Shown here: positions 1-64,000 of the stretch, piece after piece
How positions within the stretch are numbered: the first letter of the stretch is position 1
How the letters are laid out: every line of letters begins with the position of its first letter
Assembly (NCBI GenBank): GCA_018064365.1
Contig: JAGHVJ010000006.1
Coordinates: 2,058-66,057, forward strand
Direction: 5' to 3'
Length of the DNA stretch: 64,000 bases
Origin: Candidatus Enterousia onthequi
GTDB taxonomy: Bacteria; Pseudomonadota; Alphaproteobacteria; Rs-D84
Made by a program: the position numbers and the translations under genes
Notes under the pieces: generated by a model
Seen by the model: the letters and a program-made list of their open reading frames with translations, nothing else
The model's database searches: none
Told to the model about the DNA's origin: nothing

Positions 1-19
1 ACTTTTAGCCGAAAAATCT

Positions 20-877
20 ATGTCTGAATATTGGAAAGCAAATTTCCCAAAATATAAAAAATATATTTATTCCAAATTTACAGATTCAGAACGCGCAGAA
101 CTCTCAAAATGTGTAAACACTGTGCATTTTACACTCAGTTGTGACGTAGATACAAATTATTATAAGACATTAGATAATATTTTATATGGGCCGTATTGGC
201 ATGAATTTATAGAATGTGCCACTGAACAAGTATCTGAGAAAACAATTAAAAAATACGAACATGTCCGTAAAGATGCAGAATGCAAATACCCGTATATTTT
301 TATAAGAAGTGTATTTTATGATGGTGGAAATATTACAACAACAAACCCATATTATGTAGCACCATATGAGCCAGAAAAAACACCACAAAAAAATGATAGT
401 ATAACTATTTACAACAAAGTGTTTACACAAGTTATCCAAGAATTTTGTGATTCTTTATCATATCAAAACACAAAAAAAGCACCATATATGAACGAATTTA
501 ACAAATTTCATAATGTATCGAAAGTATTTACGGCAAATCTTGACATGCTTATTGAAAACCCGTTTGTTTTTGATGGTGAATACATAGATTTGCAATCACC
601 GTTGTTTAAAAAATATGCGGACCAGATTTTACAAAAAATAAAACAAATTATGGCGATAACCCCAGAAATCAAAAAATTAGATAGGAAACACGAACAAGAT
701 ATGAACGGAATACAAACGCACTTTAAAGAATTAAAAGAAAAAAAGATACAAAACGCGAAACAGACTATCGAAAAATTGGGAAAAGAGTTGCAAGAATACG
801 ATCCTGACTTTGAATACGAACCGTATAATAAAGCAACTGGTACCATTTTTTGCCAATATACGCAAAAAAGCCGGTAA
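20..877 (+). CDS. Hypothetical protein with a Lys/Glu-rich, coiled-coil-like C-terminus. The reading frame is open to the window edge, so the N-terminus may be truncated.
   Basis: Long ORF with no upstream stop before position 1 in frame. No recognisable family motif. Confidence 0.45.
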   Translation: MSEYWKANFPKYKKYIYSKFTDSERAELSKCVNTVHFTLSCDVDTNYYKTLDNILYGPYWHEFIECATEQVSEKTIKKYEHVRKDAECKYPYIFIRSVFYDGGNITTTNPYYVAPYEPEKTPQKNDSITIYNKVFTQVIQEFCDSLSYQNTKKAPYMNEFNKFHNVSKVFTANLDMLIENPFVFDGEYIDLQSPLFKKYADQILQKIKQIMAITPEIKKLDRKHEQDMNGIQTHFKELKEKKIQNAKQTIEKLGKELQEYDPDFEYEPYNKATGTIFCQYTQKSR

Positions 878-1007
878 ATGCCGGTGCTTTTATACATATT
901 TGCCGGCAAAAAAACATCAAAAAACGCCGGGAAAATTTAGAATTATAAATGATTTCTAGAACGGATAGCCACGTATGTATAAACACTTTTATTGTGTATA
1001 TTATCAA

Positions 1008-1485
1008 TCAAATCTGCACGCCCAAGAACGTTTTTGCGCATTGACCAATTACAAATGCGATGACCGATACAATTGTGCAGATGGTCAGCATTTCTAAAAA
1101 CGGCTTTATAAATCCGTGTTTCCTGTAAAGACCAACATATAAATTAAATCCAAATAATGTTGCAATTGTTATCAGTATTGTGCCAATAAAAGCAAGTTTT
1201 ACATTTGTAAAAATCGTAAATGGTGCCAACAATATACGCGATACCTGTGATAAAACCTGCGGTTGCGGCGCGACGCATATTGTCTGTTTTTGTAGCAAGG
1301 TAATTTGCCGCCGTCATTGATAACGCATCAACAACCGACATAATAATACATGTCAGCAATATAAGTCGCCGATTAGTTAGTGTAAATGTCAGGCCTGCGA
1401 TTGTTCCTGTTATACTGACCACTGCATCGTGCATACCCAACACCGCAGAACCAAAAAAATCACATTTTTTTATTCTCGCCATATA
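1008..1485 (-). pseudogene. VIT1/CCC1-family (DUF125-like) membrane protein split across two overlapping reading frames. Probable frameshift, pseudogene or sequencing error.
   Basis: Frame A (1485->1144) starts MARIKK..GSAVLGMHDAVVSITGTIAGL..SMTAANYLA, typical of the first two VIT-family helices. Frame B (1298->1008) continues with C-terminal helices and overlaps frame A by ~150 nt. Confidence 0.4.
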
Positions 1486-1617
1486 AAAAATACTAACATT
1501 AAAAACTGAAATTTGCGCTGGGAAAGAAATCAAAAAAATCGCAAATTTTTACTTGCAAAAATACCGTTCGGCCAGCATAATGCCAAGGCTAAATGTTCAA
1601 CAAAAAAAGGAGTAAGT

Positions 1618-4278
1618 ATGAGTCAAAAATGGGTCTATACTTTCGGTAATGGTTCTGCCGAAGGTCGCGCCGATATGCGTAATTTGCTTGGTGGCAAAGG
1701 TGCAAATTTGGCTGAAATGAATTTGGTCGGTTTGCCTGTGCCTGCGGGATTTACTGTCACAACAGATGTTTGTACATATTATTATGAAAACGGTCAAACA
1801 TATCCGTCTGATTTAATGGACCAAGTTCGCAGCGGTGTTGCGCATATTGAAAATATTATGGGTAAAAAATTTGCAGATATGGAAAACCCATTGTTGGTTT
1901 CTGTGCGTTCTGGTGCACGTGTATCTATGCCGGGTATGATGGATACTGTTTTGAATCTGGGTTTGAATGATGAAACAGTAAAGGCATTGGCGAAACATTC
2001 TGGTAATGAAAGATTTGCGTATGATTCTTATCGTCGTTTTATCATGATGTTCTCTGACGTGGTGTTGGGTGCCGACATCAATTTGTTTGAACACAAATTA
2101 GAAGAAATGAAAGAATCCAAAGGATACAAAGTCGATACAGAATTGACTGCCGATGATTTGAAAGAATTAGTGGAACAATTTAAAACAATCGGTAACGAAA
2201 TTGGCAAAGTATTTCCACAAGACCCATGGGAACAATTGAAATTGGGAATTGGTGCTGTATTTGGTTCTTGGATGTCTAAAAAGGCAATTACATATCGTAA
2301 ATTGAATAATATCCCTGGTGATTGGGGAACGGCTGTGAATGTCCAGGCAATGGTGTTTGGAAATTCTGGCGATGATTCTGCCACAGGTGTTTGTTTCTCA
2401 CGCGATCCGGCAACTGGCGAAAATAAATACTATGGCGAATATTTAATCAATGCCCAAGGCGAAGACGTTGTTGCGGGTATTCGTACACCACAACCGATGA
2501 GTAAAGATGATTCTGGTCGTGTGTCTTTGGAAGAAGCAATGCCAAACGTTTATAAAGAATTGTGTGATGTTCGTGAAAAATTAGAAAAACATTACAAAGA
2601 TATGCAAGATATGGAATTCACAATCGAACATGGAAAATTGTGGATGTTGCAGTGCCGTAATGGTAAACGTACTGCGGCTGCGGCTGTGCGTATGGCTGTT
2701 GAAATGGTGAACGAAGGTTTGTTGACCAAAGAAGAGGCAATCTTGCGCGTTGGTGCCGACCAATTAAATCACTTGTTGCACCCAATGTTGGATCCAAAAG
2801 CAGACAAGAAAGTTATTGCAACAGGATTACCGGCATCCCCAGGGGCCGCAGTAGGCCAGGCCGTGTTTAATGCCGAAGATGCTGAAAAATGGGCATCCAA
2901 TGGTAAAAAGGTTATGTTGATTCGTGTTGAAACATCGCCCGAAGATATCGCCGGTATGAATGCCGCCCAAGGTGTAATTACGGCGCGTGGCGGTATGACA
3001 TCTCATGCAGCTGTGGTTGCGCGTGGTATGGGAACACCATGTGTATCTGGGTCTAATGATATTAAAATCGATTATGCAACAAAAACAATGTCCACAACAT
3101 CTGGTGTTGTGATACACGAAGGCGATTGGGTGTCTATTGATGGCGCACGTGGCGAAATTATCGCTGGGGCTGTACCAACAGTATCTGCATCATTGACAGG
3201 TAATTTTGGAACATTGATGGGCTGGGTTGATGAAATCAAAGTTTTGTCAGTCAAAGCAAACGCAGAAACGCCAAAAGACGCAAAACAAGCCCGTGATTTC
3301 GGTGCCCAAGGTATCGGATTGGCTCGTACAGAACATATGTTCTTTGACCCATCGCGTATCCAAGATATGCGTCAAATGATTTTGGCAGATGATGAGGCTG
3401 GACGTCGTGCGGCATTGGATAAATTGTTGCCATATCAACGTGCCGACTTTATAGAATTGTTCAAAATTATGGATGGTTTGCCGGTCACAGTTCGTTTGAT
3501 TGACCCACCTCTACATGAATTCTTGCCACATACAGAACCAGAAATGCAAGAATTGGCGAATCATATTGGCAAAACTTTGGAATTCGTAAAAACTCGTTCC
3601 GAAGCTTTGCGTGAATCCAATCCAATGTTGGGACATCGTGGTTGCAGATTGGCGATTACATACCCAGAAATCTGTGAAATGCAAACACGCGCAATCTTGT
3701 CTGCTGCAATAGAATGCAAAAAGGCCGGTATTCGTGTGTTCCCAGAAATCGAAGTTCCATTGGTTGGTTCTAAAAAAGAAGTCGATATTGTAAAAACGGT
3801 TATCGATGCAACGGCCCAGGCGTTATTTGCAGAAACTGGCGACAGTGTTGAATACACGGTTGGTTCAATGATTGAATTACCTCGTGCTGCTGTTTTGGCA
3901 AATGAAATCGCAGAAAGTTGTGAATTCTTTGAATTTGGAACAAACGATTTGACACAAACAACATTGGGTATGTCGCGTGATGATACTGGTAAAATCTTGG
4001 ATGAATACCGTGCGCGTGGCGTTTATGTTGCGGACCCATTTGCGTCTGTTGATCAATTGGGTGTTGGTCTATTGATACAAGATGCTGTGGAAAAAGCACG
4101 TAAAACCAAAGGCGACAAAATCCATTTGGGCGTTTGTGGTGAACATGGTGGCGATCCTGCATCTATTGAATTCTTCCATAAACTAGGGTTTAATTCTGTA
4201 TCATGCAGTCCATTCCGTGTGCCAATTGCACGCCTTGCGGCGGCCCAAGCGGCGGTTAAATTCCCACGCAAAAACTAA
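1618..4278 (+). CDS. ppdK: Pyruvate phosphate dikinase
   Basis: Starts MSQKWVYTFGNGSAEG. Contains GGMTSHAAVVARGMG (phospho-His region) and a PEP-utilising C-terminal domain. RBS AAAGGAG lies upstream. ~887 aa. Confidence 0.95.
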   Translation: MSQKWVYTFGNGSAEGRADMRNLLGGKGANLAEMNLVGLPVPAGFTVTTDVCTYYYENGQTYPSDLMDQVRSGVAHIENIMGKKFADMENPLLVSVRSGARVSMPGMMDTVLNLGLNDETVKALAKHSGNERFAYDSYRRFIMMFSDVVLGADINLFEHKLEEMKESKGYKVDTELTADDLKELVEQFKTIGNEIGKVFPQDPWEQLKLGIGAVFGSWMSKKAITYRKLNNIPGDWGTAVNVQAMVFGNSGDDSATGVCFSRDPATGENKYYGEYLINAQGEDVVAGIRTPQPMSKDDSGRVSLEEAMPNVYKELCDVREKLEKHYKDMQDMEFTIEHGKLWMLQCRNGKRTAAAAVRMAVEMVNEGLLTKEEAILRVGADQLNHLLHPMLDPKADKKVIATGLPASPGAAVGQAVFNAEDAEKWASNGKKVMLIRVETSPEDIAGMNAAQGVITARGGMTSHAAVVARGMGTPCVSGSNDIKIDYATKTMSTTSGVVIHEGDWVSIDGARGEIIAGAVPTVSASLTGNFGTLMGWVDEIKVLSVKANAETPKDAKQARDFGAQGIGLARTEHMFFDPSRIQDMRQMILADDEAGRRAALDKLLPYQRADFIELFKIMDGLPVTVRLIDPPLHEFLPHTEPEMQELANHIGKTLEFVKTRSEALRESNPMLGHRGCRLAITYPEICEMQTRAILSAAIECKKAGIRVFPEIEVPLVGSKKEVDIVKTVIDATAQALFAETGDSVEYTVGSMIELPRAAVLANEIAESCEFFEFGTNDLTQTTLGMSRDDTGKILDEYRARGVYVADPFASVDQLGVGLLIQDAVEKARKTKGDKIHLGVCGEHGGDPASIEFFHKLGFNSVSCSPFRVPIARLAAAQAAVKFPRKN

Positions 4279-4303
4279 TTGCACTGGAAGCAAAATAAAA
4301 ACC

Positions 4304-4327
4304 CTCCCGAACGGGAGAGTTTTTTAT
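4304..4327 (+). terminator. Rho-independent terminator after ppdK
   Basis: CTCCCG-AA-CGGGAG hairpin followed by TTTTTT. Confidence 0.8.
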
Positions 4328-4378
4328 TGTTATGAAATTTTGATTGTGATATAAATAAATCTGCGCAAAGGACGGAAA

Positions 4379-6154
4379 ATGACGACACAAAAATCGCAAA
4401 TATTGCCAAAATCATTATGGAAATTTTATTTGAAATACGGTTTTCGTGGGAATTATTGGTGCATTATTGCATGGGCGATATGTTGGTTGGTTGCCTCTTT
4501 TGACAATGTTTTGTTTCCGTTTTATCAGAAATGGCTAGTTGCCGCATTGGAATCACCGATTCCTGATGGGGTATCATGGTTGTCGTATATTTTGCCAACA
4601 ATACTTTTGATAATTGGTTTAGATGTTGTGTTGTTTGTATTTGTATTGTTGCGCAGTGTGTTTATATTTCGTTGGGGGCCCAGTGTGGATAAACAAATGT
4701 CTGTTATTCTGACGAATTATACACAATCTCAGAGTATGTCTTGGTGGGTATCTCGTTTGCCAGGCAAGGTAAATCAGCAAATGATATATATTCGCGATTT
4801 AGACAGTATTATGGAAAGTTTATGGTGGTGTATATGTACATTTTTGATGATATGCATAAATTCTGGAATGCTATTTCGTATAAATTCATATGTTGCAATA
4901 ATGTTTTTGTGCGCGTTTTCTTTTCGGGTTGTATTTGCATGGGGAATGCGTAAAAAAGTAAAAAATGCATCCGAAGAAAAAGCAAGTGCGCAAAGCACAT
5001 TGTCTGGCAAATTGGTTGATTCTTTGTCAAATTATGCGATTGTAAAATCTTTTGCTGGTGCAAAACGTGAAGAAGCATATCTGGAACCACATCGTAATCA
5101 AAAGATAAAGGCTGCGCGTCATTTTGGTTTTTTGAACAGATTGTTTTGGGGAATCCCTGGAACATTATGGAGTGTATTTTTTGGCGGAACATTATTCTTT
5201 TGTTCGATGCTGTATTATCGTGGCGAAATGACAATTGCAGATATTGTATTTACGATTGGTGTGTTTTTCTCTGTAATGGGTTCTATAAATGTATTGATAA
5301 ATCGTATTCCTGATATTATCGATAAAGTCAGCAGTGCATCGAAATCATATCGTGAATTGGTAAGTAATATTGATGTCGCAGACATTGATAATGCACCAGA
5401 TTTGCATGTCACGCGTGGCGCAATAGAATTTCAAAAAGTATCTTTTAAATACAGAAAGAAATATATTTTGCGTGATTTTAATTTGAAAATAAAACCCGGT
5501 GAACGTGTTGGAATTGTTGGGTTGTCAGGCGCAGGTAAAACAACATTGGTAAATTTGTTGATGCGTTTTTATGATCCAAACAGTGGTGCAGTTTTAATAG
5601 ATGGACAAAATATAGCAAAAGTTTCTCAGAGTTCCTTGCGTGAAAATATTTCTTATATTCCCCAAGAACCGACAATGTTTAACAGAACGATTGCGGAAAA
5701 TATTGAATATGGTCGTCCTGGTGCAACACTGAGTGAAATCAAGGCAGCGGCCCAAGAAGCGTCTGCCGATGAATTTATCAAAACAACCGATAAAAAATAT
5801 GATTCTTTGGTTGGTGACCGCGGGATAAAATTATCCGGTGGCCAGCGCCAGCGAATCGCGATTGCGCGTGCGTTTTTGAAAAATGCCCCGATATTGATTC
5901 TGGATGAAGCAACATCTGCATTAGACAGTGAAACAGAAATCGCAATTCAAAAATCATTTGATAAATTGTCTGTTGGACATACGACATTGGTTGTTGCGCA
6001 TCGTTTGTCCACTTTGCGTAATATGGACCGGATTATTGTGTTGGACAAAGGTTGCGTGATTGAATCAGAAACTCATAATTCTTTGATTCGTAAACACGGG
6101 TTATATTCCAAGTTGTGGAAAATGCAATCGGGTGGTTTTTTGCAAGAAAAATAA
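4379..6154 (+). CDS. ABC transporter with fused permease and ATPase (MsbA/exporter-type half transporter)
   Basis: N-terminal 6-TM domain. Walker A GLSGAGKTT, signature LSGGQRQR, Walker B ILILDEATS. Confidence 0.85.
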   Translation: MTTQKSQILPKSLWKFYLKYGFRGNYWCIIAWAICWLVASFDNVLFPFYQKWLVAALESPIPDGVSWLSYILPTILLIIGLDVVLFVFVLLRSVFIFRWGPSVDKQMSVILTNYTQSQSMSWWVSRLPGKVNQQMIYIRDLDSIMESLWWCICTFLMICINSGMLFRINSYVAIMFLCAFSFRVVFAWGMRKKVKNASEEKASAQSTLSGKLVDSLSNYAIVKSFAGAKREEAYLEPHRNQKIKAARHFGFLNRLFWGIPGTLWSVFFGGTLFFCSMLYYRGEMTIADIVFTIGVFFSVMGSINVLINRIPDIIDKVSSASKSYRELVSNIDVADIDNAPDLHVTRGAIEFQKVSFKYRKKYILRDFNLKIKPGERVGIVGLSGAGKTTLVNLLMRFYDPNSGAVLIDGQNIAKVSQSSLRENISYIPQEPTMFNRTIAENIEYGRPGATLSEIKAAAQEASADEFIKTTDKKYDSLVGDRGIKLSGGQRQRIAIARAFLKNAPILILDEATSALDSETEIAIQKSFDKLSVGHTTLVVAHRLSTLRNMDRIIVLDKGCVIESETHNSLIRKHGLYSKLWKMQSGGFLQEK

Positions 6155-6232
6155 AAATCATTGACCGTAACGCATAAAATTATTAATAATAACCACCGTA
6201 GGAATAAAATCTTTAAACAAAAGGACGGAAAA

Positions 6233-6733
6233 ATGAAAAAGATTGTTTTATTTGGTTTGGTATGTTCTGTGGTTGCGTCAAATGCAAATGCTGGCTGGTT
6301 TGGTAATTTGTTCACAAAAAATGCAGAACCACAAACTTTATCCGAGGCATGTAATGCAGACGAAATCACATCTGTTTGTCCAGAAATGGTGTTGGGCGAA
6401 AAAACATTGACAGAATGTTTGTCTGAAAATGTTAAATCTTTATCAAAAAAATGTTCAAAATATGTGAAAAAATCAATCAAAGAAAATAAAGAATTGGTTT
6501 TGGAAAGTAAAGACGCTGCTGCAACTGCTGCTGGTGCAAAGGTTGCTGATGTAAAAACTGCGATTGCCGAGAAAAAGGTCGCTGCCGCAGAAGCAAAAAC
6601 TGCATTAAAAAATAAAAAGGCTGCATTAAAATCAGATGCAAAAATCGCAGGGCAAGAAATTAAAGAAACCGTTCAGACAATAAAGGCAGATGCAATTGAA
6701 ACAGGTAAATCTGTAAAGGCGATTGCAAAATAA
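6233..6733 (+). CDS. Secreted small protein with four Cys in the N-terminal half and an Ala/Lys-rich repetitive C-terminus
   Basis: Signal peptide MKKIVLFGLVCSVVASNANA. RBS AAGGACGGAAAAATG. The C-terminus has KxAxAxxKxA-type repeats. Confidence 0.6.
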   Translation: MKKIVLFGLVCSVVASNANAGWFGNLFTKNAEPQTLSEACNADEITSVCPEMVLGEKTLTECLSENVKSLSKKCSKYVKKSIKENKELVLESKDAAATAAGAKVADVKTAIAEKKVAAAEAKTALKNKKAALKSDAKIAGQEIKETVQTIKADAIETGKSVKAIAK

Positions 6734-6802
6734 AAAATAAAATTTATTTGTCATAATGCCCTGCGAAATTTTTATAAATTTTCGTGGGGTGTTTTTTTAC
6801 TC

Positions 6803-6832
6803 TTTACAAGGTTAAATTAAAAATGCTAGAAT
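6803..6832 (+). promoter_or_regulatory. Putative sigma70 promoter for the large Cys-rich protein A
   Basis: TTTACA, 18 nt spacer, TAGAAT. Confidence 0.4.
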
Positions 6833-6894
6833 AATCTTAAGCGAAGGTTTACACATAAAAAAATGGCTATTTTCTGCTGTTTTAGGAGAGTCTT

Positions 6895-9102
6895 ATGAAA
6901 AATAAAAAAATGACAGAGGTTTATAAAAACGCAGTTGGCACTGTTGTTTTATTGGTCAGTGGCTTACTTATGTGGTCGGTGTTTTCTGATATGAAGGCGT
7001 ATGGCGACCCTGTTGCGCCAGTGACACCAACCGCGCCGCGGGCAAATTCTGTACGAACGAACGCAACAACGCGTGCAACTGCAACGTCACGTGGAACTGT
7101 GGCGCGAACAACAACCTCTCGAAATACAGCCAGTCGCGCAGTGTCGGGTAATGCAGTGTCTGGCGCGGAACGAGGTACAAGTTCTCGCAGTGTTAGGACT
7201 CGTAGTGTGAGTGTGCGTTCCGCAAACGGGACTGTGAAAAATGTTCCATCGTCAAATCGTTCGGTTGTGTCCCGTACAGTTTCAGGTAATACAACGATGC
7301 GTGGTGTGTCTGCGCGTAATACAGCACGCAATGTGGTCGCGCGGACAGGTACAACATCTGCGCGGGTCAGTCTTGTTGGAAATGGTTTGCGTGCTTCTAA
7401 TAGTTCAGGGATTACTACTTCGTATCTAACGAATAAATTGTACACAGGCAATTATTCAAACATTATCGATTCGACAACAGGATTGATTTCTGCTGATGCA
7501 TACAGTGCATGTTTGGAAAGTTATTATACTTGTATGGATGAAATTTGTACTGCACGTAGCGATACCAAAGGACGTTGTTCTTGCGCCGGTCGTGCAACTA
7601 ATTTTTTAGAGGCTGAAACAGCATTGGAAAAGGCAAATGAAGAACTGATTCAATTGTCTGGTCAATTGGCTTTGTTGGTTTCTACCAAGGGTAAAGATGT
7701 CAGCGAGGCATTTAAATTGACTGATGCTGAAAAAGTTATGAATTGCGTTTCTTGGAAAGATTTAACCGCACAATACGGTACAAATTATTCCACCCCAGAG
7801 GTTCAATCTTGGTGTAATTTGCATGGTATGTATAATTCGTCAGATTGCGCAGAACCATCTTATTGTAAATCTTCTGGTAATAGTTTTGGTTTTGATATCA
7901 GCACTATAAATGGCTCGTCTTCTGATATTTTGGCGTCATTAAAAACATGGGCGGATGCCAAAGATTTGGCAAAACAATATACATCCAGTGATACAGATGA
8001 ATTGTTGTCAAATTATACAACAATCGCTGGTGTTGTAAACGGGTTGTCTGGAATAAATGAAACGGCGGATGTGTCTGCGGCTGCGTTAGATACATTGGCG
8101 AATAAATGGGGATACGAATTATTTGAATATGCACATAATAATGTTTGTGGTCGTGTTCTGGATTCGTGCTTTAACGGAATATACGAGGCATGCGGCACAC
8201 CGCCATCCGGGTCAGATTCTGCGGGTAATAAAATCGGCAAATGTGCAAATGGTGCATCAACCAGTTGTCCGTACAATTATAACAGTGCAATTTCTGTCAA
8301 AACATCTGGGAACGGTTCTGGCGAGGTTGCATTAAACGAACGTGGCGCAACCGGTTCAACAACATCGACATCAGCAACTTGTTTTGGTTATACATCTGCA
8401 AACGGTGACCCATATGCTTCTTTGCGTGGGCCTGTTGCGGATGCGCGTCGCAGTATTATGCAGAAATATTTGTTGGATGCAAATGCGGCTTGCGATACAT
8501 ATGGTACTGCGTTAAAGAACACTGCGCAAAATATCAATTATCAAAAAATTGCCGCAGAACAGGCTTTGCGTCAGAAACGTATGGAATTTTACACCGAAGA
8601 AGAAACCAAAATTACAAATGATGCTATCGCTGCAATTACAAACTTTAATAATTGCATAGATGAAATTTGGGATTGTTATAATACAAATGCAGACGAAGAA
8701 AATTGGTCAACTGCGCGTATTAAAACATACTGTGCCCAGGTTTCCAATGTTCCGCATTGTTATGAAACAATGATTTGTAATCCGACGATTGTCCAGTTTA
8801 ACAAAATCATAGATGAACCGGATACAAAAGGAAATTGTGACTTGAGTGCAAACGTTGAAGAAAACAACTGTCGTAACGTTGTGACATTGCAAGAAATATT
8901 AAATGGTACCGGGGTCAGCGGTATTGGTTATGTCGGAAATGATAACTTGAACCAAATATTGGCTGGTTTATTAAAGGCAGAATCTGCCGTCGTGCGTGAG
9001 GCTTGTTTGTTAAAGGCTCTTGGATGTGACGGGCAAGACAAAGATGATCAAACTTGCTTGCGTAACTTTGATAAACAAAAATATAAAGATGAAAATAAAT
9101 AA
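6895..9102 (+). CDS. Large secreted or membrane-anchored protein (paralog A). Arg/Ser/Thr/Val-rich low-complexity N-terminal region followed by a Cys-rich domain.
   Basis: N-terminal hydrophobic segment. ~120 aa of degenerate SRxxVxxT-type repeats. More than 30 Cys. Motif C..Y..CMD.IC......RCSC is shared with 9972..12182. Confidence 0.75.
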   Translation: MKNKKMTEVYKNAVGTVVLLVSGLLMWSVFSDMKAYGDPVAPVTPTAPRANSVRTNATTRATATSRGTVARTTTSRNTASRAVSGNAVSGAERGTSSRSVRTRSVSVRSANGTVKNVPSSNRSVVSRTVSGNTTMRGVSARNTARNVVARTGTTSARVSLVGNGLRASNSSGITTSYLTNKLYTGNYSNIIDSTTGLISADAYSACLESYYTCMDEICTARSDTKGRCSCAGRATNFLEAETALEKANEELIQLSGQLALLVSTKGKDVSEAFKLTDAEKVMNCVSWKDLTAQYGTNYSTPEVQSWCNLHGMYNSSDCAEPSYCKSSGNSFGFDISTINGSSSDILASLKTWADAKDLAKQYTSSDTDELLSNYTTIAGVVNGLSGINETADVSAAALDTLANKWGYELFEYAHNNVCGRVLDSCFNGIYEACGTPPSGSDSAGNKIGKCANGASTSCPYNYNSAISVKTSGNGSGEVALNERGATGSTTSTSATCFGYTSANGDPYASLRGPVADARRSIMQKYLLDANAACDTYGTALKNTAQNINYQKIAAEQALRQKRMEFYTEEETKITNDAIAAITNFNNCIDEIWDCYNTNADEENWSTARIKTYCAQVSNVPHCYETMICNPTIVQFNKIIDEPDTKGNCDLSANVEENNCRNVVTLQEILNGTGVSGIGYVGNDNLNQILAGLLKAESAVVREACLLKALGCDGQDKDDQTCLRNFDKQKYKDENK

Positions 9103-9108
9103 TTTATT

Positions 9109-9131
9109 GCCCGGCATTTGCCGGGTTTTTC
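9109..9131 (+). terminator. Rho-independent terminator
   Basis: GCCCGGCA-TT-TGCCGGG followed by a T-tract. Confidence 0.75.
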
Positions 9132-9204
9132 TTAAAAACCTATGTCTGGTGGTTGTCAAAGTTCAAAATATTCTCGCTTTTGTATAAAATATTAGACAAA
9201 ACAC

Positions 9205-9232
9205 TTGACTTGTTGCTAAAAAATGGTATCTT
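9205..9232 (+). promoter_or_regulatory. Putative promoter of rplU-rpmA
   Basis: TTGACT, 16 nt spacer, TGgTATCTT (extended -10). Confidence 0.4.
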
Positions 9233-9296
9233 TTGCATAAAGTTTTAGACAAAAGTGTCAAAACAAAACAAGAACTAACAGCGTAAAGGTTAAAAA

Positions 9297-9596
9297 ATGG
9301 CAAATTTTGCAATCTTTCAAACCGGTGGTAAACAATACCGTGTGCGCGCAGGCGACACAATCAAGGTTGAAAAAATCAACGCAGAATCTGATGTTGAATT
9401 TGACAAGGTCTTGATGTTGGACAACAAAATCGGCACTCCTTATGTCGATGGTGCACGTGTTATTGCAACGGTTGTCGAACAAAAACGCGATGACAAGGTT
9501 TTGGTTTTCAAGAAAAAACGTCGTCAAAACTATCGTCGCACACGTGGGCATCGTCAATACATTACTGTATTGAAAATCAAAGAGATTAAAGGCTAA
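9297..9596 (+). CDS. rplU: 50S ribosomal protein L21
   Basis: MANFAIFQTGGKQYRVRAGDTIKVEK is a canonical L21 sequence. Confidence 0.95.
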   Translation: MANFAIFQTGGKQYRVRAGDTIKVEKINAESDVEFDKVLMLDNKIGTPYVDGARVIATVVEQKRDDKVLVFKKKRRQNYRRTRGHRQYITVLKIKEIKG

Positions 9597-9608
9597 GGAG
9601 TTTAGACT

Positions 9609-9875
9609 ATGGCACACAAGAAAGCAGGTTCCGCTACATCGAACGGACGCGATTCTGCAGGACGCAGATTAGGTATCAAAAAATCTGGTGGCGCGCGTGT
9701 TATTCCTGGCAATATCATTATTCGCCAACGTGGCACAGCGGTTCATCCTGGATTAAATGTCGGTATGGGCAAAGACCACACGATATTTGCAAAAATTGCG
9801 GGTGTTGTTAAATTCAAGCGTGGCTTGAAAGACCGCAAAACTGTTTCTGTCGTTCCTGATGAAGAAGCAAAATAA
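9609..9875 (+). CDS. rpmA: 50S ribosomal protein L27
   Basis: [24 protein letters not shown] is a canonical L27 sequence. Confidence 0.95.
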
Positions 9876-9880
9876 AAAAA

Positions 9881-9906
9881 ATCGCCCACACGGGCGATTT
9901 TTTTGT
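9881..9906 (+). terminator. Rho-independent terminator after rpmA
   Basis: ATCGCCC-ACA-CGGGCGAT followed by TTTTTTT. Confidence 0.8.
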
Positions 9907-9971
9907 GCGATATATTTACATACTTTCAACTTTTTTCTGTTCCGTTTTTGTGATATAATTAAATCACAGAA

Positions 9972-12182
9972 ATGAGAAACATTTTTTTATGTTTTTTTAC
10001 GATGCTATTGTTTGCGCCGTCGGGATTGTTTGCGGCGACGGCATCTCGTGCTACAAATCATACGGAATCTGCATCAAATTCAACCCGTGTTGCGACATCT
10101 GAACGCTCTGGTGGAATGACGCGTCCATCAACAAATACGAATAATGGTTCGCGAACAGACAAGGTTGTATCCAGAACTGGGGATAAAACACCAAGGACAT
10201 CGGAATCTTCCGCGCGGTCAACGGTTACGCGCGGTGGCGAAATATCGGTGCGGACCGGTATTGCGCCACGAACACTGGAATCTAATCGTGTTGGAATTAA
10301 ACAACGGGGGGCTGTATCAAACCGTGTTTTGAATTCTGGAAATAATACTCTGGAACGTAATATCTCTGGTCGTGCTACAATATTATCGTCATCTCAAACC
10401 CAAGGTAAAAAAGTATCTGCGGCTGATGTTGCTGCGGCCCAAGAATTATTGGAACAAACGGCCAGTTTGAATAAATCATGCCAAGAACAATATAACGAAT
10501 GTATGGACCAATTCTGCGCGGTTGTTGATGCAAATCAAAAAAGATGCAGTTGTTCGGCGAATTTATCTAAATATTCCAGTGTCCAAGATGCTGTGACAAA
10601 CGCAAACAACGAATTAAATAGTGTTGCACAAAGAATTCGTTATGTTGGTTTGTCTGCCGATGAAATTCGTGCCATTATGTCCGAGACCGAGGCCGAGGCT
10701 GAATTAGATAACAATCGTGATGTGTCTGAAACACGCAGTATGTTGTCCAAAATAGAAGAGTTAATCCAAGACCCAACCACTCGTGTCAGTACAACTGGTG
10801 GTGATTCTGATTTTGGTTTGGATATTGATTTGGATTTTTCCAATACCGATGCAGACATTTTCAGTCTTGATTTTTTAAATGGTAATAACGATTCGATTTC
10901 CAGTAAACGTGGAACGGCTTTATATAACGCTGCGAAAAAACGTTGCAAAGCAATTTTGGACAACTGTACAGATGTTGGGGCAACATCAAACCAAATTACT
11001 GGCAATTATGACCTGGCAATTGACAAAGATTGTATCGCATATGAACAAGGTTTAAAGAAAATGAACGAAACCTTGCAATCTAATGTGCGCAGTGCTGGAT
11101 TGATGTTGCAAAAGGCACGTTTGGCGGTGTTGCAAAACAAAAACCAATATGATGCCAAGGGGTGTATTGGCGCGCTGGAAACATGTATGACTGATGATAT
11201 GGTGTGTGGTTCCGATTATGCGAAATGTCTGGACCCAACCAAAAAATACATAGATGAAAATGGCAAGGTTGTATTGGGCCAAGATATTACAAATATCACA
11301 GATTTTATGTCTGGATTTAATAGTGCCAATATCGATTCTAACAAGTTGTCCACGGCAACCAGTATAACAATTAGTGACAGTACCTGCAAATCCAATGACA
11401 ATAATGACGGGACGTGTGTTGTAAAATATTTGTTGGATAAAATCGGCACTGGTGCAACTGTCAAAGATGGCGGATTGTGTCGTGCAGTTTTGGATAAATG
11501 CCAACAATATACATATAATTTATCAGGAAATAAATATAATCCGTACAATGATGTTGTTGTAAATTATATTCAACGCGCAATGGTGAATATTAAATCATCG
11601 CAACAACAAATTATTTCTGATTATGCATCAACCTGTATGACGGATGTTGCTGCATGCTATAATCAACAGGTAACCCAGGTAAATTCTTGGTCGTCCGTGG
11701 CGTCTGTATCCAGTATTCGTGGTGTGATGACGGGGGCGTGTCGTAATGTTGCATTGACATGTGCGTATGCAGTATTTGCAAATATGTGCACCACAGGTGA
11801 ACAAAATGCAATAAATTGGGTGCTGCAAGATAGCGATACCGCAGTCAATAGTAGTTCTTGCGTTCCATGTGATATTGAGCATCCATCACAATGCATAGAA
11901 GGCATTTCTGAAATATTCTACCAGTCTTTGTTATGTCCAGAAAATTCAACATATCAAACGACGGCTGGTGTGCCATCGAATCGTACAATCGAAGGTTATG
12001 TAAATACTCAATGCAAATGTAATTTGGGTTACACTTCATTTAATGGTGCATGCTTGACATCATGTGCAAATAATGAATATCGCAATGAATACGGCACATG
12101 CGCAAAATGTGACGGCTCTCTTGACAGTGTCAGTGATGGCAAAGAACATGCCACATGCACACCCGCATCCAGTGGTTCCTAA
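9972..12182 (+). CDS. Large secreted protein (paralog B of 6895..9102). Arg/Ser/Thr-rich low-complexity region followed by Cys-rich domains, including EGF-like Cys spacing at the C-terminus.
   Basis: Signal peptide MLLFAPSGLFAATASRA. C.EQYNECMDQFC......RCSC aligns with paralog A. C-terminal CKCNLGYTSFNGACLTSCANNEY...CAKCDG. Confidence 0.75.
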   Translation: MRNIFLCFFTMLLFAPSGLFAATASRATNHTESASNSTRVATSERSGGMTRPSTNTNNGSRTDKVVSRTGDKTPRTSESSARSTVTRGGEISVRTGIAPRTLESNRVGIKQRGAVSNRVLNSGNNTLERNISGRATILSSSQTQGKKVSAADVAAAQELLEQTASLNKSCQEQYNECMDQFCAVVDANQKRCSCSANLSKYSSVQDAVTNANNELNSVAQRIRYVGLSADEIRAIMSETEAEAELDNNRDVSETRSMLSKIEELIQDPTTRVSTTGGDSDFGLDIDLDFSNTDADIFSLDFLNGNNDSISSKRGTALYNAAKKRCKAILDNCTDVGATSNQITGNYDLAIDKDCIAYEQGLKKMNETLQSNVRSAGLMLQKARLAVLQNKNQYDAKGCIGALETCMTDDMVCGSDYAKCLDPTKKYIDENGKVVLGQDITNITDFMSGFNSANIDSNKLSTATSITISDSTCKSNDNNDGTCVVKYLLDKIGTGATVKDGGLCRAVLDKCQQYTYNLSGNKYNPYNDVVVNYIQRAMVNIKSSQQQIISDYASTCMTDVAACYNQQVTQVNSWSSVASVSSIRGVMTGACRNVALTCAYAVFANMCTTGEQNAINWVLQDSDTAVNSSSCVPCDIEHPSQCIEGISEIFYQSLLCPENSTYQTTAGVPSNRTIEGYVNTQCKCNLGYTSFNGACLTSCANNEYRNEYGTCAKCDGSLDSVSDGKEHATCTPASSGS

Positions 12183-12186
12183 GTAT

Positions 12187-12867
12187 TTATTCTGCGGTAA
12201 TTTTACTCATAAATTCATTATGATTTTTTAATTCATCATCGTGCGCAGGAAAATGGCGATGTGGGAAATTTTCACCAATCTTTGGATGCTTTAACATGGC
12301 CTCGTGTTGCTGGGCGATAACATCGTTTATATCTGGTGCCGGTGCCGTGTTTTCTAATTCTAAATATACTTTTGCCAAAATTTCCGCGTCAATCAAAGCA
12401 CCGTGTGCATCTGCGCGTGCGGTCAGTGATACGCCAAACCATTTGGCCAATGCGTCCAAAGTATATGCCTTTGGACCGAATACACGATTGCGTGCGATAA
12501 CAATAGAATCGCGTTGCTGGTCGCGTGAAATTTGTGGCAACCCCAATTTTGCTAATTCAAAATTTATAAACGGAAAGTCAAAGTCAAACCCATTGTGCGC
12601 AACAATCGGTGCATCGCCAATAAATTCTAAAAATTTTGGTGCAATCTCACTCATCTTTGGTTTGTCTTCCAAAAAAGCATTTGAAATTTTATGAACCATA
12701 TATGTTTCAGGTGGAATAATTTTACCCTCGGGGTTTATGTATTCGTGAAAAGTATTTTCAGTAAGCACACCATCAACCAATTCAACCGCGCCGATTTCAA
12801 TACAACGGTCGCCACGAGTCCATTCAAACCCTGTTGTTTCAATATCAAAACATATAATTCTTGCCAT
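12187..12867 (-). CDS. dnaQ: DNA polymerase III epsilon subunit (3'-5' exonuclease)
   Basis: MARIICFDIETTGF (Exo I), HNGFDFDFPF (Exo II) and HGALIDAEILAKVY (Exo III). Confidence 0.9.
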   Translation of the reverse strand: MARIICFDIETTGFEWTRGDRCIEIGAVELVDGVLTENTFHEYINPEGKIIPPETYMVHKISNAFLEDKPKMSEIAPKFLEFIGDAPIVAHNGFDFDFPFINFELAKLGLPQISRDQQRDSIVIARNRVFGPKAYTLDALAKWFGVSLTARADAHGALIDAEILAKVYLELENTAPAPDINDVIAQQHEAMLKHPKIGENFPHRHFPAHDDELKNHNEFMSKITAE

Positions 12868-12908
12868 AATTTCACCTTAAAAAATGTGATTGAGATAATC
12901 TATTTTTT

Positions 12909-15011
12909 TTGTATTATAATAAAGCCGTGAAATTAAATCTAGAAAATCTTAATCCTGAACAATTACGTGCCGTCCAAAAAACAGATGGCCCTGTTTTGGT
13001 GTTGGCGGGTGCGGGAACTGGAAAAACACGTGTTTTGACTACGCGCATTGGTTATATTTTAGAACAAAAATTGGCGTTTCCGTGGCAAATTTTGGCACTG
13101 ACTTTTACTAACAAGGCCGCAAATGAAATGAAATCCAGAATTGATTCAATGTCTGACGGTGAATTTATTGCCCGTGACATTTGGTGTGGCACATTTCACT
13201 CTATATGTTTGCGGATATTGCGTTCGAATTACGCAACTGTTGGATTGCGACCAGATTTTTTGATTTATGGCGAAGACGACCAAAAATCTGTTGTTAAAAA
13301 GGTTTTGAACGACCTGAATATTACAACTACAAAAAAGCCATCAGAATACATCGAAGATTTTTCCAGGATAAAGGACCGTGGTTTAACCCAAACACCGTCC
13401 ACAGACCGAATTTTTAACACGTATAACGATGAATTGCGTCGTCTAGGTGCGGTTGATTTCGGCGATATAATTTTATGTGTTTTGAATTTGTTTGAACAAA
13501 ATCCTGCGATTTTAGAGCGTTATCAAAAACAATTCAAATATATCTTGGTCGATGAATTCCAAGATACCAATGTCGCCCAGATGCAGTTGTTAAAATATTT
13601 AACACGTGGTAATGACTGTCCGAATATTTGTTGTGTTGGTGATGACGACCAATCTATTTACTCTTGGCGTGGTGCAGAAATAAAAAATATTCTAGATTTT
13701 GAAAAAACATATCCTGGCACTACTGTGATTCGTTTGGAAACAAATTATCGCAGTACAGGAAATATCTTGGGGGCTGCAAATTCATTGATACATCATAATG
13801 ATGATAGGTTGGGCAAAGATTTACACACGGTTGCAAACGGTGATGACGGTGAAAAAATATATGTGTTCACTTTATCAACCGATTTAGACGAGGCGAAGTT
13901 TATCGCCGACGCAATTATTAAAAATGGCCCGACATATAATGATAAAACAATTTTAATTCGTTCTGGGGCGTTATCTCGTTTGTTCGAAGAAGAATTTGCG
14001 CGTCGTCAAATTCCATATCGTTTAATTGGCGCAACCAAATTCTATGACCGTATGGAAATTCGTGATGTGATTGCGTATATTCGATTACTGGTGCATCCGT
14101 TTGATGATATGTCTTTTTTGCGTGTTATTGGAAAACCTCGGCGTGGTTTTGGGCCATCTGCAATTGAAAAAATGCGTGCGGCAGGCGATAATTTAATGGC
14201 TGGATTGCGTGCGTATTCGTTCCGTGGCAAACAACAAGATACCGCAAACGAGTTTTTATCAGTATTTGATTTTGATTGGGAAAATATGCCACCCCAGGAT
14301 GCTGTTAAAAAATTATTAGATTCATCTGGATACATAAAAATGTGGCAAGAATCCAAAGATGTTGATGCGCATGACCGTATAAACAATATTCACGAATTGG
14401 TAAATTCTGTTGTTGCAAAATACGATTCTTTGCATGATTTTCTGGAACAGGCGGCATTAATGATGACGGATGATAATGATGACCCAGATATATTAAACAA
14501 TAATGCCGTGAACATTATGACGATACACGCGGCCAAAGGATTAGAATTTGATAACGTATTCCTACCCGCTGTCGAAGAGGGTGTTTTTCCAAATGAAAAA
14601 TCAATCCAAGAAGGTTCTATCCAAGAAGAACGCAGACTTGCCTATGTCGCAATAACGCGTGCACGAAAATTTGTTGTTATAACTAATGCGATATCGCGCG
14701 TTATGTATGGCGAACGAAAATATAATGCTCCCAGCCGTTTTATCAGTGAAATAGATTCTTCATTTTTGGTGTTTGGTGATGATGTCGCACGTCCCACCAC
14801 ACGCCCGCAACCACATCACTATACGAATCAAACTTATGAACATAAAAAAAAGTTTGTTGCAGCGCCTCGTAAAACATTGGTTGGCCGTATGGCGCGTCAC
14901 AGTGAATACGGCACAGGTGTTATTATCGAAGAAGGAACCGGAATTTTAACAATCGCATTTGGGACGCGTGGAATTAAAAAAATTGCGCGTGATTTTGTGA
15001 CGGTTTTATAA
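12909..15011 (+). CDS. uvrD: UvrD/Rep/PcrA-family ATP-dependent DNA helicase
   Basis: LNPEQLRAV..AGAGTGKT (Walker A), DEFQDTN, TNYRS and TIHAAKGLEF motifs. TTG or GTG start. Confidence 0.9.
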   Translation: MYYNKAVKLNLENLNPEQLRAVQKTDGPVLVLAGAGTGKTRVLTTRIGYILEQKLAFPWQILALTFTNKAANEMKSRIDSMSDGEFIARDIWCGTFHSICLRILRSNYATVGLRPDFLIYGEDDQKSVVKKVLNDLNITTTKKPSEYIEDFSRIKDRGLTQTPSTDRIFNTYNDELRRLGAVDFGDIILCVLNLFEQNPAILERYQKQFKYILVDEFQDTNVAQMQLLKYLTRGNDCPNICCVGDDDQSIYSWRGAEIKNILDFEKTYPGTTVIRLETNYRSTGNILGAANSLIHHNDDRLGKDLHTVANGDDGEKIYVFTLSTDLDEAKFIADAIIKNGPTYNDKTILIRSGALSRLFEEEFARRQIPYRLIGATKFYDRMEIRDVIAYIRLLVHPFDDMSFLRVIGKPRRGFGPSAIEKMRAAGDNLMAGLRAYSFRGKQQDTANEFLSVFDFDWENMPPQDAVKKLLDSSGYIKMWQESKDVDAHDRINNIHELVNSVVAKYDSLHDFLEQAALMMTDDNDDPDILNNNAVNIMTIHAAKGLEFDNVFLPAVEEGVFPNEKSIQEGSIQEERRLAYVAITRARKFVVITNAISRVMYGERKYNAPSRFISEIDSSFLVFGDDVARPTTRPQPHHYTNQTYEHKKKFVAAPRKTLVGRMARHSEYGTGVIIEEGTGILTIAFGTRGIKKIARDFVTVL

Positions 15012-16292
15012 ATTGTTTTTTACAATATCGCGTGCTTGTTTCCAACGTTTTTTTGTAAGTTCCCACAATTTTTCTGTGTCTTTCTTTACTTTATCGCCCA
15101 GCCCAGATTCGATTTTTCCACCCCAATCAGAAGCCAATTTTTGTGATTTTTCCGCCATATAGCAAACCAACAACAGCGATAAAATCAACAATATTGCGCC
15201 GTCAAATCCGAACCCCGTCAACAGTTGTCCTGTATTTGGATTTACAACAAAAGTCAATAAAGATACAGATACACCTGTTGCCACCGCCAGACATACAAAA
15301 TAAATTGCTGCTTTGACAATGCGTGTAATTTGGGTTTCTAATTTTTCTGCTTTGAATATATCTAAAAAAGAATTAAATATATCCCCAGCAACACCCTTGT
15401 ACTGTGTTTTTGCGGTTGTTTCTGCAATCGCAGTAAACGGCAGCAATAACAAACTTAAAAATATATCTGCGATAACACCCAAGGAAATAAACAAATATTT
15501 CCAAATGTTTTTCAATGCCAAATATGTTATGTATAATCCAATAGCAGACGTGAATAAACTTGCGCCCACACCGGCAACAACCCATTTCCAACCAATTCCA
15601 ATAATCGTTGTAAAAAATGCAGACATTTGTGTTGGTATGCACAATAACCCAGCCGCAGAATCTGCGGTGATTTGCAGGTTTTCTGGTGCGCTGGTTGCGG
15701 CATATTGACGTATTGCTTCGCACGTGTCTGGCAGTTTATATCCCACAACACCAGTGATAGCATCCCATATTGTTGTAGCGATATATGTCCCTGCCGATAT
15801 AATTGGAACCATAATCGTAGTAAAAGCATGGGCAATTCCGAACTTTAATACAATCAACCACGCAGAAATAATCAAACCTTTTTTTAATATGTCTTCTACG
15901 GCTTTTTTTGCATCTCCACCAGAACCGATTAAATGATACGCTTCAAAAGCAATCAAAAACGCGTATGCAATCAACATAAACATAATTGCAAATGTTGCCA
16001 ATGAATTGTCCAATGCTACACCGACACGCGCCATACCGCCCATAAACGCCAGCCCTAATTTTGCCTCTATCGGAACATAACTGTGGGCAACAGTTGTGGC
16101 GGTTGGACCAAAGTTATTTAATTCGTCTACGATTCGACCGGTAACCAAAGAACGATTTTCTTCTGTTGCCCAAGTCCCATAATCACCAATATCCCCAGAC
16201 CCGTATGTTGTATCTGCAAACCCAGGCACTGCGATAAATATTGCAAATATCACAATTAAAATTTTTCGTAAAAAATCACGTGTTTTCATCAT
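15006..16292 (-). CDS. Polytopic membrane protein, member 1 of a 5-gene paralogous family, VirB6/TrbL-like by architecture (putative)
   Basis: Signal or TM at the N-terminus, 6 or more TM helices and a Gly-rich sequence. Similar to the neighbouring ORFs (..IVKAAIYFV.. vs ..VIKAAISVV..). Confidence 0.45.
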   Translation of the reverse strand: MMKTRDFLRKILIVIFAIFIAVPGFADTTYGSGDIGDYGTWATEENRSLVTGRIVDELNNFGPTATTVAHSYVPIEAKLGLAFMGGMARVGVALDNSLATFAIMFMLIAYAFLIAFEAYHLIGSGGDAKKAVEDILKKGLIISAWLIVLKFGIAHAFTTIMVPIISAGTYIATTIWDAITGVVGYKLPDTCEAIRQYAATSAPENLQITADSAAGLLCIPTQMSAFFTTIIGIGWKWVVAGVGASLFTSAIGLYITYLALKNIWKYLFISLGVIADIFLSLLLLPFTAIAETTAKTQYKGVAGDIFNSFLDIFKAEKLETQITRIVKAAIYFVCLAVATGVSVSLLTFVVNPNTGQLLTGFGFDGAILLILSLLLVCYMAEKSQKLASDWGGKIESGLGDKVKKDTEKLWELTKKRWKQARDIVKNNL

Positions 16293-17785
16293 GATATAAA
16301 TCCATTGTCATGCAATCTTTTTACCGCACCATCAAACCATTTGCGTGGTGCATGCCATGCCTTTTGCCCTAAATCGTGGGCCCATTTTCCGATGTCAAAT
16401 TGTTCGCCCGTTCCAACATCTGATTCTTCGCCTGGGATTGGCAATTTAACTTTGCCCGCAGGTAACAAAGCATCAACTTTTGGACTTAATACATAATAAT
16501 ATAACAAGAATAATCCAGCCATCAAAATCAAGAAAGACCACCCATCAGCCAAGAAATCAAATGCGCCTGGGTGTTCGGCTTCGATAATTTGTTTTTGTTG
16601 TTCAAAACAAGGTTTAAATAAATCTGCATCGACCAAACCGTCCGCATCTTTGGATTGTGCCTCGCATACAGAAAATGCGTTCATCACGGATTCTGCCGCC
16701 GGTGTTGTGTTTTGTGTGATTTGTGTTCCGAATAATGGTGGTAACACAGATGTATAACCGTCCACAGGACCTGGGAATGTCGCGTCCGCAGCATAGAAAA
16801 TAATCGCAAATAATAATGCAATTTTTAACGAAATAGATACAACTGAAATTGCGGCCTTGATAACCGTTTCTAATGATTTGCGGAATAATCCTGATGCTGC
16901 TTTCCATACTTTTTCATATGCCAACGCAGCAATTAAAATGGGCAAGAATATAATAACGAAAACGACTTTGAACAAAATCGAGAAAATTTGAAAGAATAAA
17001 TCAAATCCAATAACTAAAAATGCCAGAACCAAGAACAGCCCCGCAATCCATGTCAGCATACCGCCACCCAATCCCAGCCAAGCATAATTCATCAGTGCGA
17101 ATCCACCGGCGGCGCCTGCCAGCATAACAGAATATAAATTTCCAATAACGCACATAAATGAACCAGATACCGCGGCCATTGCACCAGATAATTGGGTCGC
17201 ACCCAAAATAACATTACAATCAGTTGCAGAATTTACACCCGTTGCTACCATTGATAGTGTAGAACCAATATATAAAATTGGCGAAATTAAAATTTCAGAA
17301 ATTACTTTCAAAGATGCAGTGCTATCCAAACTCAATACACCAATCGCAACACCTGCAATCATAATGCGCAACCCCAATTTCCATACTGGTTCAAACCAAG
17401 TTTGAAAATCTATATTATTTGCATTTGCGGTATATTCTGCATTTTTCTTTGATTTTTCCCAAACATATTTTATCGCAGAAATAAACATAAAAATCGCAAA
17501 TCCGGCACCCATTAAAATCCACAAATTGTTCACAATCCCAGACCAAAACATTTCAGATGCCACACCCAACATATCTAATAATTCAACGACATATTTTCCC
17601 AAAAATACAGTGCCGATATTTTCAATCCCGTTATCTGCGCCGATTGCGTGTATAAATCCGTCAACAGATGTATAGGTCAACGCAGAACCACCAATAGATG
17701 AAGATAAATACCAAATGCCCAACCCCAAGGCAACCACTATACCCAGTACTTTTAATCCCAAAGAAATCAATTTAAATTTCAGCAT
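16289..17785 (-). CDS. Polytopic membrane protein, paralog 2 (VirB6/TrbL-like, putative)
   Basis: Multi-TM. 4-nt overlap with the downstream paralog (operon). Confidence 0.45.
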   Translation of the reverse strand: MLKFKLISLGLKVLGIVVALGLGIWYLSSSIGGSALTYTSVDGFIHAIGADNGIENIGTVFLGKYVVELLDMLGVASEMFWSGIVNNLWILMGAGFAIFMFISAIKYVWEKSKKNAEYTANANNIDFQTWFEPVWKLGLRIMIAGVAIGVLSLDSTASLKVISEILISPILYIGSTLSMVATGVNSATDCNVILGATQLSGAMAAVSGSFMCVIGNLYSVMLAGAAGGFALMNYAWLGLGGGMLTWIAGLFLVLAFLVIGFDLFFQIFSILFKVVFVIIFLPILIAALAYEKVWKAASGLFRKSLETVIKAAISVVSISLKIALLFAIIFYAADATFPGPVDGYTSVLPPLFGTQITQNTTPAAESVMNAFSVCEAQSKDADGLVDADLFKPCFEQQKQIIEAEHPGAFDFLADGWSFLILMAGLFLLYYYVLSPKVDALLPAGKVKLPIPGEESDVGTGEQFDIGKWAHDLGQKAWHAPRKWFDGAVKRLHDNGFIS

Positions 17786-17798
17786 AATGATTTACCTT

Positions 17799-19004
17799 TT
17801 ACGACCTCATTTTCTCGATAATAATTTTAGCGGGTTTTTTGATATAGTTATTAGCAAATCCTTTTGTTAAATTCATTAAACTATCGCCAAATTCTTTGCC
17901 AACCGCATTGTCGCTGGCTTGGACTTGGAACATGCCCAAAACAGTCTTTGTAATATTTGGAATATTACTATAAATAAATCCTAGTACATAAACCAAGACC
18001 ACAACACTAATCAGTGTTAAATCGTTTATGCCCGTTTGATTTAAATCTGTTTCAAATACAGTCCCATCCATAATTGCAGCCAACAAAGTATCAAAGTTAT
18101 TTAGATTGCCGTCTGGGTCTGCAAAGAATTTCACAATAATCACCAAAATCACAGTGTATGTAATTATCGCCACCCCCAAAGATATTATAGCACCAACCAT
18201 ATTTTTTATCTGTTCAACACCGACCCCTTTGCCCAGGGATTTTATCCAACTCAACCAATATGGAACATCTGCTGATTCCTTAAATGCAGTGGTAACCAAA
18301 GATAACGGAAAGAAAAATGCAAACATCGCCATGGCGATAATAACATCTATGAAATAACACAAAAATTGGAAAAACATTTTGAAAAACGCCCAAAACAAAT
18401 ACACCCCGATAAATGCCAATAATAAATGTTTTATAAATGCCCCAATCCCCATAAACATAGCCCATGAAAACCCAGTGTCTAACATTGCGACGCCCAGTTT
18501 CATAAACGATTGAAACAAAGTAAGTGTGACTTTTGCGGTATTGATAATAGAATCACGTAATTCTTGTCTGAATATCCCACCAGAATCATCCATCGGTTGT
18601 GGGGTGTATTCAATGTGTTCTTCAATTTGTTCTGGGGTCAATTGTATCATAGCAGATGCATAGTTTTGTGTCACAATAGCCACCGGTTCAAAAGCCACCT
18701 GGGTTATAAAACGTGGCAACATAACCCCCATGCCCAAAAAAGTCAAAGCAAACAAAGAATTTATAAAAACAGGCCGTATAGATTTGTTAAACCAACCATC
18801 TTGAAAGCCTTCCTTCATGTTTTTCCAAACCGCACCAAAAATATAAAACGCAAATATTGCACAGAATAAAATTGTGCAAATAAGAACGAATTTAGGATAT
18901 GCCGCTGCAGCCGCATCTGACACAATTTGAAACATGCGGTCAAATATCGGACAAGACCAACATTGCGCAGTATTATCGATAAAGGATTGTGCCAAATTAT
19001 TCAT
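17799..19004 (-). CDS. Polytopic membrane protein, paralog 3 (VirB6/TrbL-like, putative)
   Basis: The N-terminal motif CWSCPIF before the first TM is shared with 20347..21669 (CWSCQIF). Confidence 0.45.
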   Translation of the reverse strand: MNNLAQSFIDNTAQCWSCPIFDRMFQIVSDAAAAAYPKFVLICTILFCAIFAFYIFGAVWKNMKEGFQDGWFNKSIRPVFINSLFALTFLGMGVMLPRFITQVAFEPVAIVTQNYASAMIQLTPEQIEEHIEYTPQPMDDSGGIFRQELRDSIINTAKVTLTLFQSFMKLGVAMLDTGFSWAMFMGIGAFIKHLLLAFIGVYLFWAFFKMFFQFLCYFIDVIIAMAMFAFFFPLSLVTTAFKESADVPYWLSWIKSLGKGVGVEQIKNMVGAIISLGVAIITYTVILVIIVKFFADPDGNLNNFDTLLAAIMDGTVFETDLNQTGINDLTLISVVVLVYVLGFIYSNIPNITKTVLGMFQVQASDNAVGKEFGDSLMNLTKGFANNYIKKPAKIIIEKMRS

Positions 19005-19006
19005 AA

Positions 19007-20284
19007 TTATCCCTTAAAAAATTTAACAACATTTTTCACCTTGCCAGGCACAGCCTTGGCCATGCCCCATGTTGTTTTTGCATCGCCTTTGACCTGGTTA
19101 TACAATGCGGTTGCGTCTTTGCCGACATATCCTGTCAATTTTTCGCGTGTGATTTCAAATATTTTATTCATTAAAAAGAAAGTCAATAAACAAGATAACC
19201 ATAAAACAGAATGCCCGCCAAATCCACTGGATAAAGAATCCATGCTTGGTAAATTAGAATACGCAACGCCACCCGCTGCTGTGACGAACATACGACTGTT
19301 CCATTGGAACAAAGCGCGCACCAATGCCAAATTTACACACAATATAAATGCACATGCAATCATTGTCACAACCATTTGTTTTAATGCAGTTATAATGCCA
19401 GAAAAAGCAGGCCATATATCAAACCAACTGTCGCTTTTTTTTGCAACCCATGCGGCCACACCAAAAGGATATAAAATCAAAGCCATACCAAAATTAAATA
19501 TCGTTTGAATAATCAACAAAGCCATAAATAAATTGCACCCCGTAAATGTTATAATCAACAAAATACCAGAAATAATATTCATAAAACCTTGACCGCTGTT
19601 GTGCGACATTAATGTGGTTAAAGTACGCAGTCCATTAGACAAATAAGTAAGCCCACGTTTTATTACAGTATTGTTTGCATGAGACAAAACATGCACAGGT
19701 TGAATTAAATATTCACAAGATTCTGTGTCCAACCAACCCTGTGCCATTAAATTTGATGGACATTGCACCGCGCGCATATCTTCTAAATTTACATCAGATG
19801 CAGCCTTCATAATTTCGGTAGTAAACAAAGAACCAAAACTTAAAAAAGGATTAATCAAATGTTTGGTCATAAAATCTGGCCGTAATGGCAACAAAAGTAT
19901 GGCCGCAACCAATACGCGTATTGCAGGTTTTGCAACATTGTTTGCGATTTTCATTCCGTCAGTATTCTCGATAGAATCCCCAGATTTGAATCCAAATGTG
20001 GACATCCAATATTTAGGAACAAATAATTTAATCAAATACAACGCGACATAAAATACAAAAAATCCCCATACTAATAAATAAATTATACCGTCGTGATTTT
20101 GCCCAACGAAATAAGCATAAGTCCCATTTGCAACAAACATAAATGCATCCAGTACAATAGGCACTAATTTTGAAATGTCCAAAGAATCAACATCAATCAG
20201 ACCCCATCCTGCCAACGCCACACTGGGCACGAATGAGCAGAACAATAAAGTGCATCCAATTAAAAATTTTTTAATACAATTCAT
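19007..20284 (-). CDS. Polytopic membrane protein, paralog 4 (VirB6/TrbL-like, putative)
   Basis: Signal peptide. Motif IRVLVAAILLLPLRP matches IRVLFVGALLLVPLPR in 20347..21669. Confidence 0.45.
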   Translation of the reverse strand: MNCIKKFLIGCTLLFCSFVPSVALAGWGLIDVDSLDISKLVPIVLDAFMFVANGTYAYFVGQNHDGIIYLLVWGFFVFYVALYLIKLFVPKYWMSTFGFKSGDSIENTDGMKIANNVAKPAIRVLVAAILLLPLRPDFMTKHLINPFLSFGSLFTTEIMKAASDVNLEDMRAVQCPSNLMAQGWLDTESCEYLIQPVHVLSHANNTVIKRGLTYLSNGLRTLTTLMSHNSGQGFMNIISGILLIITFTGCNLFMALLIIQTIFNFGMALILYPFGVAAWVAKKSDSWFDIWPAFSGIITALKQMVVTMIACAFILCVNLALVRALFQWNSRMFVTAAGGVAYSNLPSMDSLSSGFGGHSVLWLSCLLTFFLMNKIFEITREKLTGYVGKDATALYNQVKGDAKTTWGMAKAVPGKVKNVVKFFKG

Positions 20285-20346
20285 CTCTTATAATATTATT
20301 ATTGTAATTATAACATAAATCGATAAAATTATGTTATAATTAAAAT

Positions 20347-21669
20347 ATGAATTGGCTAAAAAAATTTTGGATAGTTTTTACATCTTTCTTGCCGTTTTCA
20401 GCAGGGGCTTTTTCGCCACTTTTAATTGGTGGAATTGCGTTTGGCGGTGGAATAATTGGGGTTTCTATTTGGCGCAATGTGTCCCCTGTAAATATGTCTG
20501 ACGCATTATCTTTTTTTTCCAGTTGTTGGTCATGTCAAATTTTTTCAGATGTTGTCGCAACAATGTCAAATATTATTCCTGTGACCTATAAATCTTTGGG
20601 TGGTATAATAATACCATTTGCAATTGTTTTGACAGCAGTATGGTTTGCGTGGCAATTATTGACATTGTTTATCACGCCCGGTCAAGATAAACAGATAAAT
20701 AATTTAGGGTGGAGTCTTGCAGGACAATGGGGAACTCATGTTATTCGTGTTTTATTTGTAGGGGCATTGTTGCTTGTTCCATTACCGCGAATGATTTCAT
20801 CTGTTGTACTGGAACCTGTGTTTAATATTGGTTTGTCTATGAATTATACAATGTCTGTGGCTGATGCTCGCCAGAACTATGCAAATTGCATAATTGCAAC
20901 TGCGGTCTCGGATGTGTCTGCAACCCGGACAGATACTGCAAATCCTGGTATAAATGCATTTTCACCGCGATTTCGTCATAACTTAACATGTCAAATTGCA
21001 AATATACATCAAATGACAGGTTTGGGAATGACAATTGGTTGGACAATGTTAAATATGGCGTTTAACTATGATTATATGCATAAATTGATGTGGGGAATAC
21101 CGATTTTTCCCAATGTGCCATTGATATTGACGGGGCTTTTGATATTGGCGCTGTATTTATCTGCATTATTGCCGATACCATTATATTTCTTGGAAATATT
21201 TATCAAATTATCTATTGATTTTGTTTTGTTGCCATTGACACTGTTATCGTGGATATTCAAAGGTTGGAAAATATTTCCGTCTGGCAAGGGAAATATAAAA
21301 CAAATCATAGATGATGTTATTTCTGGTGTTTTAGGTTTGGCAATGACGGGCATATTTATAACATTTTCAATAATGTTGTTAAATGCGGCTTTTGGTAATT
21401 GGAAAGGTGCATCTGCATTACAAACTGCGATTACCCAAAACGATTCGAAAATTTTAATAGATTCGTTAATGTCCACCACAGGCAGTAAATCTCTGATAAC
21501 CATAATATTGATGGGGATATTTATGACTATGTTTATGGTGATGATACCTGCATTGATAAAGTCGTTATTTAACATAACAGTATCTGATAAATACTATCAA
21601 ACCGCAAAAAAAGATATAAATTTATTGTGGAATGGCGCGAAAAAGTGGTGGTCTGCCGCAAAAAAATAA
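20347..21669 (+). CDS. Polytopic membrane protein, paralog 5, divergently transcribed (VirB6/TrbL-like, putative)
   Basis: Shares the CWSCQIF and IRVLF..LLLVPLPR motifs with the paralogs on the opposite strand. Confidence 0.45.
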   Translation: MNWLKKFWIVFTSFLPFSAGAFSPLLIGGIAFGGGIIGVSIWRNVSPVNMSDALSFFSSCWSCQIFSDVVATMSNIIPVTYKSLGGIIIPFAIVLTAVWFAWQLLTLFITPGQDKQINNLGWSLAGQWGTHVIRVLFVGALLLVPLPRMISSVVLEPVFNIGLSMNYTMSVADARQNYANCIIATAVSDVSATRTDTANPGINAFSPRFRHNLTCQIANIHQMTGLGMTIGWTMLNMAFNYDYMHKLMWGIPIFPNVPLILTGLLILALYLSALLPIPLYFLEIFIKLSIDFVLLPLTLLSWIFKGWKIFPSGKGNIKQIIDDVISGVLGLAMTGIFITFSIMLLNAAFGNWKGASALQTAITQNDSKILIDSLMSTTGSKSLITIILMGIFMTMFMVMIPALIKSLFNITVSDKYYQTAKKDINLLWNGAKKWWSAAKK

Positions 21670-21735
21670 AAATCAAGTGCTTTATTTGCATTCACCCCCT
21701 TTTTTATAACATCCGAATCTGATATACTGTATATC

Positions 21736-22248
21736 GTGATGAAAAAGTTTCCGATTCTTTATTGGCCACGCAAAACGACAGACGATGCAGAATATCAATT
21801 GTCGCGCAAGGTTATAAATAATGCGACTGGCACAATGCCTGATGTAATATCAGATAATCTGGATTTAGACGCGATAATGAACGAAAACCCAGATTCTGTG
21901 GTTTATTATCCGGTATTTTGTGGCTCGACCGGTTGGTGGGGCGAATTATTGGGCGCGAACGCGGTTGTGGTTGATAAAATGATAATTTCTCCGGAATGCC
22001 AACTGATGGTGATTCAGTCTGATAAAAACGCGAATTCATCTGGTTCAAACCAGTTATTGGCGGCGGAAATATACCCCAGCAGTGGTTTTTTCAAGAAAAT
22101 GAATTCATCTATTGCAACTGTGGCGGATATGTTGGCCACGGATGCTGGTACAATTTTGGCATTGTTTTCTGGTCGTAATCCAAATAAATTTGTAAATATC
22201 TTGGAATCGACTGGAAATTCATACCTGGGTTGTATCGGTCGATATTAA
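21736..22248 (+). CDS. Hypothetical protein
   Basis: ORF only. No recognisable motifs. Confidence 0.35.
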   Translation: MMKKFPILYWPRKTTDDAEYQLSRKVINNATGTMPDVISDNLDLDAIMNENPDSVVYYPVFCGSTGWWGELLGANAVVVDKMIISPECQLMVIQSDKNANSSGSNQLLAAEIYPSSGFFKKMNSSIATVADMLATDAGTILALFSGRNPNKFVNILESTGNSYLGCIGRY

Positions 22249-22338
22249 AAAATAACAGTAAACGGCGAATAGCCGATTTTTTAATTTTATATTGCCTGCA
22301 AATCATAAAATTCGTATTATCCAAAAAAAGGATGATTT

Positions 22339-22935
22339 GTGTTAAAAAAAGAAAATGTTGTTGTGTTTGATTTTGATGGAACATTGTCTGCATCTGATTC
22401 GCATTTAGAATTTGGACGTTATTGTTTTCAGCACTCGATTCGTCCGTGGGTGTTTTTACCTGTATTTTTAGTTGGGTGTGTGGGGTATGTGTGTAATAAA
22501 AATCGTATTTGGCCTCGTGAAATGATGCGACTGTTCGTAACAGCGAAAATGGTGAAAAAATTTGCGCCAAATGTTATCCGTGAACACCGCACGCGCAGAT
22601 TTGGTTGGTCTGCGACCCAGGTTGCGCGTGAACGCGCGGCGGGAAATATTTGTATTTTAATATCGGCGGGCCCAGATTATTTAATACCAAAATTAGTAAA
22701 AGATATGAAATTTGACGTTGTTTTAACATCGCAAATGGACAAACAAAAACCATGGAAATATAAATTTATGTGCTGGGGTCCAAACAAGGTGGTTGCGTTG
22801 GACACATGGGCAAAACAAAACAATATTATTCCAAATGTGGTTAAAAGTTATGGCGACAGTCCATCTGATAAATACATAATGAGCCTTGCACAAACACAGG
22901 TTTGGATAAATCGTAAAACAGGTTTACCAAAATAA
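22339..22935 (+). CDS. HAD-superfamily hydrolase (HAD-IB-like) with a hydrophobic segment
   Basis: VVFDFDGTLS is HAD motif I (DxDGT). Confidence 0.65.
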   Translation: MLKKENVVVFDFDGTLSASDSHLEFGRYCFQHSIRPWVFLPVFLVGCVGYVCNKNRIWPREMMRLFVTAKMVKKFAPNVIREHRTRRFGWSATQVARERAAGNICILISAGPDYLIPKLVKDMKFDVVLTSQMDKQKPWKYKFMCWGPNKVVALDTWAKQNNIIPNVVKSYGDSPSDKYIMSLAQTQVWINRKTGLPK

Positions 22936-22961
22936 TAAAAACCGCCCAGATGGGCGGTTTT

Positions 22962-23840
22962 TTAATCTTCTCCGAAATTCATTGCTCGTAATTTTTCTGC
23001 CCTGGGGCTAATTTTTGATACAGATGTTTGTAATTGTTCTATATCTGTCTGGGCGGCGGCAAAATGTTGTGCAACCTTGGCAGAACGTTCCGATAGCCGG
23101 CCTAAATCTGTCAATAATAAATCCAATTCGCGTTTAATTTGACTTGCCACGCGTTTTATTTTTATGTCTGATAACACAGCGCGAATCGTGTTTAATGTCG
23201 CCCACAATGTCGCCGGTGATACGATAAAGATCTTTTTTCGTGCGGCATAATCAATAGTGTTTGGAAATTCAGTGTGAATTTCTTGGAATATAGATTCCGA
23301 TGCAATAAACATCATTGCGCTTTCTGCTGTAACACCCGGAATAATGTATTTTTCTGCGATTGCATCAATATGTTTGCGCACATCCAGTTCAAATTGCTTT
23401 TTTGCACCAATATCATTTTTATCGTTCAAAATTCGATTATAACTTTCCAGTGGAAATTTACTGTCGATAATCATATCACCCGGCGGATAAGGTAATCGAA
23501 TAATACAGTCCGGCCGTACCCCTGTTGATAATACCGTTTGAAAAGAATATGTTTCTGGTGGCATAATATCTGCAACCAAATCAGCCAGTTGGCGTTCGCC
23601 AAATGTCCCGCGGGCCTGTTTGTTGCCCATTAAAATATCTTTGAAATTTGCGATGTCTGCACTGATACTTTTCAATTCCATGGCGTTTTGCGACAAAGTC
23701 CCCAACCGTTCCGCTAACCGCTCGCGCAGTCGAACATTATCTTCACGCAGTGGCGACAAATCAATCGTGTTTTTGCGAAAAATCAACACCAATAACAAAA
23801 AAATCACAACTGCCAACAAAGCAAAAATATAGATTGTCAT
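22962..23840 (-). CDS. rmuC: DNA recombination protein RmuC
   Basis: N-terminal TM followed by a coiled-coil. RGTFGERQLADLV is typical of RmuC. The start was moved to MTIYIF (23840). Confidence 0.8.
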   Translation of the reverse strand: MTIYIFALLAVVIFLLLVLIFRKNTIDLSPLREDNVRLRERLAERLGTLSQNAMELKSISADIANFKDILMGNKQARGTFGERQLADLVADIMPPETYSFQTVLSTGVRPDCIIRLPYPPGDMIIDSKFPLESYNRILNDKNDIGAKKQFELDVRKHIDAIAEKYIIPGVTAESAMMFIASESIFQEIHTEFPNTIDYAARKKIFIVSPATLWATLNTIRAVLSDIKIKRVASQIKRELDLLLTDLGRLSERSAKVAQHFAAAQTDIEQLQTSVSKISPRAEKLRAMNFGED

Positions 23841-23887
23841 TTGAAAATCCTTTGCTAAAATCAATACATAACAGATTATAAAGGATT

Positions 23888-24397
23888 TTGTATATGTTGC
23901 AAATGAAACTTTGTGGTGACCCAGTTTTACGCACAGAATGTTCGCCTGTGACCAGAATCGACGGCGAATTGTTGAAAACCATGGATACAATGGTTGAAAT
24001 GATGCGTGAACAAAGTGGCGTTGGACTTGCCGCACCCCAGGTTGGCATTACAGAACGTTTTTTGGTTATGATGACACCGGACGATGAACGGATTTTCAAA
24101 ATGATAAATCCTCGGATTATATCGCACAGTGATAAAAACTGTGTGATGGAGGAGGGCTGTTTATCTGTTTTGGGTGGCGATAATTTACCTGTTTATGCAA
24201 ATGTGACGCGTCCTGAATCTGTGATTGTGGAATGGACTGATGAAAATGGTAAACAACAAAGTGCGGAAATGTCCGGTGTGCCGGCACGCATCGTGCAACA
24301 CGAAACAGACCATTTGGACGGAAAATTGTTTGTCGATTATTTGTCTGGCGCGCGCCGTGAAATGGTTATGCGCAAGGTGCGGAGGCATAAAAAATGA
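23888..24397 (+). CDS. def: Peptide deformylase
   Basis: GVGLAAPQVG, EGCLSV and HETDHLDG motifs. Confidence 0.9.
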   Translation: MYMLQMKLCGDPVLRTECSPVTRIDGELLKTMDTMVEMMREQSGVGLAAPQVGITERFLVMMTPDDERIFKMINPRIISHSDKNCVMEEGCLSVLGGDNLPVYANVTRPESVIVEWTDENGKQQSAEMSGVPARIVQHETDHLDGKLFVDYLSGARREMVMRKVRRHKK

Positions 24398-25200
24398 AAT
24401 TAATTTTAATGGGAACAAATGATTTTGTTGTGCCTGTATTTGAATCTTTGCGAAAAAAACACGACATTTTGTCTGTGTTCACGCGCGCACCAAAACCGAC
24501 TGGTCGTAAACAGATTTTGACCCCGTCGCCTGTGCATGTTTGGGCAGAATCACATAATATCCCTGTGCATACATCTATTCGTGATTTTGATGGAATGGTG
24601 GCTGATTGTGTGTTTGTAATGTCGTATGGCGTGATTATACCTGATGATATTTTATCTCAATCCAGGTTTATAAATATTCACCCCAGTAATTTACCAAAAT
24701 ATCGTGGTCCATCACCAATCAGAACTGCAATAAAAAATGGCGATAAAACCAGTGCTGTTTGTTTAATGCAAATGAATCACGATTTAGATGCGGGCGATAT
24801 TTATATGTGTCGCGAATTTGATATAGATTTAAATGACACAAATGAAATTGTGGAAAATCGTGTTGCAAATATTTCAATCGAAATGTTGGACGAATATTTT
24901 TCTAATCCAAACGCGTTTTTGCCTAAAAAACAAATTGGCATGCCGACATTTACACATAAATTTACAGGTGCTGATGAAATCATAGATTGGAAAAAAACTC
25001 CAATTGAAATTCATAATTTAGTGCGCGCATTGGGGGCTGGACGGACAAAAATAAATGGCATAGATGTCAAAATATTAAAAACAACACTGGAAAATGGAAA
25101 TTTACAAATATTGGAATTACAACCGGCGGGCAAACGCTCAATGGATTGGAAAAGTTTTGTAAATGGTCTGCAAGGTGCAGACATAAAATACGGAGAATAA
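24394..25200 (+). CDS. fmt: Methionyl-tRNA formyltransferase (short form, 268 aa)
   Basis: MKLILMGTNDF..HPSNLPKYRGPSPI. 4-nt overlap with def. Confidence 0.85.
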   Translation: MKLILMGTNDFVVPVFESLRKKHDILSVFTRAPKPTGRKQILTPSPVHVWAESHNIPVHTSIRDFDGMVADCVFVMSYGVIIPDDILSQSRFINIHPSNLPKYRGPSPIRTAIKNGDKTSAVCLMQMNHDLDAGDIYMCREFDIDLNDTNEIVENRVANISIEMLDEYFSNPNAFLPKKQIGMPTFTHKFTGADEIIDWKKTPIEIHNLVRALGAGRTKINGIDVKILKTTLENGNLQILELQPAGKRSMDWKSFVNGLQGADIKYGE

Positions 25201-25237
25201 TTGTATGCGTAAAAAAATACGGGGAGTAAAGAAAAAA

Positions 25238-25444
25238 ATGAGTAATAATATTCAATTTGCAAAATGTGGTGTGTCTGGCGAATTTGTTATTATATCAAAA
25301 TACAATGCAAAATGTCCATGCTTGAATTGTTCTGGGTGTGATAATCAACCATGTGGGTGGCGATATGTGTTGCAAACAGACCCATGTACAAACGACGATA
25401 TCCGCGAAGTATTATGTGCAAATTGTATGGCAAAACAAAGATAA
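25238..25444 (+). CDS. Small Cys-rich protein, tandem paralog 1
   Basis: RBS GGGGAG. Motif CG..x..VIISKYN..CPCLNC...C...C and a C-terminal CMAKQR. Confidence 0.55.
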   Translation: MSNNIQFAKCGVSGEFVIISKYNAKCPCLNCSGCDNQPCGWRYVLQTDPCTNDDIREVLCANCMAKQR

Positions 25445-25463
25445 AACCAAAAAGGATACAAAA

Positions 25464-25724
25464 ATGGCAGAAGAAAAAATTTGTGGATATTATAAACATT
25501 CTGTTAGAATATCTGAGTATAACAAACACGGAAGTTGCCCTTGTTTAAATTGTGATAAAGATACATGCGATGACGAATGTCACGCCAGTTTGCATCCTGT
25601 ACTTATATCTGCCAAGTGTCTTTCGGGCAGAATATGTTGGCGACATGATAGATGTAAGGATTGTCTGGATTTTTCAGAACAATATTCTGCACCTATTAGT
25701 ATAATAACACGGAAACAAAGATAA
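25464..25724 (+). CDS. Small Cys-rich protein, tandem paralog 2
   Basis: RBS AAAGGA. ICGYYKHSVRISEYNKHGSCPCLNC. C-terminal ..RKQR. Confidence 0.55.
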   Translation: MAEEKICGYYKHSVRISEYNKHGSCPCLNCDKDTCDDECHASLHPVLISAKCLSGRICWRHDRCKDCLDFSEQYSAPISIITRKQR

Positions 25725-25728
25725 TAAG

Positions 25729-25935
25729 ATGCAAAAATTTTTAAATACATTATGCGGATTACACGCATCTAATGTTGTTATATCAGAACACAACAATAAC
25801 GGCTCGTGCCGGTGTTTGGGGTGTGTGGGGATTTCTTGTCAGAATTGTCAACAATATCAGAATTTATTAGACGAGGCAGATAAAAACGATCAAATAAAAT
25901 TGGAACGCTGTATTGCATGCATGAGACAAAGATAA
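25729..25935 (+). CDS. Small Cys-rich protein, tandem paralog 3
   Basis: LCGLHASNVVISEHNNNGSCRCLGC. C-terminal CIACMRQR. Confidence 0.55.
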   Translation: MQKFLNTLCGLHASNVVISEHNNNGSCRCLGCVGISCQNCQQYQNLLDEADKNDQIKLERCIACMRQR

Positions 25936-25951
25936 AAATTTAGGATAAAAA

Positions 25952-26695
25952 ATGACACGCTATAAAATTGCATTAGAATACGATGGAACGAATTTAATTG
26001 GCTGGCAAGAAAACTTGGACGGCCCGTCTGTTCAATCTATTCTGATGGATGCATGCGAACAATTTTGCGGCTTGCGTCCAACTATATTTGGCGCAGGGCG
26101 GACAGATTCTGGTGTTCATGCAATATCTATGACTGCGCATTTTGATTTGGAACGTGATTATGATGCTGATACAGTTATGCGTGCATTAAATTTTTATTTG
26201 TTAAAACAGCCCGTATCGGTTTTGTCTTGCGAAATTGTTGATGAAGATTTTCATGCTCGCTTTTCTTGTGTTGCGCGTCATTATAAATATGTCGTGTTAA
26301 ATCGCGCTTCTGCGCCCGTTCTTGAAAAAAACAGGGTATATTGGTTTCCTCAAAAATTAGATGTTGAATCAATGCGTGTCGCTGCCAAAAAATTATTAGG
26401 CCAGCATGATTTTACATCTTTTCGTGCCGCCCAATGCCAAGCCAAAAGTCCGATAAAAACACTCGATAAGTTAGATATTACTGTTGATGGCAATCATATA
26501 ATTTTTGAATTGTCTGCACGTTCGTTTTTGCACCATATGGTTCGCAACATTGTTGGCACATTGTTAGAAATCGGTGTTGGTAAACCATATGATATTGATG
26601 AAATATTATCGGCAAAAAATCGCAGTACCGCCGGTCCCACCGCACCGGCATCTGGATTATATTTTATTCGTGCGGATTATCCCACCAACGACTAG
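25952..26695 (+). CDS. truA: tRNA pseudouridine(38-40) synthase
   Basis: YDGTNLIGWQ..GAGRTDSGVHA (catalytic Asp region)...HHMVRNIVG. Confidence 0.9.
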   Translation: MTRYKIALEYDGTNLIGWQENLDGPSVQSILMDACEQFCGLRPTIFGAGRTDSGVHAISMTAHFDLERDYDADTVMRALNFYLLKQPVSVLSCEIVDEDFHARFSCVARHYKYVVLNRASAPVLEKNRVYWFPQKLDVESMRVAAKKLLGQHDFTSFRAAQCQAKSPIKTLDKLDITVDGNHIIFELSARSFLHHMVRNIVGTLLEIGVGKPYDIDEILSAKNRSTAGPTAPASGLYFIRADYPTND

Positions 26696-28709
26696 TCGGT
26701 GTGTATTCTATTTTTCCAGATTTATAAATTACGAAACCATTACGCAAAATTTTGTGATTGCATTTTGGTCCAGATATATCAAAATACGATACGATAAAAT
26801 CAATGTCATCATCACGACATAATTTCACAATATTTTTATGCAATGGAACAAATTTTTGGATATACGCCACAGTGAAATTTTCGGATTTATAAATACAAAT
26901 GCCGTCTGGACATTTGCGCCGAACATTTTTATCAGATGGCGGTTCATTGTTTAATTGTCTAAATGTGTTAAAAGCAAAATAATGATTAGAAGCACGCGCT
27001 TTATTAAATTCTAGTTTACCGTCATACACCATGCCAACCAATTCGTGGTCGCTTGTTGCATAAAATACAGGCGTTTGTCGGGTCGCAATAATTATGACAC
27101 CAATTATAATACATACGCCAAACAATAAATAATTTGCACGACGATAAATCCAAAGTTTTGCTTTCATCAGTGGTTTTACCAAAATTAAAAACATCAAACC
27201 CAATACGAATATAACAAATGCACTTGTTGGAATATGCGGTATGATAATATTAGATGCAGGCCAATCAGCAATTTTCTGCGCGATTCCCAATGCAAAATTA
27301 TAAACAACCATTGCGTAATCTAATAACATATGAAAACCAAATCCAGAGCATAATGTTCCAATCAAAACCATGGGCATAATTGCAAACGAAAATATCGGCA
27401 GTAATATTAAATTGCCAACCAAACTATACAGTGGCACAGAATTAAAATGTGTTGCGATAAATGGCAATGTGAATATTGTTGCAATAACAGAGGTCATAAT
27501 TGCTGCATAAAATCCATTTTTTATTTTTTCTAAACGACTTTTGTTTTCAAAAGTTTGCCCGTCAAAAAACCAAATCAAACCAAATATAGCGGCAAAAGAT
27601 AATTGAAATCCTACCTGGGTTACGAAATGAGGATTTACAAAAAACAAAATTAAAAACGCGATTGAAATATTTCGCATAGACACAGCGTTTCGTCCCAATA
27701 ACAAAGCCAAAAATAACACAGTTGTCATCAAAAACGCGCGCCATGTCGCGACCCCGAATCCAGAAATGCAAACATATAAAAATAATATCAGCCACGCACA
27801 AATTGTTGCTGTATATCGCGCAGGAATTCGTCGTGTTAAAAATCCGCATGCGCGTAGAATAAAATAGAAAATTGCAAACAACCACCCACCAATCAAAGTC
27901 ATATGAAAACCACTGATTGACCAAATATGCCCAACACCTGCGGTTGTCCAAATATTGCTATCTGGGATTGGAACGGCATTTTTATAGCCCAACACCAAAC
28001 CGTCGGTTAAAAAAGAATTTGCCGCATTGTGAATTTTATTACGAAACCCGTTTACATTAAATGCATCGTCGTGCGACAAAATTTGATAATCTGTCATAAA
28101 TCCATTTGCAGTTAAATTATTAAAATATGCCCACCGTGCATAATCAAATGTTTCTGGTGCTTCGATTTTAGCAGGCGCAAACAAGAAAGCACGGCCAGAA
28201 ATTATATCTCCGATTTCAGGACGGTTTGTATCATCTGAAATTGTGACCCGAACATTAGCATTTTTTGCTAAATTTAAATCAGATGCATTGACTTGCAATA
28301 CCAACCTTGTTTTGTTATCTGATTCATCTATATCTATAACCGTAGCGGTAATGTTTTTATCGCGTACATCATATTTTAACACAGGTGTCCCAACTATAAA
28401 ATGCGTATAAAATATTGCATACGAAAACCCGAATATAAACAGCATAATGGCACGCAGAATCAAATTCTGTTTGTTAAATAGTAAAAGTATGATACTGACA
28501 ATAAACGCCAATCCGATAAATTTAATGTTTGGTTCAAATGGTAATATGAAATATAAACCTGCGCCCAATGCTAATAACATTGGCGACCATAAAAATTTAT
28601 TTTTTAATTGTTCTGATAAAAAATCACGCATGTATGAATTATAGGAACGAAAGTTCTGTGCGCAACCATTATTTTCCAAATATAAAATCAGGGTCAGCAG
28701 CCAAGGCAA
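26664..28709 (-). CDS. comEC: ComEC/Rec2-family DNA internalisation membrane protein (no beta-lactamase domain)
   Basis: N-terminal TMs, then a periplasmic OB-like segment, then a multi-TM competence domain (..GFQLSFAAIFGLI..). The start is uncertain. Confidence 0.75.
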   Translation of the reverse strand: MPWLLTLILYLENNGCAQNFRSYNSYMRDFLSEQLKNKFLWSPMLLALGAGLYFILPFEPNIKFIGLAFIVSIILLLFNKQNLILRAIMLFIFGFSYAIFYTHFIVGTPVLKYDVRDKNITATVIDIDESDNKTRLVLQVNASDLNLAKNANVRVTISDDTNRPEIGDIISGRAFLFAPAKIEAPETFDYARWAYFNNLTANGFMTDYQILSHDDAFNVNGFRNKIHNAANSFLTDGLVLGYKNAVPIPDSNIWTTAGVGHIWSISGFHMTLIGGWLFAIFYFILRACGFLTRRIPARYTATICAWLILFLYVCISGFGVATWRAFLMTTVLFLALLLGRNAVSMRNISIAFLILFFVNPHFVTQVGFQLSFAAIFGLIWFFDGQTFENKSRLEKIKNGFYAAIMTSVIATIFTLPFIATHFNSVPLYSLVGNLILLPIFSFAIMPMVLIGTLCSGFGFHMLLDYAMVVYNFALGIAQKIADWPASNIIIPHIPTSAFVIFVLGLMFLILVKPLMKAKLWIYRRANYLLFGVCIIIGVIIIATRQTPVFYATSDHELVGMVYDGKLEFNKARASNHYFAFNTFRQLNNEPPSDKNVRRKCPDGICIYKSENFTVAYIQKFVPLHKNIVKLCRDDDIDFIVSYFDISGPKCNHKILRNGFVIYKSGKIEYTPTSRWWDNPHE

Positions 28710-28983
28710 TTATTGTATCCATATCGTCAGAGTCAGACGCTTTTTGCCGAATTGTCTTGCCACATTTTTCGCATTTATGGGTAATAACAAAATGGCCGGC
28801 CGATTGTTCTACACAAACAGGTGCCATCATACCGCCACAATCACTTTGTCTGTCCCCAGGATTGTTATCAACATGTCGCGACCATAGGCATTTTGGACAA
28901 TGGTTTGTATAACCATTTCCATGCACAACTGCGCCACAATGGGCGCAGTTAAAATCTTCTATACGTTTTATGAATTGTTTCAT
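28669..28983 (-). CDS. RNHCP-domain Cys-rich protein
   Basis: FNCAHCGAVVHGNGYTNHCPKCLWSRHVDNNPGDRQSDCGGMM. Confidence 0.6.
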   Translation of the reverse strand: MKQFIKRIEDFNCAHCGAVVHGNGYTNHCPKCLWSRHVDNNPGDRQSDCGGMMAPVCVEQSAGHFVITHKCEKCGKTIRQKASDSDDMDTIIALAADPDFIFGK

Positions 28984-28986
28984 ATA

Positions 28987-29235
28987 TTAAATACCTAATG
29001 CATCACGATACATTTTGGTCAATTCGTCCGCCTCGTCCAGTTCATCAGGGTCCAATTTACGCAACCGTATCATTTGACGAATGTATTTCGGGTCATATCC
29101 CGCAGATTTAGCCTCGGAATAAACTTCTTTGATATCCGCAGCAATGTTCGCAGTATCTTCGTTTAATTTTTCAATTCTTTCAATAATAGACAATAATTGT
29201 TGATTATCAAAAGCACCATGATTTGCATTTTTCAT
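28987..29235 (-). CDS. gapR: GapR-like (DUF2312) nucleoid-associated protein
   Basis: QLLSIIERIEKLNEDTANIAADIKEVYSEAKSAGYDPKYIRQMIRLRKLDPDE. The start was moved to MKNANHG (29235). Confidence 0.8.
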   Translation of the reverse strand: MKNANHGAFDNQQLLSIIERIEKLNEDTANIAADIKEVYSEAKSAGYDPKYIRQMIRLRKLDPDELDEADELTKMYRDALGI

Positions 29236-29323
29236 GTTTGTTTTCCCCTTGTTAAATTTACAATAATATAATATATTATTTACGACAAAAATCAAGAAAA
29301 AGCAAATCCAGGGGGAATGTTTT

Positions 29324-30694
29324 ATGATAAAATTTACAAAAATCACTGCATCTATTGGGCCAAAATCTGACGCTCGTGCTGTTTTAACAAAAATGATACA
29401 ATCTGGGACAAATTTGTTTCGCATAAATTTCAGTCATGATACCGGTGATGTCCAAGGGAAAAAAATCGATACGATTCGAACTGTGTCGCGCGAATTAAAA
29501 ACACCTGTGGCTGTTGTTGTAGATTTACAGGGCCCCAAACACCGTATTGGGAATTTTGCAACCGAAGATAAATACAAACTTACCATCGGACAAAGGTTTA
29601 TATTTGATTCAGACGAAACACCGGGCGACAATACGCGTGTATGTTTGCCACATCCTGATGTTATTGCGTCATTGCATGTCGGCGACAGAATTTTATTAAA
29701 TGATGGAAAAATAGAAATGCGTGTTGATAGAACAGAACCAACAAAGATTATTGCTACGGTTGTGCGTGGCAACGAAATCTGGTCGCGTCGTGGTTTTAAT
29801 TTGCCGGACACTTTTGTTGACTGCAATGTTTTAACGGAAAAAGACCGTGCTGATTTAGAATATGCAATCACAAAAAATCCAGATTATGTTGCTGTGTCTT
29901 TTGTTCAAACAGCGGATGATATTGCGTATGTTCGTGATTTTATAACTGCGCGCACGGCGCATAAAATAAAAATCATTGCAAAAATAGAACGCCCGCACGC
30001 GGTACATAACATAGAAGATATTGTTTCTGCATCTGATGGCATAATGATTGCGCGTGGTGATTTGGCGGTTGAAATGCCGTTTGAACAAGTTCCTGCGATT
30101 TCGCGTCATATAATTCGTGTATGTCGTCAAATGAATAAACCTGTAATTGTTGCAACGCAAATGTTGGCATCGCTTGTTGATGGAGAATTTCCAACACGTG
30201 CAGAAATTAGTGATGTTGCAAATGCGGCATATTTGCGTGCAGATTCTTGTATGACATCCGAAGAAACTACGATTGGTATAAATCCTGTGAATACAATTCA
30301 AACGATGTCGCGTATTTTGTCTTATGCAGATATGGATTCAATCGCAAATCCAAACGATTGGTTGCGTACAGAAAATGTTCCAGAAAACAATTGGTCGCGT
30401 TCTGTTGCGTCTATGGCATATTTGAATAACGCGTCTGCGATTGTTGTCTTTGATAGGGACGGTATTGCCACAACTGAAATTTCGTGCCGTCGCCCAGATA
30501 TGCCGATTATTGCGGTGTGTGATGATGAAACAATTGCAAATCATTTGTGTTTGAACCGTGGTGTGTTTCCGATTTTTGCCCCCGAAATATTTGGCCGTCG
30601 TGATACAGACGCGGCTGTGAAAACGTTAAAAATAAAAATTGGTAATGTTGTAATTGTTGACGAAGGAACAATCAGTTTGCGTGAATTGAATTAA
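29324..30694 (+). CDS. pyk: Pyruvate kinase
   Basis: KITASIGPKS..FRINFSHDTGD..MIARGDLAVE. Confidence 0.9.
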   Translation: MIKFTKITASIGPKSDARAVLTKMIQSGTNLFRINFSHDTGDVQGKKIDTIRTVSRELKTPVAVVVDLQGPKHRIGNFATEDKYKLTIGQRFIFDSDETPGDNTRVCLPHPDVIASLHVGDRILLNDGKIEMRVDRTEPTKIIATVVRGNEIWSRRGFNLPDTFVDCNVLTEKDRADLEYAITKNPDYVAVSFVQTADDIAYVRDFITARTAHKIKIIAKIERPHAVHNIEDIVSASDGIMIARGDLAVEMPFEQVPAISRHIIRVCRQMNKPVIVATQMLASLVDGEFPTRAEISDVANAAYLRADSCMTSEETTIGINPVNTIQTMSRILSYADMDSIANPNDWLRTENVPENNWSRSVASMAYLNNASAIVVFDRDGIATTEISCRRPDMPIIAVCDDETIANHLCLNRGVFPIFAPEIFGRRDTDAAVKTLKIKIGNVVIVDEGTISLRELN

Positions 30695-30728
30695 AAAAAT
30701 AAAAGGTCGAAATTTTTCGACCTTTTTA

Positions 30729-39918: not shown

Positions 39919-41331
39919 ATGCTAGAATATTTACGTAATGCTGCGGAACGTCCATTGGCTAAATTTTTGATTGCCGTATTGGCGTTTTCGTTTGTTGGAT
40001 GGGGCGTTGCCGAATGGATTTTTGGCGGCGGTGCAAATGATATGACATTGGCTCGGGTTGGGGATTCTAAAATCACTGTGAATCAGTTTTCTAACCAAAA
40101 ATCTCAATTAATGGCAAATATGTCGCGCGACCAACAACGTGCGATTTATACAGATGCAAACGCAACAAAATCTTTTAATAATTATATAATGGGTGAATTG
40201 ACCAGCCAGCAAATGGTTCAAAACCGTGCGCACGATTTGGGCTTTATTGTATCTGACCATCGTATTGCGCGCGCCATACGTGATGTCCCTGCATTCCAAG
40301 AAAATGGTAAATTTTCTACGGCCAGATTCGACAGTGCACTGTATGCAAACGGCTTGACCGAGGATAAATTGGCGACCGTATTGCGCAGTGATATTATGCG
40401 TTCAATGGTTTTGGGCCCAATGGGGGAAAAGGTACCTGTTCCACAATTTGCTGTGGATGCGGCATATAATGCACGTTATGCAACGCGTGAAATAGAATAT
40501 AAAATTGTAAAGTTTGATGAATTCAAAACTGCAAAACCATCAGACGACGCGTTAAAAACATATTACGCATCACATCCAAAAACATTGCCAGAAACACGTT
40601 CTGCGTCTTATGTCTTTGTGTCTGCAGATATGGCGAAACCAGATGAATATGATGCAGGTATGGCGCGTATGACCCGTGTCGAAGACGAAATTATCGCCGG
40701 CGACAGTTTGGAATCTGCGGCAAAAAAGCACGGTGCAAAATATGTGAAATTGTCGGCGTTTGCGCGTAATGGTGCGGTAAACGATGCAAATATCACACCA
40801 CAAATTGTGGCGCAAATATTTGATATGGCGACGGGTTCCGATACAGAAATTATAGAGGCCAAGAAAGGTTTTATGATAATTCATCTGGATACGGTAAATC
40901 CTGCGAAGACTGCAGAATTTGAATCTGTAAAATCTGAATTGTTGCTACAATGGACACGCGCAGAAAAACGTAAACAGGCATACGAACGCGCAAACGAAAT
41001 TTTAATAGATTTGAATAAAGATAATAAATGGACTGGGGCGACAAATAAAAATGTCACACGCACAGATGGCGCACCAATGGCGGTGTTGAGTGATGTGTTT
41101 AACAACGCGGTTGGCACAAATAAAATTGTTGAAACCCCAGATGCGTTTTACATTGTGTCTGTAAAGTCTGTAAAAACACCATCGGTTGATGCAAAAAAAC
41201 GCGAATCTTTGGTGCGAGAAATGGATAATATGATGATGTATCAAATCCAATCAGATTATAATAAATTCTTGCAACGGAAATATCCGGTAAAAATAAACAG
41301 CAAGGTCTATAATCGTTACATAGAAAAGTAA
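39919..41331 (+). CDS. ppiD: Periplasmic chaperone, PpiD/SurA-like (N-terminal anchor, chaperone domains)
   Basis: N-terminal TM. Length and position downstream of tpiA are typical for PpiD. No strict motif check was done. Confidence 0.6.
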   Translation: MLEYLRNAAERPLAKFLIAVLAFSFVGWGVAEWIFGGGANDMTLARVGDSKITVNQFSNQKSQLMANMSRDQQRAIYTDANATKSFNNYIMGELTSQQMVQNRAHDLGFIVSDHRIARAIRDVPAFQENGKFSTARFDSALYANGLTEDKLATVLRSDIMRSMVLGPMGEKVPVPQFAVDAAYNARYATREIEYKIVKFDEFKTAKPSDDALKTYYASHPKTLPETRSASYVFVSADMAKPDEYDAGMARMTRVEDEIIAGDSLESAAKKHGAKYVKLSAFARNGAVNDANITPQIVAQIFDMATGSDTEIIEAKKGFMIIHLDTVNPAKTAEFESVKSELLLQWTRAEKRKQAYERANEILIDLNKDNKWTGATNKNVTRTDGAPMAVLSDVFNNAVGTNKIVETPDAFYIVSVKSVKTPSVDAKKRESLVREMDNMMMYQIQSDYNKFLQRKYPVKINSKVYNRYIEK

Positions 41332-41338
41332 TCCATAA

Positions 41339-41362
41339 CCGGTGCAAAGCACCGGTTTTTTA
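41339..41362 (+). terminator. Rho-independent terminator
   Basis: CCGGTGC-AAA-GCACCGG followed by TTTTTT. Confidence 0.8.
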
Positions 41363-41411
41363 TTGTCGCATCGGTAGTATGACGGGGCAAAATAGTGTAA
41401 AAAAGTGTCGG

Positions 41412-41429
41412 AAAAAACCTAGGTTTTTT
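41412..41429. promoter_or_regulatory. Perfect palindrome AAAAAACCTAGGTTTTTT (copy 1), preceded by GTGTCGG
   Basis: Read directly from the sequence. The same unit recurs at 41530..41547. Confidence 0.5.
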
Positions 41430-41529
41430 GACAAGTGTTTTTTTTAGTTTTTTTCAATTTTTTTATTTTTTAGTTTTCTCGCAAAATCAACCACTTATAA
41501 AATCCGGGCTTCGCGCGGTGTGGTGTCGC

Positions 41530-41555
41530 AAAAAAACCTAGGTTTTTGGTATACT
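41530..41555 (+). promoter_or_regulatory. Palindrome copy 2 (AAAAAAACCTAGGTTTTT) overlapping an extended -10 promoter TGgTATACT
   Basis: TG at 41547-48 and TATACT at 41550-55. The palindrome spans -36..-19, consistent with an operator. Confidence 0.45.
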
Positions 41556-41618
41556 GTTTGCAAAGGGAAAAAACTAAGGAAATCCAAGGAAAAATTAAAA
41601 TGCTGAGAGAGTAAAAAA

Positions 41619-42581
41619 TTGTCTAAAAAACACATTTTTTTAAGAGTTTTTTCGAGAATCACAATTTTGGTGTGTGTTTTTTGTGCATTTTTCATCTCGC
41701 CTGTGTTCGCCACTTTGCCGGCCGGTTATACCGAGTTGGAATATATCGAATCCACCGGTACACAGTATATTGATACGGGACAAATGTTTTTGTTTGGTGA
41801 TGAGTTTTATTTTGAGTATATGCAAATTAAAAGTGTATCAACGGAAAACAAAGGTTATGGTGCGGGTGTTGATCTTTCTAGTAACATTACTTGTGGAGGT
41901 CGTAAAAAGGGTGACATTGTAGGGATGTATACGTTAGCTAGCAATACTTATTACAGTCCAACATTGAGTTATCAAGATTCTTTAAACAAACATTATACCG
42001 AACAATGGAAAATATCAGAAGGAACTTTAGTTTCTGTTTTAACAGAGGTTGGTACAGATAATATATATACTTTTTCTGCTGCCAGAACTGGTTTTAATTC
42101 AAGTTATACATCTGGTAATACTGTTTATTTGTTTAGAGATCATAGTTCGCTATATGATTACTATAGCGCGACAAGATTGTATCACACGTGGTTACGTCGT
42201 CAAAATGGTACGTATGTCTTTGATTTTATCCCTGCTAAACGTGATTCCGATAATGAAATTGGTATGTATGATACTGTGACTAATACTTTCTTTACTAATA
42301 AGGGGACTGGTGATTTTATTGCTGGGCCGGTGGCAGAAATCAAAATTGCAACAACAAAAATGGTTGATGAAGAATTTAAGGCGGCGGAGGACCAGTTGGC
42401 GGCGACGGTTCAAACAATTGAAAGTGTTGTATCTCGCACGATTGCCCAAACCGAACAAATCCAGATATTACAAGACACCAAACAAACGCGCCCCGACGAA
42501 TCATGTCCTGCAAACACGAAATGCTTACTGGTTCAAGACGAAGACGGCACCCCACATTGGTACCCAATCATCGAACCATAA
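41619..42581 (+). CDS. Secreted hypothetical protein (TTG start). Tyr/Thr/Ser-rich with a C-terminal coiled coil.
   Basis: Signal peptide ..ISPVFA. N-terminal LPAGYTELEYIESTGTQYIDTG motif. Confidence 0.55.
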   Translation: MSKKHIFLRVFSRITILVCVFCAFFISPVFATLPAGYTELEYIESTGTQYIDTGQMFLFGDEFYFEYMQIKSVSTENKGYGAGVDLSSNITCGGRKKGDIVGMYTLASNTYYSPTLSYQDSLNKHYTEQWKISEGTLVSVLTEVGTDNIYTFSAARTGFNSSYTSGNTVYLFRDHSSLYDYYSATRLYHTWLRRQNGTYVFDFIPAKRDSDNEIGMYDTVTNTFFTNKGTGDFIAGPVAEIKIATTKMVDEEFKAAEDQLAATVQTIESVVSRTIAQTEQIQILQDTKQTRPDESCPANTKCLLVQDEDGTPHWYPIIEP

Positions 42582-42672
42582 AATTCTTTTGGTCGGGAAT
42601 ATTTCCGGCTTTTTTATTTGCTTTTGTTATGTGTTATTGCTATATTTTTTGCGTTATGACAAAGGGGAAAAT

Positions 42673-43179
42673 ATGAAAACCGCAATTAAATATTTATCTG
42701 TGATTTTGGGCGTTGTAATTCTGGATCAAATCGCTAAATCATTGTTATTATACTTGATAACTGGGACTGTCCCAATTTCTGGTGATGCGTGGGGAATTGT
42801 TGGATATCCTTATTTAATGTCGCATGTGTTTAATTGGTTTAATGTGGTATTTACTTGGAATCCTGGGACTTCGTTTTCTTTGTTTCGCACCCTGGGCGAG
42901 GGCGCACCATGGATAATCGTTGGTGCCACTGGGGTGATTTGCGCAATGCTGATTTATTATATGTTGCGTCGGGCTGGCAAAAACGAACGTTTGCCATTGG
43001 CTTTTATCATTGGGGGCGCACTTGGAAACTTAATCGACCGTGTGCGTTTTGGCGCCGTCATAGATTTTATAGATTGGCACATTGGCAATTGGCATTGGCC
43101 TGCATTTAATGTTGCTGATATATTTATTGTAATTGGTGTGGCTTTGTATATAATAAACATAACTTTTCGCAAAAAATAA
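42673..43179 (+). CDS. lspA: Lipoprotein signal peptidase (signal peptidase II)
   Basis: NPGTSFS and FNVADI motifs. The ORF-track N-terminal extension was rejected. Confidence 0.9.
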   Translation: MKTAIKYLSVILGVVILDQIAKSLLLYLITGTVPISGDAWGIVGYPYLMSHVFNWFNVVFTWNPGTSFSLFRTLGEGAPWIIVGATGVICAMLIYYMLRRAGKNERLPLAFIIGGALGNLIDRVRFGAVIDFIDWHIGNWHWPAFNVADIFIVIGVALYIINITFRKK

Positions 43180-43189
43180 AGGGTGAACG

Positions 43190-44755
43190 ATGGTTGAATA
43201 TTTGAATAATAATTCTGGATTTGCAGCATGGAACGCGGCTCAAAATAAAAATTCTGGGCGGTCGCGTTTTGGTAATTTTTTATGGTGGACATTTTTGTTC
43301 TTGGTTGCTTGGTGGATTGTCGGACTGTTTATGAACCCGAAACAAAACGCAAATAATACTGTTGCCCCAGAACCAATTGTCACGGTTGATGTGTCAAATG
43401 TGCCGGTTGACAATGTTTCATCTGATATGATTTCTGCGGACGTTCGTGGTTTACGTATATCGAACATAGATTTGAAAAATTTTGCACGCAGTGCCGATGA
43501 TAAAACACCTGTGCGATTGATTGACGGTAATGGATTTATGGAAATCGGTCTGAATCCAAATGGTACAACCGCGCCAACTGCAACAACAGTATGGAAAAAA
43601 TCTGGCGATAAAATGGTTTGGCGCAATCCAGATGGTGTGGAATTTACGCGTGAAATAACTGTGGATGGATATTTAATTCGTGTAAATGATACAATTAAAA
43701 ATAATACAAAACGCGATTATGCTTTTGCTCCATATACGCGTGTGTTACGTAATGCTGACGCGACCAGTTCTGGTGGTGTTTATACTGGCGCATTGGCATA
43801 TGTAAATAATGATTTGGAACATAATGATTGGCGTAAATTAGATAAAAAATCTTATGCATACACAACAACAAATGGTTTCGTTGGATTCGCAGACCAATAT
43901 TGGGAAACAGTTGTGAGCATAGATGCCCCAGATCAAACTATGCGTATGAAAAAACAGGGCGATTTATATGAATCTGGTGCGGTGTCTGCGGCGATAAATG
44001 TTGCATCTGGTGATACAAAAACAATCACAACAAATGTGTTCGTAGGTCCACGTGATTCAAATGTGTTAAATTCAATTGATACGACAATCAACGGCATTTC
44101 CGAAACGGTGGATTATGGATGGTTCTGGTTTTTGGCTCAACCGATGTTGTGGTCAATAAATATGTTGCATAAATTCGTAATGAATTATGGTTTGGCGATT
44201 ATAATCTTTACAATTTTAATCAGATTTTTAATGTGGCCTCTGACTCGCAAATCATATACTTCGATGATTGCGATGCAGAAAATGCAACCAGAATTACAAC
44301 GTGTTCAAAAATTATACGCAAACGATAAACAACGTATGCAGATTGAAATGATGCGCATTTACCAAACACATAAAACATCGCCGATGTCTGGGTGTTTGCC
44401 AATGCTGATTCAAATTCCAATTTTCTTTGCGTTGTATAAAGCATTGTTGATTTCGGTGCAAATGCGTAATGCGAACTTTTTATGGATAAATGATTTGGCA
44501 ACAATGGACACATATTTTATTCTGCCGGTTTTGATGGGGGCGACAATGTGGTTGCAACAATACTTGCAACAGAATAAAACAGATTCAAAAAATCAAAATG
44601 ACATTGCGGCCCAGACCACCCAAGTTATGAAATGGATGCCAATATTATTTACAATAATGTTTGCGTGGATGCCGGCGGGTTTGGTATTGTATTGGACGGT
44701 GTCTAATATATTTGGCATTGGTCAAATGATGTGGTTAAAACATAAAGCAAAATAA
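43190..44755 (+). CDS. yidC: Membrane protein insertase YidC
   Basis: Large periplasmic domain followed by conserved C-terminal TMs (..MQPELQRVQKLY..GCLPMLIQIPIFFALY..). Confidence 0.9.
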   Translation: MVEYLNNNSGFAAWNAAQNKNSGRSRFGNFLWWTFLFLVAWWIVGLFMNPKQNANNTVAPEPIVTVDVSNVPVDNVSSDMISADVRGLRISNIDLKNFARSADDKTPVRLIDGNGFMEIGLNPNGTTAPTATTVWKKSGDKMVWRNPDGVEFTREITVDGYLIRVNDTIKNNTKRDYAFAPYTRVLRNADATSSGGVYTGALAYVNNDLEHNDWRKLDKKSYAYTTTNGFVGFADQYWETVVSIDAPDQTMRMKKQGDLYESGAVSAAINVASGDTKTITTNVFVGPRDSNVLNSIDTTINGISETVDYGWFWFLAQPMLWSINMLHKFVMNYGLAIIIFTILIRFLMWPLTRKSYTSMIAMQKMQPELQRVQKLYANDKQRMQIEMMRIYQTHKTSPMSGCLPMLIQIPIFFALYKALLISVQMRNANFLWINDLATMDTYFILPVLMGATMWLQQYLQQNKTDSKNQNDIAAQTTQVMKWMPILFTIMFAWMPAGLVLYWTVSNIFGIGQMMWLKHKAK

Positions 44756-44768
44756 TAAAGGAATAAAA

Positions 44769-45815
44769 ATGTTTAATTTTATAAAAACTTTGTTCGGACC
44801 GCGCGGAATAAAAATTACTGCGGGTGAATTGGCAACAATGTTCGGTCTGGAATTGCGTGGCGACAAAGACGCAATTGTTCGTGGGGTTGCCCCAATCGCA
44901 GATGCTCGCCCTGGCCAGTTGGCTTTTTATTCCACAGAACAAAACAGTGCGGCTTTCAAAATTTTACCAATTGATGTTTTGCGTAAAACACGTGCCACGG
45001 TTATATTGTTGCAACCTGCACAAATTGACGATGCGCCTGATGGGGCAACACTTTTAATCACTGATTCACCACGTGGAAATATTGTAAAAATATTGGGTGA
45101 AATATATCGTGAAAAACCACGTTTCGGGGTCAGTGCCGATGCCCATGTGGAACGTGGTGTGTTTTTCCGTTCTCGCAAGACGAATTATGTCGGACAATTT
45201 GCAACGATTGAACGCGGCGCAGTAATTGAACCAGGGGTAAAAATTTATGCGGGTGCGTATATTGGTCGTAATGTCACATTGGGGCGGGGCACAATCGTAT
45301 ACAGTGGTGCACATATCGAAAACACAACAACTGGCGCAGATTGTGTTATAAATGCAAATGCAGTAATTGGCAAAAATGGTTTTGGTTATACGCGCCAAGA
45401 CGGTCATAATATATTTATTCCGCATGTTGGACGTGTTGTCTTGGGCGACAGAGTGTCTGTTGGTTCGAATACTTGTATTGACCGCGGTGCGATGACAGAT
45501 ACCATCGTGGGCGATGGAACCAAGATTGACAATTTGTGCCAAATTGCGCATGGTGTGGTGATTGGGCGTGAATGTTTCTTGGCATCTGGTGTTGGATTGG
45601 CGGGTGGCACAGTTATTGGCGACCGTGTTTTGTTGGCGGGCCAGGTTGGCATTGCAAACGGAATTCATATTGGCGACGATGCCGAGGTCGGGGCAAAAAG
45701 TGGAGTATTCAAAAATATTGCGGCTGGAACGCGTGTAATGGGATATCCGGCGGCTGTGGGAATGGAATTTTTCCGCAACTATGCGTGGGTTCGCAAAAAT
45801 GCGTCCAAGAATTAA
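44769..45815 (+). CDS. lpxD: UDP-3-O-acylglucosamine N-acyltransferase
   Basis: N-terminal LpxD domain followed by left-handed beta-helix hexapeptide repeats. ~348 aa. Confidence 0.85.
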   Translation: MFNFIKTLFGPRGIKITAGELATMFGLELRGDKDAIVRGVAPIADARPGQLAFYSTEQNSAAFKILPIDVLRKTRATVILLQPAQIDDAPDGATLLITDSPRGNIVKILGEIYREKPRFGVSADAHVERGVFFRSRKTNYVGQFATIERGAVIEPGVKIYAGAYIGRNVTLGRGTIVYSGAHIENTTTGADCVINANAVIGKNGFGYTRQDGHNIFIPHVGRVVLGDRVSVGSNTCIDRGAMTDTIVGDGTKIDNLCQIAHGVVIGRECFLASGVGLAGGTVIGDRVLLAGQVGIANGIHIGDDAEVGAKSGVFKNIAAGTRVMGYPAAVGMEFFRNYAWVRKNASKN

Positions 45816-45844
45816 AATAAACACAACGATTTTGTTGTAAAATT

Positions 45845-45868
45845 TATCCCGCAGTTTTCTGCGGGATA
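45845..45868. terminator. Hairpin terminator after lpxD
   Basis: TATCCCGCAG-TTTTC-TGCGGGATA. Confidence 0.6.
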
Positions 45869-45873
45869 AAATT

Positions 45874-46038
45874 TTATAAAAACCAAGTCCACGGTAATAA
45901 TATTTGCGTTTCTGTTTGGGTATCATAAATAGGATCGCCAGTTGTTTCTATTTCCGGCATTTTACTGGAAGTAAAATCTGCAACTTTGGCACAGCCAGAA
46001 AACAAAAATAAACAAGAAAAACATAATATAAATTTCAT
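45874..46038 (-). CDS. Small lipoprotein (54 aa)
   Basis: MKFILCFSCLFLFSGC lipobox. RBS GGTGGA. Confidence 0.45.
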   Translation of the reverse strand: MKFILCFSCLFLFSGCAKVADFTSSKMPEIETTGDPIYDTQTETQILLPWTWFL

Positions 46039-46180
46039 AAAATCCACCCCGTCTTTGCTGTTTATTATACTATTTTTAGACATATAATGCAACAAATGTA
46101 AACTCTTTTGTTTGCATAATGAAATAAAAAGTTGTATATTTACAAGACTGTTTTTTTTTTGATAATCCAAGGCACGAATA

Positions 46181-46750
46181 ATGAATGAAAACAAATTTAT
46201 GAAAAATCCGAATCCAGATACTGTTAAAAAATATTTTAATTTTTATATGCAAAAAATTTTGCCACTTGTTAAACAATATGCCACACAAAACCCAAACGGA
46301 TGTCATGCATTAGATAAACATACTTCTGCGGTTGTTTTTCGTGGCATAGATTATGCATTATCATTAAATGAAAATCCGTTGCCGGTTGTGTTTGCTGGGG
46401 CATTTCATGATATGGCGCGTATACATGATGGTTTTGATTGTGAACATGGAAAAAATGCGGTGCCATACGCGAAAAAAATAATGCAGTTATTTTCAGATAT
46501 TTTAAACCCCACCCAACAATCAAACATAATATATGCAATAGAAAATCATACCACCGGAACGAACGCAATAGATTATGTATCCAAATGTTTATGGGATGCA
46601 GATAGAACCAGATTGTCATGGATATATGGCTTTGAATCAAAATTTTTTAATACAGAACGCGCAAAATATGTTGCGTCGCACCCATACTGTGATTATATAA
46701 AATTCCAACAGAAATGTTTTCCAGAACTATTCTGGTCATATGAGTATTAA
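46181..46750 (+). CDS. HD-domain phosphohydrolase-family protein
   Basis: H..H...FHDMARIHDG (an HD motif). Confidence 0.6.
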   Translation: MNENKFMKNPNPDTVKKYFNFYMQKILPLVKQYATQNPNGCHALDKHTSAVVFRGIDYALSLNENPLPVVFAGAFHDMARIHDGFDCEHGKNAVPYAKKIMQLFSDILNPTQQSNIIYAIENHTTGTNAIDYVSKCLWDADRTRLSWIYGFESKFFNTERAKYVASHPYCDYIKFQQKCFPELFWSYEY

Positions 46751-46754
46751 AAAA

Positions 46755-46778
46755 GCCGGCATTTGCCGGCATTTTTTT
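46755..46778. terminator. Bidirectional terminator GCCGGC-ATTT-GCCGGC followed by a T-tract
   Basis: Perfect 6-bp GC stem. A/T tracts on both sides. Confidence 0.8.
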
Positions 46779-47796
46779 AAAACGCAACCTTTAACGCGGT
46801 GGACAAGAACGGTGTTTTTGTTGTTAAACCAACCGAAGTCCACAATTCCATATTTTCACTATATTTATACCGGAAAGAGCCAATCACAGTATGGTCATAA
46901 TATTGTGGCAAATCACGATGCCAAATCCCAGTTTTTGAATACAGATATGACAGAGATAAAGAATAGTTCAAAATATCATAACTGACACCACTGCCCACAG
47001 ATATTCCATCACTTGGCGCGCCAACTGGATTTTTATCATATATCGCAACGGCCGAAGTTCCAAAAATCCAACTGTTATATTGTATATTAAACCCAACCGA
47101 ACCTTGTGCGCGCCAATCTGCGGTAACTTCATCTAAATAAGACGCAGGACTAAATCCGTCTAAATTATTCATAAAAGACGCGCCCAACGATAACGCGGAT
47201 TTTATTTTGCCATTTGGAAATCTAAATTTCACACCGCCGTCAACAGCATAATCATAATCTTCACCAAATGCCGCCACAGACACACCATATTGTCCGACAT
47301 TTGTTGGAACACTAACCAAATTTACACGTGGCGCATCATGCCCAGAATTCGCATGTGTATTTGGAATAACATTTCCGTCTGGCGAAATTCTTTTATAAAA
47401 CAAAGGATTGTGATTCACGCGCAATCCACCGACATCTGGAATTCCAACACTCAACTTGTGTGTCACAGAATGAGTTAAACCAATTTCCACACGCCCTAAA
47501 TCTTGAACTTCATACAAAGCAAATGCATCATGCGCCCAATCATGTTCGGATAACGCTTCTTCGTCCCATTCGTACACCAAACCAAACGTTTGACCACGTG
47601 CCACAGCATAGTTGTATTGTGCGCGCAATTCAAAATCACCTAAGAATAGAGTGTCGTGAAAATCCGGTTCTATAACACCGGCTTGGCCAGATACATTAAA
47701 TTTTAACGCGCTGCGTCCATAGTTATATTGCAAAGCATAACCAGACTCAACAAAAACCAAACCAAATATCAATCCCCGTAACAAGTGTTTTTTCAT
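46777..47796 (-). CDS. Outer-membrane beta-barrel protein (porin/OmpA-like)
   Basis: Signal peptide, alternating amphipathic strands and a C-terminal ..LKVAF (terminal Phe). Confidence 0.6.
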   Translation of the reverse strand: MKKHLLRGLIFGLVFVESGYALQYNYGRSALKFNVSGQAGVIEPDFHDTLFLGDFELRAQYNYAVARGQTFGLVYEWDEEALSEHDWAHDAFALYEVQDLGRVEIGLTHSVTHKLSVGIPDVGGLRVNHNPLFYKRISPDGNVIPNTHANSGHDAPRVNLVSVPTNVGQYGVSVAAFGEDYDYAVDGGVKFRFPNGKIKSALSLGASFMNNLDGFSPASYLDEVTADWRAQGSVGFNIQYNSWIFGTSAVAIYDKNPVGAPSDGISVGSGVSYDILNYSLSLSYLYSKTGIWHRDLPQYYDHTVIGSFRYKYSENMELWTSVGLTTKTPFLSTALKVAF

Positions 47797-48710
47797 GCGT
47801 TTCCCCCATTTGTATCATGTAATATCGCATCGCGCAGTTTTTGATATGCGCGTTCTTCAATTTGTCGCACGCGTTCGCGTGAAATAGAATATTTTTGTGA
47901 CAAAGATTCTAATGTTTCAACCGGTTCACTCAATCGCCGTGCGCGCAGAATTTCACGGTCGCGTTCAGGCAATTCTGCCAAATGTTTGCGCAACAATTCA
48001 TACCCACGTTTTTTGAATTCCAGTTGTTCAATGCTGTCTTCGATTCCGATTTTATCGTCAGAAAGATTAGATAAAATATCATGCGCATCTGGGTCATTAT
48101 GTGCGGGGGAATTCAAAGAAACATCACGCGCGCCAACACGAGTCGCCATACGTGATACATCGTTTTCAGAAACATTTAAAAAATCTGCGATTTGTTTTGT
48201 TTGTTCTGAATTCAAATTATTGTCCATAATTCCCAAAGCCCGCTTTGCGCGTGCCAAATTAAAAAATACGCGTTTTTGGTTTGCAGATGTTCCAATTTTC
48301 ACAATAGACCAATTATTCAAAATTGTTTCGTAAATTTCTGCCTTGATCCAAAACATTGCGTATGTAGAAAAACGAAAACCGCGTTCTGGGTCAAATTTTT
48401 GTAATGCCTGCATCAAACCCATATTACCAGACGCAATTAAATCCGCCACTGGCACGCCATAGTTTTTGAAATCATACGCCACCGACACAACCAAACGCAG
48501 GTGTGACGCAACCAATTTTTCCGCCGCACTTGCATCATGATTTTGTGTCCAACGCGATGCATATTCATATTCTTGTTCAGCCGATAAAACAGGGTATTTT
48601 TGAATACTTTGAATATATTGAGCCAAACCCGATTCATCACTGACCCCACGGGCGGCGACAATACTGGTATTATTTACTGTTGGTAAAGTATTCTTGATTT
48701 GCTTTTTCAT
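47793..48710 (-). CDS. rpoH: RNA polymerase sigma-32 heat-shock factor
   Basis: RpoH box QKRVFFNLARAKR and sigma-70 regions 2 to 4. Confidence 0.9.
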   Translation of the reverse strand: MKKQIKNTLPTVNNTSIVAARGVSDESGLAQYIQSIQKYPVLSAEQEYEYASRWTQNHDASAAEKLVASHLRLVVSVAYDFKNYGVPVADLIASGNMGLMQALQKFDPERGFRFSTYAMFWIKAEIYETILNNWSIVKIGTSANQKRVFFNLARAKRALGIMDNNLNSEQTKQIADFLNVSENDVSRMATRVGARDVSLNSPAHNDPDAHDILSNLSDDKIGIEDSIEQLEFKKRGYELLRKHLAELPERDREILRARRLSEPVETLESLSQKYSISRERVRQIEERAYQKLRDAILHDTNGGNA

Positions 48711-48762
48711 AACTTTTATAGTATATCATAAAATATCAATTATCAAGACCCAGGAGTATAAA

Positions 48763-49425
48763 ATGGCTAGTATTTTAGACCGGAAAAAAAACCTAAAACC
48801 CGCAACCCCGAAAAAGACACGCGAAGATTATGCCCAAGACGCCCTATATCGCGAGGTATGGGAAGATGTGAATAACGAAAAAACAATCGCTTTTTTCAAA
48901 AAATATGCAAAGCCAATGATTGGCGGGGCGCTGGCAATAATGATTATTGTGGCTGGATATCAAATTGGTGTGCGTGCATATCGTTCTAAACAAATAGCAA
49001 CGGCACAAATTTACGAAACAGCATTGGAAAATACAGATGTTAATGCATTGGCAAAATTGGGTGCAGATGCTCGTGGTGCAAATGCAGATTTGGCATTGTT
49101 TCAATCTTATGTGTTGGATAAAAACAAAGATATTACAAAATTGGAAAAATTGGCTGAACACGGCAATACTCGTGATTTTCGTGATTTGGCACGTTTGCAT
49201 GTTATTGGTGTTCGTGGGGATGAAATGTCTGCGCCCCAGGTGGAAAAATACCTATCTGAATTAAATACAAAATCGTCACCATTTTATTATACTGCGATGT
49301 TGACGATTGCCCAGAAATATTTGGCGTCTGGCGATACAGAATCTGCGAACAAATGGTTGGATAAATTATCATCTGACCCTGATTGTCCCGCAGAAATTTC
49401 TGGTATGGCCCAAAGTCTGAGATAA
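48763..49425 (+). CDS. YfgM-like membrane-anchored TPR-like protein
   Basis: TM at ~aa 45-65. Sits next to a BamB-like gene (the yfgM-bamB synteny). Confidence 0.5.
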   Translation: MASILDRKKNLKPATPKKTREDYAQDALYREVWEDVNNEKTIAFFKKYAKPMIGGALAIMIIVAGYQIGVRAYRSKQIATAQIYETALENTDVNALAKLGADARGANADLALFQSYVLDKNKDITKLEKLAEHGNTRDFRDLARLHVIGVRGDEMSAPQVEKYLSELNTKSSPFYYTAMLTIAQKYLASGDTESANKWLDKLSSDPDCPAEISGMAQSLR

Positions 49426-49444
49426 AAAATTCAGGGGGGATTTT

Positions 49445-50182
49445 ATGCGTAAATATGCATTGATGATTTTGTGTGGTTTGTGTGTTGTGGCATGTGCTAA
49501 ACACGACCCAATTTTACCTGGGGTTCGCACAGACATATTTAATAACACAGATACGAAAAAAATATTAAACGAATCTGTCAATGATTTACCTGATACTGCC
49601 CCGACACGCGAAAGCCCGGAATGTAAATACACAATCGATTCGACAAATACGATTCGTGACGATGGTGGTCGTAAAATATTTGTGGGATTTGCATCTCCGA
49701 ATTCCATAGATATTGAAACAAAACCGATTTGCAATGGTGGTTATGTTTATGCTGGATTAAATACAGGAAATGTTGTAAAAATTGCACCAAAAAAACGCGA
49801 CATTGTTTGGATGACTGATGTATTCACAGAATCTAATATGATGGGCGGTGCTACAACCGTTGATATTGTTGCACCATTAGTTATGGATGGCGGATATATC
49901 TATGTTGGCGGTATGGGTGATGCATTTTGTAAAATCAATGTGAATAACGGTGATAAAAAATGGTGCACCCAGATTGGTACGCGTTTCCCGTTTATTGTGT
50001 TGAAAAATGTTGCGTATGTAATGGGGGTGGACGATATGTTATACGCGGTTCGAACATCTGATGGCGCAATATATTGGCATACAGATGTCATATCAAAACC
50101 CACAACCCCAATATATGAAAATAAAATAATTCAAATTGGGAAAAAACGATTTGATGCGCAATCTGGTTCTGAAACAAAATAA
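49445..50182 (+). CDS. bamB: BamB-like PQQ-repeat beta-propeller lipoprotein (short)
   Basis: Lipobox LCVVAC. Repeated GGYVYAG / GGYIYVGG / GAIYW beta-propeller-type motifs. Confidence 0.5.
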   Translation: MRKYALMILCGLCVVACAKHDPILPGVRTDIFNNTDTKKILNESVNDLPDTAPTRESPECKYTIDSTNTIRDDGGRKIFVGFASPNSIDIETKPICNGGYVYAGLNTGNVVKIAPKKRDIVWMTDVFTESNMMGGATTVDIVAPLVMDGGYIYVGGMGDAFCKINVNNGDKKWCTQIGTRFPFIVLKNVAYVMGVDDMLYAVRTSDGAIYWHTDVISKPTTPIYENKIIQIGKKRFDAQSGSETK

Positions 50183-50539
50183 AAAAAATCTGACATTTTT
50201 GTCAGATTTTTTTAAATATCGAAATAGGGCGTCCGGTGTTTGTATCCAAAACTTTTTTATCCCAATGGCATGTTTTACATAATTCACACATGTTTTTGCA
50301 TTCTTGTTAAAACATATTCGTTGTGGCGATTTTATACAAATAAAAACCCAACCCAGTGCGCGTAATCGTTTGATTCCTTGGGCAGAGATTGTTATATATG
50401 CAACATTGCCACAATGCGCAAATTGATGCAGAACGAATCTGTTTTTATATCGAACAATAACAGCACAATGCTTAAAATGTCGGCATACCAAACGCACAAT
50501 CGGTAAATGTGTTTTACAAGAAAAGCCAATAATAATCAT
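50093..50539 (-). CDS. Hypothetical ORF (Cys/His/Phe-rich, low confidence)
   Basis: Open for 193 codons in AT-rich DNA with no competing plus-strand ORF, but the composition is unconvincing. The start was placed after the upstream ORF. Confidence 0.25.
   Translation of the reverse strand: MIIIGFSCKTHLPIVRLVCRHFKHCAVIVRYKNRFVLHQFAHCGNVAYITISAQGIKRLRALGWVFICIKSPQRICFNKNAKTCVNYVKHAIGIKKFWIQTPDALFRYLKKSDKNVRFFLFCFRTRLRIKSFFPNLNYFIFIYWGCGF
50189..50213. terminator. Bidirectional terminator
   Basis: A-tract, then TCTGACA-TTTT-TGTCAGA, then TTTTTTT. Confidence 0.75.
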
Positions 50540-50552
50540 GAAAAAACCTTTT

Positions 50553-50897
50553 TTAATCAATCCAACCATTTTTGCGCGCAGCATTTTCAATAACTTGCAT
50601 GGCGCCGTTCCATAAATAAGCATCGTGATTTTCAGCCCAAATATATTGATGAGGTGCACGACGTTTGTCGCCAAATTTTTTCATCACTGCCAGTTGTTCT
50701 TCACTTAATCGGCCAGATAAATACAATTTTGTAATCATGGTTTCTACATCTAATAATTCGCAAATTCGACGAGTGCCCGGACGATGATGTTGCACCAATC
50801 CAGATTGAACAGATTTTGAATAAACAAACCAAAAGCACATCTGTTCCGCATTGTGAAATTTTTCCATATTGTCATGAGTATTTTGTAATGTATTCAT
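50553..50897 (-). CDS. Hypothetical small cytoplasmic protein (114 aa)
   Basis: Balanced composition, no motif recognised. Lies just downstream of virB10. Confidence 0.45.
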   Translation of the reverse strand: MNTLQNTHDNMEKFHNAEQMCFWFVYSKSVQSGLVQHHRPGTRRICELLDVETMITKLYLSGRLSEEQLAVMKKFGDKRRAPHQYIWAENHDAYLWNGAMQVIENAARKNGWID

Positions 50898-51069
50898 TTT
50901 TTTCTCCTTTGCTGGTATTTGTTTTATAAAGCAAAACAGGTGTGATTGCCAAATATTACAACCCGGGGTTGAAGTTCGAATCGAAAAATATATTGTTTAG
51001 CAATATTTTCCTAATCGTATTCGAATCGACGCACACTTTTGTTTTGCTTGTGCTTTATTTAATAAAAAA

Positions 51070-51097
51070 ACACACATCTTGCGATGTGTGTTTTTTT
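51070..51097. terminator. Bidirectional terminator after virB10
   Basis: ACACACATC-TTGC-GATGTGTGT with flanking A- and T-tracts. Confidence 0.75.
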
Positions 51098-51115
51098 ACA
51101 CTTGATTTCCACATA

Positions 51116-53596
51116 TCAATATACTTCGATTGGTGGAAAACAATCTCCGCTGCCGGCGGGGCAACATGCATACGGCGACTCAGAACCAGGTCCCATTTCC
51201 GTATAAACTTCGCCTGTGCAACAACCGTTCGCATCAGGTGACGTCCCATCTTCGCATAACAGAGTCCCAACCGTATCTGCCGCCGGTGCCGCCGGTTTTT
51301 CAAAAGGATTGACGATATTGCTGTTATCATCGTATTGCAATCCCAGAACCTGTTCGTTGTACTCTTGGGTTCCTTGGTTCAATGTTATGGCTTGTCCCTC
51401 ACTATCAACACCTTGGATACCTTGTGTTACTTTATTCTGATAATACGCATCATATTTTGCCTGGTTCACAGCCTGATAATTTTGTGCCTGGCAATACGCC
51501 AACACTGTTTTGTAATCATACCCAGATTTGCGTATCTCTTCTAATTTCCCATCATCCACGGTCCATACATCATTATCTTTCCGGGTGCAAAATTTTGATA
51601 AATTAAATCCACGTGATTGCCCCGTCCACGAAGAGTCGTCGGGGTTAACGGTTATCTCACCTTGCACATCTGACCATTTACGACGTTGTGCCTTGCCAAA
51701 TGCGTGAAATGCACATTTCTTACCCGCATTGGCACCAGCCTCGTCGTCTTCGCCACACGTCGCAACCAAATCAACCGGTGAATAAACCGTAATACGTGTT
51801 CCTGCGGCAATTGAAAATGGTGGAACGGTATTATCCAATGCATCAACTATCAATTTTTGTGCAACTTGATTCCATGCAGTAATAACCTCGTTTTTTGCCA
51901 ATTCTGATGAACGCACTTTTCCAGATTGCACAACTGTATTATTATCTAAATCAATTTGATTTACAAAAGTATCTGCAATTGGCGCAATCATATTTACCGC
52001 CGCCGGTATAACCGCCGTCAATAATGGCATAACCATTTGTTCTATGTAATCGGTACTACCATACCCCGGCACACCAACACGTCCTTGGGAATCCGCGGAA
52101 TATGGGTCTTGTTCTTTTGCGAAATTAAATTCCACACCGTCCGGACGAATAAATTGATACCAGTTTATCTCCATACGTCCAATAGACTTATATGGCCCTG
52201 GCAATTCGCCTGTCAAATACCCCATCAACAAAGTTCCTGTTGGAATAATAACTGTGCGCCCGTTATCAGAATAAACATTTCTATCTACCGTTGCACGCAC
52301 AGGAATACCTTTGCCACCCGTGCATGTTCCTCCGGCGTTTAAATTACATCCATATACAGACGGATCTGCACGAACATCAGATACAATTGTTGCCGGAATT
52401 GGTTTGAATTGACGTAATATAAATGTTCTATCATACGGCATACTGGAATACACAGATTCGTCATCCAAAGATGAACCTATCAATGCCTCTTTTTTTAATT
52501 CGTTTTTTGCAAAATTCAAAACCCCAGAACCTTCTTGTGGTTGCATTGTTTTTCTCAAATTTCCCATACCCTTTGGTACATAATTTCCCGATGTCGCAGG
52601 TGCGGCTACGCGTGTAGATTTTGAACGTAATTGAGGAACCGTATTAGTATTCACTGTTCCACTACGATGGTCGGCATCTGTCCCAATCTTTTTACGACCT
52701 TCGATACTGGTTATAATCCCTGTATCAGGATTATAAATACCGGTTGGACTATTACATTCTACGTCTGAAAAAGGATGAAATTCATAACGTCCAGCCTTTG
52801 GTTTTATCCAACCAATTTGTTCGCCCGACATATCATATCCCGGCATTGCAAAATCAGAACATTTTTCTGGTGCTTTACGACGTGGTGTTATTTCTTCTGT
52901 TGCGCCAAATATATTTCTATTACCACCAACAATCGGTTCAGGTTCTTCAAAATCATCTTCTTCATCAATCAAAAAATCATCTTCTGGAACGATTGGTTCT
53001 GGTTCCGAAATTGGTGCCGAAACCGGCTCTGGCTTTACAACTGGTTTTTGTTCTGGTTCTGGTTCTGGTTCTGCAACGCCACCTGTTGCACTAACAGGAA
53101 TAACGATTTTTGATGTTTTTAAATTAGTATTTTCCGTATCGTTTTTATCGTGCCATTCAACCAATAATGTTACGTTCCCAGAAACATTGCTATCGCCCGG
53201 AATAAATGTCACATCCACAGAACAAGGAATGTCTTTATTCACTGGTTTATTTGCACATCCAAATGTATTCGCAGAAAAACCAGATACAGAATCTTGTACA
53301 CTGACAGAATCAACAATCGCGTCATGTGTAGCATTGATTTTGAATTTTTGTGTTTGTTTTTGTCCAATCTTGGTATTAGAAAAATCAACATTTTCTGGCG
53401 ATATCACCAAATCAATATCGTAATCAGTTCCAACAACAGGCGCAGCCTTTTTTTTAGGTTGTCCAATCAACAAGAACAACAATATCAAAACGACAACAAA
53501 CGCCGCCACCAACAACAACCAACGAACTACGGGTGGCGTCGTATTAAATGCTTCTTGTATTTTTGTTTTTATTTTATCTTTCAGTGTATTTGCCAT
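51116..53596 (-). CDS. virB10: Type IV secretion system VirB10 (826 aa), with an N-terminal extra domain, a Pro-rich linker and a ~200-aa Cys-rich C-terminal extension
   Basis: N-terminal TM, PEPEPEQKPVVKPEP, and a TrbI/VirB10 barrel region (..RTFILRQFKPIPATIVSDV..VIIPTGTLLMGY..RMEINWYQFIRPDGVEF..GYGSTDYIE..). Confidence 0.8.
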   Translation of the reverse strand: MANTLKDKIKTKIQEAFNTTPPVVRWLLLVAAFVVVLILLFLLIGQPKKKAAPVVGTDYDIDLVISPENVDFSNTKIGQKQTQKFKINATHDAIVDSVSVQDSVSGFSANTFGCANKPVNKDIPCSVDVTFIPGDSNVSGNVTLLVEWHDKNDTENTNLKTSKIVIPVSATGGVAEPEPEPEQKPVVKPEPVSAPISEPEPIVPEDDFLIDEEDDFEEPEPIVGGNRNIFGATEEITPRRKAPEKCSDFAMPGYDMSGEQIGWIKPKAGRYEFHPFSDVECNSPTGIYNPDTGIITSIEGRKKIGTDADHRSGTVNTNTVPQLRSKSTRVAAPATSGNYVPKGMGNLRKTMQPQEGSGVLNFAKNELKKEALIGSSLDDESVYSSMPYDRTFILRQFKPIPATIVSDVRADPSVYGCNLNAGGTCTGGKGIPVRATVDRNVYSDNGRTVIIPTGTLLMGYLTGELPGPYKSIGRMEINWYQFIRPDGVEFNFAKEQDPYSADSQGRVGVPGYGSTDYIEQMVMPLLTAVIPAAVNMIAPIADTFVNQIDLDNNTVVQSGKVRSSELAKNEVITAWNQVAQKLIVDALDNTVPPFSIAAGTRITVYSPVDLVATCGEDDEAGANAGKKCAFHAFGKAQRRKWSDVQGEITVNPDDSSWTGQSRGFNLSKFCTRKDNDVWTVDDGKLEEIRKSGYDYKTVLAYCQAQNYQAVNQAKYDAYYQNKVTQGIQGVDSEGQAITLNQGTQEYNEQVLGLQYDDNSNIVNPFEKPAAPAADTVGTLLCEDGTSPDANGCCTGEVYTEMGPGSESPYACCPAGSGDCFPPIEVY

Positions 53597-53631
53597 AATT
53601 ATCTATCCATTTGTTATAACAAATTGCAATA

Positions 53632-55149
53632 TTATTGAATTCTAACCACGCGACATCCTGATACTTGGAATTTCATCAGTTTATCGCACAGTGTTTGAGC
53701 AGTGTCAATATCTTCCAATGGGCCAATGCGCAAGCGATACATCGTTGCACTGGATACACCAGAACCCAAATCACCAACGCCTTCGGTATCAATTGCAAAG
53801 AATACTTTATTTTGATATGGGGTTAAAATTCCAGCACCACCATCACCGCTGAATTTTACCAATAAATCGTTCCAATATTCTTCCAAAGCCTTGGGCGATT
53901 TATCAGAAGCAAACTCAACTGCAACACCAGATACACTAGATTTTATCAAAGGAATGTTTGATTGCGGTAAATATGCCCCCGCGGTTTCACGTGCTGTTGG
54001 AATCATTGTCGCACCCCCAGATACAGCCCCAGTCATCGCCGGCACATTATTGTATCCAGATTGCATATATGTCTCTGCACCCATCGGGGATACAGCGTTT
54101 GGCATATACATTGGTGTTGCGTTGTAATCCATTGGCGCACCATACATTGCAGCACTATTTGCGTCATATGCAATATTATTCAAAGATTGCCCAGACATCA
54201 TGCTTTGTGCAACATTTGCCTCGGCTAATGCCATAACAGAAGCCGTGTCTGCAATCAAGAACGGTTTTTCACGTTTTTTGATACAAACAATTCTTTGACC
54301 ACTGCGCAACACCATATCGCCAACCGCCTCGACAATCAACAGTCTCCCGTCTTGACCATCTGTCCGGAATCCAACTGGGGATTCGCCGCCTTCTATCAAT
54401 AATGATACAACAGGACGTTGAGTCATAGCGATAACCTTGTCCCCAAAATCAATGTATGTAAATATTTTATCGCGCCACACACGTTCTGGTGCAATAACAT
54501 AGTCATCTGGGTTTGGAACAAAAATATCCAAATCAAATCTGAATTCAGACGGGTCGATTTTCATAGATTTAATCCACGCATAATCTTCGCCATCTACACC
54601 AATAGTATTGGCTGTGGATGCAGGCTTTCTGAATATAGAATTCATACCACCAGATGTGTGCTGTGTTGTTGCCCCATTGGTTGCAATAGATGTCCCGTCA
54701 TCTAAAACAACATCTACTTGGGAATAAGAAATTTCGTCTGTATCAATCCCTTGGGGATTAGATAAATAGAATATATATTTGTTCCCTGATTGCCCCGTCA
54801 CAATCATATTTGTATCACTGGCGGCCCCATTTTCAGACATTGGTGTGACATAAAAAGTGCGATCGCCTTGGGTTGCCTCTATTTGATATAAAGACTGATC
54901 ACCAACCACCGCGTCGGCAATTTGTTCGCCGTTTGGCAGTGTGACCATCGTGACCATACCCATACGCAATTTTAATGGTAATACAGTTCCTTTGGACCAT
55001 GCCAATTGTGCGTACCCAGGTTTGGTACTGCCCACCGCCATATTCGCAGACGGATTTTCCCATGCTTTCTGTACTTCTGCATATGTAGTGCCAATCGACA
55101 TTAAAACCAACAAAGACACCAAACAGTTGATTTTCAAAAATTTTAACAT
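53632..55149 (-). CDS. virB9: Type IV secretion system VirB9 (505 aa), with a C-terminal low-complexity linker and a SPOR-like domain
   Basis: Signal peptide. VirB9/TrbG N- and C-domains (..IFTYIDFGDKV..RLLIVEAVGDMVLRSGQ). Tail ..YRLRIGPLEDIDTAQTLCDKLMKFQVSGCRVVRI. Confidence 0.75.
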   Translation of the reverse strand: MLKFLKINCLVSLLVLMSIGTTYAEVQKAWENPSANMAVGSTKPGYAQLAWSKGTVLPLKLRMGMVTMVTLPNGEQIADAVVGDQSLYQIEATQGDRTFYVTPMSENGAASDTNMIVTGQSGNKYIFYLSNPQGIDTDEISYSQVDVVLDDGTSIATNGATTQHTSGGMNSIFRKPASTANTIGVDGEDYAWIKSMKIDPSEFRFDLDIFVPNPDDYVIAPERVWRDKIFTYIDFGDKVIAMTQRPVVSLLIEGGESPVGFRTDGQDGRLLIVEAVGDMVLRSGQRIVCIKKREKPFLIADTASVMALAEANVAQSMMSGQSLNNIAYDANSAAMYGAPMDYNATPMYMPNAVSPMGAETYMQSGYNNVPAMTGAVSGGATMIPTARETAGAYLPQSNIPLIKSSVSGVAVEFASDKSPKALEEYWNDLLVKFSGDGGAGILTPYQNKVFFAIDTEGVGDLGSGVSSATMYRLRIGPLEDIDTAQTLCDKLMKFQVSGCRVVRIQ

Positions 55150-55173
55150 TGCATCCTTCCTTTTTTTACTTTT

Positions 55174-55947
55174 TTAATTTTCTTCTGCTTGACGAGTCCA
55201 ATTTAACGGGTCGTTTTGCTCTAAATCTAAAATATTGCCACCAGAATCGATAACATTATAATCACTGATTCGGAATCCCAATGGGTTTTCCATGCTTTCT
55301 GCCCATCGAACCGCATTTTTGGCATTAGATTCTAATTTTACACGCAATTTGTACGGCTTGCGATATTCCATATCGCCCAATGGCCCATATACGCAAATAT
55401 AAGTAAATGTCACATCGTAAGTGTCTGTGCTGTTCGTGACCGGGACCACAGAAAGTGTGGACGGATATTCAACAGAACACCGGATATCAAACGCTTCGTC
55501 TAAATCTTGACGAATAATATTTACCATATCTGTCATAACAAATTTTCCAAAAACCGAATCTGTTGAACGGGTTTTTACAACGCCAGTATCGTTATGCGCC
55601 CATTTTGCCCGCATTACCGCTAAATCAGGTACAATTTCATTCCGCGCAAGCACATATTCACGAATAAATTGCTTTTTATAGACATCTAAATCCATATCTG
55701 TCGGCATTTCGGTCAGTGTTAATTCTTTATCGCGTATATTTGTTGTGGTCAAGAAAAACACCTGGGGACGATTAAGAGGGAACATTTTTGCCAATGTAAA
55801 AACCAAAACCCCCAGCACAACCACAGCCGTTGCCAAAACAAAGGTCATCAGTCTGGATATTAAAATTGGCGGTTCTACGCGGTCTTGCAAAGGTTTTCTC
55901 CTCCCTTTTATTAAATGATTGTAGACAAAAGAATAACACATACGCAA
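55174..55947 (-). CDS. virB8: Type IV secretion system VirB8
   Basis: Cytoplasmic N-terminus, TM, NTF2-like domain. FIREYVLARNE and C-terminal NPLGFRISDYNV match VirB8 ..YVTARESY.. / NPLGFQVTSY. Confidence 0.8.
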   Translation of the reverse strand: MRMCYSFVYNHLIKGRRKPLQDRVEPPILISRLMTFVLATAVVVLGVLVFTLAKMFPLNRPQVFFLTTTNIRDKELTLTEMPTDMDLDVYKKQFIREYVLARNEIVPDLAVMRAKWAHNDTGVVKTRSTDSVFGKFVMTDMVNIIRQDLDEAFDIRCSVEYPSTLSVVPVTNSTDTYDVTFTYICVYGPLGDMEYRKPYKLRVKLESNAKNAVRWAESMENPLGFRISDYNVIDSGGNILDLEQNDPLNWTRQAEEN

Positions 55948-56112
55948 GCAAAAAATACATGAGCAAACGGTAAAAAATTACAAATGTCTTTTATGTTTTT
56001 CGCTTGCGTTAAAATAATTAAAATTATATAATATTTTCACTTGATTTTTGCTTTGTGTGTGCTAGCCTAAGCAAGAATATCGGTTATATCGTGCGCAACA
56101 GGTTGAATCCAA

Positions 56113-56186
56113 AGGGGCTTAGTTCAACGGTAGAATATCGGTCTCCAAAACCGCGGATGAGGGTTCGATTCCTTCAGCCCCTGCCA
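56113..56186 (+). tRNA. trnW: tRNA-Trp (anticodon CCA)
   Basis: AGGGGCT..CT-CCA-AA anticodon loop..GGTTCGATTCC..AGCCCCTGCCA cloverleaf. Canonical position upstream of secE. Confidence 0.85.
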
Positions 56187-56252
56187 CAGTTTCTGGTGCT
56201 TGACCTGATGATATATCTGATAAAGTCTGGACAAAAAACAAGTGGATGCTTT

Positions 56253-56432
56253 ATGAAAAAAGTATTTGATTATATAAAATCTGTACGCGCAGAGTGGTTT
56301 AAAATTGTATGGCCGTCGCGTGATACTGTTGTTCGTTCAACCATAATGATTTTGATTTTTTCAGGATTGGCGGCGCTGTTTTTCTTTGTTGTCGATACTA
56401 TTCTGAATGCACTTGTAAACTGGATTTTCTAA
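56253..56432 (+). CDS. secE: Preprotein translocase subunit SecE
   Basis: 59 aa with a single C-terminal TM, upstream of nusG. Confidence 0.85.
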   Translation: MKKVFDYIKSVRAEWFKIVWPSRDTVVRSTIMILIFSGLAALFFFVVDTILNALVNWIF

Positions 56433-56459
56433 AATTAAAACACCAAAGGGGTATATAAA

Positions 56460-56993
56460 ATGGAAGAAAAAATGCAGTGGTTTGTTGTAAATGTTCATAC
56501 TGGATGCGAAGACAAGGTTGCTCGCCAATTGCGTGAACAAATTGATAAACGTCGCTTGAATGCATATTTTGGTGAAATTTTGGTCCCCGTGCGCGAGGTT
56601 GCGGAAATCAAGGGTGGAAAACGCGTTGTTTCCGAGAAAAAGTTTTTCCCAGGATATATTGTTGTTCAAATGGTTTTGAATAACGAAACTTTTTCATTGA
56701 TTAAATTGATGCCGTTGGTTGTTATGTTCTTGGGCGCAAAAAACAAACCAATCCCGGTCAGCGAAGAAGAAGCGCGTCGTTTGTTGAAACAGGTCGAAGA
56801 AGGTTCACAAGTTCCAGAAGATATTGTTTATGAAATAGGCCAAGAGGTTCATGTTATTGATGGTCCGTTCGCTGGTTTCAATGGTGTTATTTCTGATGTT
56901 GATAATGTGAAACAGAAAATGAATGTGACTGTATTGGTATTTGGTCGTGAAACTGGTATGGAATTAGATTTTAACCAGGTCGAAAGAGTTTAG
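56460..56993 (+). CDS. nusG: Transcription termination/antitermination factor NusG
   Basis: WFVVNVHTGCE (NGN domain) and C-terminal KOW GQEVHVIDGPFAGFNGVI. Confidence 0.95.
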   Translation: MEEKMQWFVVNVHTGCEDKVARQLREQIDKRRLNAYFGEILVPVREVAEIKGGKRVVSEKKFFPGYIVVQMVLNNETFSLIKLMPLVVMFLGAKNKPIPVSEEEARRLLKQVEEGSQVPEDIVYEIGQEVHVIDGPFAGFNGVISDVDNVKQKMNVTVLVFGRETGMELDFNQVERV

Positions 56994-57095
56994 TTTGGGT
57001 GTTCCAAACTGAAAAACGCGGGAAACCGCAATAAAACTGTGGCAGATAGCCATATCGTACCACAGAGATTACTTAACAAAAAGAGGTAAAATAAA

Positions 57096-57527
57096 ATGGC
57101 AAAAAAAGAAGTCAAAGGGATAGTTAAACTGGTTGTCCCTGCAAAACAAGCGAATCCAGCGCCTCCGATTGGACCGGCATTGGGTGCGGCGGGTGTGAAT
57201 ATCGCCGAATTCTGTAAACAATTTAATGACAAAACAGCAGATAAAAAACCTGGAATGCCAATTCCATGTATAATTACTGTTTATACAGACCGCAGTTTCG
57301 AATTCATTATGAAATTGCCACCTGTGTCATATTTGATAAAAGAGGCTTTAAAGGCAAAAATTGGTTCTCATAAACCAGGTCGTGAATTTATCGGTACATT
57401 GAATAAATCACAAATCAAAGAAATTGCTGAATTTAAAATGCCTGATTTGAATTGCTCTACCATTGAATCTGCTATGAATATTGTTGCGGGTCAATGCCGT
57501 TCTATGGGCGTCAAGGTGGAGGATTAA
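57096..57527 (+). CDS. rplK: 50S ribosomal protein L11
   Basis: VKLVVPAKQANPAPPIGPALG. Confidence 0.95.
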   Translation: MAKKEVKGIVKLVVPAKQANPAPPIGPALGAAGVNIAEFCKQFNDKTADKKPGMPIPCIITVYTDRSFEFIMKLPPVSYLIKEALKAKIGSHKPGREFIGTLNKSQIKEIAEFKMPDLNCSTIESAMNIVAGQCRSMGVKVED

Positions 57528-57529
57528 TC

Positions 57530-58204
57530 ATGAAACAGACAAAAAGACAAAAAGTATTATCCGCATTGGATAAAGAAAAAATTTATGCAATTGCTGATGC
57601 GATTGACGCTTTGCGTCCATATTGTTCATCTAAATTTGATGAAACATTGGAAATCGCTGTGCGTTTGGGTGTCGATGTAACCAAAAACGATCAAAATATC
57701 CGTGGTATGTTGTCTTTGCCAAATGGTACTGGTAAAACTGTCCGTGTTGCTGTGTTCACAGAAAACAGCCAAGACGAGGCAAAAAAAGCCGGTGCTGATG
57801 TTATTGGTGGCGAAGATTTGATTGCACGCGTTGCCGAAGGTAATGTGGATTTTGATCGTGTTATTGCAACACCTGATATGATGCCAAAAATGTCGCGCGT
57901 TGCACGTGTTTTGGGACCAAAAGGTTTGATGCCGAATCCAAAATTGGGTACGGTCACAACCAATGTAGCCGAGGCTGTGAAAGTTGCCAAGGCTGGTCAG
58001 ATTGAATACCGTGCAGATAAAAGTGGTATTATCCACGCGGGCATTGGTAAAATGTCTTTTGCAACAGATAAATTGGTTGAAAATGCAAATGCATTGATTG
58101 ATCAATTGAAAAAAGTTAAACCTGCATCGTCCAAGGGGCAATACATCTTGGGATGCAGTGTCGCAACAACCCAAGGCGCAGGCTTAAAGGTTGAAGCAAA
58201 ATAA
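57530..58204 (+). CDS. rplA: 50S ribosomal protein L1
   Basis: MKQTKRQK..; the start was moved to the in-frame M after the rplK stop. Confidence 0.95.
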   Translation: MKQTKRQKVLSALDKEKIYAIADAIDALRPYCSSKFDETLEIAVRLGVDVTKNDQNIRGMLSLPNGTGKTVRVAVFTENSQDEAKKAGADVIGGEDLIARVAEGNVDFDRVIATPDMMPKMSRVARVLGPKGLMPNPKLGTVTTNVAEAVKVAKAGQIEYRADKSGIIHAGIGKMSFATDKLVENANALIDQLKKVKPASSKGQYILGCSVATTQGAGLKVEAK

Positions 58205-58400
58205 AAATTCGGGTTCGTGTGTGCGAAATCTAAACTTTGCACATACGGACTTTGAAAAAGATTTCTGTCCAAGACTGATGGTGTGCAATCGCACTTAATT
58301 CCCATCATAGACAAAGAAAATTCTTTGGGGCAGAAAATATAGGCCCCACCCATGCGTGCATGGATGGAAATGTTAAACAAAATGAAGTAAGGGTATATAG

Positions 58401-58880
58401 ATGAGACGCGAAGAAAAATCAGATTTGATTTCAGCGTTGCAGTCGTCCTTGAAATCTGCAAACGGTGTTTTCGTTGTTGAAAACCATGGTTTGACAGTAC
58501 GCGAAATGGAAACATTGCGCAGTGAATTGCGCCCATTGGTGTCATTGTTCAAAGTTGTTAAAAACCGTTTGATGAAGTTGGCTTTGGCCGACACAGATTT
58601 CGCACCTGTATCCGACATGATGAAACGCCCAACTGCGGTTGCGATTGCAACAGATGCGTTGGCGGTTACCAAAGTTTTGGCCAAATTTGCTGATGAACAT
58701 CCGAATTTGACAATCGTTGGTGGAAAAATGGATGCGGATGTATTGGGTGTGAACGACATTGTGCAATTATCCAAGCTTCCTTCCCTGTTGGAAATCCGCG
58801 GCACTATTGCGCGTATTTTGGTCGAACCTGCATCGCGCTTGGCACGTGTTTCCGCAGAGTATGGAAAAAAAGAAAATTAA
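58401..58880 (+). CDS. rplJ: 50S ribosomal protein L10
   Basis: Position and length; the conserved N-terminus is typical. Confidence 0.9.
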   Translation: MRREEKSDLISALQSSLKSANGVFVVENHGLTVREMETLRSELRPLVSLFKVVKNRLMKLALADTDFAPVSDMMKRPTAVAIATDALAVTKVLAKFADEHPNLTIVGGKMDADVLGVNDIVQLSKLPSLLEIRGTIARILVEPASRLARVSAEYGKKEN

Positions 58881-58907
58881 ATTAAAACTCAAGTAAGGAG
58901 TAAAAAA

Positions 58908-59273
58908 ATGGCAGACATTCAAAAATTAGTTGAAGAATTGTCAAAATTGACTGTTTTGGAAGCTGTTGAACTGTCCAAAGCATTAGAAGAAACATGGGGC
59001 GTCAGTGCTGCTGCTGCTGTTGCAGTTGCTGCTGGTCCTGCAGCCGCTGCGGTTGAAGAAAAAACAGAATTTGATGTTGTATTGGCCGAAGCCGGTGCAA
59101 ACAAATTGGCTGTTATCAAGGCTGTAAAAGACATCACAGGTTTGGGTTTGGGCGAAGCCAAAGCATTGGTCGAATCTGCACCAAAAGCTGTGAAAGAAGC
59201 AGTTGCCAAAGATGAAGCTGAAAAAATCAAAGCTACTTTGGAAGCCGCTGGCGCAAAAGTAGAAATGAAATAA
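58908..59273 (+). CDS. rplL: 50S ribosomal protein L7/L12
   Basis: Ala-rich hinge followed by the C-terminal domain. Confidence 0.95.
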
Positions 59274-59413
59274 TTTTTACAAAAAACTGCTAATCGCACA
59301 GACTTGCGATTCGTGCCCATACCCGCCGAAAAAAACTCGGCGGGCGTTGGGTGAAAAAATATATTACAAACAGTTTCGTTTGCAAAACGCATAGAAAAAA
59401 AGGATTTAAACCC

Positions 59414-62400
59414 ATGGCAGTCATCCAGAAATTTAGAAAATCTTTTGGTAAAAGTTTTTTGCAAACTCCACTTCCCGATTTAGTCGAAATTCAATATAAC
59501 TCGTACAAGGACTTTTTACAGGCCGATGTTGAACCGCAAAACCGCGAAAACAAAGGTTTGCAAAGTGTTTTCTTGTCGATGTTTCCAATCAAAGATTATT
59601 CTGGTATCGCGGATTTGGAATTTGTCGAATATACACTGGAAAAACCTGTATACAACGTAAAAGAATGTATGTTGCGTAACATGACATATTCACGCAGATT
59701 AAAGGTAAAATTACGTCTTATTCTGTGGGATGTTGCCGAAGATGGCAAAAAAACATTGCGCGATATCAAAGATCAAGAAATATTTATGGGCGAAGTCCCA
59801 TTGATGACTGAACGTGGCAGTTTTATTGCGGCAGGTGTGGAACGCGTTATCGTTTCCCAGATGCACCGTGCCCAAGGTGTCGTTTTTGCAACCACAAAAG
59901 AGGCTAAAATTGCCGGTAATCCGACAACATATACTGCGCGTATTATTCCAGAACACGGGTCTTGGATTGATTTCGAAGAATCCAAGGGTGTTATTTATGT
60001 GCGTATTGACCGTCGTCGTAAAATCCCAGCAACCGTGTTGTTGCGTTGCTTGCCATGTGCCGAAGATGAAAAGAAATGGGCGGCGGACCCACGCAAAGCG
60101 GGTATCCGTGGTATGTCTGATACAGAAATTTTGGGCGCATTTTACAAATCAATTCAATTGTCATTTGATGGCAAGGTTTGGGTTGGTGACACCGCATGTT
60201 TCGAAGGTCTGGATAAATACCGTTTGAATTACGATTTGTTATCCGTCAAGGGCGACAAAGAGTTGGCAAACAAAGGCGACAGATTGTCTGCAAAACGTTT
60301 GTCTAAATTGATGTCGTCTGCGAAACAATTTGGTATTGCCACTGAATCATTGGTTGGCGAATATTTGTTTGAACCAATCACATCTGCTGGCGAAGTTGTG
60401 TACCCATCTGGTACAGAAATTACCGAAGAAATTTTGTCTGATTTGGACAAAATGGGTATTAAAAATATTTCTATTATCGCGATTGATAATGCAACAGTTA
60501 CCGCACATATGCGCAATACTTTGGCGGCCGATAAAATCACAAATCGTGATGATGCATTGATTGAAATTTATAATGTTATCCGCCCGGGTGAACGTCCTAC
60601 GGTCGAAGCCGCGTTGAATTTATTCTTGCGCCAAGGTTTCGATGCTGCATATTATGATTTGTCTGCGGTTGGTCGTTTCAAAATGAATAAACGTTTGAAA
60701 ATAGATTCTGGCAAACGTCCCGAAGATGAACGTTTGTTGACCAAATCTGATTTTCTGGCGGTGTTAAAGACATTGACAAACATTATCGACCACAAAGACA
60801 CAATCGACGATATTGATAACTTGTCTAATCGTCGTGTTCGTGCAGTTGGTGAATTATTAGAACAAACTTTCCGCACAGGTATGTTGCGTATTGAACGTTT
60901 GGTTCGCGAAAGTTTGTCATCTCCAAACATTGCAAATATGCAACCCCAAGATGTTATCAATGTTAAACCATTGATGTCTTTGATTGCAGAATTTTTGGGA
61001 ACATCTCAATTATCACAATTTATGGATGCGTATAACCCGTTGGCAGAATTGGAACACAAACGTCGTATTTCTGCATTGGGGCCTGGCGGATTAAACCGTG
61101 ATCGTGCCGGCATTGATGTCCGCGACGTGCATCCAACACATTATGGTCGTTTATGCCCAATTCATACACCCGAAGGTGCGAACATTGGTTTGATAAACCA
61201 CTTGTCATCTTATGCGCGCGTCAATGAATACGGATTTATCACAACCCCATATTACGAGGTCAAAGACGGCAAAGTCACAAATAAAATTGTGTATTTGACG
61301 GCTGACGAAGAAGTGGGGCATAAAATTGCCCAGGGTAATACACCAACAAACACACGTGGCGAATTGGCAACAGATGTTGTGACTGCTCGTGTTGATGGCG
61401 AATTTACAATGGTGCCCAAGTCCGAGGTTGACTTAATCGACGTTGAACCGCGCCAGGTGGTGTCAATTGCCACAGGTTTGATACCGTTCGTTGAAAATGA
61501 CGACGCTAACCGTGCATTGATGGGTTCGAACATGCAACGCCAAGGCGTTCCATTATTGCGTGTCCAGGCACCATTGGTCGGTACCGGTATCGAACGCGAG
61601 GTTGCACGTGATTCCAGAACAGGTAAGGTTGCAAAACACAGTGGTGTCGTAGAATCTGTGGATGCAAACCGTATCGTGGTTAAATGTATGAATTCTCGCA
61701 ATGTGGTGACTGGTGTAGATATTTATAATTTGGAAAAATTTGAACGTTCTAACAGTGAAACACTTATCCACCAAAAACCATTGGTCAAGGTCGGAAATCG
61801 TATTTCTGCCGGTGATATCATTGCCGACGGTTCTTCGATGAATTACGGTGAATTGGCTTTGGGACGCAATGTCTTGGTTGCATTTGTGCCATGGCGCGGA
61901 TATAACTACGAAGACGCTATTGTGATTTCCGAACGTATTTCCCGTGAAGATGCGTTTACATCTGTTAAAATCGTAGAAAAAGAATTCAAGGTTCGTGATA
62001 CCCAATTAGGACCAGAAAGTTTCACACGCGACATTCCAAATGTCAGTGAAGAAGCGGTTAAAAATCTGGACGAATCTGGTATTATTTATGTTGGTGCCCG
62101 CGTGAAACAGGGTGATATTTTGGTTGGTCGTGTGTCGCCAAAATCTGAAACATTATTGACCCCCGAAGAAGCGTTGCTGCGTAATATCTTTGGTGAAAAG
62201 GCATTAAATGTTAAAGATACATCTTTGCGCGTTGGACCAAACGAAGAAGGAACTGTTATTGGTGTGAACGTTTTGACACGTCATGGTGTTAAAAAAGACG
62301 AACGCACCCAGATGATTGAATTGGAAAAAATCGCAAAAATCAACAAAGACCGCAGCGAAGAAATCGCAATTATTGAAAAAGGCTTTGCTGACCAGATTTT

Positions 62401-63550
62401 CCAAATGGCTGAAAATGAAACAATCGAAAATGGCACAGGTTCTTTGAAACCGTTTGTTGGTAAAAAGTTGACCGCCGAAGTTTTCGAAGGCATTGTTGCG
62501 TCTGATGTCAAAAAATTGGTTATTAAAAATAAAGAAATCCAGGCAAAAATTTCTGAATTGTGCGAACAACACAACATTAAATTGGCTGCTTTGAACGAAA
62601 AAGCGGATGCCGAGGTTGCCAAAGTGACCGAAAGCAATTCTCTGAGTGCTGGCGTTTTGAAAGAAGTCAAAGTGTATATTGCACATAAAATGAAATTGCA
62701 ACCAGGTGATAAAATGGCCGGTCGTCACGGAAACAAAGGTATCGTGTCCAAGGTTGTTCCAATCGAAGATATGCCATATATGGAAGACGGAACCCCTGTG
62801 GATATCGTTTTGAATCCTTTGGGCGTGCCATCACGTATGAACATTGGTCAGATTTTGGAAACTCACTTGGGTATGGCTGCACGTTCTTTGGGACAACAAA
62901 TTGGTGCTGTTCTGGAAGAAGTTAAACAAAAACGCGCCGTAACAGACGATTTGCGCAATATTATGGGTAAAATCTATGGCAAAGAAGTATCTGAAAAATT
63001 AGAAAAAATGACAGATACTGATGTCCGTGCCGAGGCTGCATTACTGTGCGATGGTGTTCCAATGGCAACTCCAACATTTGACGGTGCGAACCCAGACGAT
63101 ATTCGTTCTATGTTGAAATTGGCGAATTTACCAGAATCAGGTCAGTTCACATTGTACGATGGTATGACTGGTGAAAAATTTGCACGTCCTGTGACGGTTG
63201 GTGTTATGTACATGATGAAATTGCACCACTTTGTGGATGAAAAGATTCACGCACGTTCTGTGGGCAGTTATTCATTGGTCACACAACAACCATTGTCAGG
63301 TAAGGCACACATGGGTGGTCAGCGTCTTGGAGAAATGGAAGTGTGGGCATTAGAGGCCCACGGTGCTGCACACTTGTTGCGCGAAATGTTGACGGTTAAA
63401 TCCGACGACATTACTGGCCGTAACAAGATGTACGAATCCATCATTTCCGGCAATAATGACATCCAAACCGGCACGCCCGAGGCTTTCAACGTGTTCGTTC
63501 GCGAATTGCGTGGATTGGGTCTGGCGATGACACCTAAAAAGGTAGACTAA
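59414..63550 (+). CDS. rpoB: DNA-directed RNA polymerase subunit beta
   Basis: MAVIQKFRKSFGK.. plus the conserved beta-subunit regions. ~1378 aa. Confidence 0.95.
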   Translation: MAVIQKFRKSFGKSFLQTPLPDLVEIQYNSYKDFLQADVEPQNRENKGLQSVFLSMFPIKDYSGIADLEFVEYTLEKPVYNVKECMLRNMTYSRRLKVKLRLILWDVAEDGKKTLRDIKDQEIFMGEVPLMTERGSFIAAGVERVIVSQMHRAQGVVFATTKEAKIAGNPTTYTARIIPEHGSWIDFEESKGVIYVRIDRRRKIPATVLLRCLPCAEDEKKWAADPRKAGIRGMSDTEILGAFYKSIQLSFDGKVWVGDTACFEGLDKYRLNYDLLSVKGDKELANKGDRLSAKRLSKLMSSAKQFGIATESLVGEYLFEPITSAGEVVYPSGTEITEEILSDLDKMGIKNISIIAIDNATVTAHMRNTLAADKITNRDDALIEIYNVIRPGERPTVEAALNLFLRQGFDAAYYDLSAVGRFKMNKRLKIDSGKRPEDERLLTKSDFLAVLKTLTNIIDHKDTIDDIDNLSNRRVRAVGELLEQTFRTGMLRIERLVRESLSSPNIANMQPQDVINVKPLMSLIAEFLGTSQLSQFMDAYNPLAELEHKRRISALGPGGLNRDRAGIDVRDVHPTHYGRLCPIHTPEGANIGLINHLSSYARVNEYGFITTPYYEVKDGKVTNKIVYLTADEEVGHKIAQGNTPTNTRGELATDVVTARVDGEFTMVPKSEVDLIDVEPRQVVSIATGLIPFVENDDANRALMGSNMQRQGVPLLRVQAPLVGTGIEREVARDSRTGKVAKHSGVVESVDANRIVVKCMNSRNVVTGVDIYNLEKFERSNSETLIHQKPLVKVGNRISAGDIIADGSSMNYGELALGRNVLVAFVPWRGYNYEDAIVISERISREDAFTSVKIVEKEFKVRDTQLGPESFTRDIPNVSEEAVKNLDESGIIYVGARVKQGDILVGRVSPKSETLLTPEEALLRNIFGEKALNVKDTSLRVGPNEEGTVIGVNVLTRHGVKKDERTQMIELEKIAKINKDRSEEIAIIEKGFADQIFQMAENETIENGTGSLKPFVGKKLTAEVFEGIVASDVKKLVIKNKEIQAKISELCEQHNIKLAALNEKADAEVAKVTESNSLSAGVLKEVKVYIAHKMKLQPGDKMAGRHGNKGIVSKVVPIEDMPYMEDGTPVDIVLNPLGVPSRMNIGQILETHLGMAARSLGQQIGAVLEEVKQKRAVTDDLRNIMGKIYGKEVSEKLEKMTDTDVRAEAALLCDGVPMATPTFDGANPDDIRSMLKLANLPESGQFTLYDGMTGEKFARPVTVGVMYMMKLHHFVDEKIHARSVGSYSLVTQQPLSGKAHMGGQRLGEMEVWALEAHGAAHLLREMLTVKSDDITGRNKMYESIISGNNDIQTGTPEAFNVFVRELRGLGLAMTPKKVD

Positions 63551-63577
63551 AATAATTGGGAATTGGTGCGGTGGTAA

Positions 63578-64000
<423 letters not shown>

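Follow-up and report, generated by a model that had tools for sequence, protein, structure and literature searches.

A pair of related cysteine-rich proteins around rplU-rpmA as candidate envelope or surface components of Candidatus Enterousia

In the stretch of Candidatus Enterousia onthequi DNA analyzed here (64,000 bp; hereafter, the window), two genes encoding large Cys-rich proteins, denoted A and B, are separated by the ribosomal protein genes rplU and rpmA, and a gene for a small exported protein is situated just upstream of A. A preliminary description of this region gave exactly these coordinates for the two large ORFs, and the identity of the ribosomal genes between them is confirmed by strong Pfam matches. 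The features of the locus and the parts of both proteins are as follows.

6233..6733, + strand: ORF of a conserved small exported protein of 166 aa, just upstream of A
6803..6832, + strand: promoter-like site 5' of A, TTTACA-18-TAGAAT with an extended -10 TG (consensus scan, a weak kind of evidence)
6895..9102, + strand: ORF of protein A, 735 aa, 26 Cys, a member of the A-type family
6895..7005, + strand: A residues 1-37, Lys-rich n-region and hydrophobic helix, putative signal peptide or signal anchor
7012..7419, + strand: A residues 40-175, basic T/S/R/V/A-rich tail, predicted disordered, pLDDT below 50
7492..7752, + strand: A residues 200-286, module common to B, Cx6Cx4Cx9CxC followed by a helix
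7753..9099, + strand: A residues 287-735, Cys-rich body, acidic and mostly helical, in which Cx6-8C pairs recur
9109..9136, + strand: hairpin with a T-tract straight after A, resembling an intrinsic terminator
9297..9596, + strand: rplU, ribosomal protein L21 (Pfam PF00829, E 6e-36)
9609..9875, + strand: rpmA, ribosomal protein L27 (Pfam PF01016, E 1e-35)
9875..9904, no strand assigned: hairpin 3' of rpmA (A-run, stem, T-run), resembling a bidirectional terminator
9972..12182, + strand: ORF of protein B, 736 aa, 33 Cys (32 mature), a member of the B-type family
9972..10037, + strand: B residues 1-22, typical Sec-type signal peptide (...LLFAPSGLFA/A; heuristic call)
10038..10421, + strand: B residues 23-150, basic S/T/R/G/N-rich tail, predicted disordered
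10449..10721, + strand: B residues 160-250, module common to A
10722..11891, + strand: B residues 251-640, body, acidic and helical, with Cx6C motifs in series
11892..12113, + strand: B residues 641-714, C-terminal Cys-knot module of small strands, with an EGF_2-like pattern

Three transcription units around rplU-rpmA are set apart by terminators. The earlier suggestion that each large gene has its own promoter and terminator holds for A, which is preceded by a promoter-like site and followed by a good terminator, but not fully for B, downstream of which no terminator is detectable and which is abutted by dnaQ. Promoter-like sites are only in modest excess across the region (26 vs. a shuffled expectation of 18.7 ± 4.5). 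The small upstream protein, previously described as secreted with 4 Cys and an Ala/Lys-rich repeat tail, has a signal peptide, four mature cysteines (C-x8-C-x12-C-x11-C), and an Ala/Lys-rich, helical tail, and no canonical lipobox. Its homologues form 81 clusters of proteins of 150-168 aa, every one of them annotated as hypothetical, and its order relative to gene A is syntenic in many loci. A Pfam match to Cys_rich_FGFR is below the threshold (E 0.039).

The same 64-kb window encodes type IV secretion system (T4SS) components VirB8, VirB9, and VirB10, and the organism carries the diderm markers LpxD, BamB, SurA, and DacA. An array of membrane-protein genes, M1-M5, lies 3 kb downstream in the window and at about 2 kb or less from A in three other loci (L063, L064, and L074); homology of M1-M5 to VirB6 could not be demonstrated. 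The ABC exporter encoded upstream is a half-transporter of the generic ABCB/Sav1866/MsbA-like kind and gives no functional clue. No genes of type II secretion systems (T2SS) or type IV pili (T4P) coding for a secretin, ATPase, or platform protein were identified by tblastn in the neighborhood of A and B, whether in the window or across 80 Enterousia loci, and in the window neither gene has an evident outer-membrane export route beside it. A mobile-element origin of A and B was rejected, as there were no matches to phage families (PHROGs) or plasmids; in particular, a tblastn search of B against 72,556 plasmids yielded nothing.

The two proteins share a layout in which a hydrophobic N-terminus, correctly described before as a signal or anchor, is followed by a basic tail of ~130 aa, a conserved module, and an acidic Cys-rich body. 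The N-terminus of A is unusually conserved (64% mean identity over residues 1-37), with invariant K11, N12, A13, G15, and T16, and then D38 and P39. The tails carry net charges of +20 in A and +13 in B, compared to -25 and -26 in the respective bodies. Arginines recur about every five residues in A (lag 5, z=5.1) and roughly every six to seven in B (lag 6, z=3.6). The Ser/Thr/Arg/Val-rich composition reported for this region is confirmed; the idea that the tails are tandem repeats at the DNA level was rejected. Both the sequence and the length of the A tail differ among species.

The module is the most conserved part of A (84% mean pairwise identity) and is similarly conserved among B-type proteins (83%). 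Within the bodies, Cx6C spacings may follow each other in series, e.g., C398-x6-C405-x6-C412-x6-C419 in B, and the last ~65 residues of A are variable. More than 30 cysteines had been counted in each protein; this is correct for B, one of whose 33 cysteines belongs to the signal peptide, whereas A has only 26. The EGF-like spacing at the end of B is present as a signature C-x-C-x2-[GP]-[FYW]-x4-8-C at residues 681-694, CKCNLGYTSFNGAC, a short and non-specific pattern detected by a regular expression; no Pfam model of the EGF families (e.g., PF00008, PF07974, PF12662) matches B or its longer orthologues. The AlphaFold2 models, built from alignments of 30-31 sequences, are poor, with mean pLDDT of 53 and 56 for the A/B pair, and hence the term "helical bundle" used below is a statement at the level of secondary structure.

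A and B were initially described as a paralogous pair of the same architecture. The relationship is real, since the layout is common and the module, including the motif C.E.Y..CMD..C......RCSC recognized in both proteins, aligns with BLASTP E 8e-10 and profile-profile hhalign E 8e-11. However, demonstrable homology is confined to ~85 residues (Cx6Cx4C...CxC plus the helix). Nothing outside this module aligns, even in profile comparison with permissive hhalign settings, the diversity of the two alignments being low (Neff about 2), so that neither full-length paralogy nor the reported alignment of several later Cys clusters was reproduced. A profile of the module retrieved 466 cluster representatives, in which it is always situated 150-300 aa from the N-terminus. 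The full-length matches are all A-type or B-type, as are the best 150 matches from a library of 1.84 billion representatives. The upstream 755-aa protein in locus L081 was considered as a bridge between the two groups and proved to be a B-type paralogue. The shared layout and the homologous N-terminal module indicate that A and B are related, and they are best read as two anciently diverged members of a single undescribed family.

With more than 1,200 homologues of A and more than 1,000 of B, this family is large, and its distribution, a point to be checked according to the preliminary description, is restricted. All homologues are annotated as hypothetical and come from Alphaproteobacteria of the gut or rumen that have not been cultured and have reduced genomes (Ca. 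Enterousia / order Rs-D84 and relatives). The A-type gene is present in 221 GTDB species genomes, all of them metagenome-assembled, from bacteria of cattle, sheep, horse, chicken, human, and other guts, and the order A-rplU-rpmA-B is retained in most species. Thus, A and B are near-universal core genes of the lineage, while their linkage to rplU-rpmA may be just the frozen gene order typical of small genomes.

Within the A and B alignments, mean pairwise identity is 83-84% for the module and 63-77% for the bodies. For comparison, UvrD, DnaQ, and M1 of the same set of species are ~60%, ~80%, and ~40% identical to those encoded in the window. The globular parts of A and B (63-84%) therefore match or exceed UvrD and are far above the neighboring membrane proteins, which points to purifying selection resembling that on housekeeping genes.

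The number of mature cysteines is even in 107 of 119 A-type proteins, 114 of 117 B-type proteins, and 107 of 118 diverse representatives. Such strongly even parity, observed over counts from 16 to 120 per representative, is a signature of pairwise disulphides, and body cysteines are gained and lost in pairs. Invariant cysteines number 22 in the A alignment (A1) and 24, plus four near-invariant ones, in the B alignment (A2). No system for disulphide formation (DsbA/DsbB or VKOR) turned up in the part of the genome that was searched. As the Rs-D84 bacteria are anaerobes without a respiratory chain (PMC12306168), the oxidation of 13-16 predicted disulphides per protein poses a concrete puzzle.

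The impression that no housekeeping family is involved was borne out. At E of 1 or below, hmmscan against Pfam assigned A and B to no family and a search of NCBIfam returned zero families, and so there is no match to a curated bacterial housekeeping protein; PHROGs yielded nothing usable for A, B, or the small protein. Profile and structure searches, proposed earlier as a check, produced neither family nor fold. PDB sequences did not match the A and B family profiles or the module profile, and PDB folds did not match the models, although the latter negative is weak, given the low confidence of the models. There is no Pfam match to the two-partner secretion domain (Haemagg_act, PF05860), and the Cys-rich helical content is also atypical of TpsA proteins; likewise, no match was found to the Sel1 repeat (PF08238) of Helicobacter cysteine-rich proteins. 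Literature searches by motif and lineage found no paper that contains the motif or describes these proteins.

The C-termini are variable across the family. The Cys-knot module occurs in 1-7 copies in B orthologues and is also carried by a few A-type proteins, Listeria-Bacteroides and InlB B-repeats were found on one A orthologue, and some genomes encode a third, giant paralogue. The giants are 2,094-2,338 aa long, contain 68-121 Cys, and have PDQPEP-type linkers; a B-type giant is found in L087. Among distant B-type relatives, a Secretin gene is located immediately upstream in L083 and PilO-x-T2SSE-T2SSF genes in L085; these neighborhoods come from just two lineages, both distant, and the genes involved are B-type paralogues rather than A and B of the window. 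The operon beside the B-type gene in L084 was considered as a T2SS, but is not clearly one. Genes for TolC-MacA-MacB are immediately upstream in L081, the only locus with direct adjacency; in a few Enterousia loci they are only nearby, with opposite-strand genes in between, and we consider the link to MacAB-TolC weak.

Several known systems provide partial analogies. The chlamydial envelope proteins OmcB/OmcA offer the example of a large Sec-exported protein that has over 20 Cys and is basic in its N-terminal region, encoded beside a small Cys-containing exported protein; the syntenic 4-Cys protein occupies this position near A. By analogy, A and B might likewise be a core envelope part of an obligately host-dependent bacterium with a small genome, in which disulphides would stabilize the envelope and the basic tail would engage anionic polymers. 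On the other hand, A and B lack sequence or profile similarity to these proteins (no match to Chlam_OMP6, PF03504, at E of 1 or below) and are predicted to be helical, and the small neighbor has no lipobox and only four Cys. Further, Enterousia keeps the peptidoglycan genes (PMC12306168), which are also seen in the sequence, and hence no wall replacement is needed.

TcpF of Vibrio cholerae and CofJ of ETEC, exported via T2SS/T4bP, are similarly Sec-exported, acquire disulphides during periplasmic folding, and have a flexible N-terminal recognition segment. Their genes lie beside secretin, ATPase, and platform genes, as do those of the B-type relatives in L083 and L085. Traits of A and B that would fit this scheme are the hydrophobic N-terminus, an AxA-like site (a heuristic call), and even Cys parity; however, A and B are not homologous to TcpF or CofJ, are 3-4 times larger, and have no T2SS/T4P genes near them in the window. 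TraN of F-type T4SS, an outer-membrane protein with a role in cell-cell contact and mating-pair stabilization, is also a large exported protein with ~22 conserved Cys in T4SS-bearing bacteria. However, at E of 1 or below A and B do not match its profile (PF06986), the organism has a T4SS of the P-type/VirB-like kind, and the helical structure predicted for A and B is unlike that of TraN. Finally, the C-x-C-x2-G-Y-x6-C pattern, short strands, and tandem copies (1-7) of the C-terminal module of B resemble EGF-like or cysteine-knot adhesin stalks, although this module constitutes only ~10% of B and matches no Pfam EGF model.

From the export signals and the Cys parity we infer an extracytoplasmic location of A and B. 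Our tentative first choice is that they are new Sec-exported, disulphide-stapled envelope or surface proteins, core to this lineage, and they probably build a part of the envelope or surface that contacts other cells of a partner-dependent bacterium. After Sec export, A and B would be oxidized outside the cytoplasm into helical bundles with 13-16 disulphides, i,i+7 Cys pairs being placed on one helix face. They would stay in or on the envelope because the polycationic tail of each protein binds anionic polymers there and, in A, possibly also through the conserved N-terminal helix; the variable C-terminal modules would face outward. The proteins could then be abundant, protease-resistant structural and attachment parts of the cell surface. 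The shared module might serve as a docking site for a common partner, either A and B for each other or an envelope-spanning machine for export or anchoring. A candidate machine, hinted at by the neighborhoods of the distant relatives, is secretin-based and T2SS-T4P-like; the alternative is the T4SS of the window.

The high conservation is unusual for surface-exposed proteins, and a periplasmic role would suit it equally well. A less likely alternative, which still deserves serious weight, places A and B in the periplasm, as structural subunits or scaffolds either of an envelope-spanning machine (the organism's rvh-like T4SS or a T2SS/T4P-like system) or of the periplasmic envelope. In this case, the basic tail would attach to peptidoglycan or membrane, and the conserved module would be the docking point for the machine. 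The housekeeping-like conservation, the anchor-like N-terminal helix of A, the T4SS genes and the M1-M5 array nearby, and the adjacency of distant B-type genes to those for secretin, T2SSE, and T2SSF are consistent with it. However, the accretion of adhesin-type repeats at the C-terminus and giant versions reaching 2,338 aa are features seen more often in exposed proteins, A and B resemble no known subunit of T4SS, T2SS, or T4P, and adjacency is weak evidence in genomes below 1 Mb with frozen synteny.

The preliminary description viewed A and B as surface or secreted effector-type proteins, possibly eukaryote-interaction modules. We retain from this the exported Cys-rich proteins of no known family, but consider it improbable that they are effectors or toxins acting on a eukaryotic host or protist by mimicry through EGF-like and low-complexity modules. 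The export signals on both proteins, the EGF_2-like pattern, the host association, and the T4SS could be cited in its favor. However, A and B are core genes evolving slowly in gut bacteria of many hosts, and conservation at or above the level of UvrD is the opposite of arms-race behavior; no eukaryote-like Pfam domain was detected, and the EGF likeness amounts to a short non-specific Cys pattern. Classical T4SS effectors are not known to depend on Sec, which also counts against an effector role.

It seems still less probable that the searches missed a known family to which A and B belong as extremely divergent members. Low-confidence models make fold searches weak and the alignments have low diversity, but the Pfam, NCBIfam, PHROGs, and PDB profile searches are empty at E of 1 or below, and the best 150 matches retrieved with the module are exclusively A-type and B-type. 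Finally, an extracytoplasmic redox or metal-handling function, with the cysteines as ligands of Zn or Fe-S clusters or as redox-active thiols, is very improbable: the very high Cys content in an anaerobe with no respiratory chain to drive DsbB and the regular Cx6C spacing would fit it, but the parity of cysteines is strongly even, the signals are of the Sec rather than Tat type, and A and B have neither CxxC or CxxCH motifs nor a match to any metalloprotein family.

A more speculative and rather unlikely extension of the proposed envelope or surface role is that A and B, together with the giant B-type paralogues, form a lineage-defining, disulphide-cross-linked extracellular structure for attachment or feeding, exported by a secretin-type or type IV system and latching onto partner cells. 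If true, bacteria would have a further, new type of cell-contact organelle, and it would be key to the obligate-partner lifestyle of the order Rs-D84. These bacteria are widespread in human and livestock guts, have genomes of less than 1 Mb, and lack respiration, most biosynthesis, and most transporters for sugars, amino acids, and peptides; they are thought to be obligate symbionts or parasites, and many of their membrane proteins are unexplained (PMC12306168). It is the puzzle of this lifestyle and of the partner that gives A and B their interest. With the two proteins, databases gain a protein family and a conserved module that are both new, and the combination of housekeeping-level conservation with no relatives outside the group makes them prime candidates for an envelope or contact apparatus that would define this lifestyle.

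Proteins A and B, the two large exported Cys-rich proteins, are encoded on the same strand on either side of rplU-rpmA, exactly at the ORF coordinates given in the preliminary description. The features of the locus are as follows.

6233..6733, exported 166-aa protein upstream of A
6895..9102, + strand, A, ORF of 735 aa
9109-9126, clean hairpin with T-tract directly after A
9297..9596, + strand, rplU, between A and B (Pfam L21p, E 6e-36)
9609..9875, + strand, rpmA, between A and B (Pfam L27, E 1e-35)
9875-9904, A-run/stem/T-run hairpin after rpmA
9972..12182, + strand, B, ORF of 736 aa

Given the two hairpins and the survey of promoters and terminators, A, rplU-rpmA, and B probably form one transcription unit each. 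The proposal that A and B each possess their own promoter and terminator holds in part: hairpins follow A and rpmA, but no terminator was detected after B, which stops 4 nt short of the convergent dnaQ, and promoter-like sites show only a modest excess over the shuffled expectation.

At the N-terminus, A and B each carry a hydrophobic, putative export signal. The signal region of A is unusually conserved (64% mean identity; invariant K11 N12 A13 G15 T16, then D38 P39) and hence might be an uncleaved anchor. It is followed in both proteins by a T/S/R/V/A/N-rich stretch of ~130 aa, which is disordered in the low-confidence AlphaFold models, carries a net charge of +20 in A (where acidic residues are nearly absent) and +13 in B, and varies among species (33–41% identity, 112–177 aa). 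Arg residues in this stretch are significantly periodic, at lag 5 in A (z=5.1) and lag 6 in B (z=3.6); a tandem repeat at the DNA level was ruled out. Beyond this stretch the two proteins are acidic (net -25 in A, -26 in B) and are predicted, again from low-confidence models, to be mostly helical. There are 26 cysteines in A and 33 in B, one of the latter inside the signal peptide, with recurrent Cx6C (i,i+7) pairs, e.g., C398-x6-C405-x6-C412-x6-C419 of B. The C-terminus of B forms a short-strand Cys module with an EGF_2-like pattern; Pfam EGF models do not match B.

The two proteins had been described as a paralogous pair with several aligned Cys clusters. In BLASTP, the N-terminal 236 aa alone align (E 8e-10), and a profile-profile comparison between the family alignments (30 and 31 members) matches A200-281 to B164-244 and nothing else (probability 97%, E 8e-11); permissive settings revealed no homology beyond these segments. 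Demonstrable homology is thus limited to a module of ~85 aa, comprising Cx6Cx4Cx9CxC and a following helix, which shows the highest conservation within both proteins (83–84% mean pairwise identity). Paralogy therefore stands for the module and the overall layouts are alike, but the alignment of the later Cys clusters finds no support.

A collection of 5.8 billion proteins contains over 1,200 homologues of A and over 1,000 of B; every named one is a "hypothetical protein", and they carry no Pfam domain save occasional C-terminal add-ons. We found no A or B motifs printed in the literature searched. When 1.84 billion cluster representatives were searched exhaustively with an HMM of the module, there were 466 hits, always 150–300 aa from the N-terminus of proteins of 650–2,338 aa; among the best 150 hits, all full-length ones are A-type (22) or B-type (114). 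Genes for A occur in 221 species-representative genomes of GTDB, nearly all of them rumen, faecal or gut MAGs labelled Alphaproteobacteria or Candidatus Enterousia.

From these genomes 80 loci were retrieved, most of which retain the order PPDK-ABC-small-A-rplU-rpmA-B-dnaQ-uvrD-M1..M5, where small is the 166-aa protein and M1–M5 are membrane-protein genes. A public record titled 'Bacteroides fragilis' (CAVGNU010000001.1) carries an Enterousia-type PPDK-A-rplU-rpmA-B-dnaQ-uvrD-M1-M2 arrangement and probably represents a mislabelled or contaminated bin. In L081, a much more distant MAG (54% GC), two module proteins flank an inverted rplU-rpmA; both are B-type, which suggests that A-type proteins are a derived branch of an old duplicate. 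Genomes can contain more than two family members. Enterousia assembly JAZTWM01 encodes an A-type protein on one of its contigs (L061) and, on a second contig (L090), a B-type paralogue of 2,179 aa; in a close relative, L087 (rpoB 88% identical), a paralogue of 2,094 aa follows rpoC at a distance of a few kb. As the window stops inside rpoB, a third copy may lie just past its end. Giant B-type paralogues (2,094–2,338 aa, 68–121 Cys) of Enterousia-type genomes, at loci other than that of A and B, and genes directly upstream of distant B-type genes are listed below.

L090 10001-16540, giant paralogue
L087 10001-16285, giant paralogue
L082 10001-17017, giant paralogue
L083 99-4419, secretin upstream
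L085 5192-12184, PilO-x-T2SSE-T2SSF upstream, same strand
L081 5109-12391, TolC-MacA-MacB upstream

Neither the window nor, in the vicinity of A or B, the 80 Enterousia loci showed any of these upstream genes, apart from MacA/TolC genes at a distance of a few kb from A in five of the loci. Genes for rmlC/rmlD-like dTDP-sugar isomerase and epimerase occur near B-type genes in two unrelated lineages (L081 17347-18959; L084 8459-9815), which might reflect glycosylation of the Ser/Thr/Arg-rich tails or coincidence.

Orthologues contain 1–7 copies of the Cys-knot module of B, which also occurs in a few A-type proteins; one A orthologue bears three Listeria-Bacteroides repeats and one InlB B-repeat, and the giant paralogues have an extra 1,000–1,600 aa made up of mini-modules rich in Cys, Gly, and Thr, with linkers of the PDQPEP type. 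Accretion of variable C-termini is typical of the evolution of exposed adhesin stalks.

Family alignments contain 22 (A) and 24 (B) invariant cysteines. Counts of mature Cys span 16 to 120 and are even numbers for 107 of 119 A-type, 114 of 117 B-type, and 107 of 118 diverse representatives. Binomial p-values overstate the significance of this parity because the sequences are related; still, the counts step by two over many values. Cysteine gains and losses thus occur pairwise, the signature of extracytoplasmic disulphide bonding.

The presence of LpxD, BamB, SurA, YidC, and a PBP5-type carboxypeptidase with a SPOR domain indicates a diderm organism. Other window genes of the envelope or of secretion include:

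15006-21669, M1–M5, five tandem genes for polytopic membrane proteins (400–498 aa, 6–7 predicted TM segments)
35722-36411, + strand, weak second VirB8-like gene
51116-55947, - strand, type IV secretion genes VirB10/TrbI (825 aa), VirB9/CagX, and VirB8

M1–M5, syntenic among Enterousia loci, are distant paralogues (M3~M5, E 2e-11; M1~M4, E 1e-6) without matches in Pfam, NCBIfam or PDB; in layout, they resemble the tandem array of VirB6 genes in the rvh T4SS of Rickettsiales. No family match was found for two exported proteins after the second VirB8-like gene (region 35722-37928, + strand), nor for two lineage-specific proteins, an exported one of 320 aa (41619-42581) and one of 285 aa with 6 Cys and a coiled-coil C-terminus (20-877; only a weak DUF6261 hit). 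A 339-aa protein (46777-47796, - strand) with a signal peptide, no Cys, a C-terminal ...ALKVAF and no Pfam match is probably an outer-membrane beta-barrel or porin. According to a published analysis, Enterousia belongs to the order Rs-D84; its genomes (0.75–1.0 Mb) are missing most biosynthetic, respiratory, and standard nutrient-transport functions, and obligate symbiosis or parasitism is suspected, with many membrane proteins still unexplained (PMC12306168).

On the most economical mechanism, which we tentatively favour at slightly under even chances, A and B would form a sturdy layer of the envelope or surface, or else a device for attachment; their localisation, abundance, and partners are inferred. 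Outside the cytoplasm, they would adopt helical bodies stapled by disulphides and tethered by the polycationic tail, perhaps along with an N-terminal anchor in the case of A; variable Cys-knot or adhesin modules would face outward, and the ultra-conserved shared module would serve as a common docking element. The main rival, a purely periplasmic role or a machine scaffold, is favoured by the high conservation and the anchor-like N-terminus, yet seems distinctly less probable. In more distant species, A and B are ~52–57% identical to the window proteins over their whole length, close to UvrD (~60%) and far above the adjacent M1 and M2 (~40%), and the bodies alone are 63–77% identical within the alignments. 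This is how core-function rather than arms-race proteins behave and makes the effector or eukaryote-mimic role proposed earlier improbable. A known family missed by the searches, conceivable given the poor structure models, is very unlikely, and metal or redox roles of the cysteines, disfavoured by their parity, are hardly to be expected.

In terms of function, the closest analogues are chlamydial OmcB/OmcA, in which a large envelope protein rich in Cys and basic at its N-terminus has a small Cys protein as neighbour, and the proteins that T2SS or type IVb pilus machines secrete. As profile-based membership tests against known systems failed throughout, both are works-like comparisons rather than family assignments. 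While disulphide-rich bacterial envelope and surface proteins are already known as a kind, the sequence family of A and B is entirely new, and our results firmly support a lineage-restricted family, predicted to be Sec-exported and disulphide-rich, that is core to the biology of Rs-D84.

Follow-up and report, generated by a model that had tools for sequence, protein, structure and literature searches.

The window, that is, the whole 64-kb stretch of DNA analyzed here, contains five ORFs of 401 to 498 aa, four in tandem on the minus strand and one divergent, exactly as the sequence-only reading had placed them; we call their products paralogs A through E. The minus-strand operon opens with paralog D (19007..20284; 425 aa), a VirB6-like protein with a signal-peptide-like N terminus, followed by paralog C (17799..19004; 401 aa), which is VirB6-like and has an N-terminal CWSCPIF motif with no hydrophobic segment before it, and by paralog B (16289..17785; 498 aa), which has a VirB6-like core. 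Paralog A (15006..16292; 428 aa), a VirB6-like polytopic membrane protein, is encoded by the last gene. In B, an additional Cys-containing C-terminal region and a last transmembrane (TM) segment lie beyond the core. Paralog E (20347..21669, plus strand; 440 aa) is encoded divergently from D, and directly downstream of it lies F (21736..22248, plus strand), which encodes a soluble protein of 170 aa. The genes D, C, B, and A show operon-like packing (a 2-bp gap, a 13-bp gap, and a 4-bp overlap) and are probably co-transcribed; E-F would be transcribed in the opposite direction, starting from the 62 bp that separate D and E (20285..20346), the presumed bidirectional promoter. Promoter-like hexamers on the plus strand of this region (20271-20299 and 20302-20329) are weak and no better than shuffled background.

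The host is a gut alphaproteobacterium with a reduced genome (~1 Mb or less) of the order Rs-D84, related to Candidatus Enterousia. The related loci come from Candidatus Enterousia and uncultured Alphaproteobacteria, relatives placed by GTDB in Rs-D84 (PMC12306168); some of their NCBI records carry the label "uncultured Rickettsiales bacterium." The gene order of the array, including the divergent E, is identical in 82/82 related loci, and synteny persists even where E is only 54% identical; the five genes are intact throughout and none is a pseudogene. Conservation is lowest for paralog A (median identity, 42%), which has orthologs in 83 of 86 loci, all absences being at contig ends. Four loci have a longer A ortholog, of 625 to 631 aa; L001 is the one among them that was scanned against Pfam, and its extension consists of a GTPase domain at the C terminus. 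Paralog E is the best conserved and the closest to the wider VirB6-like family, and every one of the 873 homologs found for it is unannotated. F lies 3′ of E in 82/82 loci and, with a median identity of 76%, is the best conserved gene of the whole module; its product has no TM segment and no Pfam, NCBIfam, or PDB match, and is probably an operon partner of E.

The array is flanked on one side by a dnaQ-like exonuclease gene and uvrD, and on the other by genes for a HAD hydrolase and RmuC and by def, fmt, and truA (the last three named from L001); its G+C content (0.36-0.39) is the same as that of the window. A conserved gene for a large secreted Cys-rich protein lies upstream of the array in 59 loci, and ComEC is also encoded nearby. 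The reported absence of virB3 and virB4 beside the array holds throughout, neither gene occurring within 10 kb in 86 loci. It had been read, together with the divergent member, as a possible sign of a rearranged VirB6 locus; both features are real but fixed in the lineage (82/82 loci), which speaks against a recent rearrangement.

The mutual similarity ascribed to the five is visible to BLASTP for only two pairs, C-E (53 bits) and A-D (38 bits), all others scoring ≤25 bits; in their best local alignments the paralogs share about 20 to 28% identity. Comparison of ~80-sequence profiles using hhalign gives probabilities of 97.2% for C-E, 96.4% for A-D, 90% for A-E, 65.5% for B-E, and 63% for D-E, with matches collinear over 250 to 350 columns; against the same profiles, the controls stay below 0.4% (soluble F, unrelated to A through E) and below 1% (ComEC). 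These profile alignments show the five ORFs to be paralogs of one another. Of the residues in which the proteins were described as rich, Ile and Phe (and also Leu) are enriched relative to the window background, but Gly only in A and B.

Each of the five has six to eight hydropathy peaks, in agreement with the multi-TM description, a central loop of 63 to 108 aa, and a Lys/Arg-rich C-terminal tail (8 to 13 K+R). VirB6 crosses the membrane at least five times, has a large loop in its center, and keeps its C terminus in the cytoplasm (PMC6120205). The hydropathy architecture of the five fits this arrangement; for their orientation we rely on crude hydropathy and the alignment register to Agrobacterium tumefaciens VirB6.

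All the shared motifs that had been pointed out are present: CWSCPIF at residue 15 of C and CWSCQIF at residue 60 of E; IRVLFVGALLLVPL at residue 133 of E and IRVLVAAILLLPLRP in D, which are one residue indel apart; and IVKAAI at residue 325 of A and VIKAAI at residue 308 of B. They are not chance resemblances. Both Cys residues of the C motif (C15 and C18) are invariant in 41 orthologs; in E, W61 and C63 are invariant and C60 is ≥90% conserved (51 orthologs), and among 75 remote homologs of E the conservation of the CxxC is ≥90%. The B family has a consensus CFLC near residue 62 that the window copy has lost, so that an N-terminal CxxC is carried by C, E, and most B orthologs. Two Cys residues in the long central loop are invariant among the orthologs of A, B, D, and E; C has a single Cys there.

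An invariant Pro common to the paralogs lies in a TM helix that aligns with the GPL helix of VirB6. The conserved Trp of VirB6 is located in the cytoplasmic TMD3-TMD4 loop (PMC7648143), and not, as the sequence-only reading had it, in the periplasmic loop. A loop Trp follows the Pro helix in four of the five paralogs: W294 in B (invariant, as is P282), W250 and the nearly invariant W253 in C (where P233 is invariant), W287 and W291 in D (nearly invariant), and W302 and W307 in E (invariant). A has none, with Tyr298 in its place. The spacing from P273 to W291 in D (+18) equals that from P179 to W197 in A. tumefaciens VirB6; in hhalign alignments, the Trp residues of C and D fall within 1 to 3 columns of W197 and those of B and E 10 to 13 residues upstream.

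In P-type (VirB/D4) type IV secretion systems (T4SSs), the base of the stalk and the translocation channel are formed by VirB6, a polytopic subunit in the inner membrane. The sequence-only reading had counted a lack of TrbL/VirB6 (PF04610) hits against such an identity, and on that formal ground its own test goes against VirB6, since none of the five is matched by PF04610 even at E-values up to 1 (gathering score, 25.9 bits). Nor does any NCBIfam model, those for T4SSs included, match any of them at E-values up to 1. Direct hhalign comparison with a profile of genuine VirB6 (10 plasmid proteins, each encoded between virB5 and virB7/B8) yields 6.0% for A, 1.0% for D, 0.8% for B, 0.6% for E, and 0.5% for C.

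A search with the E profile reaches 231 proteins among 1.84 billion. PF04610 matches 25 of 75 tested remote hits, and a genuine-VirB6 HMM matches 13 E-profile proteins at 17 to 30 bits, always over VirB6 positions about 137 through 313 and collinear with the E match. A bridge profile made of these 13 proteins aligns with genuine VirB6 at 96.8% (E-value 2.9e-10, 254 columns) and with paralog E at 99.9%, two scores that are partly circular because the bridge proteins were chosen by their hits to both. Free of that circularity are its scores for A (98.8%), B (99.0%), C (98.8%), and D (97.7%); the controls F and ComEC score 0.2%. When the bridge HMM was run over all window ORFs of ≥50 aa, the five ranked first (E-values of 8.6e-9 for A and 1.6e-16 for D), the next best having an E-value of 0.11. 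Neither the E profile nor the bridge profile has a significant sequence-level match to TrwI. At the sequence level, kinship with VirB6 is genuine, though established transitively, through intermediate sequences.

Predicted structures tentatively point the same way. The AlphaFold model of E (pLDDT 69) has TrwI/VirB6 as its top five Foldseek hits in the PDB, and that of B (pLDDT 67.6) matches the TrwI/VirB6 chains 8rtd_L and 8rt9_F with a probability of 1.00 and a target TM-score of 0.47. For both models, the only PDB hits above a probability of 0.9 are R388 TrwI/VirB6 chains (0.92-1.00), though with E-values of just 0.04 to 0.06, TM-scores of 0.45 to 0.47, and models of moderate confidence (pLDDT 68-69); no transporter structure exceeds 0.3. 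Taken with this fold evidence, the transitive profile evidence places the five in the VirB6 superfamily, probably as ancient, highly divergent VirB6/TrbL paralogs.

Other T4SS genes lie in the same window, in a minus-strand islet about 30 kb from the array. Its first gene encodes a VirB8 homolog (55174..55947; 257 aa; PF04335, E-value 3.5e-6, 27.4 bits against a cut-off of 23.2), followed by a VirB9/CagX homolog (53632..55149; 505 aa; PF03524 CagX, E-value 2.2e-21) and an extended VirB10/TrbI homolog (51116..53596; 826 aa; PF03743 TrbI, E-value 5.1e-15, residues 400 through 608). The C terminus of the VirB9 homolog has a weak SPOR match. In locus L082, VirD4 (PF02534, 2e-50) is encoded next to E-F; it has 126 relatives across the lineage, where its gene stands alone among housekeeping genes. 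Neither the window nor the DNA within 10 kb of the array and of VirD4 yielded a VirB2, VirB3, VirB4, or VirB11; the 64-kb window has one VirB8 and one VirB9 only, and no VirB5 was seen in it. These findings support a generally scattered T4SS, with the array as one part, rather than a recently rearranged locus. Of the two options left by the sequence-only reading, a rearranged VirB6 locus or an unrelated expanded family, the bridge profile, the PF04610-matching homologs, the TrwI fold matches, and the T4SS genes favor the former.

We consider it probable that the five are divergent VirB6 paralogs of a chromosomal, vertically inherited, rvh-like scattered T4SS. Its genes would be dispersed in islets among housekeeping genes: the five VirB6 genes form one, VirB8-VirB9-VirB10 another at a distance of about 30 kb, and VirD4 has a site of its own. 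The five would insert in the inner membrane with the N-terminal segment and its CxxC in the periplasm; a large periplasmic loop would bear the conserved Cys pair, and the Pro-containing TM3 would lead into a short basic cytoplasmic loop with a Trp in four of the five, the Lys-rich C-terminal tail also being cytoplasmic. Together they may build the inner-membrane platform or stalk through which substrates recruited by VirD4 would reach the VirB8/9/10 scaffold. With all five retained in every genome and sharing only about 20 to 28% identity in their best local alignments, the paralogs are taken to be non-redundant; by analogy with the interacting VirB6 paralogs of Ehrlichia, co-assembly into a hetero-oligomeric platform seems most likely. 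The solved R388 VirB6 is reportedly a pentamer. A more specific proposal, which we regard as unlikely, would make the five obligate, non-interchangeable subunits, one each in a hetero-pentameric platform or stalk that replaces the missing VirB5; the multi-VirB6 design would then either be older than Rickettsiales or have evolved convergently in this gut lineage of small-genome, partner-dependent Alphaproteobacteria, which would use it to exploit neighboring cells.

We give a slim chance to a VirB6 fold uncoupled from secretion, its platform serving another role, such as the contact-dependent import of metabolites or DNA out of partner cells, or the export and anchoring of the large Cys-rich surface proteins whose genes lie immediately upstream. 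No other T4SS gene adjoins the array, with virB3 and virB4 missing from its surroundings; Rs-D84 genomes are without standard transporters and have been proposed to draw metabolites from partners (PMC12306168); and the conserved secreted Cys-rich protein and ComEC are encoded close by. However, the same reduced genomes retain conserved VirB8, VirB9, VirB10, and VirD4, an argument for a functioning T4SS, which could not do without a VirB6. Scatter in islets is, moreover, normal for rvh systems (PMC7648143), and in L082 VirD4 is encoded directly 3′ of E-F.

Should the five instead be an unrelated, lineage-specific family of transporters or channels, their likeness to VirB6 would be noise from helical bundles and composition, as the silence of PF04610 and NCBIfam, the direct hhalign values of ≤6%, and the marginal Foldseek E-values might suggest. 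Such noise is difficult to reconcile with the controls, which score 0.2 to 1%, when the five reach 97.7 to 99.9% on a profile that itself aligns to VirB6; transporter families are absent from the Pfam and NCBIfam results, VirB6 chains outscore any transporter structure (0.92-1.00 against at most 0.3), and Pfam-validated TrbL proteins occur in homologous arrays. On the bridge-profile, Foldseek, and homologous-array evidence, we disfavor this reading as very improbable. TrbL/VirB6 genes are typical of conjugative elements, and an array without neighboring T4SS genes could be what is left of TrbL-type mating-pair-formation genes from an integrated conjugative element or plasmid that is decaying in the chromosome. 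Housekeeping genes on both flanks, synteny across all 82 loci down to 54% E identity, five intact genes, a G+C content equal to that of the window, and the lack of any integrase, relaxase, or repeats seen leave that origin hardly credible.

The VirB6 identification bears on hundreds of public proteins of this gut lineage (from human, mouse, chicken, and ruminant samples) that are labeled "hypothetical" and missed by Pfam and NCBIfam; recognizing them as VirB6 would uncover a T4SS in the Rs-D84/Enterousia order. We found no description of a T4SS for this lineage in the literature searched; the only genomic description of Rs-D84 found mentions "hypothetical membrane-bound proteins" that perhaps mediate cell interactions (PMC12306168). 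A T4SS offers a concrete, testable mechanism for the symbiotic or parasitic lifestyle proposed for Rs-D84. Multicopy VirB6 is treated as a Rickettsiales hallmark, its purpose being called "a mystery" (bioRxiv 2025.08.29.673095); as a second multi-VirB6 lineage, with five short, strictly co-retained paralogs, this simpler system provides a comparative handle on co-assembly. The bridge profile and the CxxC also define a wider VirB6 subfamily for which no model exists at present, with 231 representatives in a set of 1.84 billion proteins; this definition could be converted into an annotation profile.

Among known systems, the closest resemblance is to rvh, whose hallmark is multicopy, tandem, mutually divergent VirB6 genes (PMC11077975, PMC8035066), with five RvhB6 copies in Rickettsia and four in Anaplasma, Ehrlichia, and Wolbachia (PMC8035066, PMC7648143, bioRxiv 2025.08.29.673095). 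By published description, rvh shares with the present array very divergent tandem VirB6 copies in a reduced alphaproteobacterial genome, a T4SS split into islets among housekeeping genes with VirB8-9-10 as a separate islet, and conservation confined to the central TM core (PMC8035066, PMC7648143, bioRxiv 2025.08.29.673095). The rvh virB6 array stands behind virB3 and virB4 (PMC7648143), whereas here the divergent E lies upstream of D, one copy is divergently transcribed, and a conserved soluble partner, F, is present. The rvh proteins are "extended," with large hydrophilic N- or C-terminal regions (PMC7648143); the present copies, at 401 to 498 aa, lack large extensions, are too divergent for PF04610, and carry a CxxC in B (most orthologs), C, and E. 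VirB10 is not followed here by VirB11 and VirD4, and the host belongs to a gut order, Rs-D84, outside classical Rickettsiales. In rvh, VirB4, VirB8, and VirB9 are duplicated and VirB5 is absent (PMC11077975).

With canonical VirB6 (A. tumefaciens VirB6, 295 aa; R388 TrwI, PDB 7O3V and 8RT9; and TraD), the paralogs share a predicted polytopic inner-membrane layout: the central loop is long, the TM helix with the Pro leads into a short basic loop (with a Trp in four of the five), and the C-terminal tail is basic. Structurally, TrwI is the best match for the models of E and B. Canonical virB6 occurs once, in a single operon where it stands between virB5 and virB7/B8, unlike the five copies here, which are 100 to 200 aa longer, have additional N-terminal segments and Cys motifs, and reveal their sequence likeness through intermediates only. 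The unannotated loci L099 and L098 of uncultured Alphaproteobacteria likewise hold chromosomal tandem arrays of four to six VirB6-like genes with housekeeping flanks and no adjoining virB3/virB4, every member being matched by the E profile. In L099 (466, 425, 399, and 471 aa), two members exceed the PF04610 cut-off (34.8 and 29.0 bits), which none of the five paralogs reaches, and all members lie on one strand, unlike the divergent E; arrays of this type have no F homolog. Many VirB6-like proteins of other lineages are 600 to 1500 aa long, some of them fused to Peptidase_M23. Set against these systems, the locus is best described as rvh-like: five short VirB6 paralogs, marked out by a CxxC, in an array that is chromosomal and has been passed on vertically.

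Five membrane-protein ORFs lie exactly where the sequence-only reading had placed them: paralogs A (15006-16292, 428 aa), B (16289-17785, 498 aa), C (17799-19004, 401 aa) and D (19007-20284, 425 aa) on the minus strand and paralog E (20347-21669, 440 aa) on the plus strand. D, C, B, and A have operon-like spacing (2-bp gap, 13-bp gap, and 4-bp overlap at the successive junctions); E starts on the opposite strand 62 bp from D and is followed after 66 bp by F, a 170-aa ORF. The motifs quoted in that reading, CWSC of C and E among them, are all present; because they are conserved among orthologs and remote homologs, they are not chance matches. The uvrD gene (+, end 15011) converges on A (-, end 15006), and their 3' ends overlap by 6 bp (15006-15011), so there is no space for a terminator between the two genes. 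A promoter and terminator scan gave results no better than the shuffled background.

Each paralog has six to eight hydropathy peaks in a common layout. At the N terminus at least one hydrophobic segment (none in C) precedes two TM segments, which are followed by a central hydrophilic loop of 63-108 aa. In A, B, D, and E this loop contains two Cys residues that do not vary between orthologs; in C it has one Cys. After the loop, A, C, D, and E have a tight TM pair, two further TM segments and a Lys/Arg-rich tail; B has a tight TM pair, one TM segment, an 84-aa hydrophilic region, a final TM segment and the Lys/Arg-rich tail. The B-family consensus reads CFLC (B residues about 58-66) where C and E have CWSC, and B of the window and its close relatives have VFLG instead, both Cys having been lost in that clade. 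In one subclade the A ortholog is 625-631 aa long (L001:4044-5939 (-), with the same length in L002, L010, and L015, all loci in related genomes). The C-terminal part of the L001 protein, the only one scanned, matches a small GTPase domain in Pfam (MMR_HSR1/Arf, residues 470-630), making it a fusion of a VirB6-like protein and a cytoplasmic GTPase.

In BLASTP the similarity among the five proteins is weak, C-E (53 bits) and A-D (38 bits) being the sole pairs to stand out; profile comparison shows more. Using hhalign with profiles of ∼80 orthologs per family, we obtained probabilities of 97.2% for C-E, 96.4% for A-D and 90.0% for A-E, with weaker values for B-E (65.5%), D-E (62.9%), B-C (45.6%), and A-B (36.6%); apart from A-B, each of these alignments stays collinear for about 250-350 columns. 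F, which served as the soluble control, gave ≤0.4% against the A-E families, and ComEC, an unrelated polytopic membrane protein of the same loci, gave ≤0.7%. Because the scores between paralogs are high relative to both controls, A-E constitute, on profile evidence, a single connected family in which B has the weakest direct link.

The sequence-only reading had left two identities open, tandem VirB6 paralogs in a rearranged locus or an unrelated membrane-protein family, and had named an HMM search against PF04610 (Pfam TrbL/VirB6) as the check, with failure counting against VirB6. Scans of A-E with PF04610 and the rest of Pfam and NCBIfam gave no relevant match, even at E up to 1, and deeper tests were therefore needed; the VirB6 assignment is still supported, via intermediates. 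The reference set comprised ten genuine VirB6 proteins of annotated plasmids, whose genes all lie between virB5 and virB7/B8. Direct hhalign comparison of each A-E family with this ten-protein profile gave ≤6% and no alignment, so the link is recovered only through intermediate sequences. Searching 1.84 billion representative proteins with the E-family profile gave 231 matches, many of them 400-1500 aa long and aligned at profile positions about 50-400. PF04610 was found in 25 of the 75 remote matches scanned and is by far the commonest family; an HMM of genuine VirB6 matches 13 of the remote proteins (17-30 bits), always at VirB6 positions about 137-313 and collinear with the E-profile match.

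A bridge profile was built from these 13 proteins, which include no Rs-D84 sequences. It aligns with genuine VirB6 at 96.8% (E 2.9e-10, 254 columns) and with E at 99.9%, two scores that are partly circular given how the bridge was selected, and with A (98.8%), B (99.0%), C (98.8%), and D (97.7%), which are independent of that selection; F and ComEC each gave 0.2%. When the bridge HMM was run over all window ORFs of at least 50 aa, the top five were exactly A-E (E 1.5e-47; D 1.6e-16; C 2.5e-13; A 8.6e-9; B 1e-5), the next ORF having an E-value of 0.11. PDB sequence searches with the E-family and bridge profiles returned nothing significant (TrwI only at E 4.8), a word-indexed search with the bridge alignment returned four proteins with no useful names, and a cluster look-up of the bridge proteins yielded hardly any names. 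A Peptidase_M23 domain also occurs in 4 of the 75 remote VirB6-like proteins, and one remote E-profile match, the 999-aa P0222, carries the name 'M23 family metallopeptidase'; a VirB6-like membrane domain joined in this way with a peptidoglycan hydrolase might take the place of VirB1.

For the AlphaFold2 model of E (pLDDT 69, pTM 0.64), the top five Foldseek matches in the PDB are TrwI/VirB6 chains of the R388 T4SS (probability 0.92-0.99, target TM-score up to 0.48). B, modelled as the weakest member of the family (pLDDT 67.6, pTM 0.65), retrieved those chains as its sole high-probability matches (probability 1.00, TM-score 0.47). The Foldseek E-values for TrwI/VirB6 (0.04-0.06) are marginal, and the fold evidence is thus supportive rather than decisive. 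In the hhalign register, the Agrobacterium tumefaciens VirB6 helix 'AIGPLILVGYIFDRTRDIAAKW' aligns with the helix bearing a family-invariant Pro (A P285, B P282, C P233, D P273, E P296), after which comes a short charged loop. A Trp in the cytoplasmic loop is said to be conserved in the VirB6 family (PMC7648143); four of the five paralogs have counterparts (B W294; C W250 and W253; D W287 and W291; E W302 and W307), with D W291 at +18, the identical spacing to A. tumefaciens VirB6, while A has Y298 at this position. Together with hydropathy, the alignment register suggests that the N-terminal segment with CxxC and the large Cys-pair loop are periplasmic and that the basic loop after the Pro helix and the tail are cytoplasmic. 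A transporter family, the other identity considered for A-E, found neither profile nor fold support. From the transitive and structural evidence, we assign A-E to the VirB6/TrbL superfamily, outside the current PF04610 model.

None of the homologs of E (n = 873) or B (n = 686), which originate from uncultured Alphaproteobacteria, has an annotation beyond 'hypothetical protein'. When one genome per species was scanned, 80 loci were recovered; their sources are Candidatus Enterousia spp., 'uncultured Alphaproteobacteria' and, in some cases, 'uncultured Rickettsiales' MAGs of human, rodent, chicken, horse, and ruminant gut, and they include the circular 958,618-bp MAG OZ007020.1. Enterousia belongs to the GTDB order Rs-D84, whose genomes are under 1 Mb and have no TCA cycle, no respiration and no standard transporters, suggesting an obligate symbiotic or parasitic life; secretion systems are absent from that genomic description (PMC12306168). 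The order A-, B-, C-, D-, E+, F+ is kept in 82 of 82 loci having all six genes, flanked on one side by a dnaQ-like exonuclease and uvrD and on the other usually by HAD hydrolase, RmuC, def, fmt, and truA. Since missing or short copies occur only where contigs end, the array contains no pseudogenes. Median identity to the window copies is 42% for A, 49% for B and C, 51% for D, 57% for E, and 76% for F. The G+C content of the array matches that of the remaining window. The array is a vertically inherited chromosomal module and not a mobile element; an integrated conjugative element was rejected in view of the housekeeping flanks, perfect synteny and uniform G+C. F (21736-22248, +), a soluble protein, is the best conserved gene of the module and follows E in all 82 loci. 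It has no Pfam or NCBIfam match, its family profile no significant PDB match, and no relatives of it were found near the VirB6-like arrays of other lineages; F may be a T4SS accessory factor or else an unrelated essential gene.

The window also encodes, on the minus strand, VirB8 (55174-55947), VirB9/CagX (53632-55149; 505 aa, with a weak C-terminal match to the peptidoglycan-binding SPOR domain) and an extended VirB10/TrbI (51116-53596; 826 aa). This VirB10 homolog, of unusual length, contains a Pro/Glu-rich linker and ends in a Cys-rich tail. Searches by phmmer with the canonical VirB1-B11 and VirD4 of two plasmids matched nothing in the window, missing the Pfam-detected VirB8, VirB9, and VirB10 as well, and found a single VirD4 in the loci around the array. 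As these three window proteins are divergent enough to be missed, it is no surprise that PF04610 does not detect the VirB6 copies. No VirB11 or VirD4 directly follows VirB8/9/10 in the window, and VirB2, VirB3, VirB4, and VirB11 were not found in the window or within 10 kb of the array or of VirD4.

On the Enterousia contig L082, a clear VirD4 (3999-6260, -; PF02534, 2e-50) directly follows E-F. Gut metagenomes contain 126 relatives of it; on the 935-kb contig ERZ1026780 NODE-1, VirD4 stands alone among housekeeping genes. VirB4, VirB11, VirB8-10, and VirB6-like genes are all absent from 80 VirD4 loci, where Pfam identified only housekeeping neighbors. The VirD4 of the lineage (e.g., L104:10049-12235 (+)) is usually solitary, between IF-2, sigma factor, RluB, RsmE and LpoB, EngA, LpxD; window positions 44769-48710 hold the same sigma factor, 339-aa gene and LpxD, with no VirD4 among them. 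Two large secreted proteins (6895-9102, +, 735 aa, 26 Cys; 9972-12182, +, 736 aa, 33 Cys) have Ser/Thr/Asn-rich N termini, are weak paralogs (27% over 236 aa) and have no Pfam match. In 59 loci the second is conserved upstream of the block formed by dnaQ, uvrD and the array, and the pair are candidate surface proteins, adhesins or substrates.

Other uncultured lineages have chromosomal arrays of four to six VirB6-like genes with housekeeping flanks, so a multi-VirB6 layout without adjacent virB3/virB4 is more widespread than Rs-D84. In L099 (6128-11416) the array consists of four tandem genes, encoding proteins of 466, 425, 399, and 471 aa of which two exceed the Pfam TrbL cut-off; it lies among housekeeping genes, with no virB3 or virB4. 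L098 (4289-17362) has five (474-857 aa), with a 664-aa gene just upstream on the opposite strand. The E profile matches all four L099 genes and the five tandem L098 genes.

It is quite probable that A-E represent divergent VirB6 paralogs belonging to a scattered, rvh-like T4SS. In R388, VirB6 reportedly forms the pentameric base of the stalk. VirB6, an interaction partner of VirB8 and VirB10, is required for substrate transfer (PMC6120205). Since the five orthologous groups are intact in each genome despite strong genome reduction, A-E are not redundant. The most economical reading is that they would co-assemble into a hetero-oligomeric platform; Ehrlichia VirB6 paralogs interact mutually, as stated by the title of a paper in the reference list of PMC8035066. 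A pentamer with one copy of each paralog would be a speculative and rather unlikely form of such a platform.

The closest known system is rvh (the Rickettsiales vir homolog T4SS): both have tandem divergent VirB6 genes (four to five in rvh) and scattered islets, and in both conservation is confined to the central TM core. The array differs from rvh in lacking the virB3-virB4 leader, in its one divergently transcribed copy and conserved soluble partner F, in its short proteins (extended in rvh), in a CxxC motif common to a wider unannotated clade and in a host outside the classical Rickettsiales; we call the system rvh-like, not rvh. Duplicated VirB4, VirB8, and VirB9 and the lack of a VirB5 are further hallmarks of rvh; the window encodes one VirB8 and one VirB9, and no VirB5 was seen in it. 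Arrays of VirB6 paralogs are already well known, and this one is not categorically new; A-E are a previously unrecognised and unmodelled VirB6 subfamily, and the array is an indication, the first sign relative to the literature found, of a T4SS in Rs-D84/Enterousia, with a distinct gene organisation.

Follow-up and report, generated by a model that had tools for sequence, protein, structure and literature searches.

The stretch of DNA analysed here (64,000 nucleotides, hereafter the window) comes from Candidatus Enterousia onthequi and carries three small tandem genes between fmt and truA (Table 1). A preliminary description had reported them as paralogous Cys-rich genes, and their coordinates, sizes and 8-10 Cys residues were all confirmed. 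The operon context begins with def, whose 3' end overlaps the fmt start. The fmt product is a short form (268 aa, covering only positions 1-247 of the 315 of the TIGR00460 profile); the C-terminal domain of Fmt is reduced in the Rs-D84 lineage, and the fmt orthologues of the related loci that were fetched match PF00551. The TruA of the window is 86% identical to P0089, a protein named TruA by NCBI. Other neighbours within ~10 kb are rmuC, a HAD hydrolase gene, comEC, a gene for an RNHCP-domain protein, gapR, pyk and genes for five membrane proteins. The latter are paralogous and polytopic, lie 3-10 kb upstream and have no Pfam or NCBIfam match. As already noted in the preliminary description, no modification enzyme is encoded within ~10 kb of the three genes (Pfam and NCBIfam; no rSAM, YcaO or Lan match). 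Furthermore, no secretion-system component could be recognised among the scanned ORFs of the window (up to 29.4 kb), and no terminator-like site was found between the array genes.

Table 1. Genes and repeats in the def-truA segment of the window.
Feature	Position	Strand	Description
def (peptide deformylase)	23888..24397	+	NCBIfam NF001159/TIGR00079, E ~1e-44 to 1e-47
fmt (methionyl-tRNA formyltransferase)	24394..25200	+	TIGR00460, E=2.9e-53; upstream boundary of the slot
Duplicated junction	25185..25229	+	Direct repeat D4, 88% identity, spacing 29 nt
ORF1	25238..25444	+	68 aa, 9 Cys; subtype A, x2 spacing N-x2-C-x-C-L-x-C-x2-C
Junction motif ACAAAGATAAAA	25435..25446	+	End of ORF1: last two codons, stop and next bases; repeats D5, D7
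ORF2	25464..25724	+	86 aa, 10 Cys; subtype B, extra Cys pair ...SAKC..GRICW...
ORF3	25729..25935	+	68 aa, 8 Cys; subtype C
truA (tRNA pseudouridine 38-40 synthase)	25952..26695	+	TIGR00071, 181 bits (cut-off 142.85); downstream boundary of the slot

Cys makes up 12-13% of ORF1-3, as against 1.3% of the long ORFs of the window, and the chance of at least eight Cys per 68 aa is ~3e-6 per ORF. The charge of the three proteins is balanced. The reported absence of signal peptides was borne out, as none of them contains a signal-peptide-like or TM-like hydrophobic stretch (Kyte-Doolittle maximum over 15 residues ≤1.29). Their pairwise identity is 34-40% (38-40% for ORF2 and ORF3 versus ORF1), and 18 columns of their alignment are invariant, seven of them Cys. 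ORF2, to which P0003 and P0006 are near-identical, has a tail of 19 residues beyond its last CxxC. ORF3 has the subtype C pattern CGLHA..VVISEHNNNG.C.CLGC....C..CQQY..LLDEA......KLERCI.C. This subtype is found more widely than the others and in most cases stands directly ahead of truA. A longer ORF1 starting at the in-frame ATG at 25205 (79 aa) was considered and appears less likely, because the seemingly conserved 'RG' of the extension falls on the SD sequence GGGGAG/AGAGG of the internal ATG, and because gene callers choose the internal start in the relatives.

The three proteins belong to one family, referred to here as Cys8, whose HMM finds ORF1, ORF2 and ORF3 with E-values of 7e-16, 1e-15 and 3.5e-22, respectively. 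The common Cys pattern proposed earlier holds on alignment and can be written as C-x6-V-x2-S-x2-N-x2/4-C-x-C-L-x-C-x2-6-C-x2-9-C-x16-32-C-x2-C; 75 of the 82 family members match it as a strict regular expression, and it is retained down to ~25% identity across the 82 sequences. In this alignment N22, C27, C37, C40, C61 and C64 are invariant and C9, V16, S19, C29 and C32 at least 90% conserved; the conserved non-Cys positions comprise V16, S19, N22, G25 and L30. Within each subtype the entire length is conserved. The median dN/dS of 61 orthologue pairs is 0.145, i.e. the genes are under purifying selection, and this value together with the conservation of the Cys residues excludes non-coding sequence. 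The pace of evolution of subtype C (75% identity) is similar to that of Fmt (76%) in the same genomes. Among 1.84 billion proteins, the family comprises ~68 clusters at 50% identity.

No known family could be assigned, as the preliminary description had also found. Pfam, NCBIfam and PHROGs scans of ORF1-3 stayed at noise level throughout, no Pfam family matched more than two of the 82 members and none did so significantly, and the search of PDB sequences with the family profile gave no significant match (the top one being the FYVE domain 6w9n, E=1.9). Going by these searches, Cys8 is a previously undescribed family. A phage origin was rejected as well: the PHROGs matches are noise, and viral contigs gave one stop-containing chance match and no tblastn relative.

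Every family member that could be placed belongs to the def-fmt-[array]-truA slot of uncultured Alphaproteobacteria of the order Rs-D84. The hosts are Candidatus Enterousia and its relatives, with genomes of less than 1 Mb (according to MAG titles and the literature); the lineage is described in the literature as a strictly fermentative anaerobe without respiration, presumably reliant on other cells. These uncultured, host-associated bacteria occur in human and livestock guts. Related loci were gathered with a subtype C alignment and a hand-made degenerate DNA pattern, eight of whose 30 matches were spurious (chance matches, e.g. to TG repeats). In the metagenome scan with this blind pattern, all 22 true members sat between fmt and truA, as did all members placed via protein look-ups. 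Gene callers sometimes skip members (e.g., L050 3560-3777).

The conservation and copy number in relatives, proposed earlier as a check, could be followed over 35 loci. They carry 0-4 small Cys-rich genes per slot, in the collinear order F3-F2-A-B-C-other, with rmuC, def, fmt, truA and comEC as recurrent neighbours. Orthologues of ORF1 (52-65% identical) occupy the first position of the array in L001-L008, L013-L015, L021, L022 and L039, subtype B orthologues of ORF2 the second position in L001 and L013, and orthologues of ORF3 (49-79% identical) are present in most related loci. Depending on the subfamily, the orthologues are ~35-79% identical, those of ORF2 being the most divergent. As the copies within the window have diverged this far from one another and each has position-matched orthologues elsewhere, the sequences argue that the collinear array is old and owes its present shape to differential loss, and the preliminary description of a locally amplified family does not apply in the sense of a recent expansion.

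Adjacency to truA is maintained even in the most divergent members, P0020 and P0041. Nevertheless, the array is missing from close relatives: in L048 and L049, whose TruA is 76% identical, fmt abuts truA, and TruA (243 aa) and Fmt (268 aa) are of the ordinary size for the lineage. The Cys8 proteins are therefore dispensable, and TruA and Fmt can carry out their core functions without them. The length of TruA is independent of the presence of the array, since L050 possesses an array and a TruA of 243 aa. TruA proteins are 69-86% identical within the lineage, and the tie to fmt and truA may be no more than a result of vertical descent in a narrow lineage.

The slot of relatives also harbours a second superfamily, Cys4, which is unrelated to Cys8; common ancestry of the two was unsupported (hhalign probability 0.4%), and searches seeded with Cys4 families retrieved no named homologue. 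Three proteins (P0041, P0048, P0051) are fusions of Cys4 and Cys8 domains in a single ORF, which suggests that both kinds work together.

The fmt 3' end (AAAATACGGAGAATAA, 25185-25200) recurs as AAAATACGGGGAGTAA (25214-25229), the second D4 copy, from which the SD-like GGGGAG of ORF1 (25221-25226, 11 nt before the gene) is derived. ORF2 is preceded by the SD-like AAGGA (25452-25456, 7 nt before the start) and truA by AGGA (25942-25945). ORF3 starts 4 nt past the ORF2 stop and has only AAGA-type purine runs upstream, so the statement that each small gene has its own RBS stands for ORF1 and ORF2 and not for ORF3. The stop-to-next-ATG distance has a median of ~3 nt, some pairs overlapping as ATGA, and from the last array gene to truA it is nearly always -4 to +7 nt.

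The three proteins end in AKQR, RKQR and MRQR, respectively. The 12-mer at the end of ORF1 recurs unchanged at the end of ORF3 (25926-25937), and ORF2 ends with ACAAAGATAATA (25715-25726). In the family the final residue is R or K in 75 of 82 members (QR in 35) and lies 3-19 residues past the last CxxC. The terminal Arg codon is AGA or AGG in 41 of 45 genes as opposed to 51 of 173 internal Arg codons (29%; Fisher p=2e-14, counting related sequences as independent), and these codons have a share of 9% in the long ORFs of the window. In most genes the terminal Arg codon lies 0-7 nt ahead of the next start codon. AGG is used there only where the next ATG follows 3-7 nt past the stop (9/9), and in three of the four genes with CGA the next start is at least 10 nt past the stop. 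A/T-only runs aside, no 5-mers are more frequent ahead of the gene starts in the window than AAAGG and AAGGA.

The AGA/AGG bias and the nearness to the next start suggest that the tail is partly a translation-initiation footprint of the next cistron. This explanation is incomplete, because ORF1 and ORF3 keep ACAAAGATAAAA although the spacers before ORF2 and truA (19 and 16 nt) have SD-like sites of their own. Nor is the tail purely an SD artefact: Gly and Glu codons would serve as SD sequence equally well, yet they are rare at the end, and the four genes with CGA retain Arg without AGA or AGG. A basic C-terminus is also common to unrelated families in the slot. What had been taken for a (K/R)QR tail is real as a QR end of all three proteins; its codon usage and its nearness to the next start speak against a protein motif alone.

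The AlphaFold2 model of ORF3 based on 82 aligned sequences (m0d6ea553830a) is compact, with a pLDDT of 87.3 and a pTM of 0.68; with 23 aligned sequences the pLDDT was 63, too weak for use. Its predicted helices span 41-52 and 59-66 and start right at C37xxC40 and C61xxC64, as in treble-clef zinc sites. A CxxC motif at the N-terminus of a helix is a typical feature of structural zinc, and the family has both sets of four conserved Cys and this placement of CxxC, the generic features of a structural Zn(Cys)4 protein. Foldseek with the pLDDT 87 model revealed no PDB neighbour and nothing meaningful in BFVD. The eight (near-)invariant Cys and the CxxC spacing at the modelled helix starts make metal binding the most reasonable reading, whereas disulfide bonding, the other option of the preliminary description, is unlikely in a cytoplasmic protein of an anaerobe.

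We propose that ORF1-3 are cytoplasmic double-zinc Cys8 mini-proteins forming an accessory array coupled to truA; our rough probability for this explanation as a whole is 0.6. The three ORFs would be genuine translated genes, old paralogues encoding mini-proteins of 7.5-10 kDa, each of which would be built around a pair of tetrahedral metal sites, with Zn(Cys)4 as the most probable type. Judging from the Cys spacing, the eight Cys may be paired in a cross-braced manner (C29-x2-C32-x4-C37-x2-C40-x20-C61-x2-C64, with C9 and C27 as the remaining two). The array genes are probably co-transcribed and translationally coupled to one another and to truA. The ...QR end would then have two causes: at the protein level a basic last residue is preferred, and at the nucleotide level a purine-rich AAAG(A/G) is selected for directly ahead of the next start codon.

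As to function, we tentatively suggest that the proteins are adaptors or regulators, with zinc stabilising a protein-binding module, and not metal stores; the conserved non-Cys positions, the full-length conservation per subtype and the Cys4-Cys8 fusions point this way. The paralogues may present differing binding surfaces, and the co-expressed machinery of translation start or tRNA maturation is a possible target. A bolder and on balance improbable extension is that the slot represents a modular, lineage-specific mini zinc toolkit (Cys8 and Cys4), a new class of accessory factors kept by ultra-reduced genomes, docking by the shared basic C-terminus on a common target (the translation-start/tRNA-modification machinery or a partner cell), with Cys8 as a new zinc-finger fold.

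Among the alternatives, metallothionein-like buffering of metals or thiol redox state, with the copy number of the slot tuning the capacity, would account for the high Cys content, for the variation between no and four copies in a single slot and for the recruitment of two unrelated Cys-rich families to one place; the shared operon also encodes peptide deformylase (Def), a metalloenzyme. The bacterial metallothioneins SmtA and BmtA are small, Cys-rich, zinc-binding proteins with a zinc-finger-like core, and their copy number can vary. Cys8 resembles them in size, Cys richness, putative zinc binding and variable copy number and differs in its conserved non-Cys residues, its helices and its ancient, subtype-specific paralogues. 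We regard this alternative as unlikely, since these paralogues are not recent amplicons, their non-Cys residues and entire subtype sequences have changed about as slowly as a housekeeping enzyme, and the model shows a defined helical fold. Furthermore, ORF1-3 do not match the bacterial metallothionein profile at E-values up to 10, and this Pfam family is not among the 25 most matched by the 82 members. An anaerobic lineage without respiration could also use eight conserved Cys for iron, in Fe(Cys)4 (rubredoxin-like) sites or in Fe-S clusters of electron carriers or oxygen sensors, and weak matches to Fer4_20 (E=0.017) and Fer4_21 (E=0.07) hint in this direction. These were obtained with one of the 82 members each, which is noise level, the family lacks the ferredoxin motif CxxCxxCxxxCP and the rubredoxin knuckles CxxCG/CPxCG, and the modelled position of the CxxC motifs at helix N-termini is rather that of structural zinc; such redox mini-proteins therefore seem very unlikely.

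Even less probable are exported effectors or signals in cell-cell interaction, for which the basic C-terminal end would serve as an export or recognition tag. The small genome and the presumed dependence on other cells, the basic C-termini shared by unrelated slot families and the membrane proteins encoded upstream agree with this idea; the lack of a signal peptide and of secretion-system components in the scanned part of the window, the position within a housekeeping operon and the codon and spacing data, which largely account for the tail, do not. A role as dedicated partner subunits of TruA or Fmt is quite unlikely, and it overlaps with the functional part of the double-zinc explanation. 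Nop10, which pairs with Cbf5, and Trm112, which serves several methyltransferases, are small zinc-binding partner subunits of RNA-modifying enzymes. Cys8 is similar in size, in its zinc-ribbon-type Cys and in the genomic tie to a pseudouridine synthase gene, truA; the near-constant coupling to truA, the persistence of the adjacency in P0020 and P0041 and the reduced C-terminal domain of Fmt would fit such a role. On the other hand, this tie is genomic only, there is no homology to Nop10 or Trm112 (no Pfam match to PF04135 or PF03966), the slot encodes several divergent paralogues instead of a single subunit, L048 and L049 have ordinary-size TruA and Fmt without an array, and the length of TruA does not follow its presence (L050). 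Finally, short, Cys-rich tandem ORFs superficially look like precursors of RiPPs (sactipeptides or ranthipeptides), and members overlooked by gene callers could be taken for spurious or non-coding ORFs. This is exceedingly improbable in view of the conserved neighbourhood of 35 loci without maturase, protease or transporter, the full-length conservation and confident fold with no leader/core split, and the dN/dS value, which rules out non-coding sequence.

In the arrangement of their Cys residues, the Cys8 proteins are reminiscent of FYVE, PHD, RING and B-box domains, with eight metal ligands per ~60 residues. The stretch C-x2-C-x4-C-x2-C-x~20-C-x2-C equals FYVE/PHD ligands 3-8, and 6w9n aligns on just these Cys columns, although not significantly. 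However, the first of the four CxxC pairs of FYVE is replaced in Cys8 by a lone Cys plus CxC, and WxxD, R(R/K)HHCR and RVC are absent, the loop being SE(H/Y)NNNG. None of ORF1-3 matches FYVE (PF01363), which is hit by one of the 82 members (E=0.42); FYVE or B-box models of Pfam are touched by only one or two of 82 (E≥0.017). As for PHD and RING, whose C4HC3 or C3HC4 ligand pattern includes a conserved His, the 82-sequence alignment contains no conserved His column, and there is no Pfam match. The redox-switch zinc centre of Hsp33 has the pattern CxC-x27-32-CxxC, and the Cys-rich domain of DnaJ contains four CxxCxGxG repeats with two Zn and eight Cys within ~70 residues. The spacing C27-x-C29...x31...C61-x2-C64 of Cys8 matches that of Hsp33 only numerologically, with no profile similarity; the number of Cys is as in DnaJ, but the GxG repeats are missing, and the Cys8 proteins are stand-alone proteins rather than chaperone domains.

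A parallel in overall design is provided by the small zinc-finger µ-proteins of prokaryotes (e.g., HVO_2753 and HVO_0758 of Haloferax volcanii, of the C(P)XCG type), some of which possess four pairs and which mostly belong to no family and have pleiotropic or unknown roles (PMC11241148, PMC10716476). Like these, the Cys8 proteins are single-domain, cytoplasmic and ~60-90 aa long, with CxxC-type pairs. There is no sequence relationship to the Haloferax proteins, and the C(P)XCG knuckle is missing; moreover, Cys8 is bacterial, confined to Rs-D84 and encoded by collinear genes in a single slot of one operon.

Genomes of less than 1 Mb keep little that is useless. In this conserved slot of a core translation and tRNA operon, as many as four tiny Cys-rich genes are maintained by purifying selection. 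With Cys8, the little-explored small zinc proteins of bacteria gain a sequence family that is new and whose fold may be new as well. Its QR tail is a clean case of the ribosome-binding signal of the next cistron shaping an apparent C-terminal protein motif. Should Fmt, TruA, tRNA or the ribosome prove to be a binding partner of Cys8 proteins, the Rs-D84 lineage would possess new accessory factors of translation.

Three tandem genes (ORF1-3) between fmt and truA of a def-fmt-truA operon encode small Cys-rich paralogues. In this the preliminary description (three proteins of 68-86 aa with 8-10 Cys) was correct, as coordinates, Cys counts and alignment agree. ORF2 and ORF3 are 38-40% identical to ORF1, and 18 columns are invariant in all three, seven of them Cys. 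Cys makes up 12-13% of residues (1.3% in the long ORFs of the window); the probability of at least eight Cys in 68 residues by chance is ~3e-6. The proteins are cytoplasmic as judged by sequence: charges are balanced, and hydrophobicity revealed no signal peptide- or membrane helix-like segment in ORF1-3, as had been claimed for signal peptides.

Genes of the fmt-truA region and other features of the window
Feature	Position	Strand	Description	Spacer to next gene
170-aa ORF	21736-22248		after the membrane protein genes; no Pfam/NCBIfam match
190-aa ORF	6161-6733		no Pfam match
Two ORFs	6895-9102, 9972-12182		~735 aa each; no Pfam match
Five membrane protein genes	15006-21669	-, +	tandem, polytopic, 5-7 TM-like segments each
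def	upstream of fmt		NCBIfam model
fmt	24394-25200		upstream flank of ORF1-3; NCBIfam model	37 nt
ORF1	25238-25444	+	68 aa, 9 Cys; subtype A	19 nt
ORF2	25464-25724	+	86 aa, 10 Cys; subtype B	4 nt
ORF3	25729-25935	+	68 aa, 8 Cys; subtype C	16 nt
truA	25952-26695		downstream flank of ORF1-3; NCBIfam model
RNHCP and GapR-like genes	28669-29424	-	just past comEC; zinc protein (104 aa) and DNA-binding protein

No Pfam, NCBIfam or PHROGs model matched ORF1-3. Among 5.8 billion proteins, a word-indexed search picked out 20 unnamed clusters, and an HMM search run exhaustively over 1.84 billion representatives returned 68 cluster representatives at E<=1e-3, nearly all of 60-100 aa. In an alignment of 82 sequences, N22, C27, C37, C40, C61 and C64 (ORF3 numbering) are invariant and C9, V16, S19, C29 and C32 at least 90% conserved. 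The signature of this Cys8 family, C-x6-V-x2-S-x2-N-x(2|4)-C-x-C-[LFIM]-x-C-x(2-6)-C-x(2-9)-C-x(16-32)-C-x2-C, fits 75/82 members as a strict regular expression, so the Cys pattern first noticed in the three paralogues is kept. No Pfam family matched more than two of the 82 members, and a profile search against every sequence in the PDB returned solely the FYVE domain 6w9n (E=1.9), whose alignment falls on Cys columns and is best read as a lead, not a match. The earlier failure to assign a known family is thereby borne out. Where tested, the proteins did not qualify as FYVE, PHD, RING, metallothionein, Nop10, Trm112 or RiPP-precursor members. The closest known kind are prokaryotic small zinc-finger µ-proteins, e.g. 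the Haloferax C(P)XCG proteins (PMC11241148, PMC10716476); the Cys8 family has no homology to them, a different motif and an unusual genomic organisation.

At the level of sequence, three observations establish that the Cys8 genes encode translated, constrained proteins: dN/dS is low (median 0.145, maximum 0.68; Nei-Gojobori, 61 orthologue pairs of 60-97% identity), subtype-C orthologues are 75% conserved vs 76% for Fmt in the same genomes, and Cys conservation persists down to 25% identity across the family.

The family is fixed in one slot. All placeable members, whether placed by protein look-ups (L001-L012) or in GTDB genomes (L013-L017), lie between fmt and truA. When JGI metagenomes were scanned blind with a degenerate DNA pattern, 30 matches came up, 8 of them by chance; the 22 true members all sit in this slot. 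The family HMM found no further copy in the window, and no copy was found on the viral contigs scanned. The hosts are MAGs titled "Alphaproteobacteria bacterium" (rumen, UBA series) and "Candidatus Enterousia sp.", and TruA of array-bearing loci is 69-86% identical to that of the window. Enterousia belongs to the order Rs-D84, whose member genomes are smaller than ~1 Mb and lack the TCA cycle and respiration; dependence on other cells is presumed for Rs-D84 members (PMC12306168).

Wherever the fmt-truA interval is complete (35 loci), 0-4 small Cys-rich genes occupy the slot, collinear in the order F3-F2-A-B-C-other. The architectures are A-C (8 loci); F2-A-C-f1, F3-F2-C and cys?-C (3 each); A, f1, F3-C, f1-cys?, cys?-cys?-cys? 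and no array (2 each); A-B, F2-A-C, F2-A-B-C, C-f1, cys?-f1 and A-B-C (1 each). Here f1 denotes Cys8 members that fit none of the subtypes A-C, and cys? small ORFs of no assigned class that have five or more Cys; A-B-C, one gene of each subtype, is the window. In L048 and L049 (TruA 76% identical to the window's), fmt abuts truA (TAATG; near 4001 in L048), with no array genes or small ORFs, and L050 and L051 (75%) carry three very divergent Cys8 members. These architectures, together with the array-less and the divergent loci, show that the array is dispensable, old and shaped by differential loss, not a recent local amplification, as the "locally amplified family" proposed before would suggest. 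One divergent member (L050 3560-3777, MSEQFCRYKQQTVIISEYSLDCPCCGC...NQR), between two called genes, was missed by the source's gene finder; the family is probably under-annotated.

A second superfamily, made up of F2 (~78 aa) and F3 (~91 aa), has four Cys that are invariant or almost so; it too was found only in alphaproteobacterial MAGs and is unrelated to the Cys8 family (profile-profile probability 0.4%). F2-like domains are fused to Cys8 domains in single ORFs (P0041, P0048, P0051). The motifs of the superfamily are ICFYCKHFFCT.YH.PR.R.VCSG.LPQW...DTCKKF...QR (F2) and WC.NCV.F...LC...CGHC.KFS..KKI..LK.WLLK..GF.FKNKVR (F3). Absent from the window, the superfamily shares the fmt-truA slot in relatives (L013 5220-6220, L016 and L017 5445-6190, L047 2850-3595).

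The genes are coupled to their neighbours. No terminator-like site lies between the genes, promoter-like matches are no more frequent than in shuffled controls, and the median stop-to-next-ATG distance across loci is ~3 nt, some pairs overlapping as ATGA. The C-terminal residue is R or K in 75/82 proteins (QR in 35/82), and R also ends the unrelated F2 and F3 proteins. As the end falls 3-19 residues past the last CxxC, the QR motif is tied to the stop codon, not to the domain. The terminal Arg codon is AGA/AGG in 41/45 genes vs 51/173 internal Arg codons of the same genes (Fisher p=2e-14, the sequences being related to one another); in 38 long window ORFs, where CGT and CGC dominate, AGA/AGG make up 9%. 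Terminal AGG occurs only with the next ATG 3-7 nt past the stop (9/9), AAAGG and AAGGA are the commonest 5-mers upstream of window gene starts (A/T-only runs excepted), and the identical 12-mer ACAAAGATAAAA closes ORF1 and ORF3, though the proteins are only ~34% identical. Codon statistics, spacing and the shared 12-mer thus trace the choice of terminal codon to the signal that initiates translation of the following cistron. A purely Shine-Dalgarno (SD)-driven tail was rejected: Gly and Glu codons are equally SD-like yet rare at the end (E in 2/82, G in 0/82), Arg also occurs as CGA (4 genes, in 3 of them with the next start at least 10 nt past the stop), and AAGGA and AGGA sites of their own precede ORF2 and truA in the window. 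Selection on the protein thus probably favours a basic end as well. Of the (K/R)QR tail remarked on earlier, the basic end stands, but the tail is in part a nucleotide-level feature.

An alternative in-frame ATG for ORF1 at 25205 (79 aa) was set aside as less likely: its seemingly conserved "RG" coincides with the SD GGGGAG (25221-25226) of the ATG at 25238, and gene calls in relatives use the internal start. The last 16 nt of fmt (25185-25200) recur at 25214-25229, and this SD sits within the second copy: AAAATACGGAGAATAA encodes KYGE plus stop, and the repeat 29 nt downstream reads AAAATACGGGGAGTAA. It looks like a junction duplication that now supplies the ORF1 SD and gives a hint of the way in which the array expanded.

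Fmt itself is short (268 aa, as in L048); the equivalog model matched over profile positions 1-247 of 315 with 181 bits (cut-off 201.5), and the C-terminal tRNA-binding domain appears reduced. Elsewhere in the window, the five membrane proteins (428, 498, 401 and 425 aa on the - strand, 440 aa on the + strand) have no Pfam or NCBIfam match, show weak paralogy in two pairs (28% and 22% identity) and keep their place in L001, L002 and L006. The GapR ORF has 145 aa vs 82 aa as called in relatives, which places the probable true start within the ORF.

In PHD/FYVE cross-brace fingers, ligands 3-8 have the same spacing as C29-x2-C32-x4-C37-x2-C40-x20-C61-x2-C64 here, from which we infer two structural Zn(Cys)4 sites per protein, arranged in a cross-brace. 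We put at about 0.6 the probability that these are genuine metal-binding Cys8 mini-proteins belonging to an accessory array coupled to its neighbours. What they do is more tentative: we favour, at well below even odds, adaptors or regulators that would bind proteins and be stabilised by zinc, and whose targets may be the co-expressed machinery for translation start or tRNA maturation. Metallothionein-like buffering or storage would also employ Cys-rich proteins, but is unlikely: the constraint on non-Cys residues and on entire subtype sequences resembles that on a housekeeping enzyme, the paralogues are old and specific to their subtypes, and fusions link the two Cys-rich families. Balanced side-chain charge with two putative [ZnCys4]2- centres would make the protein neutral to acidic, which argues against generic nucleic-acid binding.

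Obligate subunits of TruA or Fmt are another reading, weakened by the array-less relatives and somewhat less likely than metal buffering. Cys could also hold Fe or Fe-S in redox proteins, which we consider improbable, and export as effectors, for proteins with no signal peptide-like segment, marginally more so. RiPP precursors or spurious ORFs are very improbable for genes under such constraint. As a sequence family, Cys8 has not been described before; it may have a new fold and sits in a lineage-specific array, for which L048 and L049 provide a natural "knock-out" lineage for comparison.

Follow-up and report, generated by a model that had tools for sequence, protein, structure and literature searches.

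Why should one perfect palindrome occur twice, 119 bp apart, directly ahead of the gene for a secreted protein? This question is raised by a stretch of 64,000 nucleotides from Candidatus Enterousia onthequi, here referred to as the window. A pattern search for the 16-mer AAAAACCTAGGTTTTT returned two exact copies in the 64 kb, at positions 41413-41428 and 41532-41547, and the next-best match had three mismatches. With their A/T runs included, the palindromes extend over 18 nt (41412-41429) and 16 nt (41532-41547), respectively. Both the sequence and the coordinates that a first-pass annotation had given for the duplicated palindrome around CCTAGG were thereby reproduced. A repeat finder described the pair in two ways, namely as a direct repeat with a start-to-start distance of 119 bp, and as 17-nt inverted arms that are 100% complementary and have 101 nt between them, that is, as inverted repeats around a short segment. 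GTGTCGG at 41405-41411 precedes the first palindrome and GTGTCGC at 41523-41529 precedes the second (GTGTCGG-AAAAAACCTAGGTTTTTT, 41405-41429, and GTGTCGC-AAAAAAACCTAGGTTTTT, 41523-41547), and in the assembled state this outer flank, GTGTCG, is a direct and not an inverted repeat.

Chance falls far short of explaining the palindrome pair. At the base composition of the window (GC of about 0.39), approximately 6e-5 exact copies of AAAAACCTAGGTTTTT would be expected in 64 kb. CCTAGG occurs in the window only in the two palindrome copies, and the tetramer CTAG is depleted about 10-fold (21 observed, 226 expected). A near-match at 58480, AAAACCATGGTTTG, lies inside the gene for ribosomal protein L10 and was set aside as a chance occurrence and not a further site. 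The palindromic, A/T-rich sequence could also be read as an RNA hairpin, a terminator or a low-complexity repeat that arose by chance, the last of which disagrees with the expected copy number just given. The predicted folds of the palindromes are weak (-7.7 and -7.3 kcal/mol, z-scores of -1.3 and -1.0), as compared to a z-score of -3.9 for the terminator at 41337-41357; a terminator scan did not report the palindromes, and searches of Rfam at gathering and permissive thresholds gave no match. Moreover, the sequence itself, beyond its pairing, is invariant across genera. Conservation of the sites and the inversions described below already refute this reading and leave it with next to no probability.

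We propose, with good confidence, that the two palindromes are the crossover sites of an invertase. They would most probably form the two ends, left and right, at which an inverton of the Hin/Mpi type recombines ahead of the secreted-protein gene. The corresponding features are:

41408 to 41433, no strand: site 1, a candidate 26-bp hix-like crossover site, TCGGAAAAAACC TA GGTTTTTTGACA, with its core TA at 41420-41421 and its palindrome at 41412-41429
41527 to 41552, no strand: site 2, a candidate 26-bp hix-like crossover site, CGCAAAAAAACC TA GGTTTTTGGTAT, with its core TA at 41539-41540 and its palindrome at 41532-41547
41422 to 41538, no strand: the predicted invertible segment of 117 bp between the core dinucleotides, homologous segments of which were found inverted

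Both sites show the 26-bp arrangement of two half-sites that is typical of hix-type crossover sites (...AAACC NN GGTTT...). Their core TA is self-complementary and not asymmetric like the central dinucleotide of hix-type sites, and the window sites therefore lack a polarity of their own. The segment between the cores is rich in T-tracts and carries two blocks, TTTTTT.AAA and GTAAAA.CAAT, which are conserved in an alignment and could be accessory sites. No helical phasing of the A-tracts is claimed, as the power peak fell on the limit of the range examined (12 bp) and the control by mononucleotide shuffles is a weak one.

Site 2 overlaps the putative promoter of the gene, the elements of which are:

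41429 to 41434, minus strand: the -35-like hexamer TTGTCA at the inner edge of site 1, with a presumed role that emerges on in-silico inversion
41547 to 41555, plus strand: the predicted extended -10 element TGgTATACT, fixed outside the segment and overlapping the outer half of site 2; its TA.A.T pattern is conserved in all modules
41605 to 41611, plus strand: GAGAGAG, a ribosome-binding-site-like motif conserved in the leaders of the family
41619 to 42581, plus strand: a gene starting with TTG for a 320-aa secreted protein, as judged from homology of the start and a signal peptide

The position of the extended -10 element (TGGTATACT at 41547-41555) and that of the TTG at 41619 were confirmed, and a generic sigma-70 scan of the window did not report the promoter that had been proposed there by the earlier reader. 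The use of this TTG as start codon had been a tentative assignment, and it is now backed by homology. Since the genes downstream of the relatives' modules (see below) encode the same protein family, the TTG can be regarded as the homologous start: paralogues begin at the same aligned codon behind the same GAGAGAG, mostly with ATG and with TTG in the loci L105, L124 and L001. The start annotated by NCBI, giving 304 aa, would cut off the charged beginning of the signal peptide.

The first-pass annotation had suggested a genome-wide search to define a regulon, and in relatives the palindrome indeed marks a set of genes. The exact 16-mer was searched for in one genome per species, and at least 107 stretches were found among the matches listed, most of which are single occurrences in unrelated taxa. 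Also among the matches listed, the rumen metagenome-assembled genome (MAG) RUG13870 has at least seven loci with eight copies, RUG14746 has two loci, RUG774 has a single locus in which two copies are spaced 107 bp apart, and two Ca. Enterousia MAGs have one locus each. The hosts of what we refer to as the module are rumen and gut Alphaproteobacteria of the order Rs-D84, and in RUG13870 at least seven modules are distributed over four contigs, with only one type of recombinase seen. Each module runs from site 1 across a spacer of roughly 100 bp to site 2, behind which come a TATAAT-like hexamer, a leader that has GAGAGAG at its end and, finally, the start codon. The genes behind the modules encode the protein family of the window gene and, in some cases, a YadA-type adhesin. 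In 18 of the 20 two-site modules of relatives the core-to-core distance is 107-111 bp; it is 131 bp in the Enterousia locus L096 and 119 bp in the window.

Comparison of the intergenic regions, as had been suggested, showed that the motif is conserved. When 17 modules were set to one orientation and aligned, AAAAAACCTAGGTT in site 1 and AAAACCTAGGTTTTT in site 2 were invariant in all of them; in the spacer between these invariant sites two short blocks are kept and the rest has diverged, and the TA.A.T element at the -10 position is kept in every aligned module. The closest homologue in the MAG MJ164, P0002 (locus L001), has no CCTAGG site upstream, and the module is therefore not universal in the family.

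In the homologous modules the segment between the sites occurs in both orientations, with the junctions swapped exactly at the CCTAGG core, both between paralogues and between samples with an identical recombinase protein. Within RUG13870, the middle 129 nt of locus L084 align to the minus strand of its paralogous locus L073 with 85% identity, and the flanks of the two align on the plus strand with 88.7% and 94.3% identity. The junctions of L084, acggtcgA7CCTAGGT7agaccg and gttgcttttaaaCCTAGGTTTTTTgtata, are the products expected of a crossover within CCTAGG. Opposite spacer orientations are likewise seen in RUG14746 (L032) and RUG774 (L058). The segment is polymorphic within species as well: L032 and L109 differ in state from the four contigs L192-L195, which encode an identical recombinase (P0121) that is 99-100% identical to theirs, with 136 nt aligning on the minus strand at 95.6% identity. 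In a further group sharing an identical protein (P0155), L208 is inverted relative to nine contigs that share one state (123 nt on the minus strand and 100% identity in the comparison of L208 with L200). The contigs L196-L199 end at the recombinase-proximal site, or no more than about 15 nt away from it, as would be expected from branching of the assembly graph at an inverted repeat; the copy number of the repeat could be an alternative cause. Variable gene starts downstream of the P0155 recombinases were also considered, and these turned out not to be invertons. In human gut loci (L173-L187) a different segment flanked by inverted repeats occurs in both orientations (L173 versus L175: 147 nt, minus strand, 100% identity). 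A metagenome scan for the window locus itself, using the exact site 2 plus leader, gave no match and hence no second assembly of this locus in either orientation, and exact-protein look-ups of the window gene product (320 and 304 aa) and of its paralogues P0011, P0031 and P0022 returned no record.

A candidate for the enzyme responsible is encoded next to the modules of several relatives. In L032, L058 and metagenomic loci, a divergently transcribed gene beside the module encodes a 200-aa protein with Resolvase and HTH_7 domains; in RUG14746 (L032) and RUG774 (L058) the module lies between this gene and a gene with a YadA anchor that encodes the adhesin. The protein is named 'DNA invertase Pin-like' by JGI, and among solved structures the Gin invertase is its best relative (E 5e-12), with the Tn3 and gamma-delta resolvases ranking lower. 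Against the NCBIfam model NF009949, 'master DNA invertase Mpi family', the protein of the relative (L032) reaches 269.2 bits, just short of the cut-off of 272 (E 2e-80). It is highly conserved, with 76-99% identity over the best 120 matches, and remoter homologues of about 60% identity are encoded on the human gut contigs mentioned above (L173-L187). The earlier statement that no regulator gene is adjacent to the palindromes holds, and it extends to the recombinase, as no homologue of it was found in the 64-kb window.

These findings bear directly on the original interpretation, namely that a dimeric helix-turn-helix repressor binds the two palindromes as an operator pair, and that the resulting loop blocks RNA polymerase at the -10 element with the DNA remaining unrearranged. 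Several parts of this view stand: the palindromes are conserved protein-binding dyads, they are paired, the second overlaps the core promoter, and the factor that recognizes them is encoded elsewhere. Indeed, the dyads are perfect, the second has its centre some 23 bp ahead of the probable transcription start, over the promoter spacer, and the motif is common to many genes in relatives, all of which would suit a repressor. The looping repressor itself does not stand. In homologous modules the segment is inverted with exchange exactly at the core, so that the dyads are not static; no regulator gene was found nearby; the only conserved DNA-binding protein encoded in the neighbourhood of the modules is the serine recombinase; and the sites resemble those of hix and gix. 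A static pair of operators would predict neither the inversion, nor the recombinase as a neighbour, nor the likeness to hix/gix, and an invertase is therefore favoured. We consider the repressor improbable.

The window copy could also be the relic of an inverton, in which the invertase has been lost, the segment is frozen, and the palindromes now merely serve as promoter spacer. This would agree with the reduced genomes of these bacteria (PMC12306168) and with the finding that the 64-kb window contains no recombinase gene, and a frozen single-site version of the module does exist in locus L064. On the other hand, the window sites are identical at 16 of 16 positions to those of distant relatives, and the spacer is only about 68% identical; perfect sites beside a diverged spacer argue for continuing selection on the sites. 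Furthermore, the two-site module is also present in another Enterousia MAG (L096), and 7 of the 16 family genes listed for KBT14 (Ca. Enterousia onthequi) are 'partial' because a contig ends within them, which repeated or heterogeneous DNA would lead one to expect. A relic is therefore judged unlikely, and we continue with a functional inverton as the preferred reading.

How an inverton could control the gene is best described conditionally. A small serine invertase of the Mpi/Hin-Gin type, whose gene would lie in another part of the genome, would bind as a dimer to each 26-bp site, the two A-tract half-sites of which would flank CC-TA-GG. The dimers would synapse, cut at the central TA and swap strands, upon which the 117 bp between the cores would flip. 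The -10 element TGgTATACT would stay in place and the flip would exchange the -35/UP region upstream of it, so that inversion would bring TTGTCA to a position 18 bp upstream of TATACT. In the assembled state a poor -35 sequence, TCGCAA, faces the -10 element, and TTGTCA-18-TGgTATACT is obtained when the segment is inverted in silico. Because TTGTCA takes up this position only after inversion, the window copy would probably be OFF. Comparable arrangements were found in relatives:

L058, inverted in silico: predicted promoter TTGACT-17-TAACAT
L032, as found: predicted promoter TTGATT-17-TATACT
L208, as found: predicted promoter TTGACT-17-TACCAT
L064, single-site 'locked' version: predicted promoter TTGCAA-18-TGgTACACT

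The hexamers equivalent to TTGTCA of the window are thus TTGACT (L058 and L208), TTGATT (L032) and TTGCAA (L049 and L064). This suggests that the promoter is split and that only the rarer orientation completes it, with the window copy and most of the RUG13870 copies in the OFF state. In-silico inversion yields a better -35 sequence for the window copy, L058 and the adhesin-type modules, but the gain is not clear for the family modules of RUG13870 (TCGAAA versus TTGCTT), for which simple scoring of the -35 fails to separate the two states. As these modules do not discriminate, the assignment of ON and OFF is uncertain, and the split-promoter step together with the OFF state of the window copy seems to us about evenly poised. 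The extended -10 element may permit some expression in either state. Beyond the observations on homologous modules, we infer activity at the window locus, the presence of a recombinase gene in this genome, and the orientation that would be ON. The recombinase would act in trans on many modules, and, with this module ahead of many paralogues, a single invertase would bring about phase variation of a whole secreted lectin-like family and of the YadA-type adhesin.

The module is part of a larger unit that varies between strains, as delimited by the following features:

41337 to 41357, plus strand: the predicted intrinsic terminator of the ppiD-like gene, just outside the cassette (9-pair stem and T run, -14.4 kcal/mol)
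41365 to 42604, plus strand: a cassette of about 1.24 kb that comprises an upstream flank, the two sites, the leader, the family gene and its terminator, and that is missing in contigs of the same species
42591 to 42610, plus strand: the terminator of the family gene, from a terminator scan, at the right end of the cassette

In the window, the gene for a PpiD/SurA-like chaperone is followed by the secreted-protein gene, lspA, and then yidC and lpxD. In three contigs of the same species (L189, L190 and L191, with identical LspA and 96-98% nucleotide identity), ppiD is joined directly to lspA and the cassette is absent. Such a gain or loss could be taken to mean that the palindromes serve the insertion and excision of a gene cassette, the more so as a symmetric TA core would in principle permit deletion besides inversion. 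However, both ends of the cassette (approximately 41365 and 42604) lie at neither site and fall in a duplicated terminator tail, CCGG(C)TTTTTTATT, and the empty site contains no CCTAGG. The invertase sites are therefore probably not what moves the cassette, and cassette integration as their purpose appears very improbable.

What would be switched by an inverton at this position? The 320-aa protein had no match in Pfam or NCBIfam. It has more than 1,100 homologues, including about 16 paralogues in KBT14 and many in the related MAG MJ164. An AlphaFold model of moderate confidence (pLDDT 68) shows a beta-sandwich (about residues 35-237) followed by a long helix (251-286) and, at the C-terminus, a small hairpin, and a fold search with this model gave only weak matches, to galectin- and pentraxin-like beta-sandwiches. 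Paralogues that differ in the rest of the sequence share 83-90% identity over their last 85 or so residues, in which two cysteines are invariant. A role as a surface or secreted binding protein would be plausible. The Rs-D84/Enterousia lineage consists of uncultured gut Alphaproteobacteria with reduced genomes of less than 1 Mbp that are presumed to depend on partners (PMC12306168).

The complete picture, namely a minimal split-promoter inverton with symmetric TA cores, served by a single Mpi-like invertase, giving antigenic variation of a large lectin-like surface-protein family with one or few genes ON, and carried on cassettes that are gained and lost between strains, is put forward tentatively, as a combination that we would not expect to hold in all its parts. 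If true, the segment of about 117 bp would be among the shortest substrates of serine invertases, with only the -35/UP half flipping and the -10 element lying in the outer half-site. A dedicated invertase with inverton cassettes ahead of both a large family of secreted proteins and an adhesin would mean that the minimal genomes of the Rs-D84/Enterousia lineage still invest in programmed surface variation, and it would point to proteins for attachment or evasion. A search for pairs of A(4-7)CCTAGGT(4-7) at distances of 107-131 bp would readily list the phase-variable genes of these MAGs, and such pairs may also account for contig breaks at these loci. Lastly, segments this short with symmetric cores would provide a test of synapsis by serine invertases and of their preference for inversion.

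Among known systems, the Din family (Hin/hix, Gin/gix, Cin/cix and Pin/pix) shares the 26-bp site with two 12-bp half-sites and a 2-bp core. In the table of hix, gix, cix and pix sites, hixL reads TTCTTGAAAACC AA GGTTTTTGATAA and gixL reads TTCCTGTAAACC GA GGTTTTGGATAA (PMC3241671). The half-sites of the window agree with those of hix at 7-10 of 12 positions, the best being the right half of site 2, which matches hixL at 10 of 12; over the central 14 bp the only difference from hixL is the core dinucleotide, so that the centre AAAACC-NN-GGTTTT is common to both. Gin is the closest solved structure to the relatives' recombinase, though with modest protein similarity (the E-value of 5e-12 given above), and in remoter modules the left site contains CCAAGG and the right site CCTTGG, which corresponds to the inverted, asymmetric AA/TT cores of hix. 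The window differs from these systems by its symmetric TA core and by the recombinase gene being outside the segment and not near the window module. Classical Din-family systems invert 1-3 kb, moving whole genes or a whole promoter, as opposed to about 117 bp here. Classical Din-family inversion needs an enhancer bound by Fis.

A counterpoint to an inverton is that two sites whose cores are 119 bp apart leave very little room for synapsis. The synthetic symmetric site hixC still inverts promoter fragments of 200 bp (PMC2427008), and the Hin invertasome forms HU-assisted loops of about 100 bp (PMC3798978), so that about 117 bp, though short, is not an implausible length for the segment. Like the window sites, hixC is fully symmetric, but it was engineered and its reported inversion rate is 16-fold slower, whereas the window sites are natural and conserved.

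In its organization, the proposed system resembles Mpi of Bacteroides fragilis. This small serine recombinase serves, in trans, numerous short invertible promoters that lie dispersed ahead of genes for surface molecules. The likeness lies in the score of the relatives' recombinase on NF009949 and in the presence of at least seven modules per relative genome. The differences are that the host here is an alphaproteobacterium of Rs-D84 and not a member of the Bacteroidota, that the score is just below the curated cut-off, that the sites are hix-like (A-tract-CCTAGG-T-tract) around a segment of approximately 105-117 bp with the -10 element apparently outside, and that the targets would be a family of lectin-like secreted proteins and a YadA-type adhesin instead of capsule loci. 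In the literature searched, no description of these sites or of invertons in Rs-D84/Enterousia was found; the class of inverton is known and, within that literature, the host lineage is new for it. Invertons of gut bacteria, as recorded in the PhaseFinder and DeepInverton surveys (PMC11602134), are likewise short segments flanked by inverted repeats, associated with genes for surface proteins and with a nearby invertase.

The cassette that lies between the ppiD-like gene and lspA is not present throughout the species. The stretch from 41365 to 42604, comprising the two CCTAGG sites, the family gene and its terminator, is missing in three contigs of the same species (L189, at 3913-4001, L190 and L191), where ppiD directly adjoins lspA with no cassette between them. 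In the window, CCGG(C)TTTTTTATT is found twice, once at each end of the insert. The strains also differ just upstream, in the terminator hairpin of ppiD, where the loop sequence of the window is the reverse complement of the one carried by the empty-site strains:

Window 41339-41355: ccggtgCAAAgcaccgg
L189, about 3925 (empty site): ccggtgCTTTgcaccgg

The first-pass annotation had provisionally placed the start of the secreted family protein at a TTG codon at 41619, and this assignment is backed by homology, against the NCBI entry (MBP9999318.1, 304 aa), which starts at about 41667. Because the annotated start lies 16 codons downstream of the TTG, the signal peptide is truncated in MBP9999318.1. 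The C-terminus of the protein consists of a coiled coil and a CPxxxKCLLV...HWYPI motif, and the last ~85 residues (about 238-320; window 42330-42578) show 83-90% identity among paralogues with differing N-terminal domains.

The two-site module does not precede every member of the family. The closest homologue in the related MAG MJ164 (P0002, encoded at locus L001) likewise starts with TTG, and no CCTAGG sites were found upstream of its gene (L001 2760-2990). Their place is taken by a ~200-nt leader that contains hairpins and resembles a terminator at its end; it matches no Rfam family. A single CCTAGG site precedes a secreted-protein gene in a Ca. Enterousia MAG (L064 4300-4400). Here, the inner '-35' flank is fixed beside TGgTACACT and a terminator hairpin occupies the position expected for site 1; this arrangement looks like a locked promoter.

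The tetranucleotide CTAG is depleted ~10-fold in the whole window (21 observed versus 226 expected from composition). One further sequence, AAAACCATGGTTTG at 58480-58493, has a single mismatch to the relaxed site pattern, but it is located within the gene for ribosomal protein L10 and was judged to be a chance match.

In four contigs from different samples (L196-L199), the sequence breaks off at the CCTAGG site nearest the recombinase or immediately before it (their first 2-20 nt), which suggests that the assemblies broke at the inverted repeat. Separately, a poly-G run preceding the start codon, about 100 nt ahead of the gene that follows zapA, varies in length among L200-L209 (G8 in L201, G6 in most), possibly representing a slipped-strand switch or else an assembly error.

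A different inverton, at about 2230-2460, was observed on human-gut contigs (L173-L187) encoding a recombinase about 60% identical to that of the two-site module. Its inverted repeats are AAACCACCGTTTA and TAAACGGTGGTTT, and both orientations are present across samples, with L173 and L175 sharing 147 nt at 100% identity in reverse.

Follow-up and report, generated by a model that had tools for sequence, protein, structure and literature searches.

Does a virB8-virB9-virB10 operon with no virB11 or virD4 beside it encode part of a type IV secretion system (T4SS), and what might such a system do for a bacterium with a very small genome? The operon lies in a member of the Candidatus Enterousia clade, a group of uncultured Alphaproteobacteria from gut and rumen that GTDB ranks as an order of its own, Rs-D84; genomes of this lineage measure about 1 Mb or less and lack most biosynthesis, nucleotide biosynthesis included, and dependence on partners is suspected (PMC12306168). 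We analysed a 64-kb stretch of DNA (the window, about 7% of one genome) together with 81 related loci, each ±10 kb, and four deeper relatives, giving about 86 related contexts overall. Family scans covered the non-overlapping window open reading frames (ORFs) of at least 70 aa, and the ORF, Pfam and phmmer scans together spanned all six frames.

A conserved VirB-type core operon beside secE and rpoB

A preliminary description of this DNA had proposed three contiguous minus-strand ORFs for VirB8, VirB9 and VirB10, and we found them at 55174–55947, 53632–55149 and 51116–53596, separated by gaps of 24 and 35 nt. Searches with the three profiles named in that description support each assignment, and all three proteins exceed their Pfam gathering cut-offs, if weakly: VirB8 scores 27.4 bits against PF04335 over aa 32–232 (cut-off 23.2), VirB9 scores 77 bits against CagX (PF03524, cut-off 34.2) and VirB10 scores 56.2 bits against TrbI (PF03743, cut-off 35). 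The longest virB8 ORF would encode 257 aa, but because ortholog conservation begins at a TTG codon at 55890, 7 nt after the ribosome-binding site (RBS) GGGAGGAG, this codon is the most likely start and yields a protein of 238 aa (55174–55890). Hydropathy places a single transmembrane (TM) segment in VirB8, which is predicted to be a bitopic inner-membrane/periplasmic scaffold; its orthologs occur in 77 loci, and its family profile matches the solved VirB8/TrwG structures 4lso, 4kz1, 4mei and 4jf8 (E 0.002–0.011).

The location next to tRNA-Trp and secE was correctly described. A plus-strand tRNA-Trp gene (56113–56186) flanks the virB8 side of the trio and is followed by secE-nusG-rplKAJL-rpoB, as read from synteny with an annotated relative, and the trio adjoins secE/rpoB in all Enterousia-clade relatives whose gene maps we read. 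This VirB10 is encoded by 287 species-level genomes, and a search for the long form returned 887 homologs, the best 120 of which are nearly all full length. VirB9 (505 aa) and VirB10 (826 aa) had been singled out as oversized; since the medians over the 81 loci are 507 aa and 813 aa, respectively, these sizes are typical of the lineage and are not mis-calls.

Lineage-wide added domains account for the size of VirB9 and VirB10

VirB9 begins with a signal peptide, followed by an N-terminal domain (approximately aa 48–135), a C-terminal domain (approximately aa 190–292) and an invariant segment (aa 296–316) inside a conserved stretch that reaches approximately aa 325; a low-complexity linker then leads to a SPOR-like domain at the C-terminus (approximately aa 400–505). 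The family alignment has a mean column identity of 72%, and its profile matches the TrwF/VirB9 N-terminal domain (E 1.3e-4). CagX is detected in 37 of 37 VirB9 orthologs and SPOR (PF05036) in 34 of the 37, at E values up to 0.01 (best 4.4e-6), with the window protein scoring 20.0 bits, just under the cut-off of 21. A C-terminal SPOR-like domain thus appears, by profile similarity, to be what VirB9 has gained throughout the lineage. SPOR domains bind peptidoglycan. The window protein did not reach the cut-off of the P-type conjugative VirB9 equivalog TIGR02781 (49.3 bits versus 217.7), and by these scores we class it as a VirB9 homolog outside that narrow group.

VirB10 has a cytoplasmic N-terminus and a TM helix (aa 27–45 by hydropathy, aa 22–44 in an AF2 model), after which the model and Foldseek place an ASH/PapD-like Ig domain (aa 60–171) that matches the ASH domains of HYDIN and CEP192. 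A Pro-rich linker (aa 173–242), a small β-domain (aa 245–310) and a second linker precede the TrbI barrel (aa 392–612), which is modelled with two antenna helices (aa 515–547 and 564–590), and the protein ends in a 213-aa Cys-rich extension (aa 614–826) that closes in a 6-Cys tail module (aa ~778–823). As modelled, the additions to VirB10 are therefore the Ig-like and small β-domains between membrane anchor and barrel, plus the C-terminal extension. Orthologs conserve cysteines and entire blocks outside the TrbI domain, and the last ~45 aa of the extension recur C-terminally in secreted proteins of no fewer than 129 unrelated families. In one deep relative, a miniprotein with a 6-Cys tail of the VirB10 type is encoded directly after virB10. 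Foldseek matches of the VirB10 model include CagY, which is the top match for the barrel, as well as TrwE, Xanthomonas VirB10, ComB10 and TraF. Narrower NCBIfam models scored under their cut-offs: T4SS_VirB10 (NF038091) gave 58.3 bits versus 220, the ComB10 equivalog (NF038092) 45.6 bits versus 300, and choice-of-anchor D 25 bits.

The operon ends in a terminator and is followed by two conserved small genes

The preliminary description ended the operon after virB10, at 51070–51097, and a terminator scan agrees, with a minus-strand intrinsic terminator at 51063–51098 that has a 16-bp stem with A- and T-tracts on either side and starts 18 nt past the virB10 stop. Of 77 related loci, 76 have a hairpin and T-tract at the equivalent position, with diverged stem sequences. 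The trio is thus a three-gene operon with its own terminator. What lies downstream had been described as small hypothetical ORFs; small genes are indeed present, but they are two conserved genes.

The first, orf114 (50553–50897, minus strand), encodes a conserved soluble protein of 114 aa that is present in 80 of 82 sequences searched, aligns with a mean column identity of 70%, contains no hydrophobic segment and returned no Pfam or PDB relative. It is linked to virB10 as a separate transcription unit, and all four genes lie on the same strand in 73 of the 81 loci. Upstream of orf114 is a conserved non-coding spacer (50898–51062, minus strand), identified by 8-mer conservation across 76 spacers, which holds two TCGATTCGAA boxes (50975–50984 and 51020–51029), a CAAC-N5-GTTG palindrome, a TAATAT-like -10 element and the RBS AAAGGAGA. 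The sequence CGATTCGA occurs in 43 of the 76 spacers; within the window, the exact TCGATTCGAA box is confined to the spacer, and copies with one mismatch are no commoner than expected by chance. No Rfam family matched the spacer. The second gene (50093–50539, minus strand) is kept in 80 related loci and has a conserved core of ~112 aa starting MIIIGF, with C19, H24 and C84 among its invariant residues; no PDB or Pfam relative of it was found either. The terminator scan placed a terminator-like hairpin after this gene, at 50182–50213.

These data bear on whether the trio is a decaying conjugative element or plasmid remnant, or whether a mis-called boundary hides virB11/virD4. The closest annotated VirB9 and VirB10 are both plasmid-borne, with 36% identity over aa 18–294 (281 aa) to an Erythrobacter plasmid copy for VirB9 and 30% identity for VirB10. 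Nevertheless, in relatives whose gene maps we read the trio occupies the same site between secE/rpoB and housekeeping genes, its GC content is that of its surroundings, its frames are intact and highly conserved, and the window scans, which covered all six frames, found no relaxase, integrase or repeats. No boundary error of this kind was seen: past the conserved terminator come conserved non-T4SS genes. Conserved position, native GC content, intact frames and the terminator contradict both versions of this explanation, to which we give almost no credence.

Two further islets hold VirB7-, VirB8- and VirB6-like candidates

A second group of genes lies on the plus strand, 14 kb from the trio, and is a conserved unit in relatives that adjoins virB8-virB9-virB10 in a deep-branching relative (L090). 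Its first gene (35538–35684) encodes a 48-aa lipoprotein with the lipobox L-A-G-C; size, lipobox and position are what make it a VirB7-like candidate. VirB7 is a small outer-membrane lipoprotein whose gene accompanies virB8/virB9 and which binds the C-terminal domain of VirB9. The ortholog of the 48-aa lipoprotein precedes VirB8-like genes in the relatives L087 and L088, and in L090 it sits in one block with virB8-virB9-virB10 (E 1.2e-20).

The next gene (35722–36411) encodes a bitopic, divergent VirB8 paralog, here called VirB8-like-2, that scores under the PF04335 cut-off at 19.6 bits, and a precomputed PF04335 match exists for 5 of 42 homologs. It nonetheless matches plasmid VirB8 by phmmer (E 3.4e-5) and the VirB8 family by HHalign (E 7.8e-4), and its ortholog in L090 precedes virB8 (E 4.4e-13). 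HHalign also relates the following bitopic protein, p217 (36408–37061), to VirB8-like-2 (probability 69%, E 4.6e-5) and to VirB8 (E 2.1e-3), making it a candidate third VirB8-fold protein; its syntenic counterpart in L090 shows weak similarity (E 1.8e-3). The fourth gene of this islet in the Enterousia clade, p284 (37074–37928), encodes a protein predicted to be secreted from its N-terminal signal-like segment, which had no family match in profile scans; it is conserved in L087 and L088 and absent from the L090 block.

A third group, 30 kb from the trio and conserved in position in relatives, comprises a tandem minus-strand array that encodes four polytopic membrane proteins (428, 498, 401 and 425 aa; 15006–20284), next to a divergently transcribed paralog of 440 aa on the plus strand (20347–21669) that is related to the modelled 401-aa member (BLASTP against 17799–19004, E 2e-10). 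Two independent methods picked the VirB6/TrwI fold for this one modelled member of the five paralogs, at low Foldseek TM-scores. A polytopic protein gave no match to TrbL (PF04610) even at E values up to 10, the domain was found in none of 43 family members scanned, and a PDB sequence-profile search with the family returned no match. The five proteins are VirB6-like candidates, by the predicted fold of the modelled member, and not members of TrbL at the sequence level. Together, these three islets show that the T4SS genes in this window are split, as in the rvh system of Rickettsiales, and the islet positions are conserved across the clade.

Motor genes are missing next to the core throughout the clade

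As the preliminary description had it, neither virB11 nor virD4 adjoins the trio, and this holds in the window and in ~86 related contexts that include the 81 loci ±10 kb and the four deeper relatives, so that the absence of adjacent motor genes is a property of the clade and not of this genome alone. Pfam profiles found no VirB11, VirD4 or VirB4 among the scanned window ORFs, all 70 aa or longer, where the only Walker-A proteins are an ABC transporter and UvrD, and phmmer searches with Pfam-verified reference ATPases found none of the three in the window or in the 81 loci ±10 kb. VirB2, VirB3 and VirB5, like VirB4, were not found in the window (~7% of the genome), the 81 loci ±10 kb or the other contexts inspected, the four deeper relatives among them.

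One explanation is that all T4SS ATPases have been lost and that the core persists as a passive conduit, tether or attachment organelle directed towards a partner. Besides the lack of an ATPase in every sampled context, the strong conservation of the core in a genome no larger than about 1 Mb would fit such a motorless structure, as would the SPOR domain, the ASH/PapD Ig domain and the Cys-rich tail, which are adhesive or anchoring domain types. We consider it improbable: VirB10 retains a conserved cytoplasmic N-terminus, TM helix and Pro-rich linker, the parts that couple VirB10 to ATPases in canonical systems, and we know of no T4SS that works, and no precedent for a core that functions, without VirB4. 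Furthermore, the ATPase search covered ~7% of the genome, and rvh systems likewise hold ATPases in other islets (PMC2653234).

Comparison with known T4SSs

The genes of the rvh T4SS form an archipelago, among them five copies of VirB6 and a duplicated VirB8. Its islet C has the order virB9a-B8a-B7-B8b-B9b-B10-B11-D4, and its array of VirB6 genes comes after virB3-virB4a (Gillespie et al., 2009, PMC2653234). The preliminary comparison with rvh is borne out by the scattered islets, but the expected continuation into virB11-virD4 is replaced here by a terminator after virB10. Both systems are chromosomal, vertically inherited and found in genome-reduced Alphaproteobacteria. Both also line up five hydrophobic proteins of VirB6 type (candidates here, one of them modelled) and have more than one VirB8 (candidate paralogs here), with a small lipoprotein, VirB7 in rvh and a VirB7-like candidate here, beside VirB8 copies. 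In contrast to rvh, the array has no adjacent virB3/virB4, its proteins have no detectable TrbL domain, and the sampled DNA holds no second VirB9 and no VirB4, both of which are duplicated in rvh; VirB9 here has gained a SPOR-like domain, and VirB10 Ig and Cys-rich ones, and the host lineage is its own GTDB order, Rs-D84.

The trio shares the VirB8, VirB9 and VirB10 domains, the order B8-B9-B10 and the VirB10 barrel with its two-helix antenna with the canonical P-type systems Agrobacterium VirB, R388 Trw and pKM101 Tra, whose VirB6/TrwI fold is also predicted for the modelled polytopic protein of the window. Canonical operons differ in running contiguously from B1 to B11, often with D4, as in the reference locus L082; their solved VirB9 chains measure 255–266 aa compared to 505 aa here, and the nearest annotated plasmid copies share just 30–36% identity with the window proteins. 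The closest annotated relative found, the Erythrobacter aureus plasmid T4SS (NZ_CP031358.1), also has an oversized VirB9 (432 aa), in which an RLRVGP stretch faintly matches the SPOR region, and a gene in the VirB6 position that Pfam TrbL likewise misses. It differs in forming a complete contiguous operon with VirB2, VirB3, VirB4, a VirB5-like protein, VirB11 and VirD4, in a VirB9 in which Pfam does not detect SPOR, in a VirB10 of 529 aa without the Ig and Cys-rich parts, and in a VirB6-position protein that has no profile similarity to the polytopic family of the window. Core subunits much larger than canonical also occur in Helicobacter pylori Cag (CagX/CagY). The enlargement of CagY is a repeat region, unlike the Ig, β-domain and Cys-rich modules of the window VirB10, and the Cag island encodes its own ATPases.

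DNA uptake of the kind performed by H. pylori ComB would also account for several of these features. ComB is encoded by two operons, comB6-10 and comB2-4, and is not known to include VirB11 or VirD4. Under this explanation, VirB6/7/8/9/10-type parts and a VirB4 encoded elsewhere would take DNA through the outer membrane, with ComEC taking it through the inner one and so supplying nucleotides, and VirB11 and VirD4 would be absent genome-wide. A ComEC with Competence and DUF4131 domains is kept at 26664–28709 and in one relative, the set of VirB7-8-9-10 type has no adjacent virB11/virD4 in ~86 contexts, ComB10 is among both the sequence and the fold matches of VirB10, and the lineage lacks nucleotide biosynthesis (PMC12306168). 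Yet VirB10 scores far under the cut-off of the ComB10 equivalog, its best fold matches include Cag, Trw and Xanthomonas VirB10 on equal terms, and the nearest annotated VirB9 belongs to a plasmid T4SS with VirB11 and VirD4. ComB further differs from the system here, which has added domains, no equivalent of ComB2-4, ComB4 included, in the sampled DNA, and multiple VirB6 and VirB8 copies that parallel the rvh effector system and not ComB (PMC2653234). We therefore regard ComB-like uptake as possible, if unlikely.

A putative route to partner cells

The trio encodes the core with which a type IV secretion machine spans the envelope, here enlarged by unusual added domains. We consider it probable, at roughly two chances in three, that this is a chromosomally fixed, vertically inherited VirB-type T4SS core that moves macromolecules to or from a partner cell of its genome-reduced Rs-D84 gut host. 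In such a machine, VirB8 would serve as the inner-membrane/periplasmic scaffold, three VirB8-type proteins would build periplasmic arches, and the lipoprotein, VirB9 and VirB10 would assemble the outer-membrane core, which the SPOR domain of VirB9, judging from what such domains generally do, may fasten to the cell wall. The VirB6-like proteins would form the inner-membrane base, and power for moving macromolecules between the metabolically dependent bacterium and its partner would come from at least a VirB4 ATPase whose gene lies elsewhere. Against this reading, no VirB4, VirB11, VirD4, VirB2, VirB3 or VirB5 turned up in the sampled DNA, the VirB6-like assignment comes from the fold of one modelled paralog and the VirB7-like one from size, lipobox and position, no substrate or effector is known, and all NCBIfam equivalog scores fall far below their cut-offs.

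More speculatively, and in our estimate rather unlikely, the clade may be devoid of VirB11 and VirD4 and possibly also of VirB4, with a domain-expanded VirB6/7/8/9/10 core repurposed for uptake of DNA or nutrients or for attachment to a partner. Such a core would be anchored to the wall by VirB9-SPOR, and the 6-Cys tail of VirB10 would serve in docking or sorting, as a module common to VirB10 and a large family of secreted proteins that are otherwise unrelated.

Under the preferred reading of a secretion system directed at a partner, the conservation of the trio as a unit across uncultured gut bacteria with tiny genomes makes this machine a leading candidate for the means by which the clade interacts with partner cells.

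The virB8-virB9-virB10 operon and its conservation

The three channel genes form an operon on the minus strand, where the preliminary description had placed them: virB8 (ORF 55174-55947), virB9 (53632-55149) and virB10 (51116-53596, 826 aa), separated by intergenic gaps of 24 and 35 nt. Pfam profiles confirmed the family assigned to each, with scores of 27.4 bits for VirB8 (cut-off 23.2), 77 bits for CagX/VirB9 (cut-off 34.2) and 56.2 bits for TrbI/VirB10 (cut-off 35). NCBIfam searches recovered the VirB8, VirB9 and VirB10 families again at scores far under the narrow equivalog cut-offs, and we therefore regard the trio as divergent homologs. The most probable start of VirB8 is the TTG at 55890, 7 nt past a GGGAGGAG ribosome-binding site, giving a predicted protein of 238 aa; conservation among VirB8 orthologs begins at this same codon.

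The trio adjoins tRNA-Trp and secE as described, with the tRNA at 56113-56186 followed by secE-nusG-rplKAJL-rpoB in the order of an annotated relative. At its other end, a terminator hairpin (51063-51098) with a 16-bp stem between A- and T-tracts lies 18 nt past the virB10 stop, in agreement with the claim that the operon ends there. A hairpin and T-tract occupy the matching site in 76 of 77 related loci with stems that have diverged in sequence, indicating that the structure is what is conserved. Beyond the terminator lie two minus-strand genes, orf114 (50553-50897) and a second small gene (50093-50539), which had been described as small hypothetical ORFs. They are indeed small, but neither is a random or unconserved reading frame: orf114 is present in 80 of 82 sequences searched and the second gene is kept in 80 related loci. 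Pfam and PDB searches returned no relative for either, and the idea that the second is a permuted papain/NlpC-P60-like protein found no support. Further downstream, window 48694-50182 holds a 243-aa protein with near-threshold DUF2659 and TPR_21 matches, and beside it, just downstream of the T4SS unit, a 245-aa BamB-like beta-propeller fragment; BamB is usually about 380 aa long.

The non-coding spacer upstream of orf114 (50898-51062) is unusually conserved, even between species that share only about 50% protein identity. It carries a pair of TCGATTCGAA boxes spaced by about 45 nt, together with a CAAC-N5-GTTG palindrome that has compensatory changes in its stem, and is probably an operator or promoter. 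An Rfam scan of the whole window matched a tRNA alone and nothing in the spacer. We also considered the TCGATTCGAA box as a marker of a regulon joining the islets, and rejected this because a scan of the window found no enrichment outside the orf114 spacer.

The 826-aa VirB10 has 887 homologs, and the best 120 of these are nearly all full length. Scanning one genome per species, we found VirB10 encoded in 287 genomes, one of them a circular chromosome of 958,618 bp. The best 80 of the 287 are labeled Candidatus Enterousia, ‘uncultured Alphaproteobacteria’, ‘uncultured proteobacterium’ or ‘uncultured Rickettsiales’, and come from the rumen and from human, horse and chicken gut. Across 81 related loci, virB8, virB9, virB10 and orf114 are co-stranded in 73, and median lengths are 237.5 aa for VirB8, 507 for VirB9, 813 for VirB10 and 116 for orf114, upholding the earlier remark that VirB9 and VirB10 are unusually large. 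The trio matches its surroundings in GC content, and it adjoins secE/rpoB in the Enterousia-clade loci inspected. The lengths, shared strand and GC content together indicate that the sizes are real and lineage-wide and that the locus is native, with no recent insertion.

Motor genes and the question of DNA uptake

Among non-overlapping window ORFs of at least 70 aa, Pfam detected no VirB4, VirB11 or VirD4. Phmmer searches of the window and the 81 loci with proteins of a complete annotated plasmid T4SS (VirB4, VirB11, VirD4, VirB2, VirB5-like and VirB8 being Pfam-confirmed) recovered VirB8, VirB9 and VirB10 alone. The same searches, Pfam on window ORFs and phmmer on window and loci, yielded no virB6, virB2 or virB3, and the sole Walker-A carriers found in a scan of the window were an ABC transporter and UvrD. 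Relatives of the window likewise have no VirB3 or VirB4 beside the five-gene polytopic array or islet 2 described below. We also looked for an ancestral B10-B11-D4 order in four deeper relatives (VirB10 37-42% identical), where VirB8-VirB9-VirB10 is intact and the neighbors differ, and found virB11 or virD4 in none. The trio thus stands apart from virB11 and virD4 in the window, the 81 loci and the four deeper relatives alike, as first proposed.

This gene content resembles that of the Helicobacter ComB system, which is not known to have VirB11 or VirD4, and a ComB-like role in DNA uptake is a serious rival account of function. A gene for ComEC (Competence and DUF4131 domains) lies with an adjacent RNHCP-domain gene at window 26664-28983, both retained in relatives also; it is the retention of ComEC in a genome no larger than about 1 Mb that makes DNA uptake a serious contender.

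Additional domains of VirB9 and VirB10

VirB9 consists of a signal peptide, N-terminal and C-terminal domains, an invariant segment, a low-complexity linker and a SPOR-like domain. The CagX match spans both domains (aa 48-292), the N-terminal one matching TrwF (E 1.3e-4), and aa 296-316 are invariant in all 37 aligned orthologs. SPOR is matched in 34 of the 37 (best E 4.4e-6), the window protein itself scoring 20.0 bits, just below the Pfam cut-off of 21. The closest annotated VirB9, from an Erythrobacter plasmid, is 36% identical across the core and is oversized too (432 aa); it shows a faint match to the same C-terminal motif, with SPOR not called there by Pfam. SPOR domains bind peptidoglycan, and this general property suggests that the VirB9 domain would fasten the core complex to the cell wall. 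No paper in the open-access literature contains both terms, VirB9 and SPOR, and the fusion is new for T4SS biology. The window encodes one further SPOR protein, a D-alanyl-D-alanine carboxypeptidase (Peptidase_S11, 31100-32239) whose C-terminal SPOR domain scores 27.9 bits and could be used as an internal reference for the VirB9 domain.

For VirB10, aligning 61 sequences revealed blocks and cysteines that are conserved far outside the TrbI domain. The AF2 model (mean pLDDT 60.7; domains 70-86) places a TM helix at aa 22-44, a beta-sandwich at aa 60-171, a disordered Pro-rich linker, a small beta-domain at aa 245-310, a second linker, a barrel with two long antenna helices at aa 392-612 and a C-terminal extension. 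Foldseek matched the barrel to CagY, TrwE, Xanthomonas VirB10, ComB10 and TraF, and the beta-sandwich to ASH/PapD-like domains of HYDIN and CEP192, with which a sub-threshold NCBIfam match to ‘choice-of-anchor D’ agrees. A VirB10 of 826 aa that carries three additional modules is new for T4SS biology.

VirB10 ends in a 6-Cys module of about 45 aa (window 51125-51262, aa ~778-823) covered by no Pfam or NCBIfam model. When the 213-aa extension was searched exhaustively with HMMER in a set of 1.84 billion representative proteins, 174 matches were obtained (E ≤0.001), 148 of which we examined. Nineteen also match the VirB10 core; they are about 750-850 aa long or are fragments of such proteins, and the full extension is confined to proteins of this kind; the other 129 match the last ~45 residues alone, always at the extreme C-terminus, with the motif C..G..PD..GCC.GE.Y...CCP..GDCFPPI. 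These tail-only carriers are of three types: signal-anchored miniproteins of 60-130 aa, secreted proteins of 180-280 aa in which the tail occurs one to three times, and a family of 635-830 aa that has a conserved N-terminus of its own. Ten carriers scanned with Pfam showed no convincing family, and the two that were located have housekeeping or ABC-transporter surroundings; in a deep relative, a tail-bearing miniprotein directly follows virB10 (L090:10622-10957). For most of the short carriers we rejected the explanation that they are VirB10 fragments: they have no VirB10-core match, many have signal peptides of their own, and most tail-only carriers start with Met, so the N-terminus is not truncated. 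Presence of the tail at the C-terminus of VirB10 and of at least 129 otherwise dissimilar proteins points to a previously undescribed Cys-rich module common to VirB10 and many predicted secreted proteins.

Islet 2 and the polytopic array

A second islet on the plus strand (35538-37928) encodes a 48-aa lipoprotein (L-A-G-C lipobox), bitopic proteins of 229 and 217 aa and a secreted 284-aa protein, and in relatives these four genes form a conserved unit downstream of bamA. The 229-aa protein scores 19.6 bits against Pfam VirB8, and 5 of 42 homologs carry a precomputed VirB8 match; comparisons with a plasmid VirB8 (phmmer E 3.4e-5) and the VirB8 family (HHalign E 7.8e-4) identify it as a divergent VirB8. 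The 217-aa protein is a paralog of the 229-aa one according to HHalign (probability 69%, E 4.6e-5), and is weakly related to VirB8.

The most divergent relative, L090, provides the decisive evidence that islet 2 is part of the same system: one contiguous block there encodes an HTH regulator, a 48-aa lipoprotein, 263- and 236-aa proteins, VirB8, VirB9 (CagX and SPOR) and VirB10. The lipoprotein, 263-aa and 236-aa proteins are homologous to those of islet 2 (E 1.2e-20, 4.4e-13 and 1.8e-3), indicating that the islet was separated in the window’s lineage. A series of three VirB8-type proteins is new for T4SS biology. Very large proteins with no Pfam family (1173 and 1828 aa; L090:266-3787 and 12192-17678) flank the L090 block and are candidate surface proteins or substrates.

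The polytopic array comprises five membrane proteins (15006-21669). Pfam at E ≤10 and a scan of each member found no VirB6/TrbL match, and a PDB profile search and HHalign against the Erythrobacter protein at the VirB6 position were negative; fold comparison alone, of one modeled member (401 aa), was positive. On this model the array proteins are predicted to have a VirB6 fold invisible to sequence models, which would be new for T4SS biology. In the related sequence L083, the last array gene (12710-14644) encodes 644 aa, of which a 428-aa membrane protein part is 57% identical to the window copy and the C-terminal ~200 aa match the MMR_HSR1 GTPase family; this is a genuine fusion or else two gene calls merged into one. 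A soluble protein of 170 aa without a family match (21736-22248; 169 aa in L083 and L085) always follows the divergent fifth polytopic gene in relatives and may be part of its unit. Elsewhere in the window, two paralogs of about 735 aa (6895-9102 and 9972-12182) with signal-like N-termini and no Pfam family flank rpmA, presumably also rplU, and hold the same position in L083, L085 and L041.

Discussion

Our analysis supports both the trio and its initial interpretation. The T4SS core described here is scattered, and it is fixed in the chromosome throughout the clade; its VirB9 is fused to a SPOR-like domain, its VirB10 is enlarged by three modules, and it has three VirB8-type proteins. A known system for comparison is the rvh system of Rickettsiales, described as vertically inherited; its genes occupy five islets and include a small VirB7, a tandem run of five VirB6 genes, and duplicates of VirB8, VirB9 and VirB4 (PMC2653234). 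Like rvh, the present system has scattered genes, five candidate VirB6-type genes, multiple VirB8 copies and a putative VirB7-like lipoprotein. Unlike rvh, its virB8-virB10 islet ends without continuing into virB11-virD4, its polytopic array has no adjoining virB3-virB4, a second VirB9 was not seen, its VirB6-type proteins have no detectable TrbL domain, and VirB9 and VirB10 bear extra domains. We therefore propose that the system functions in the manner of an rvh-type archipelago, and stop short of classing it with rvh.

Enterousia belongs to GTDB order Rs-D84, whose genomes are mostly under 1 Mb and lack pathways for making amino acids, nucleotides and lipids, and for which an obligate symbiotic or parasitic lifestyle has been proposed; that study names no interaction mechanism and does not mention secretion systems (PMC12306168). 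We found no other paper in the open-access literature tying Rs-D84 to a T4SS. These are common gut bacteria of humans, ruminants, horses and poultry that are thought to live off other cells, and the T4SS core offers a candidate for the mechanism: its presence in 287 genomes and its fixed site beside secE/rpoB in the loci inspected make it a concrete, testable candidate for interaction with partner cells.
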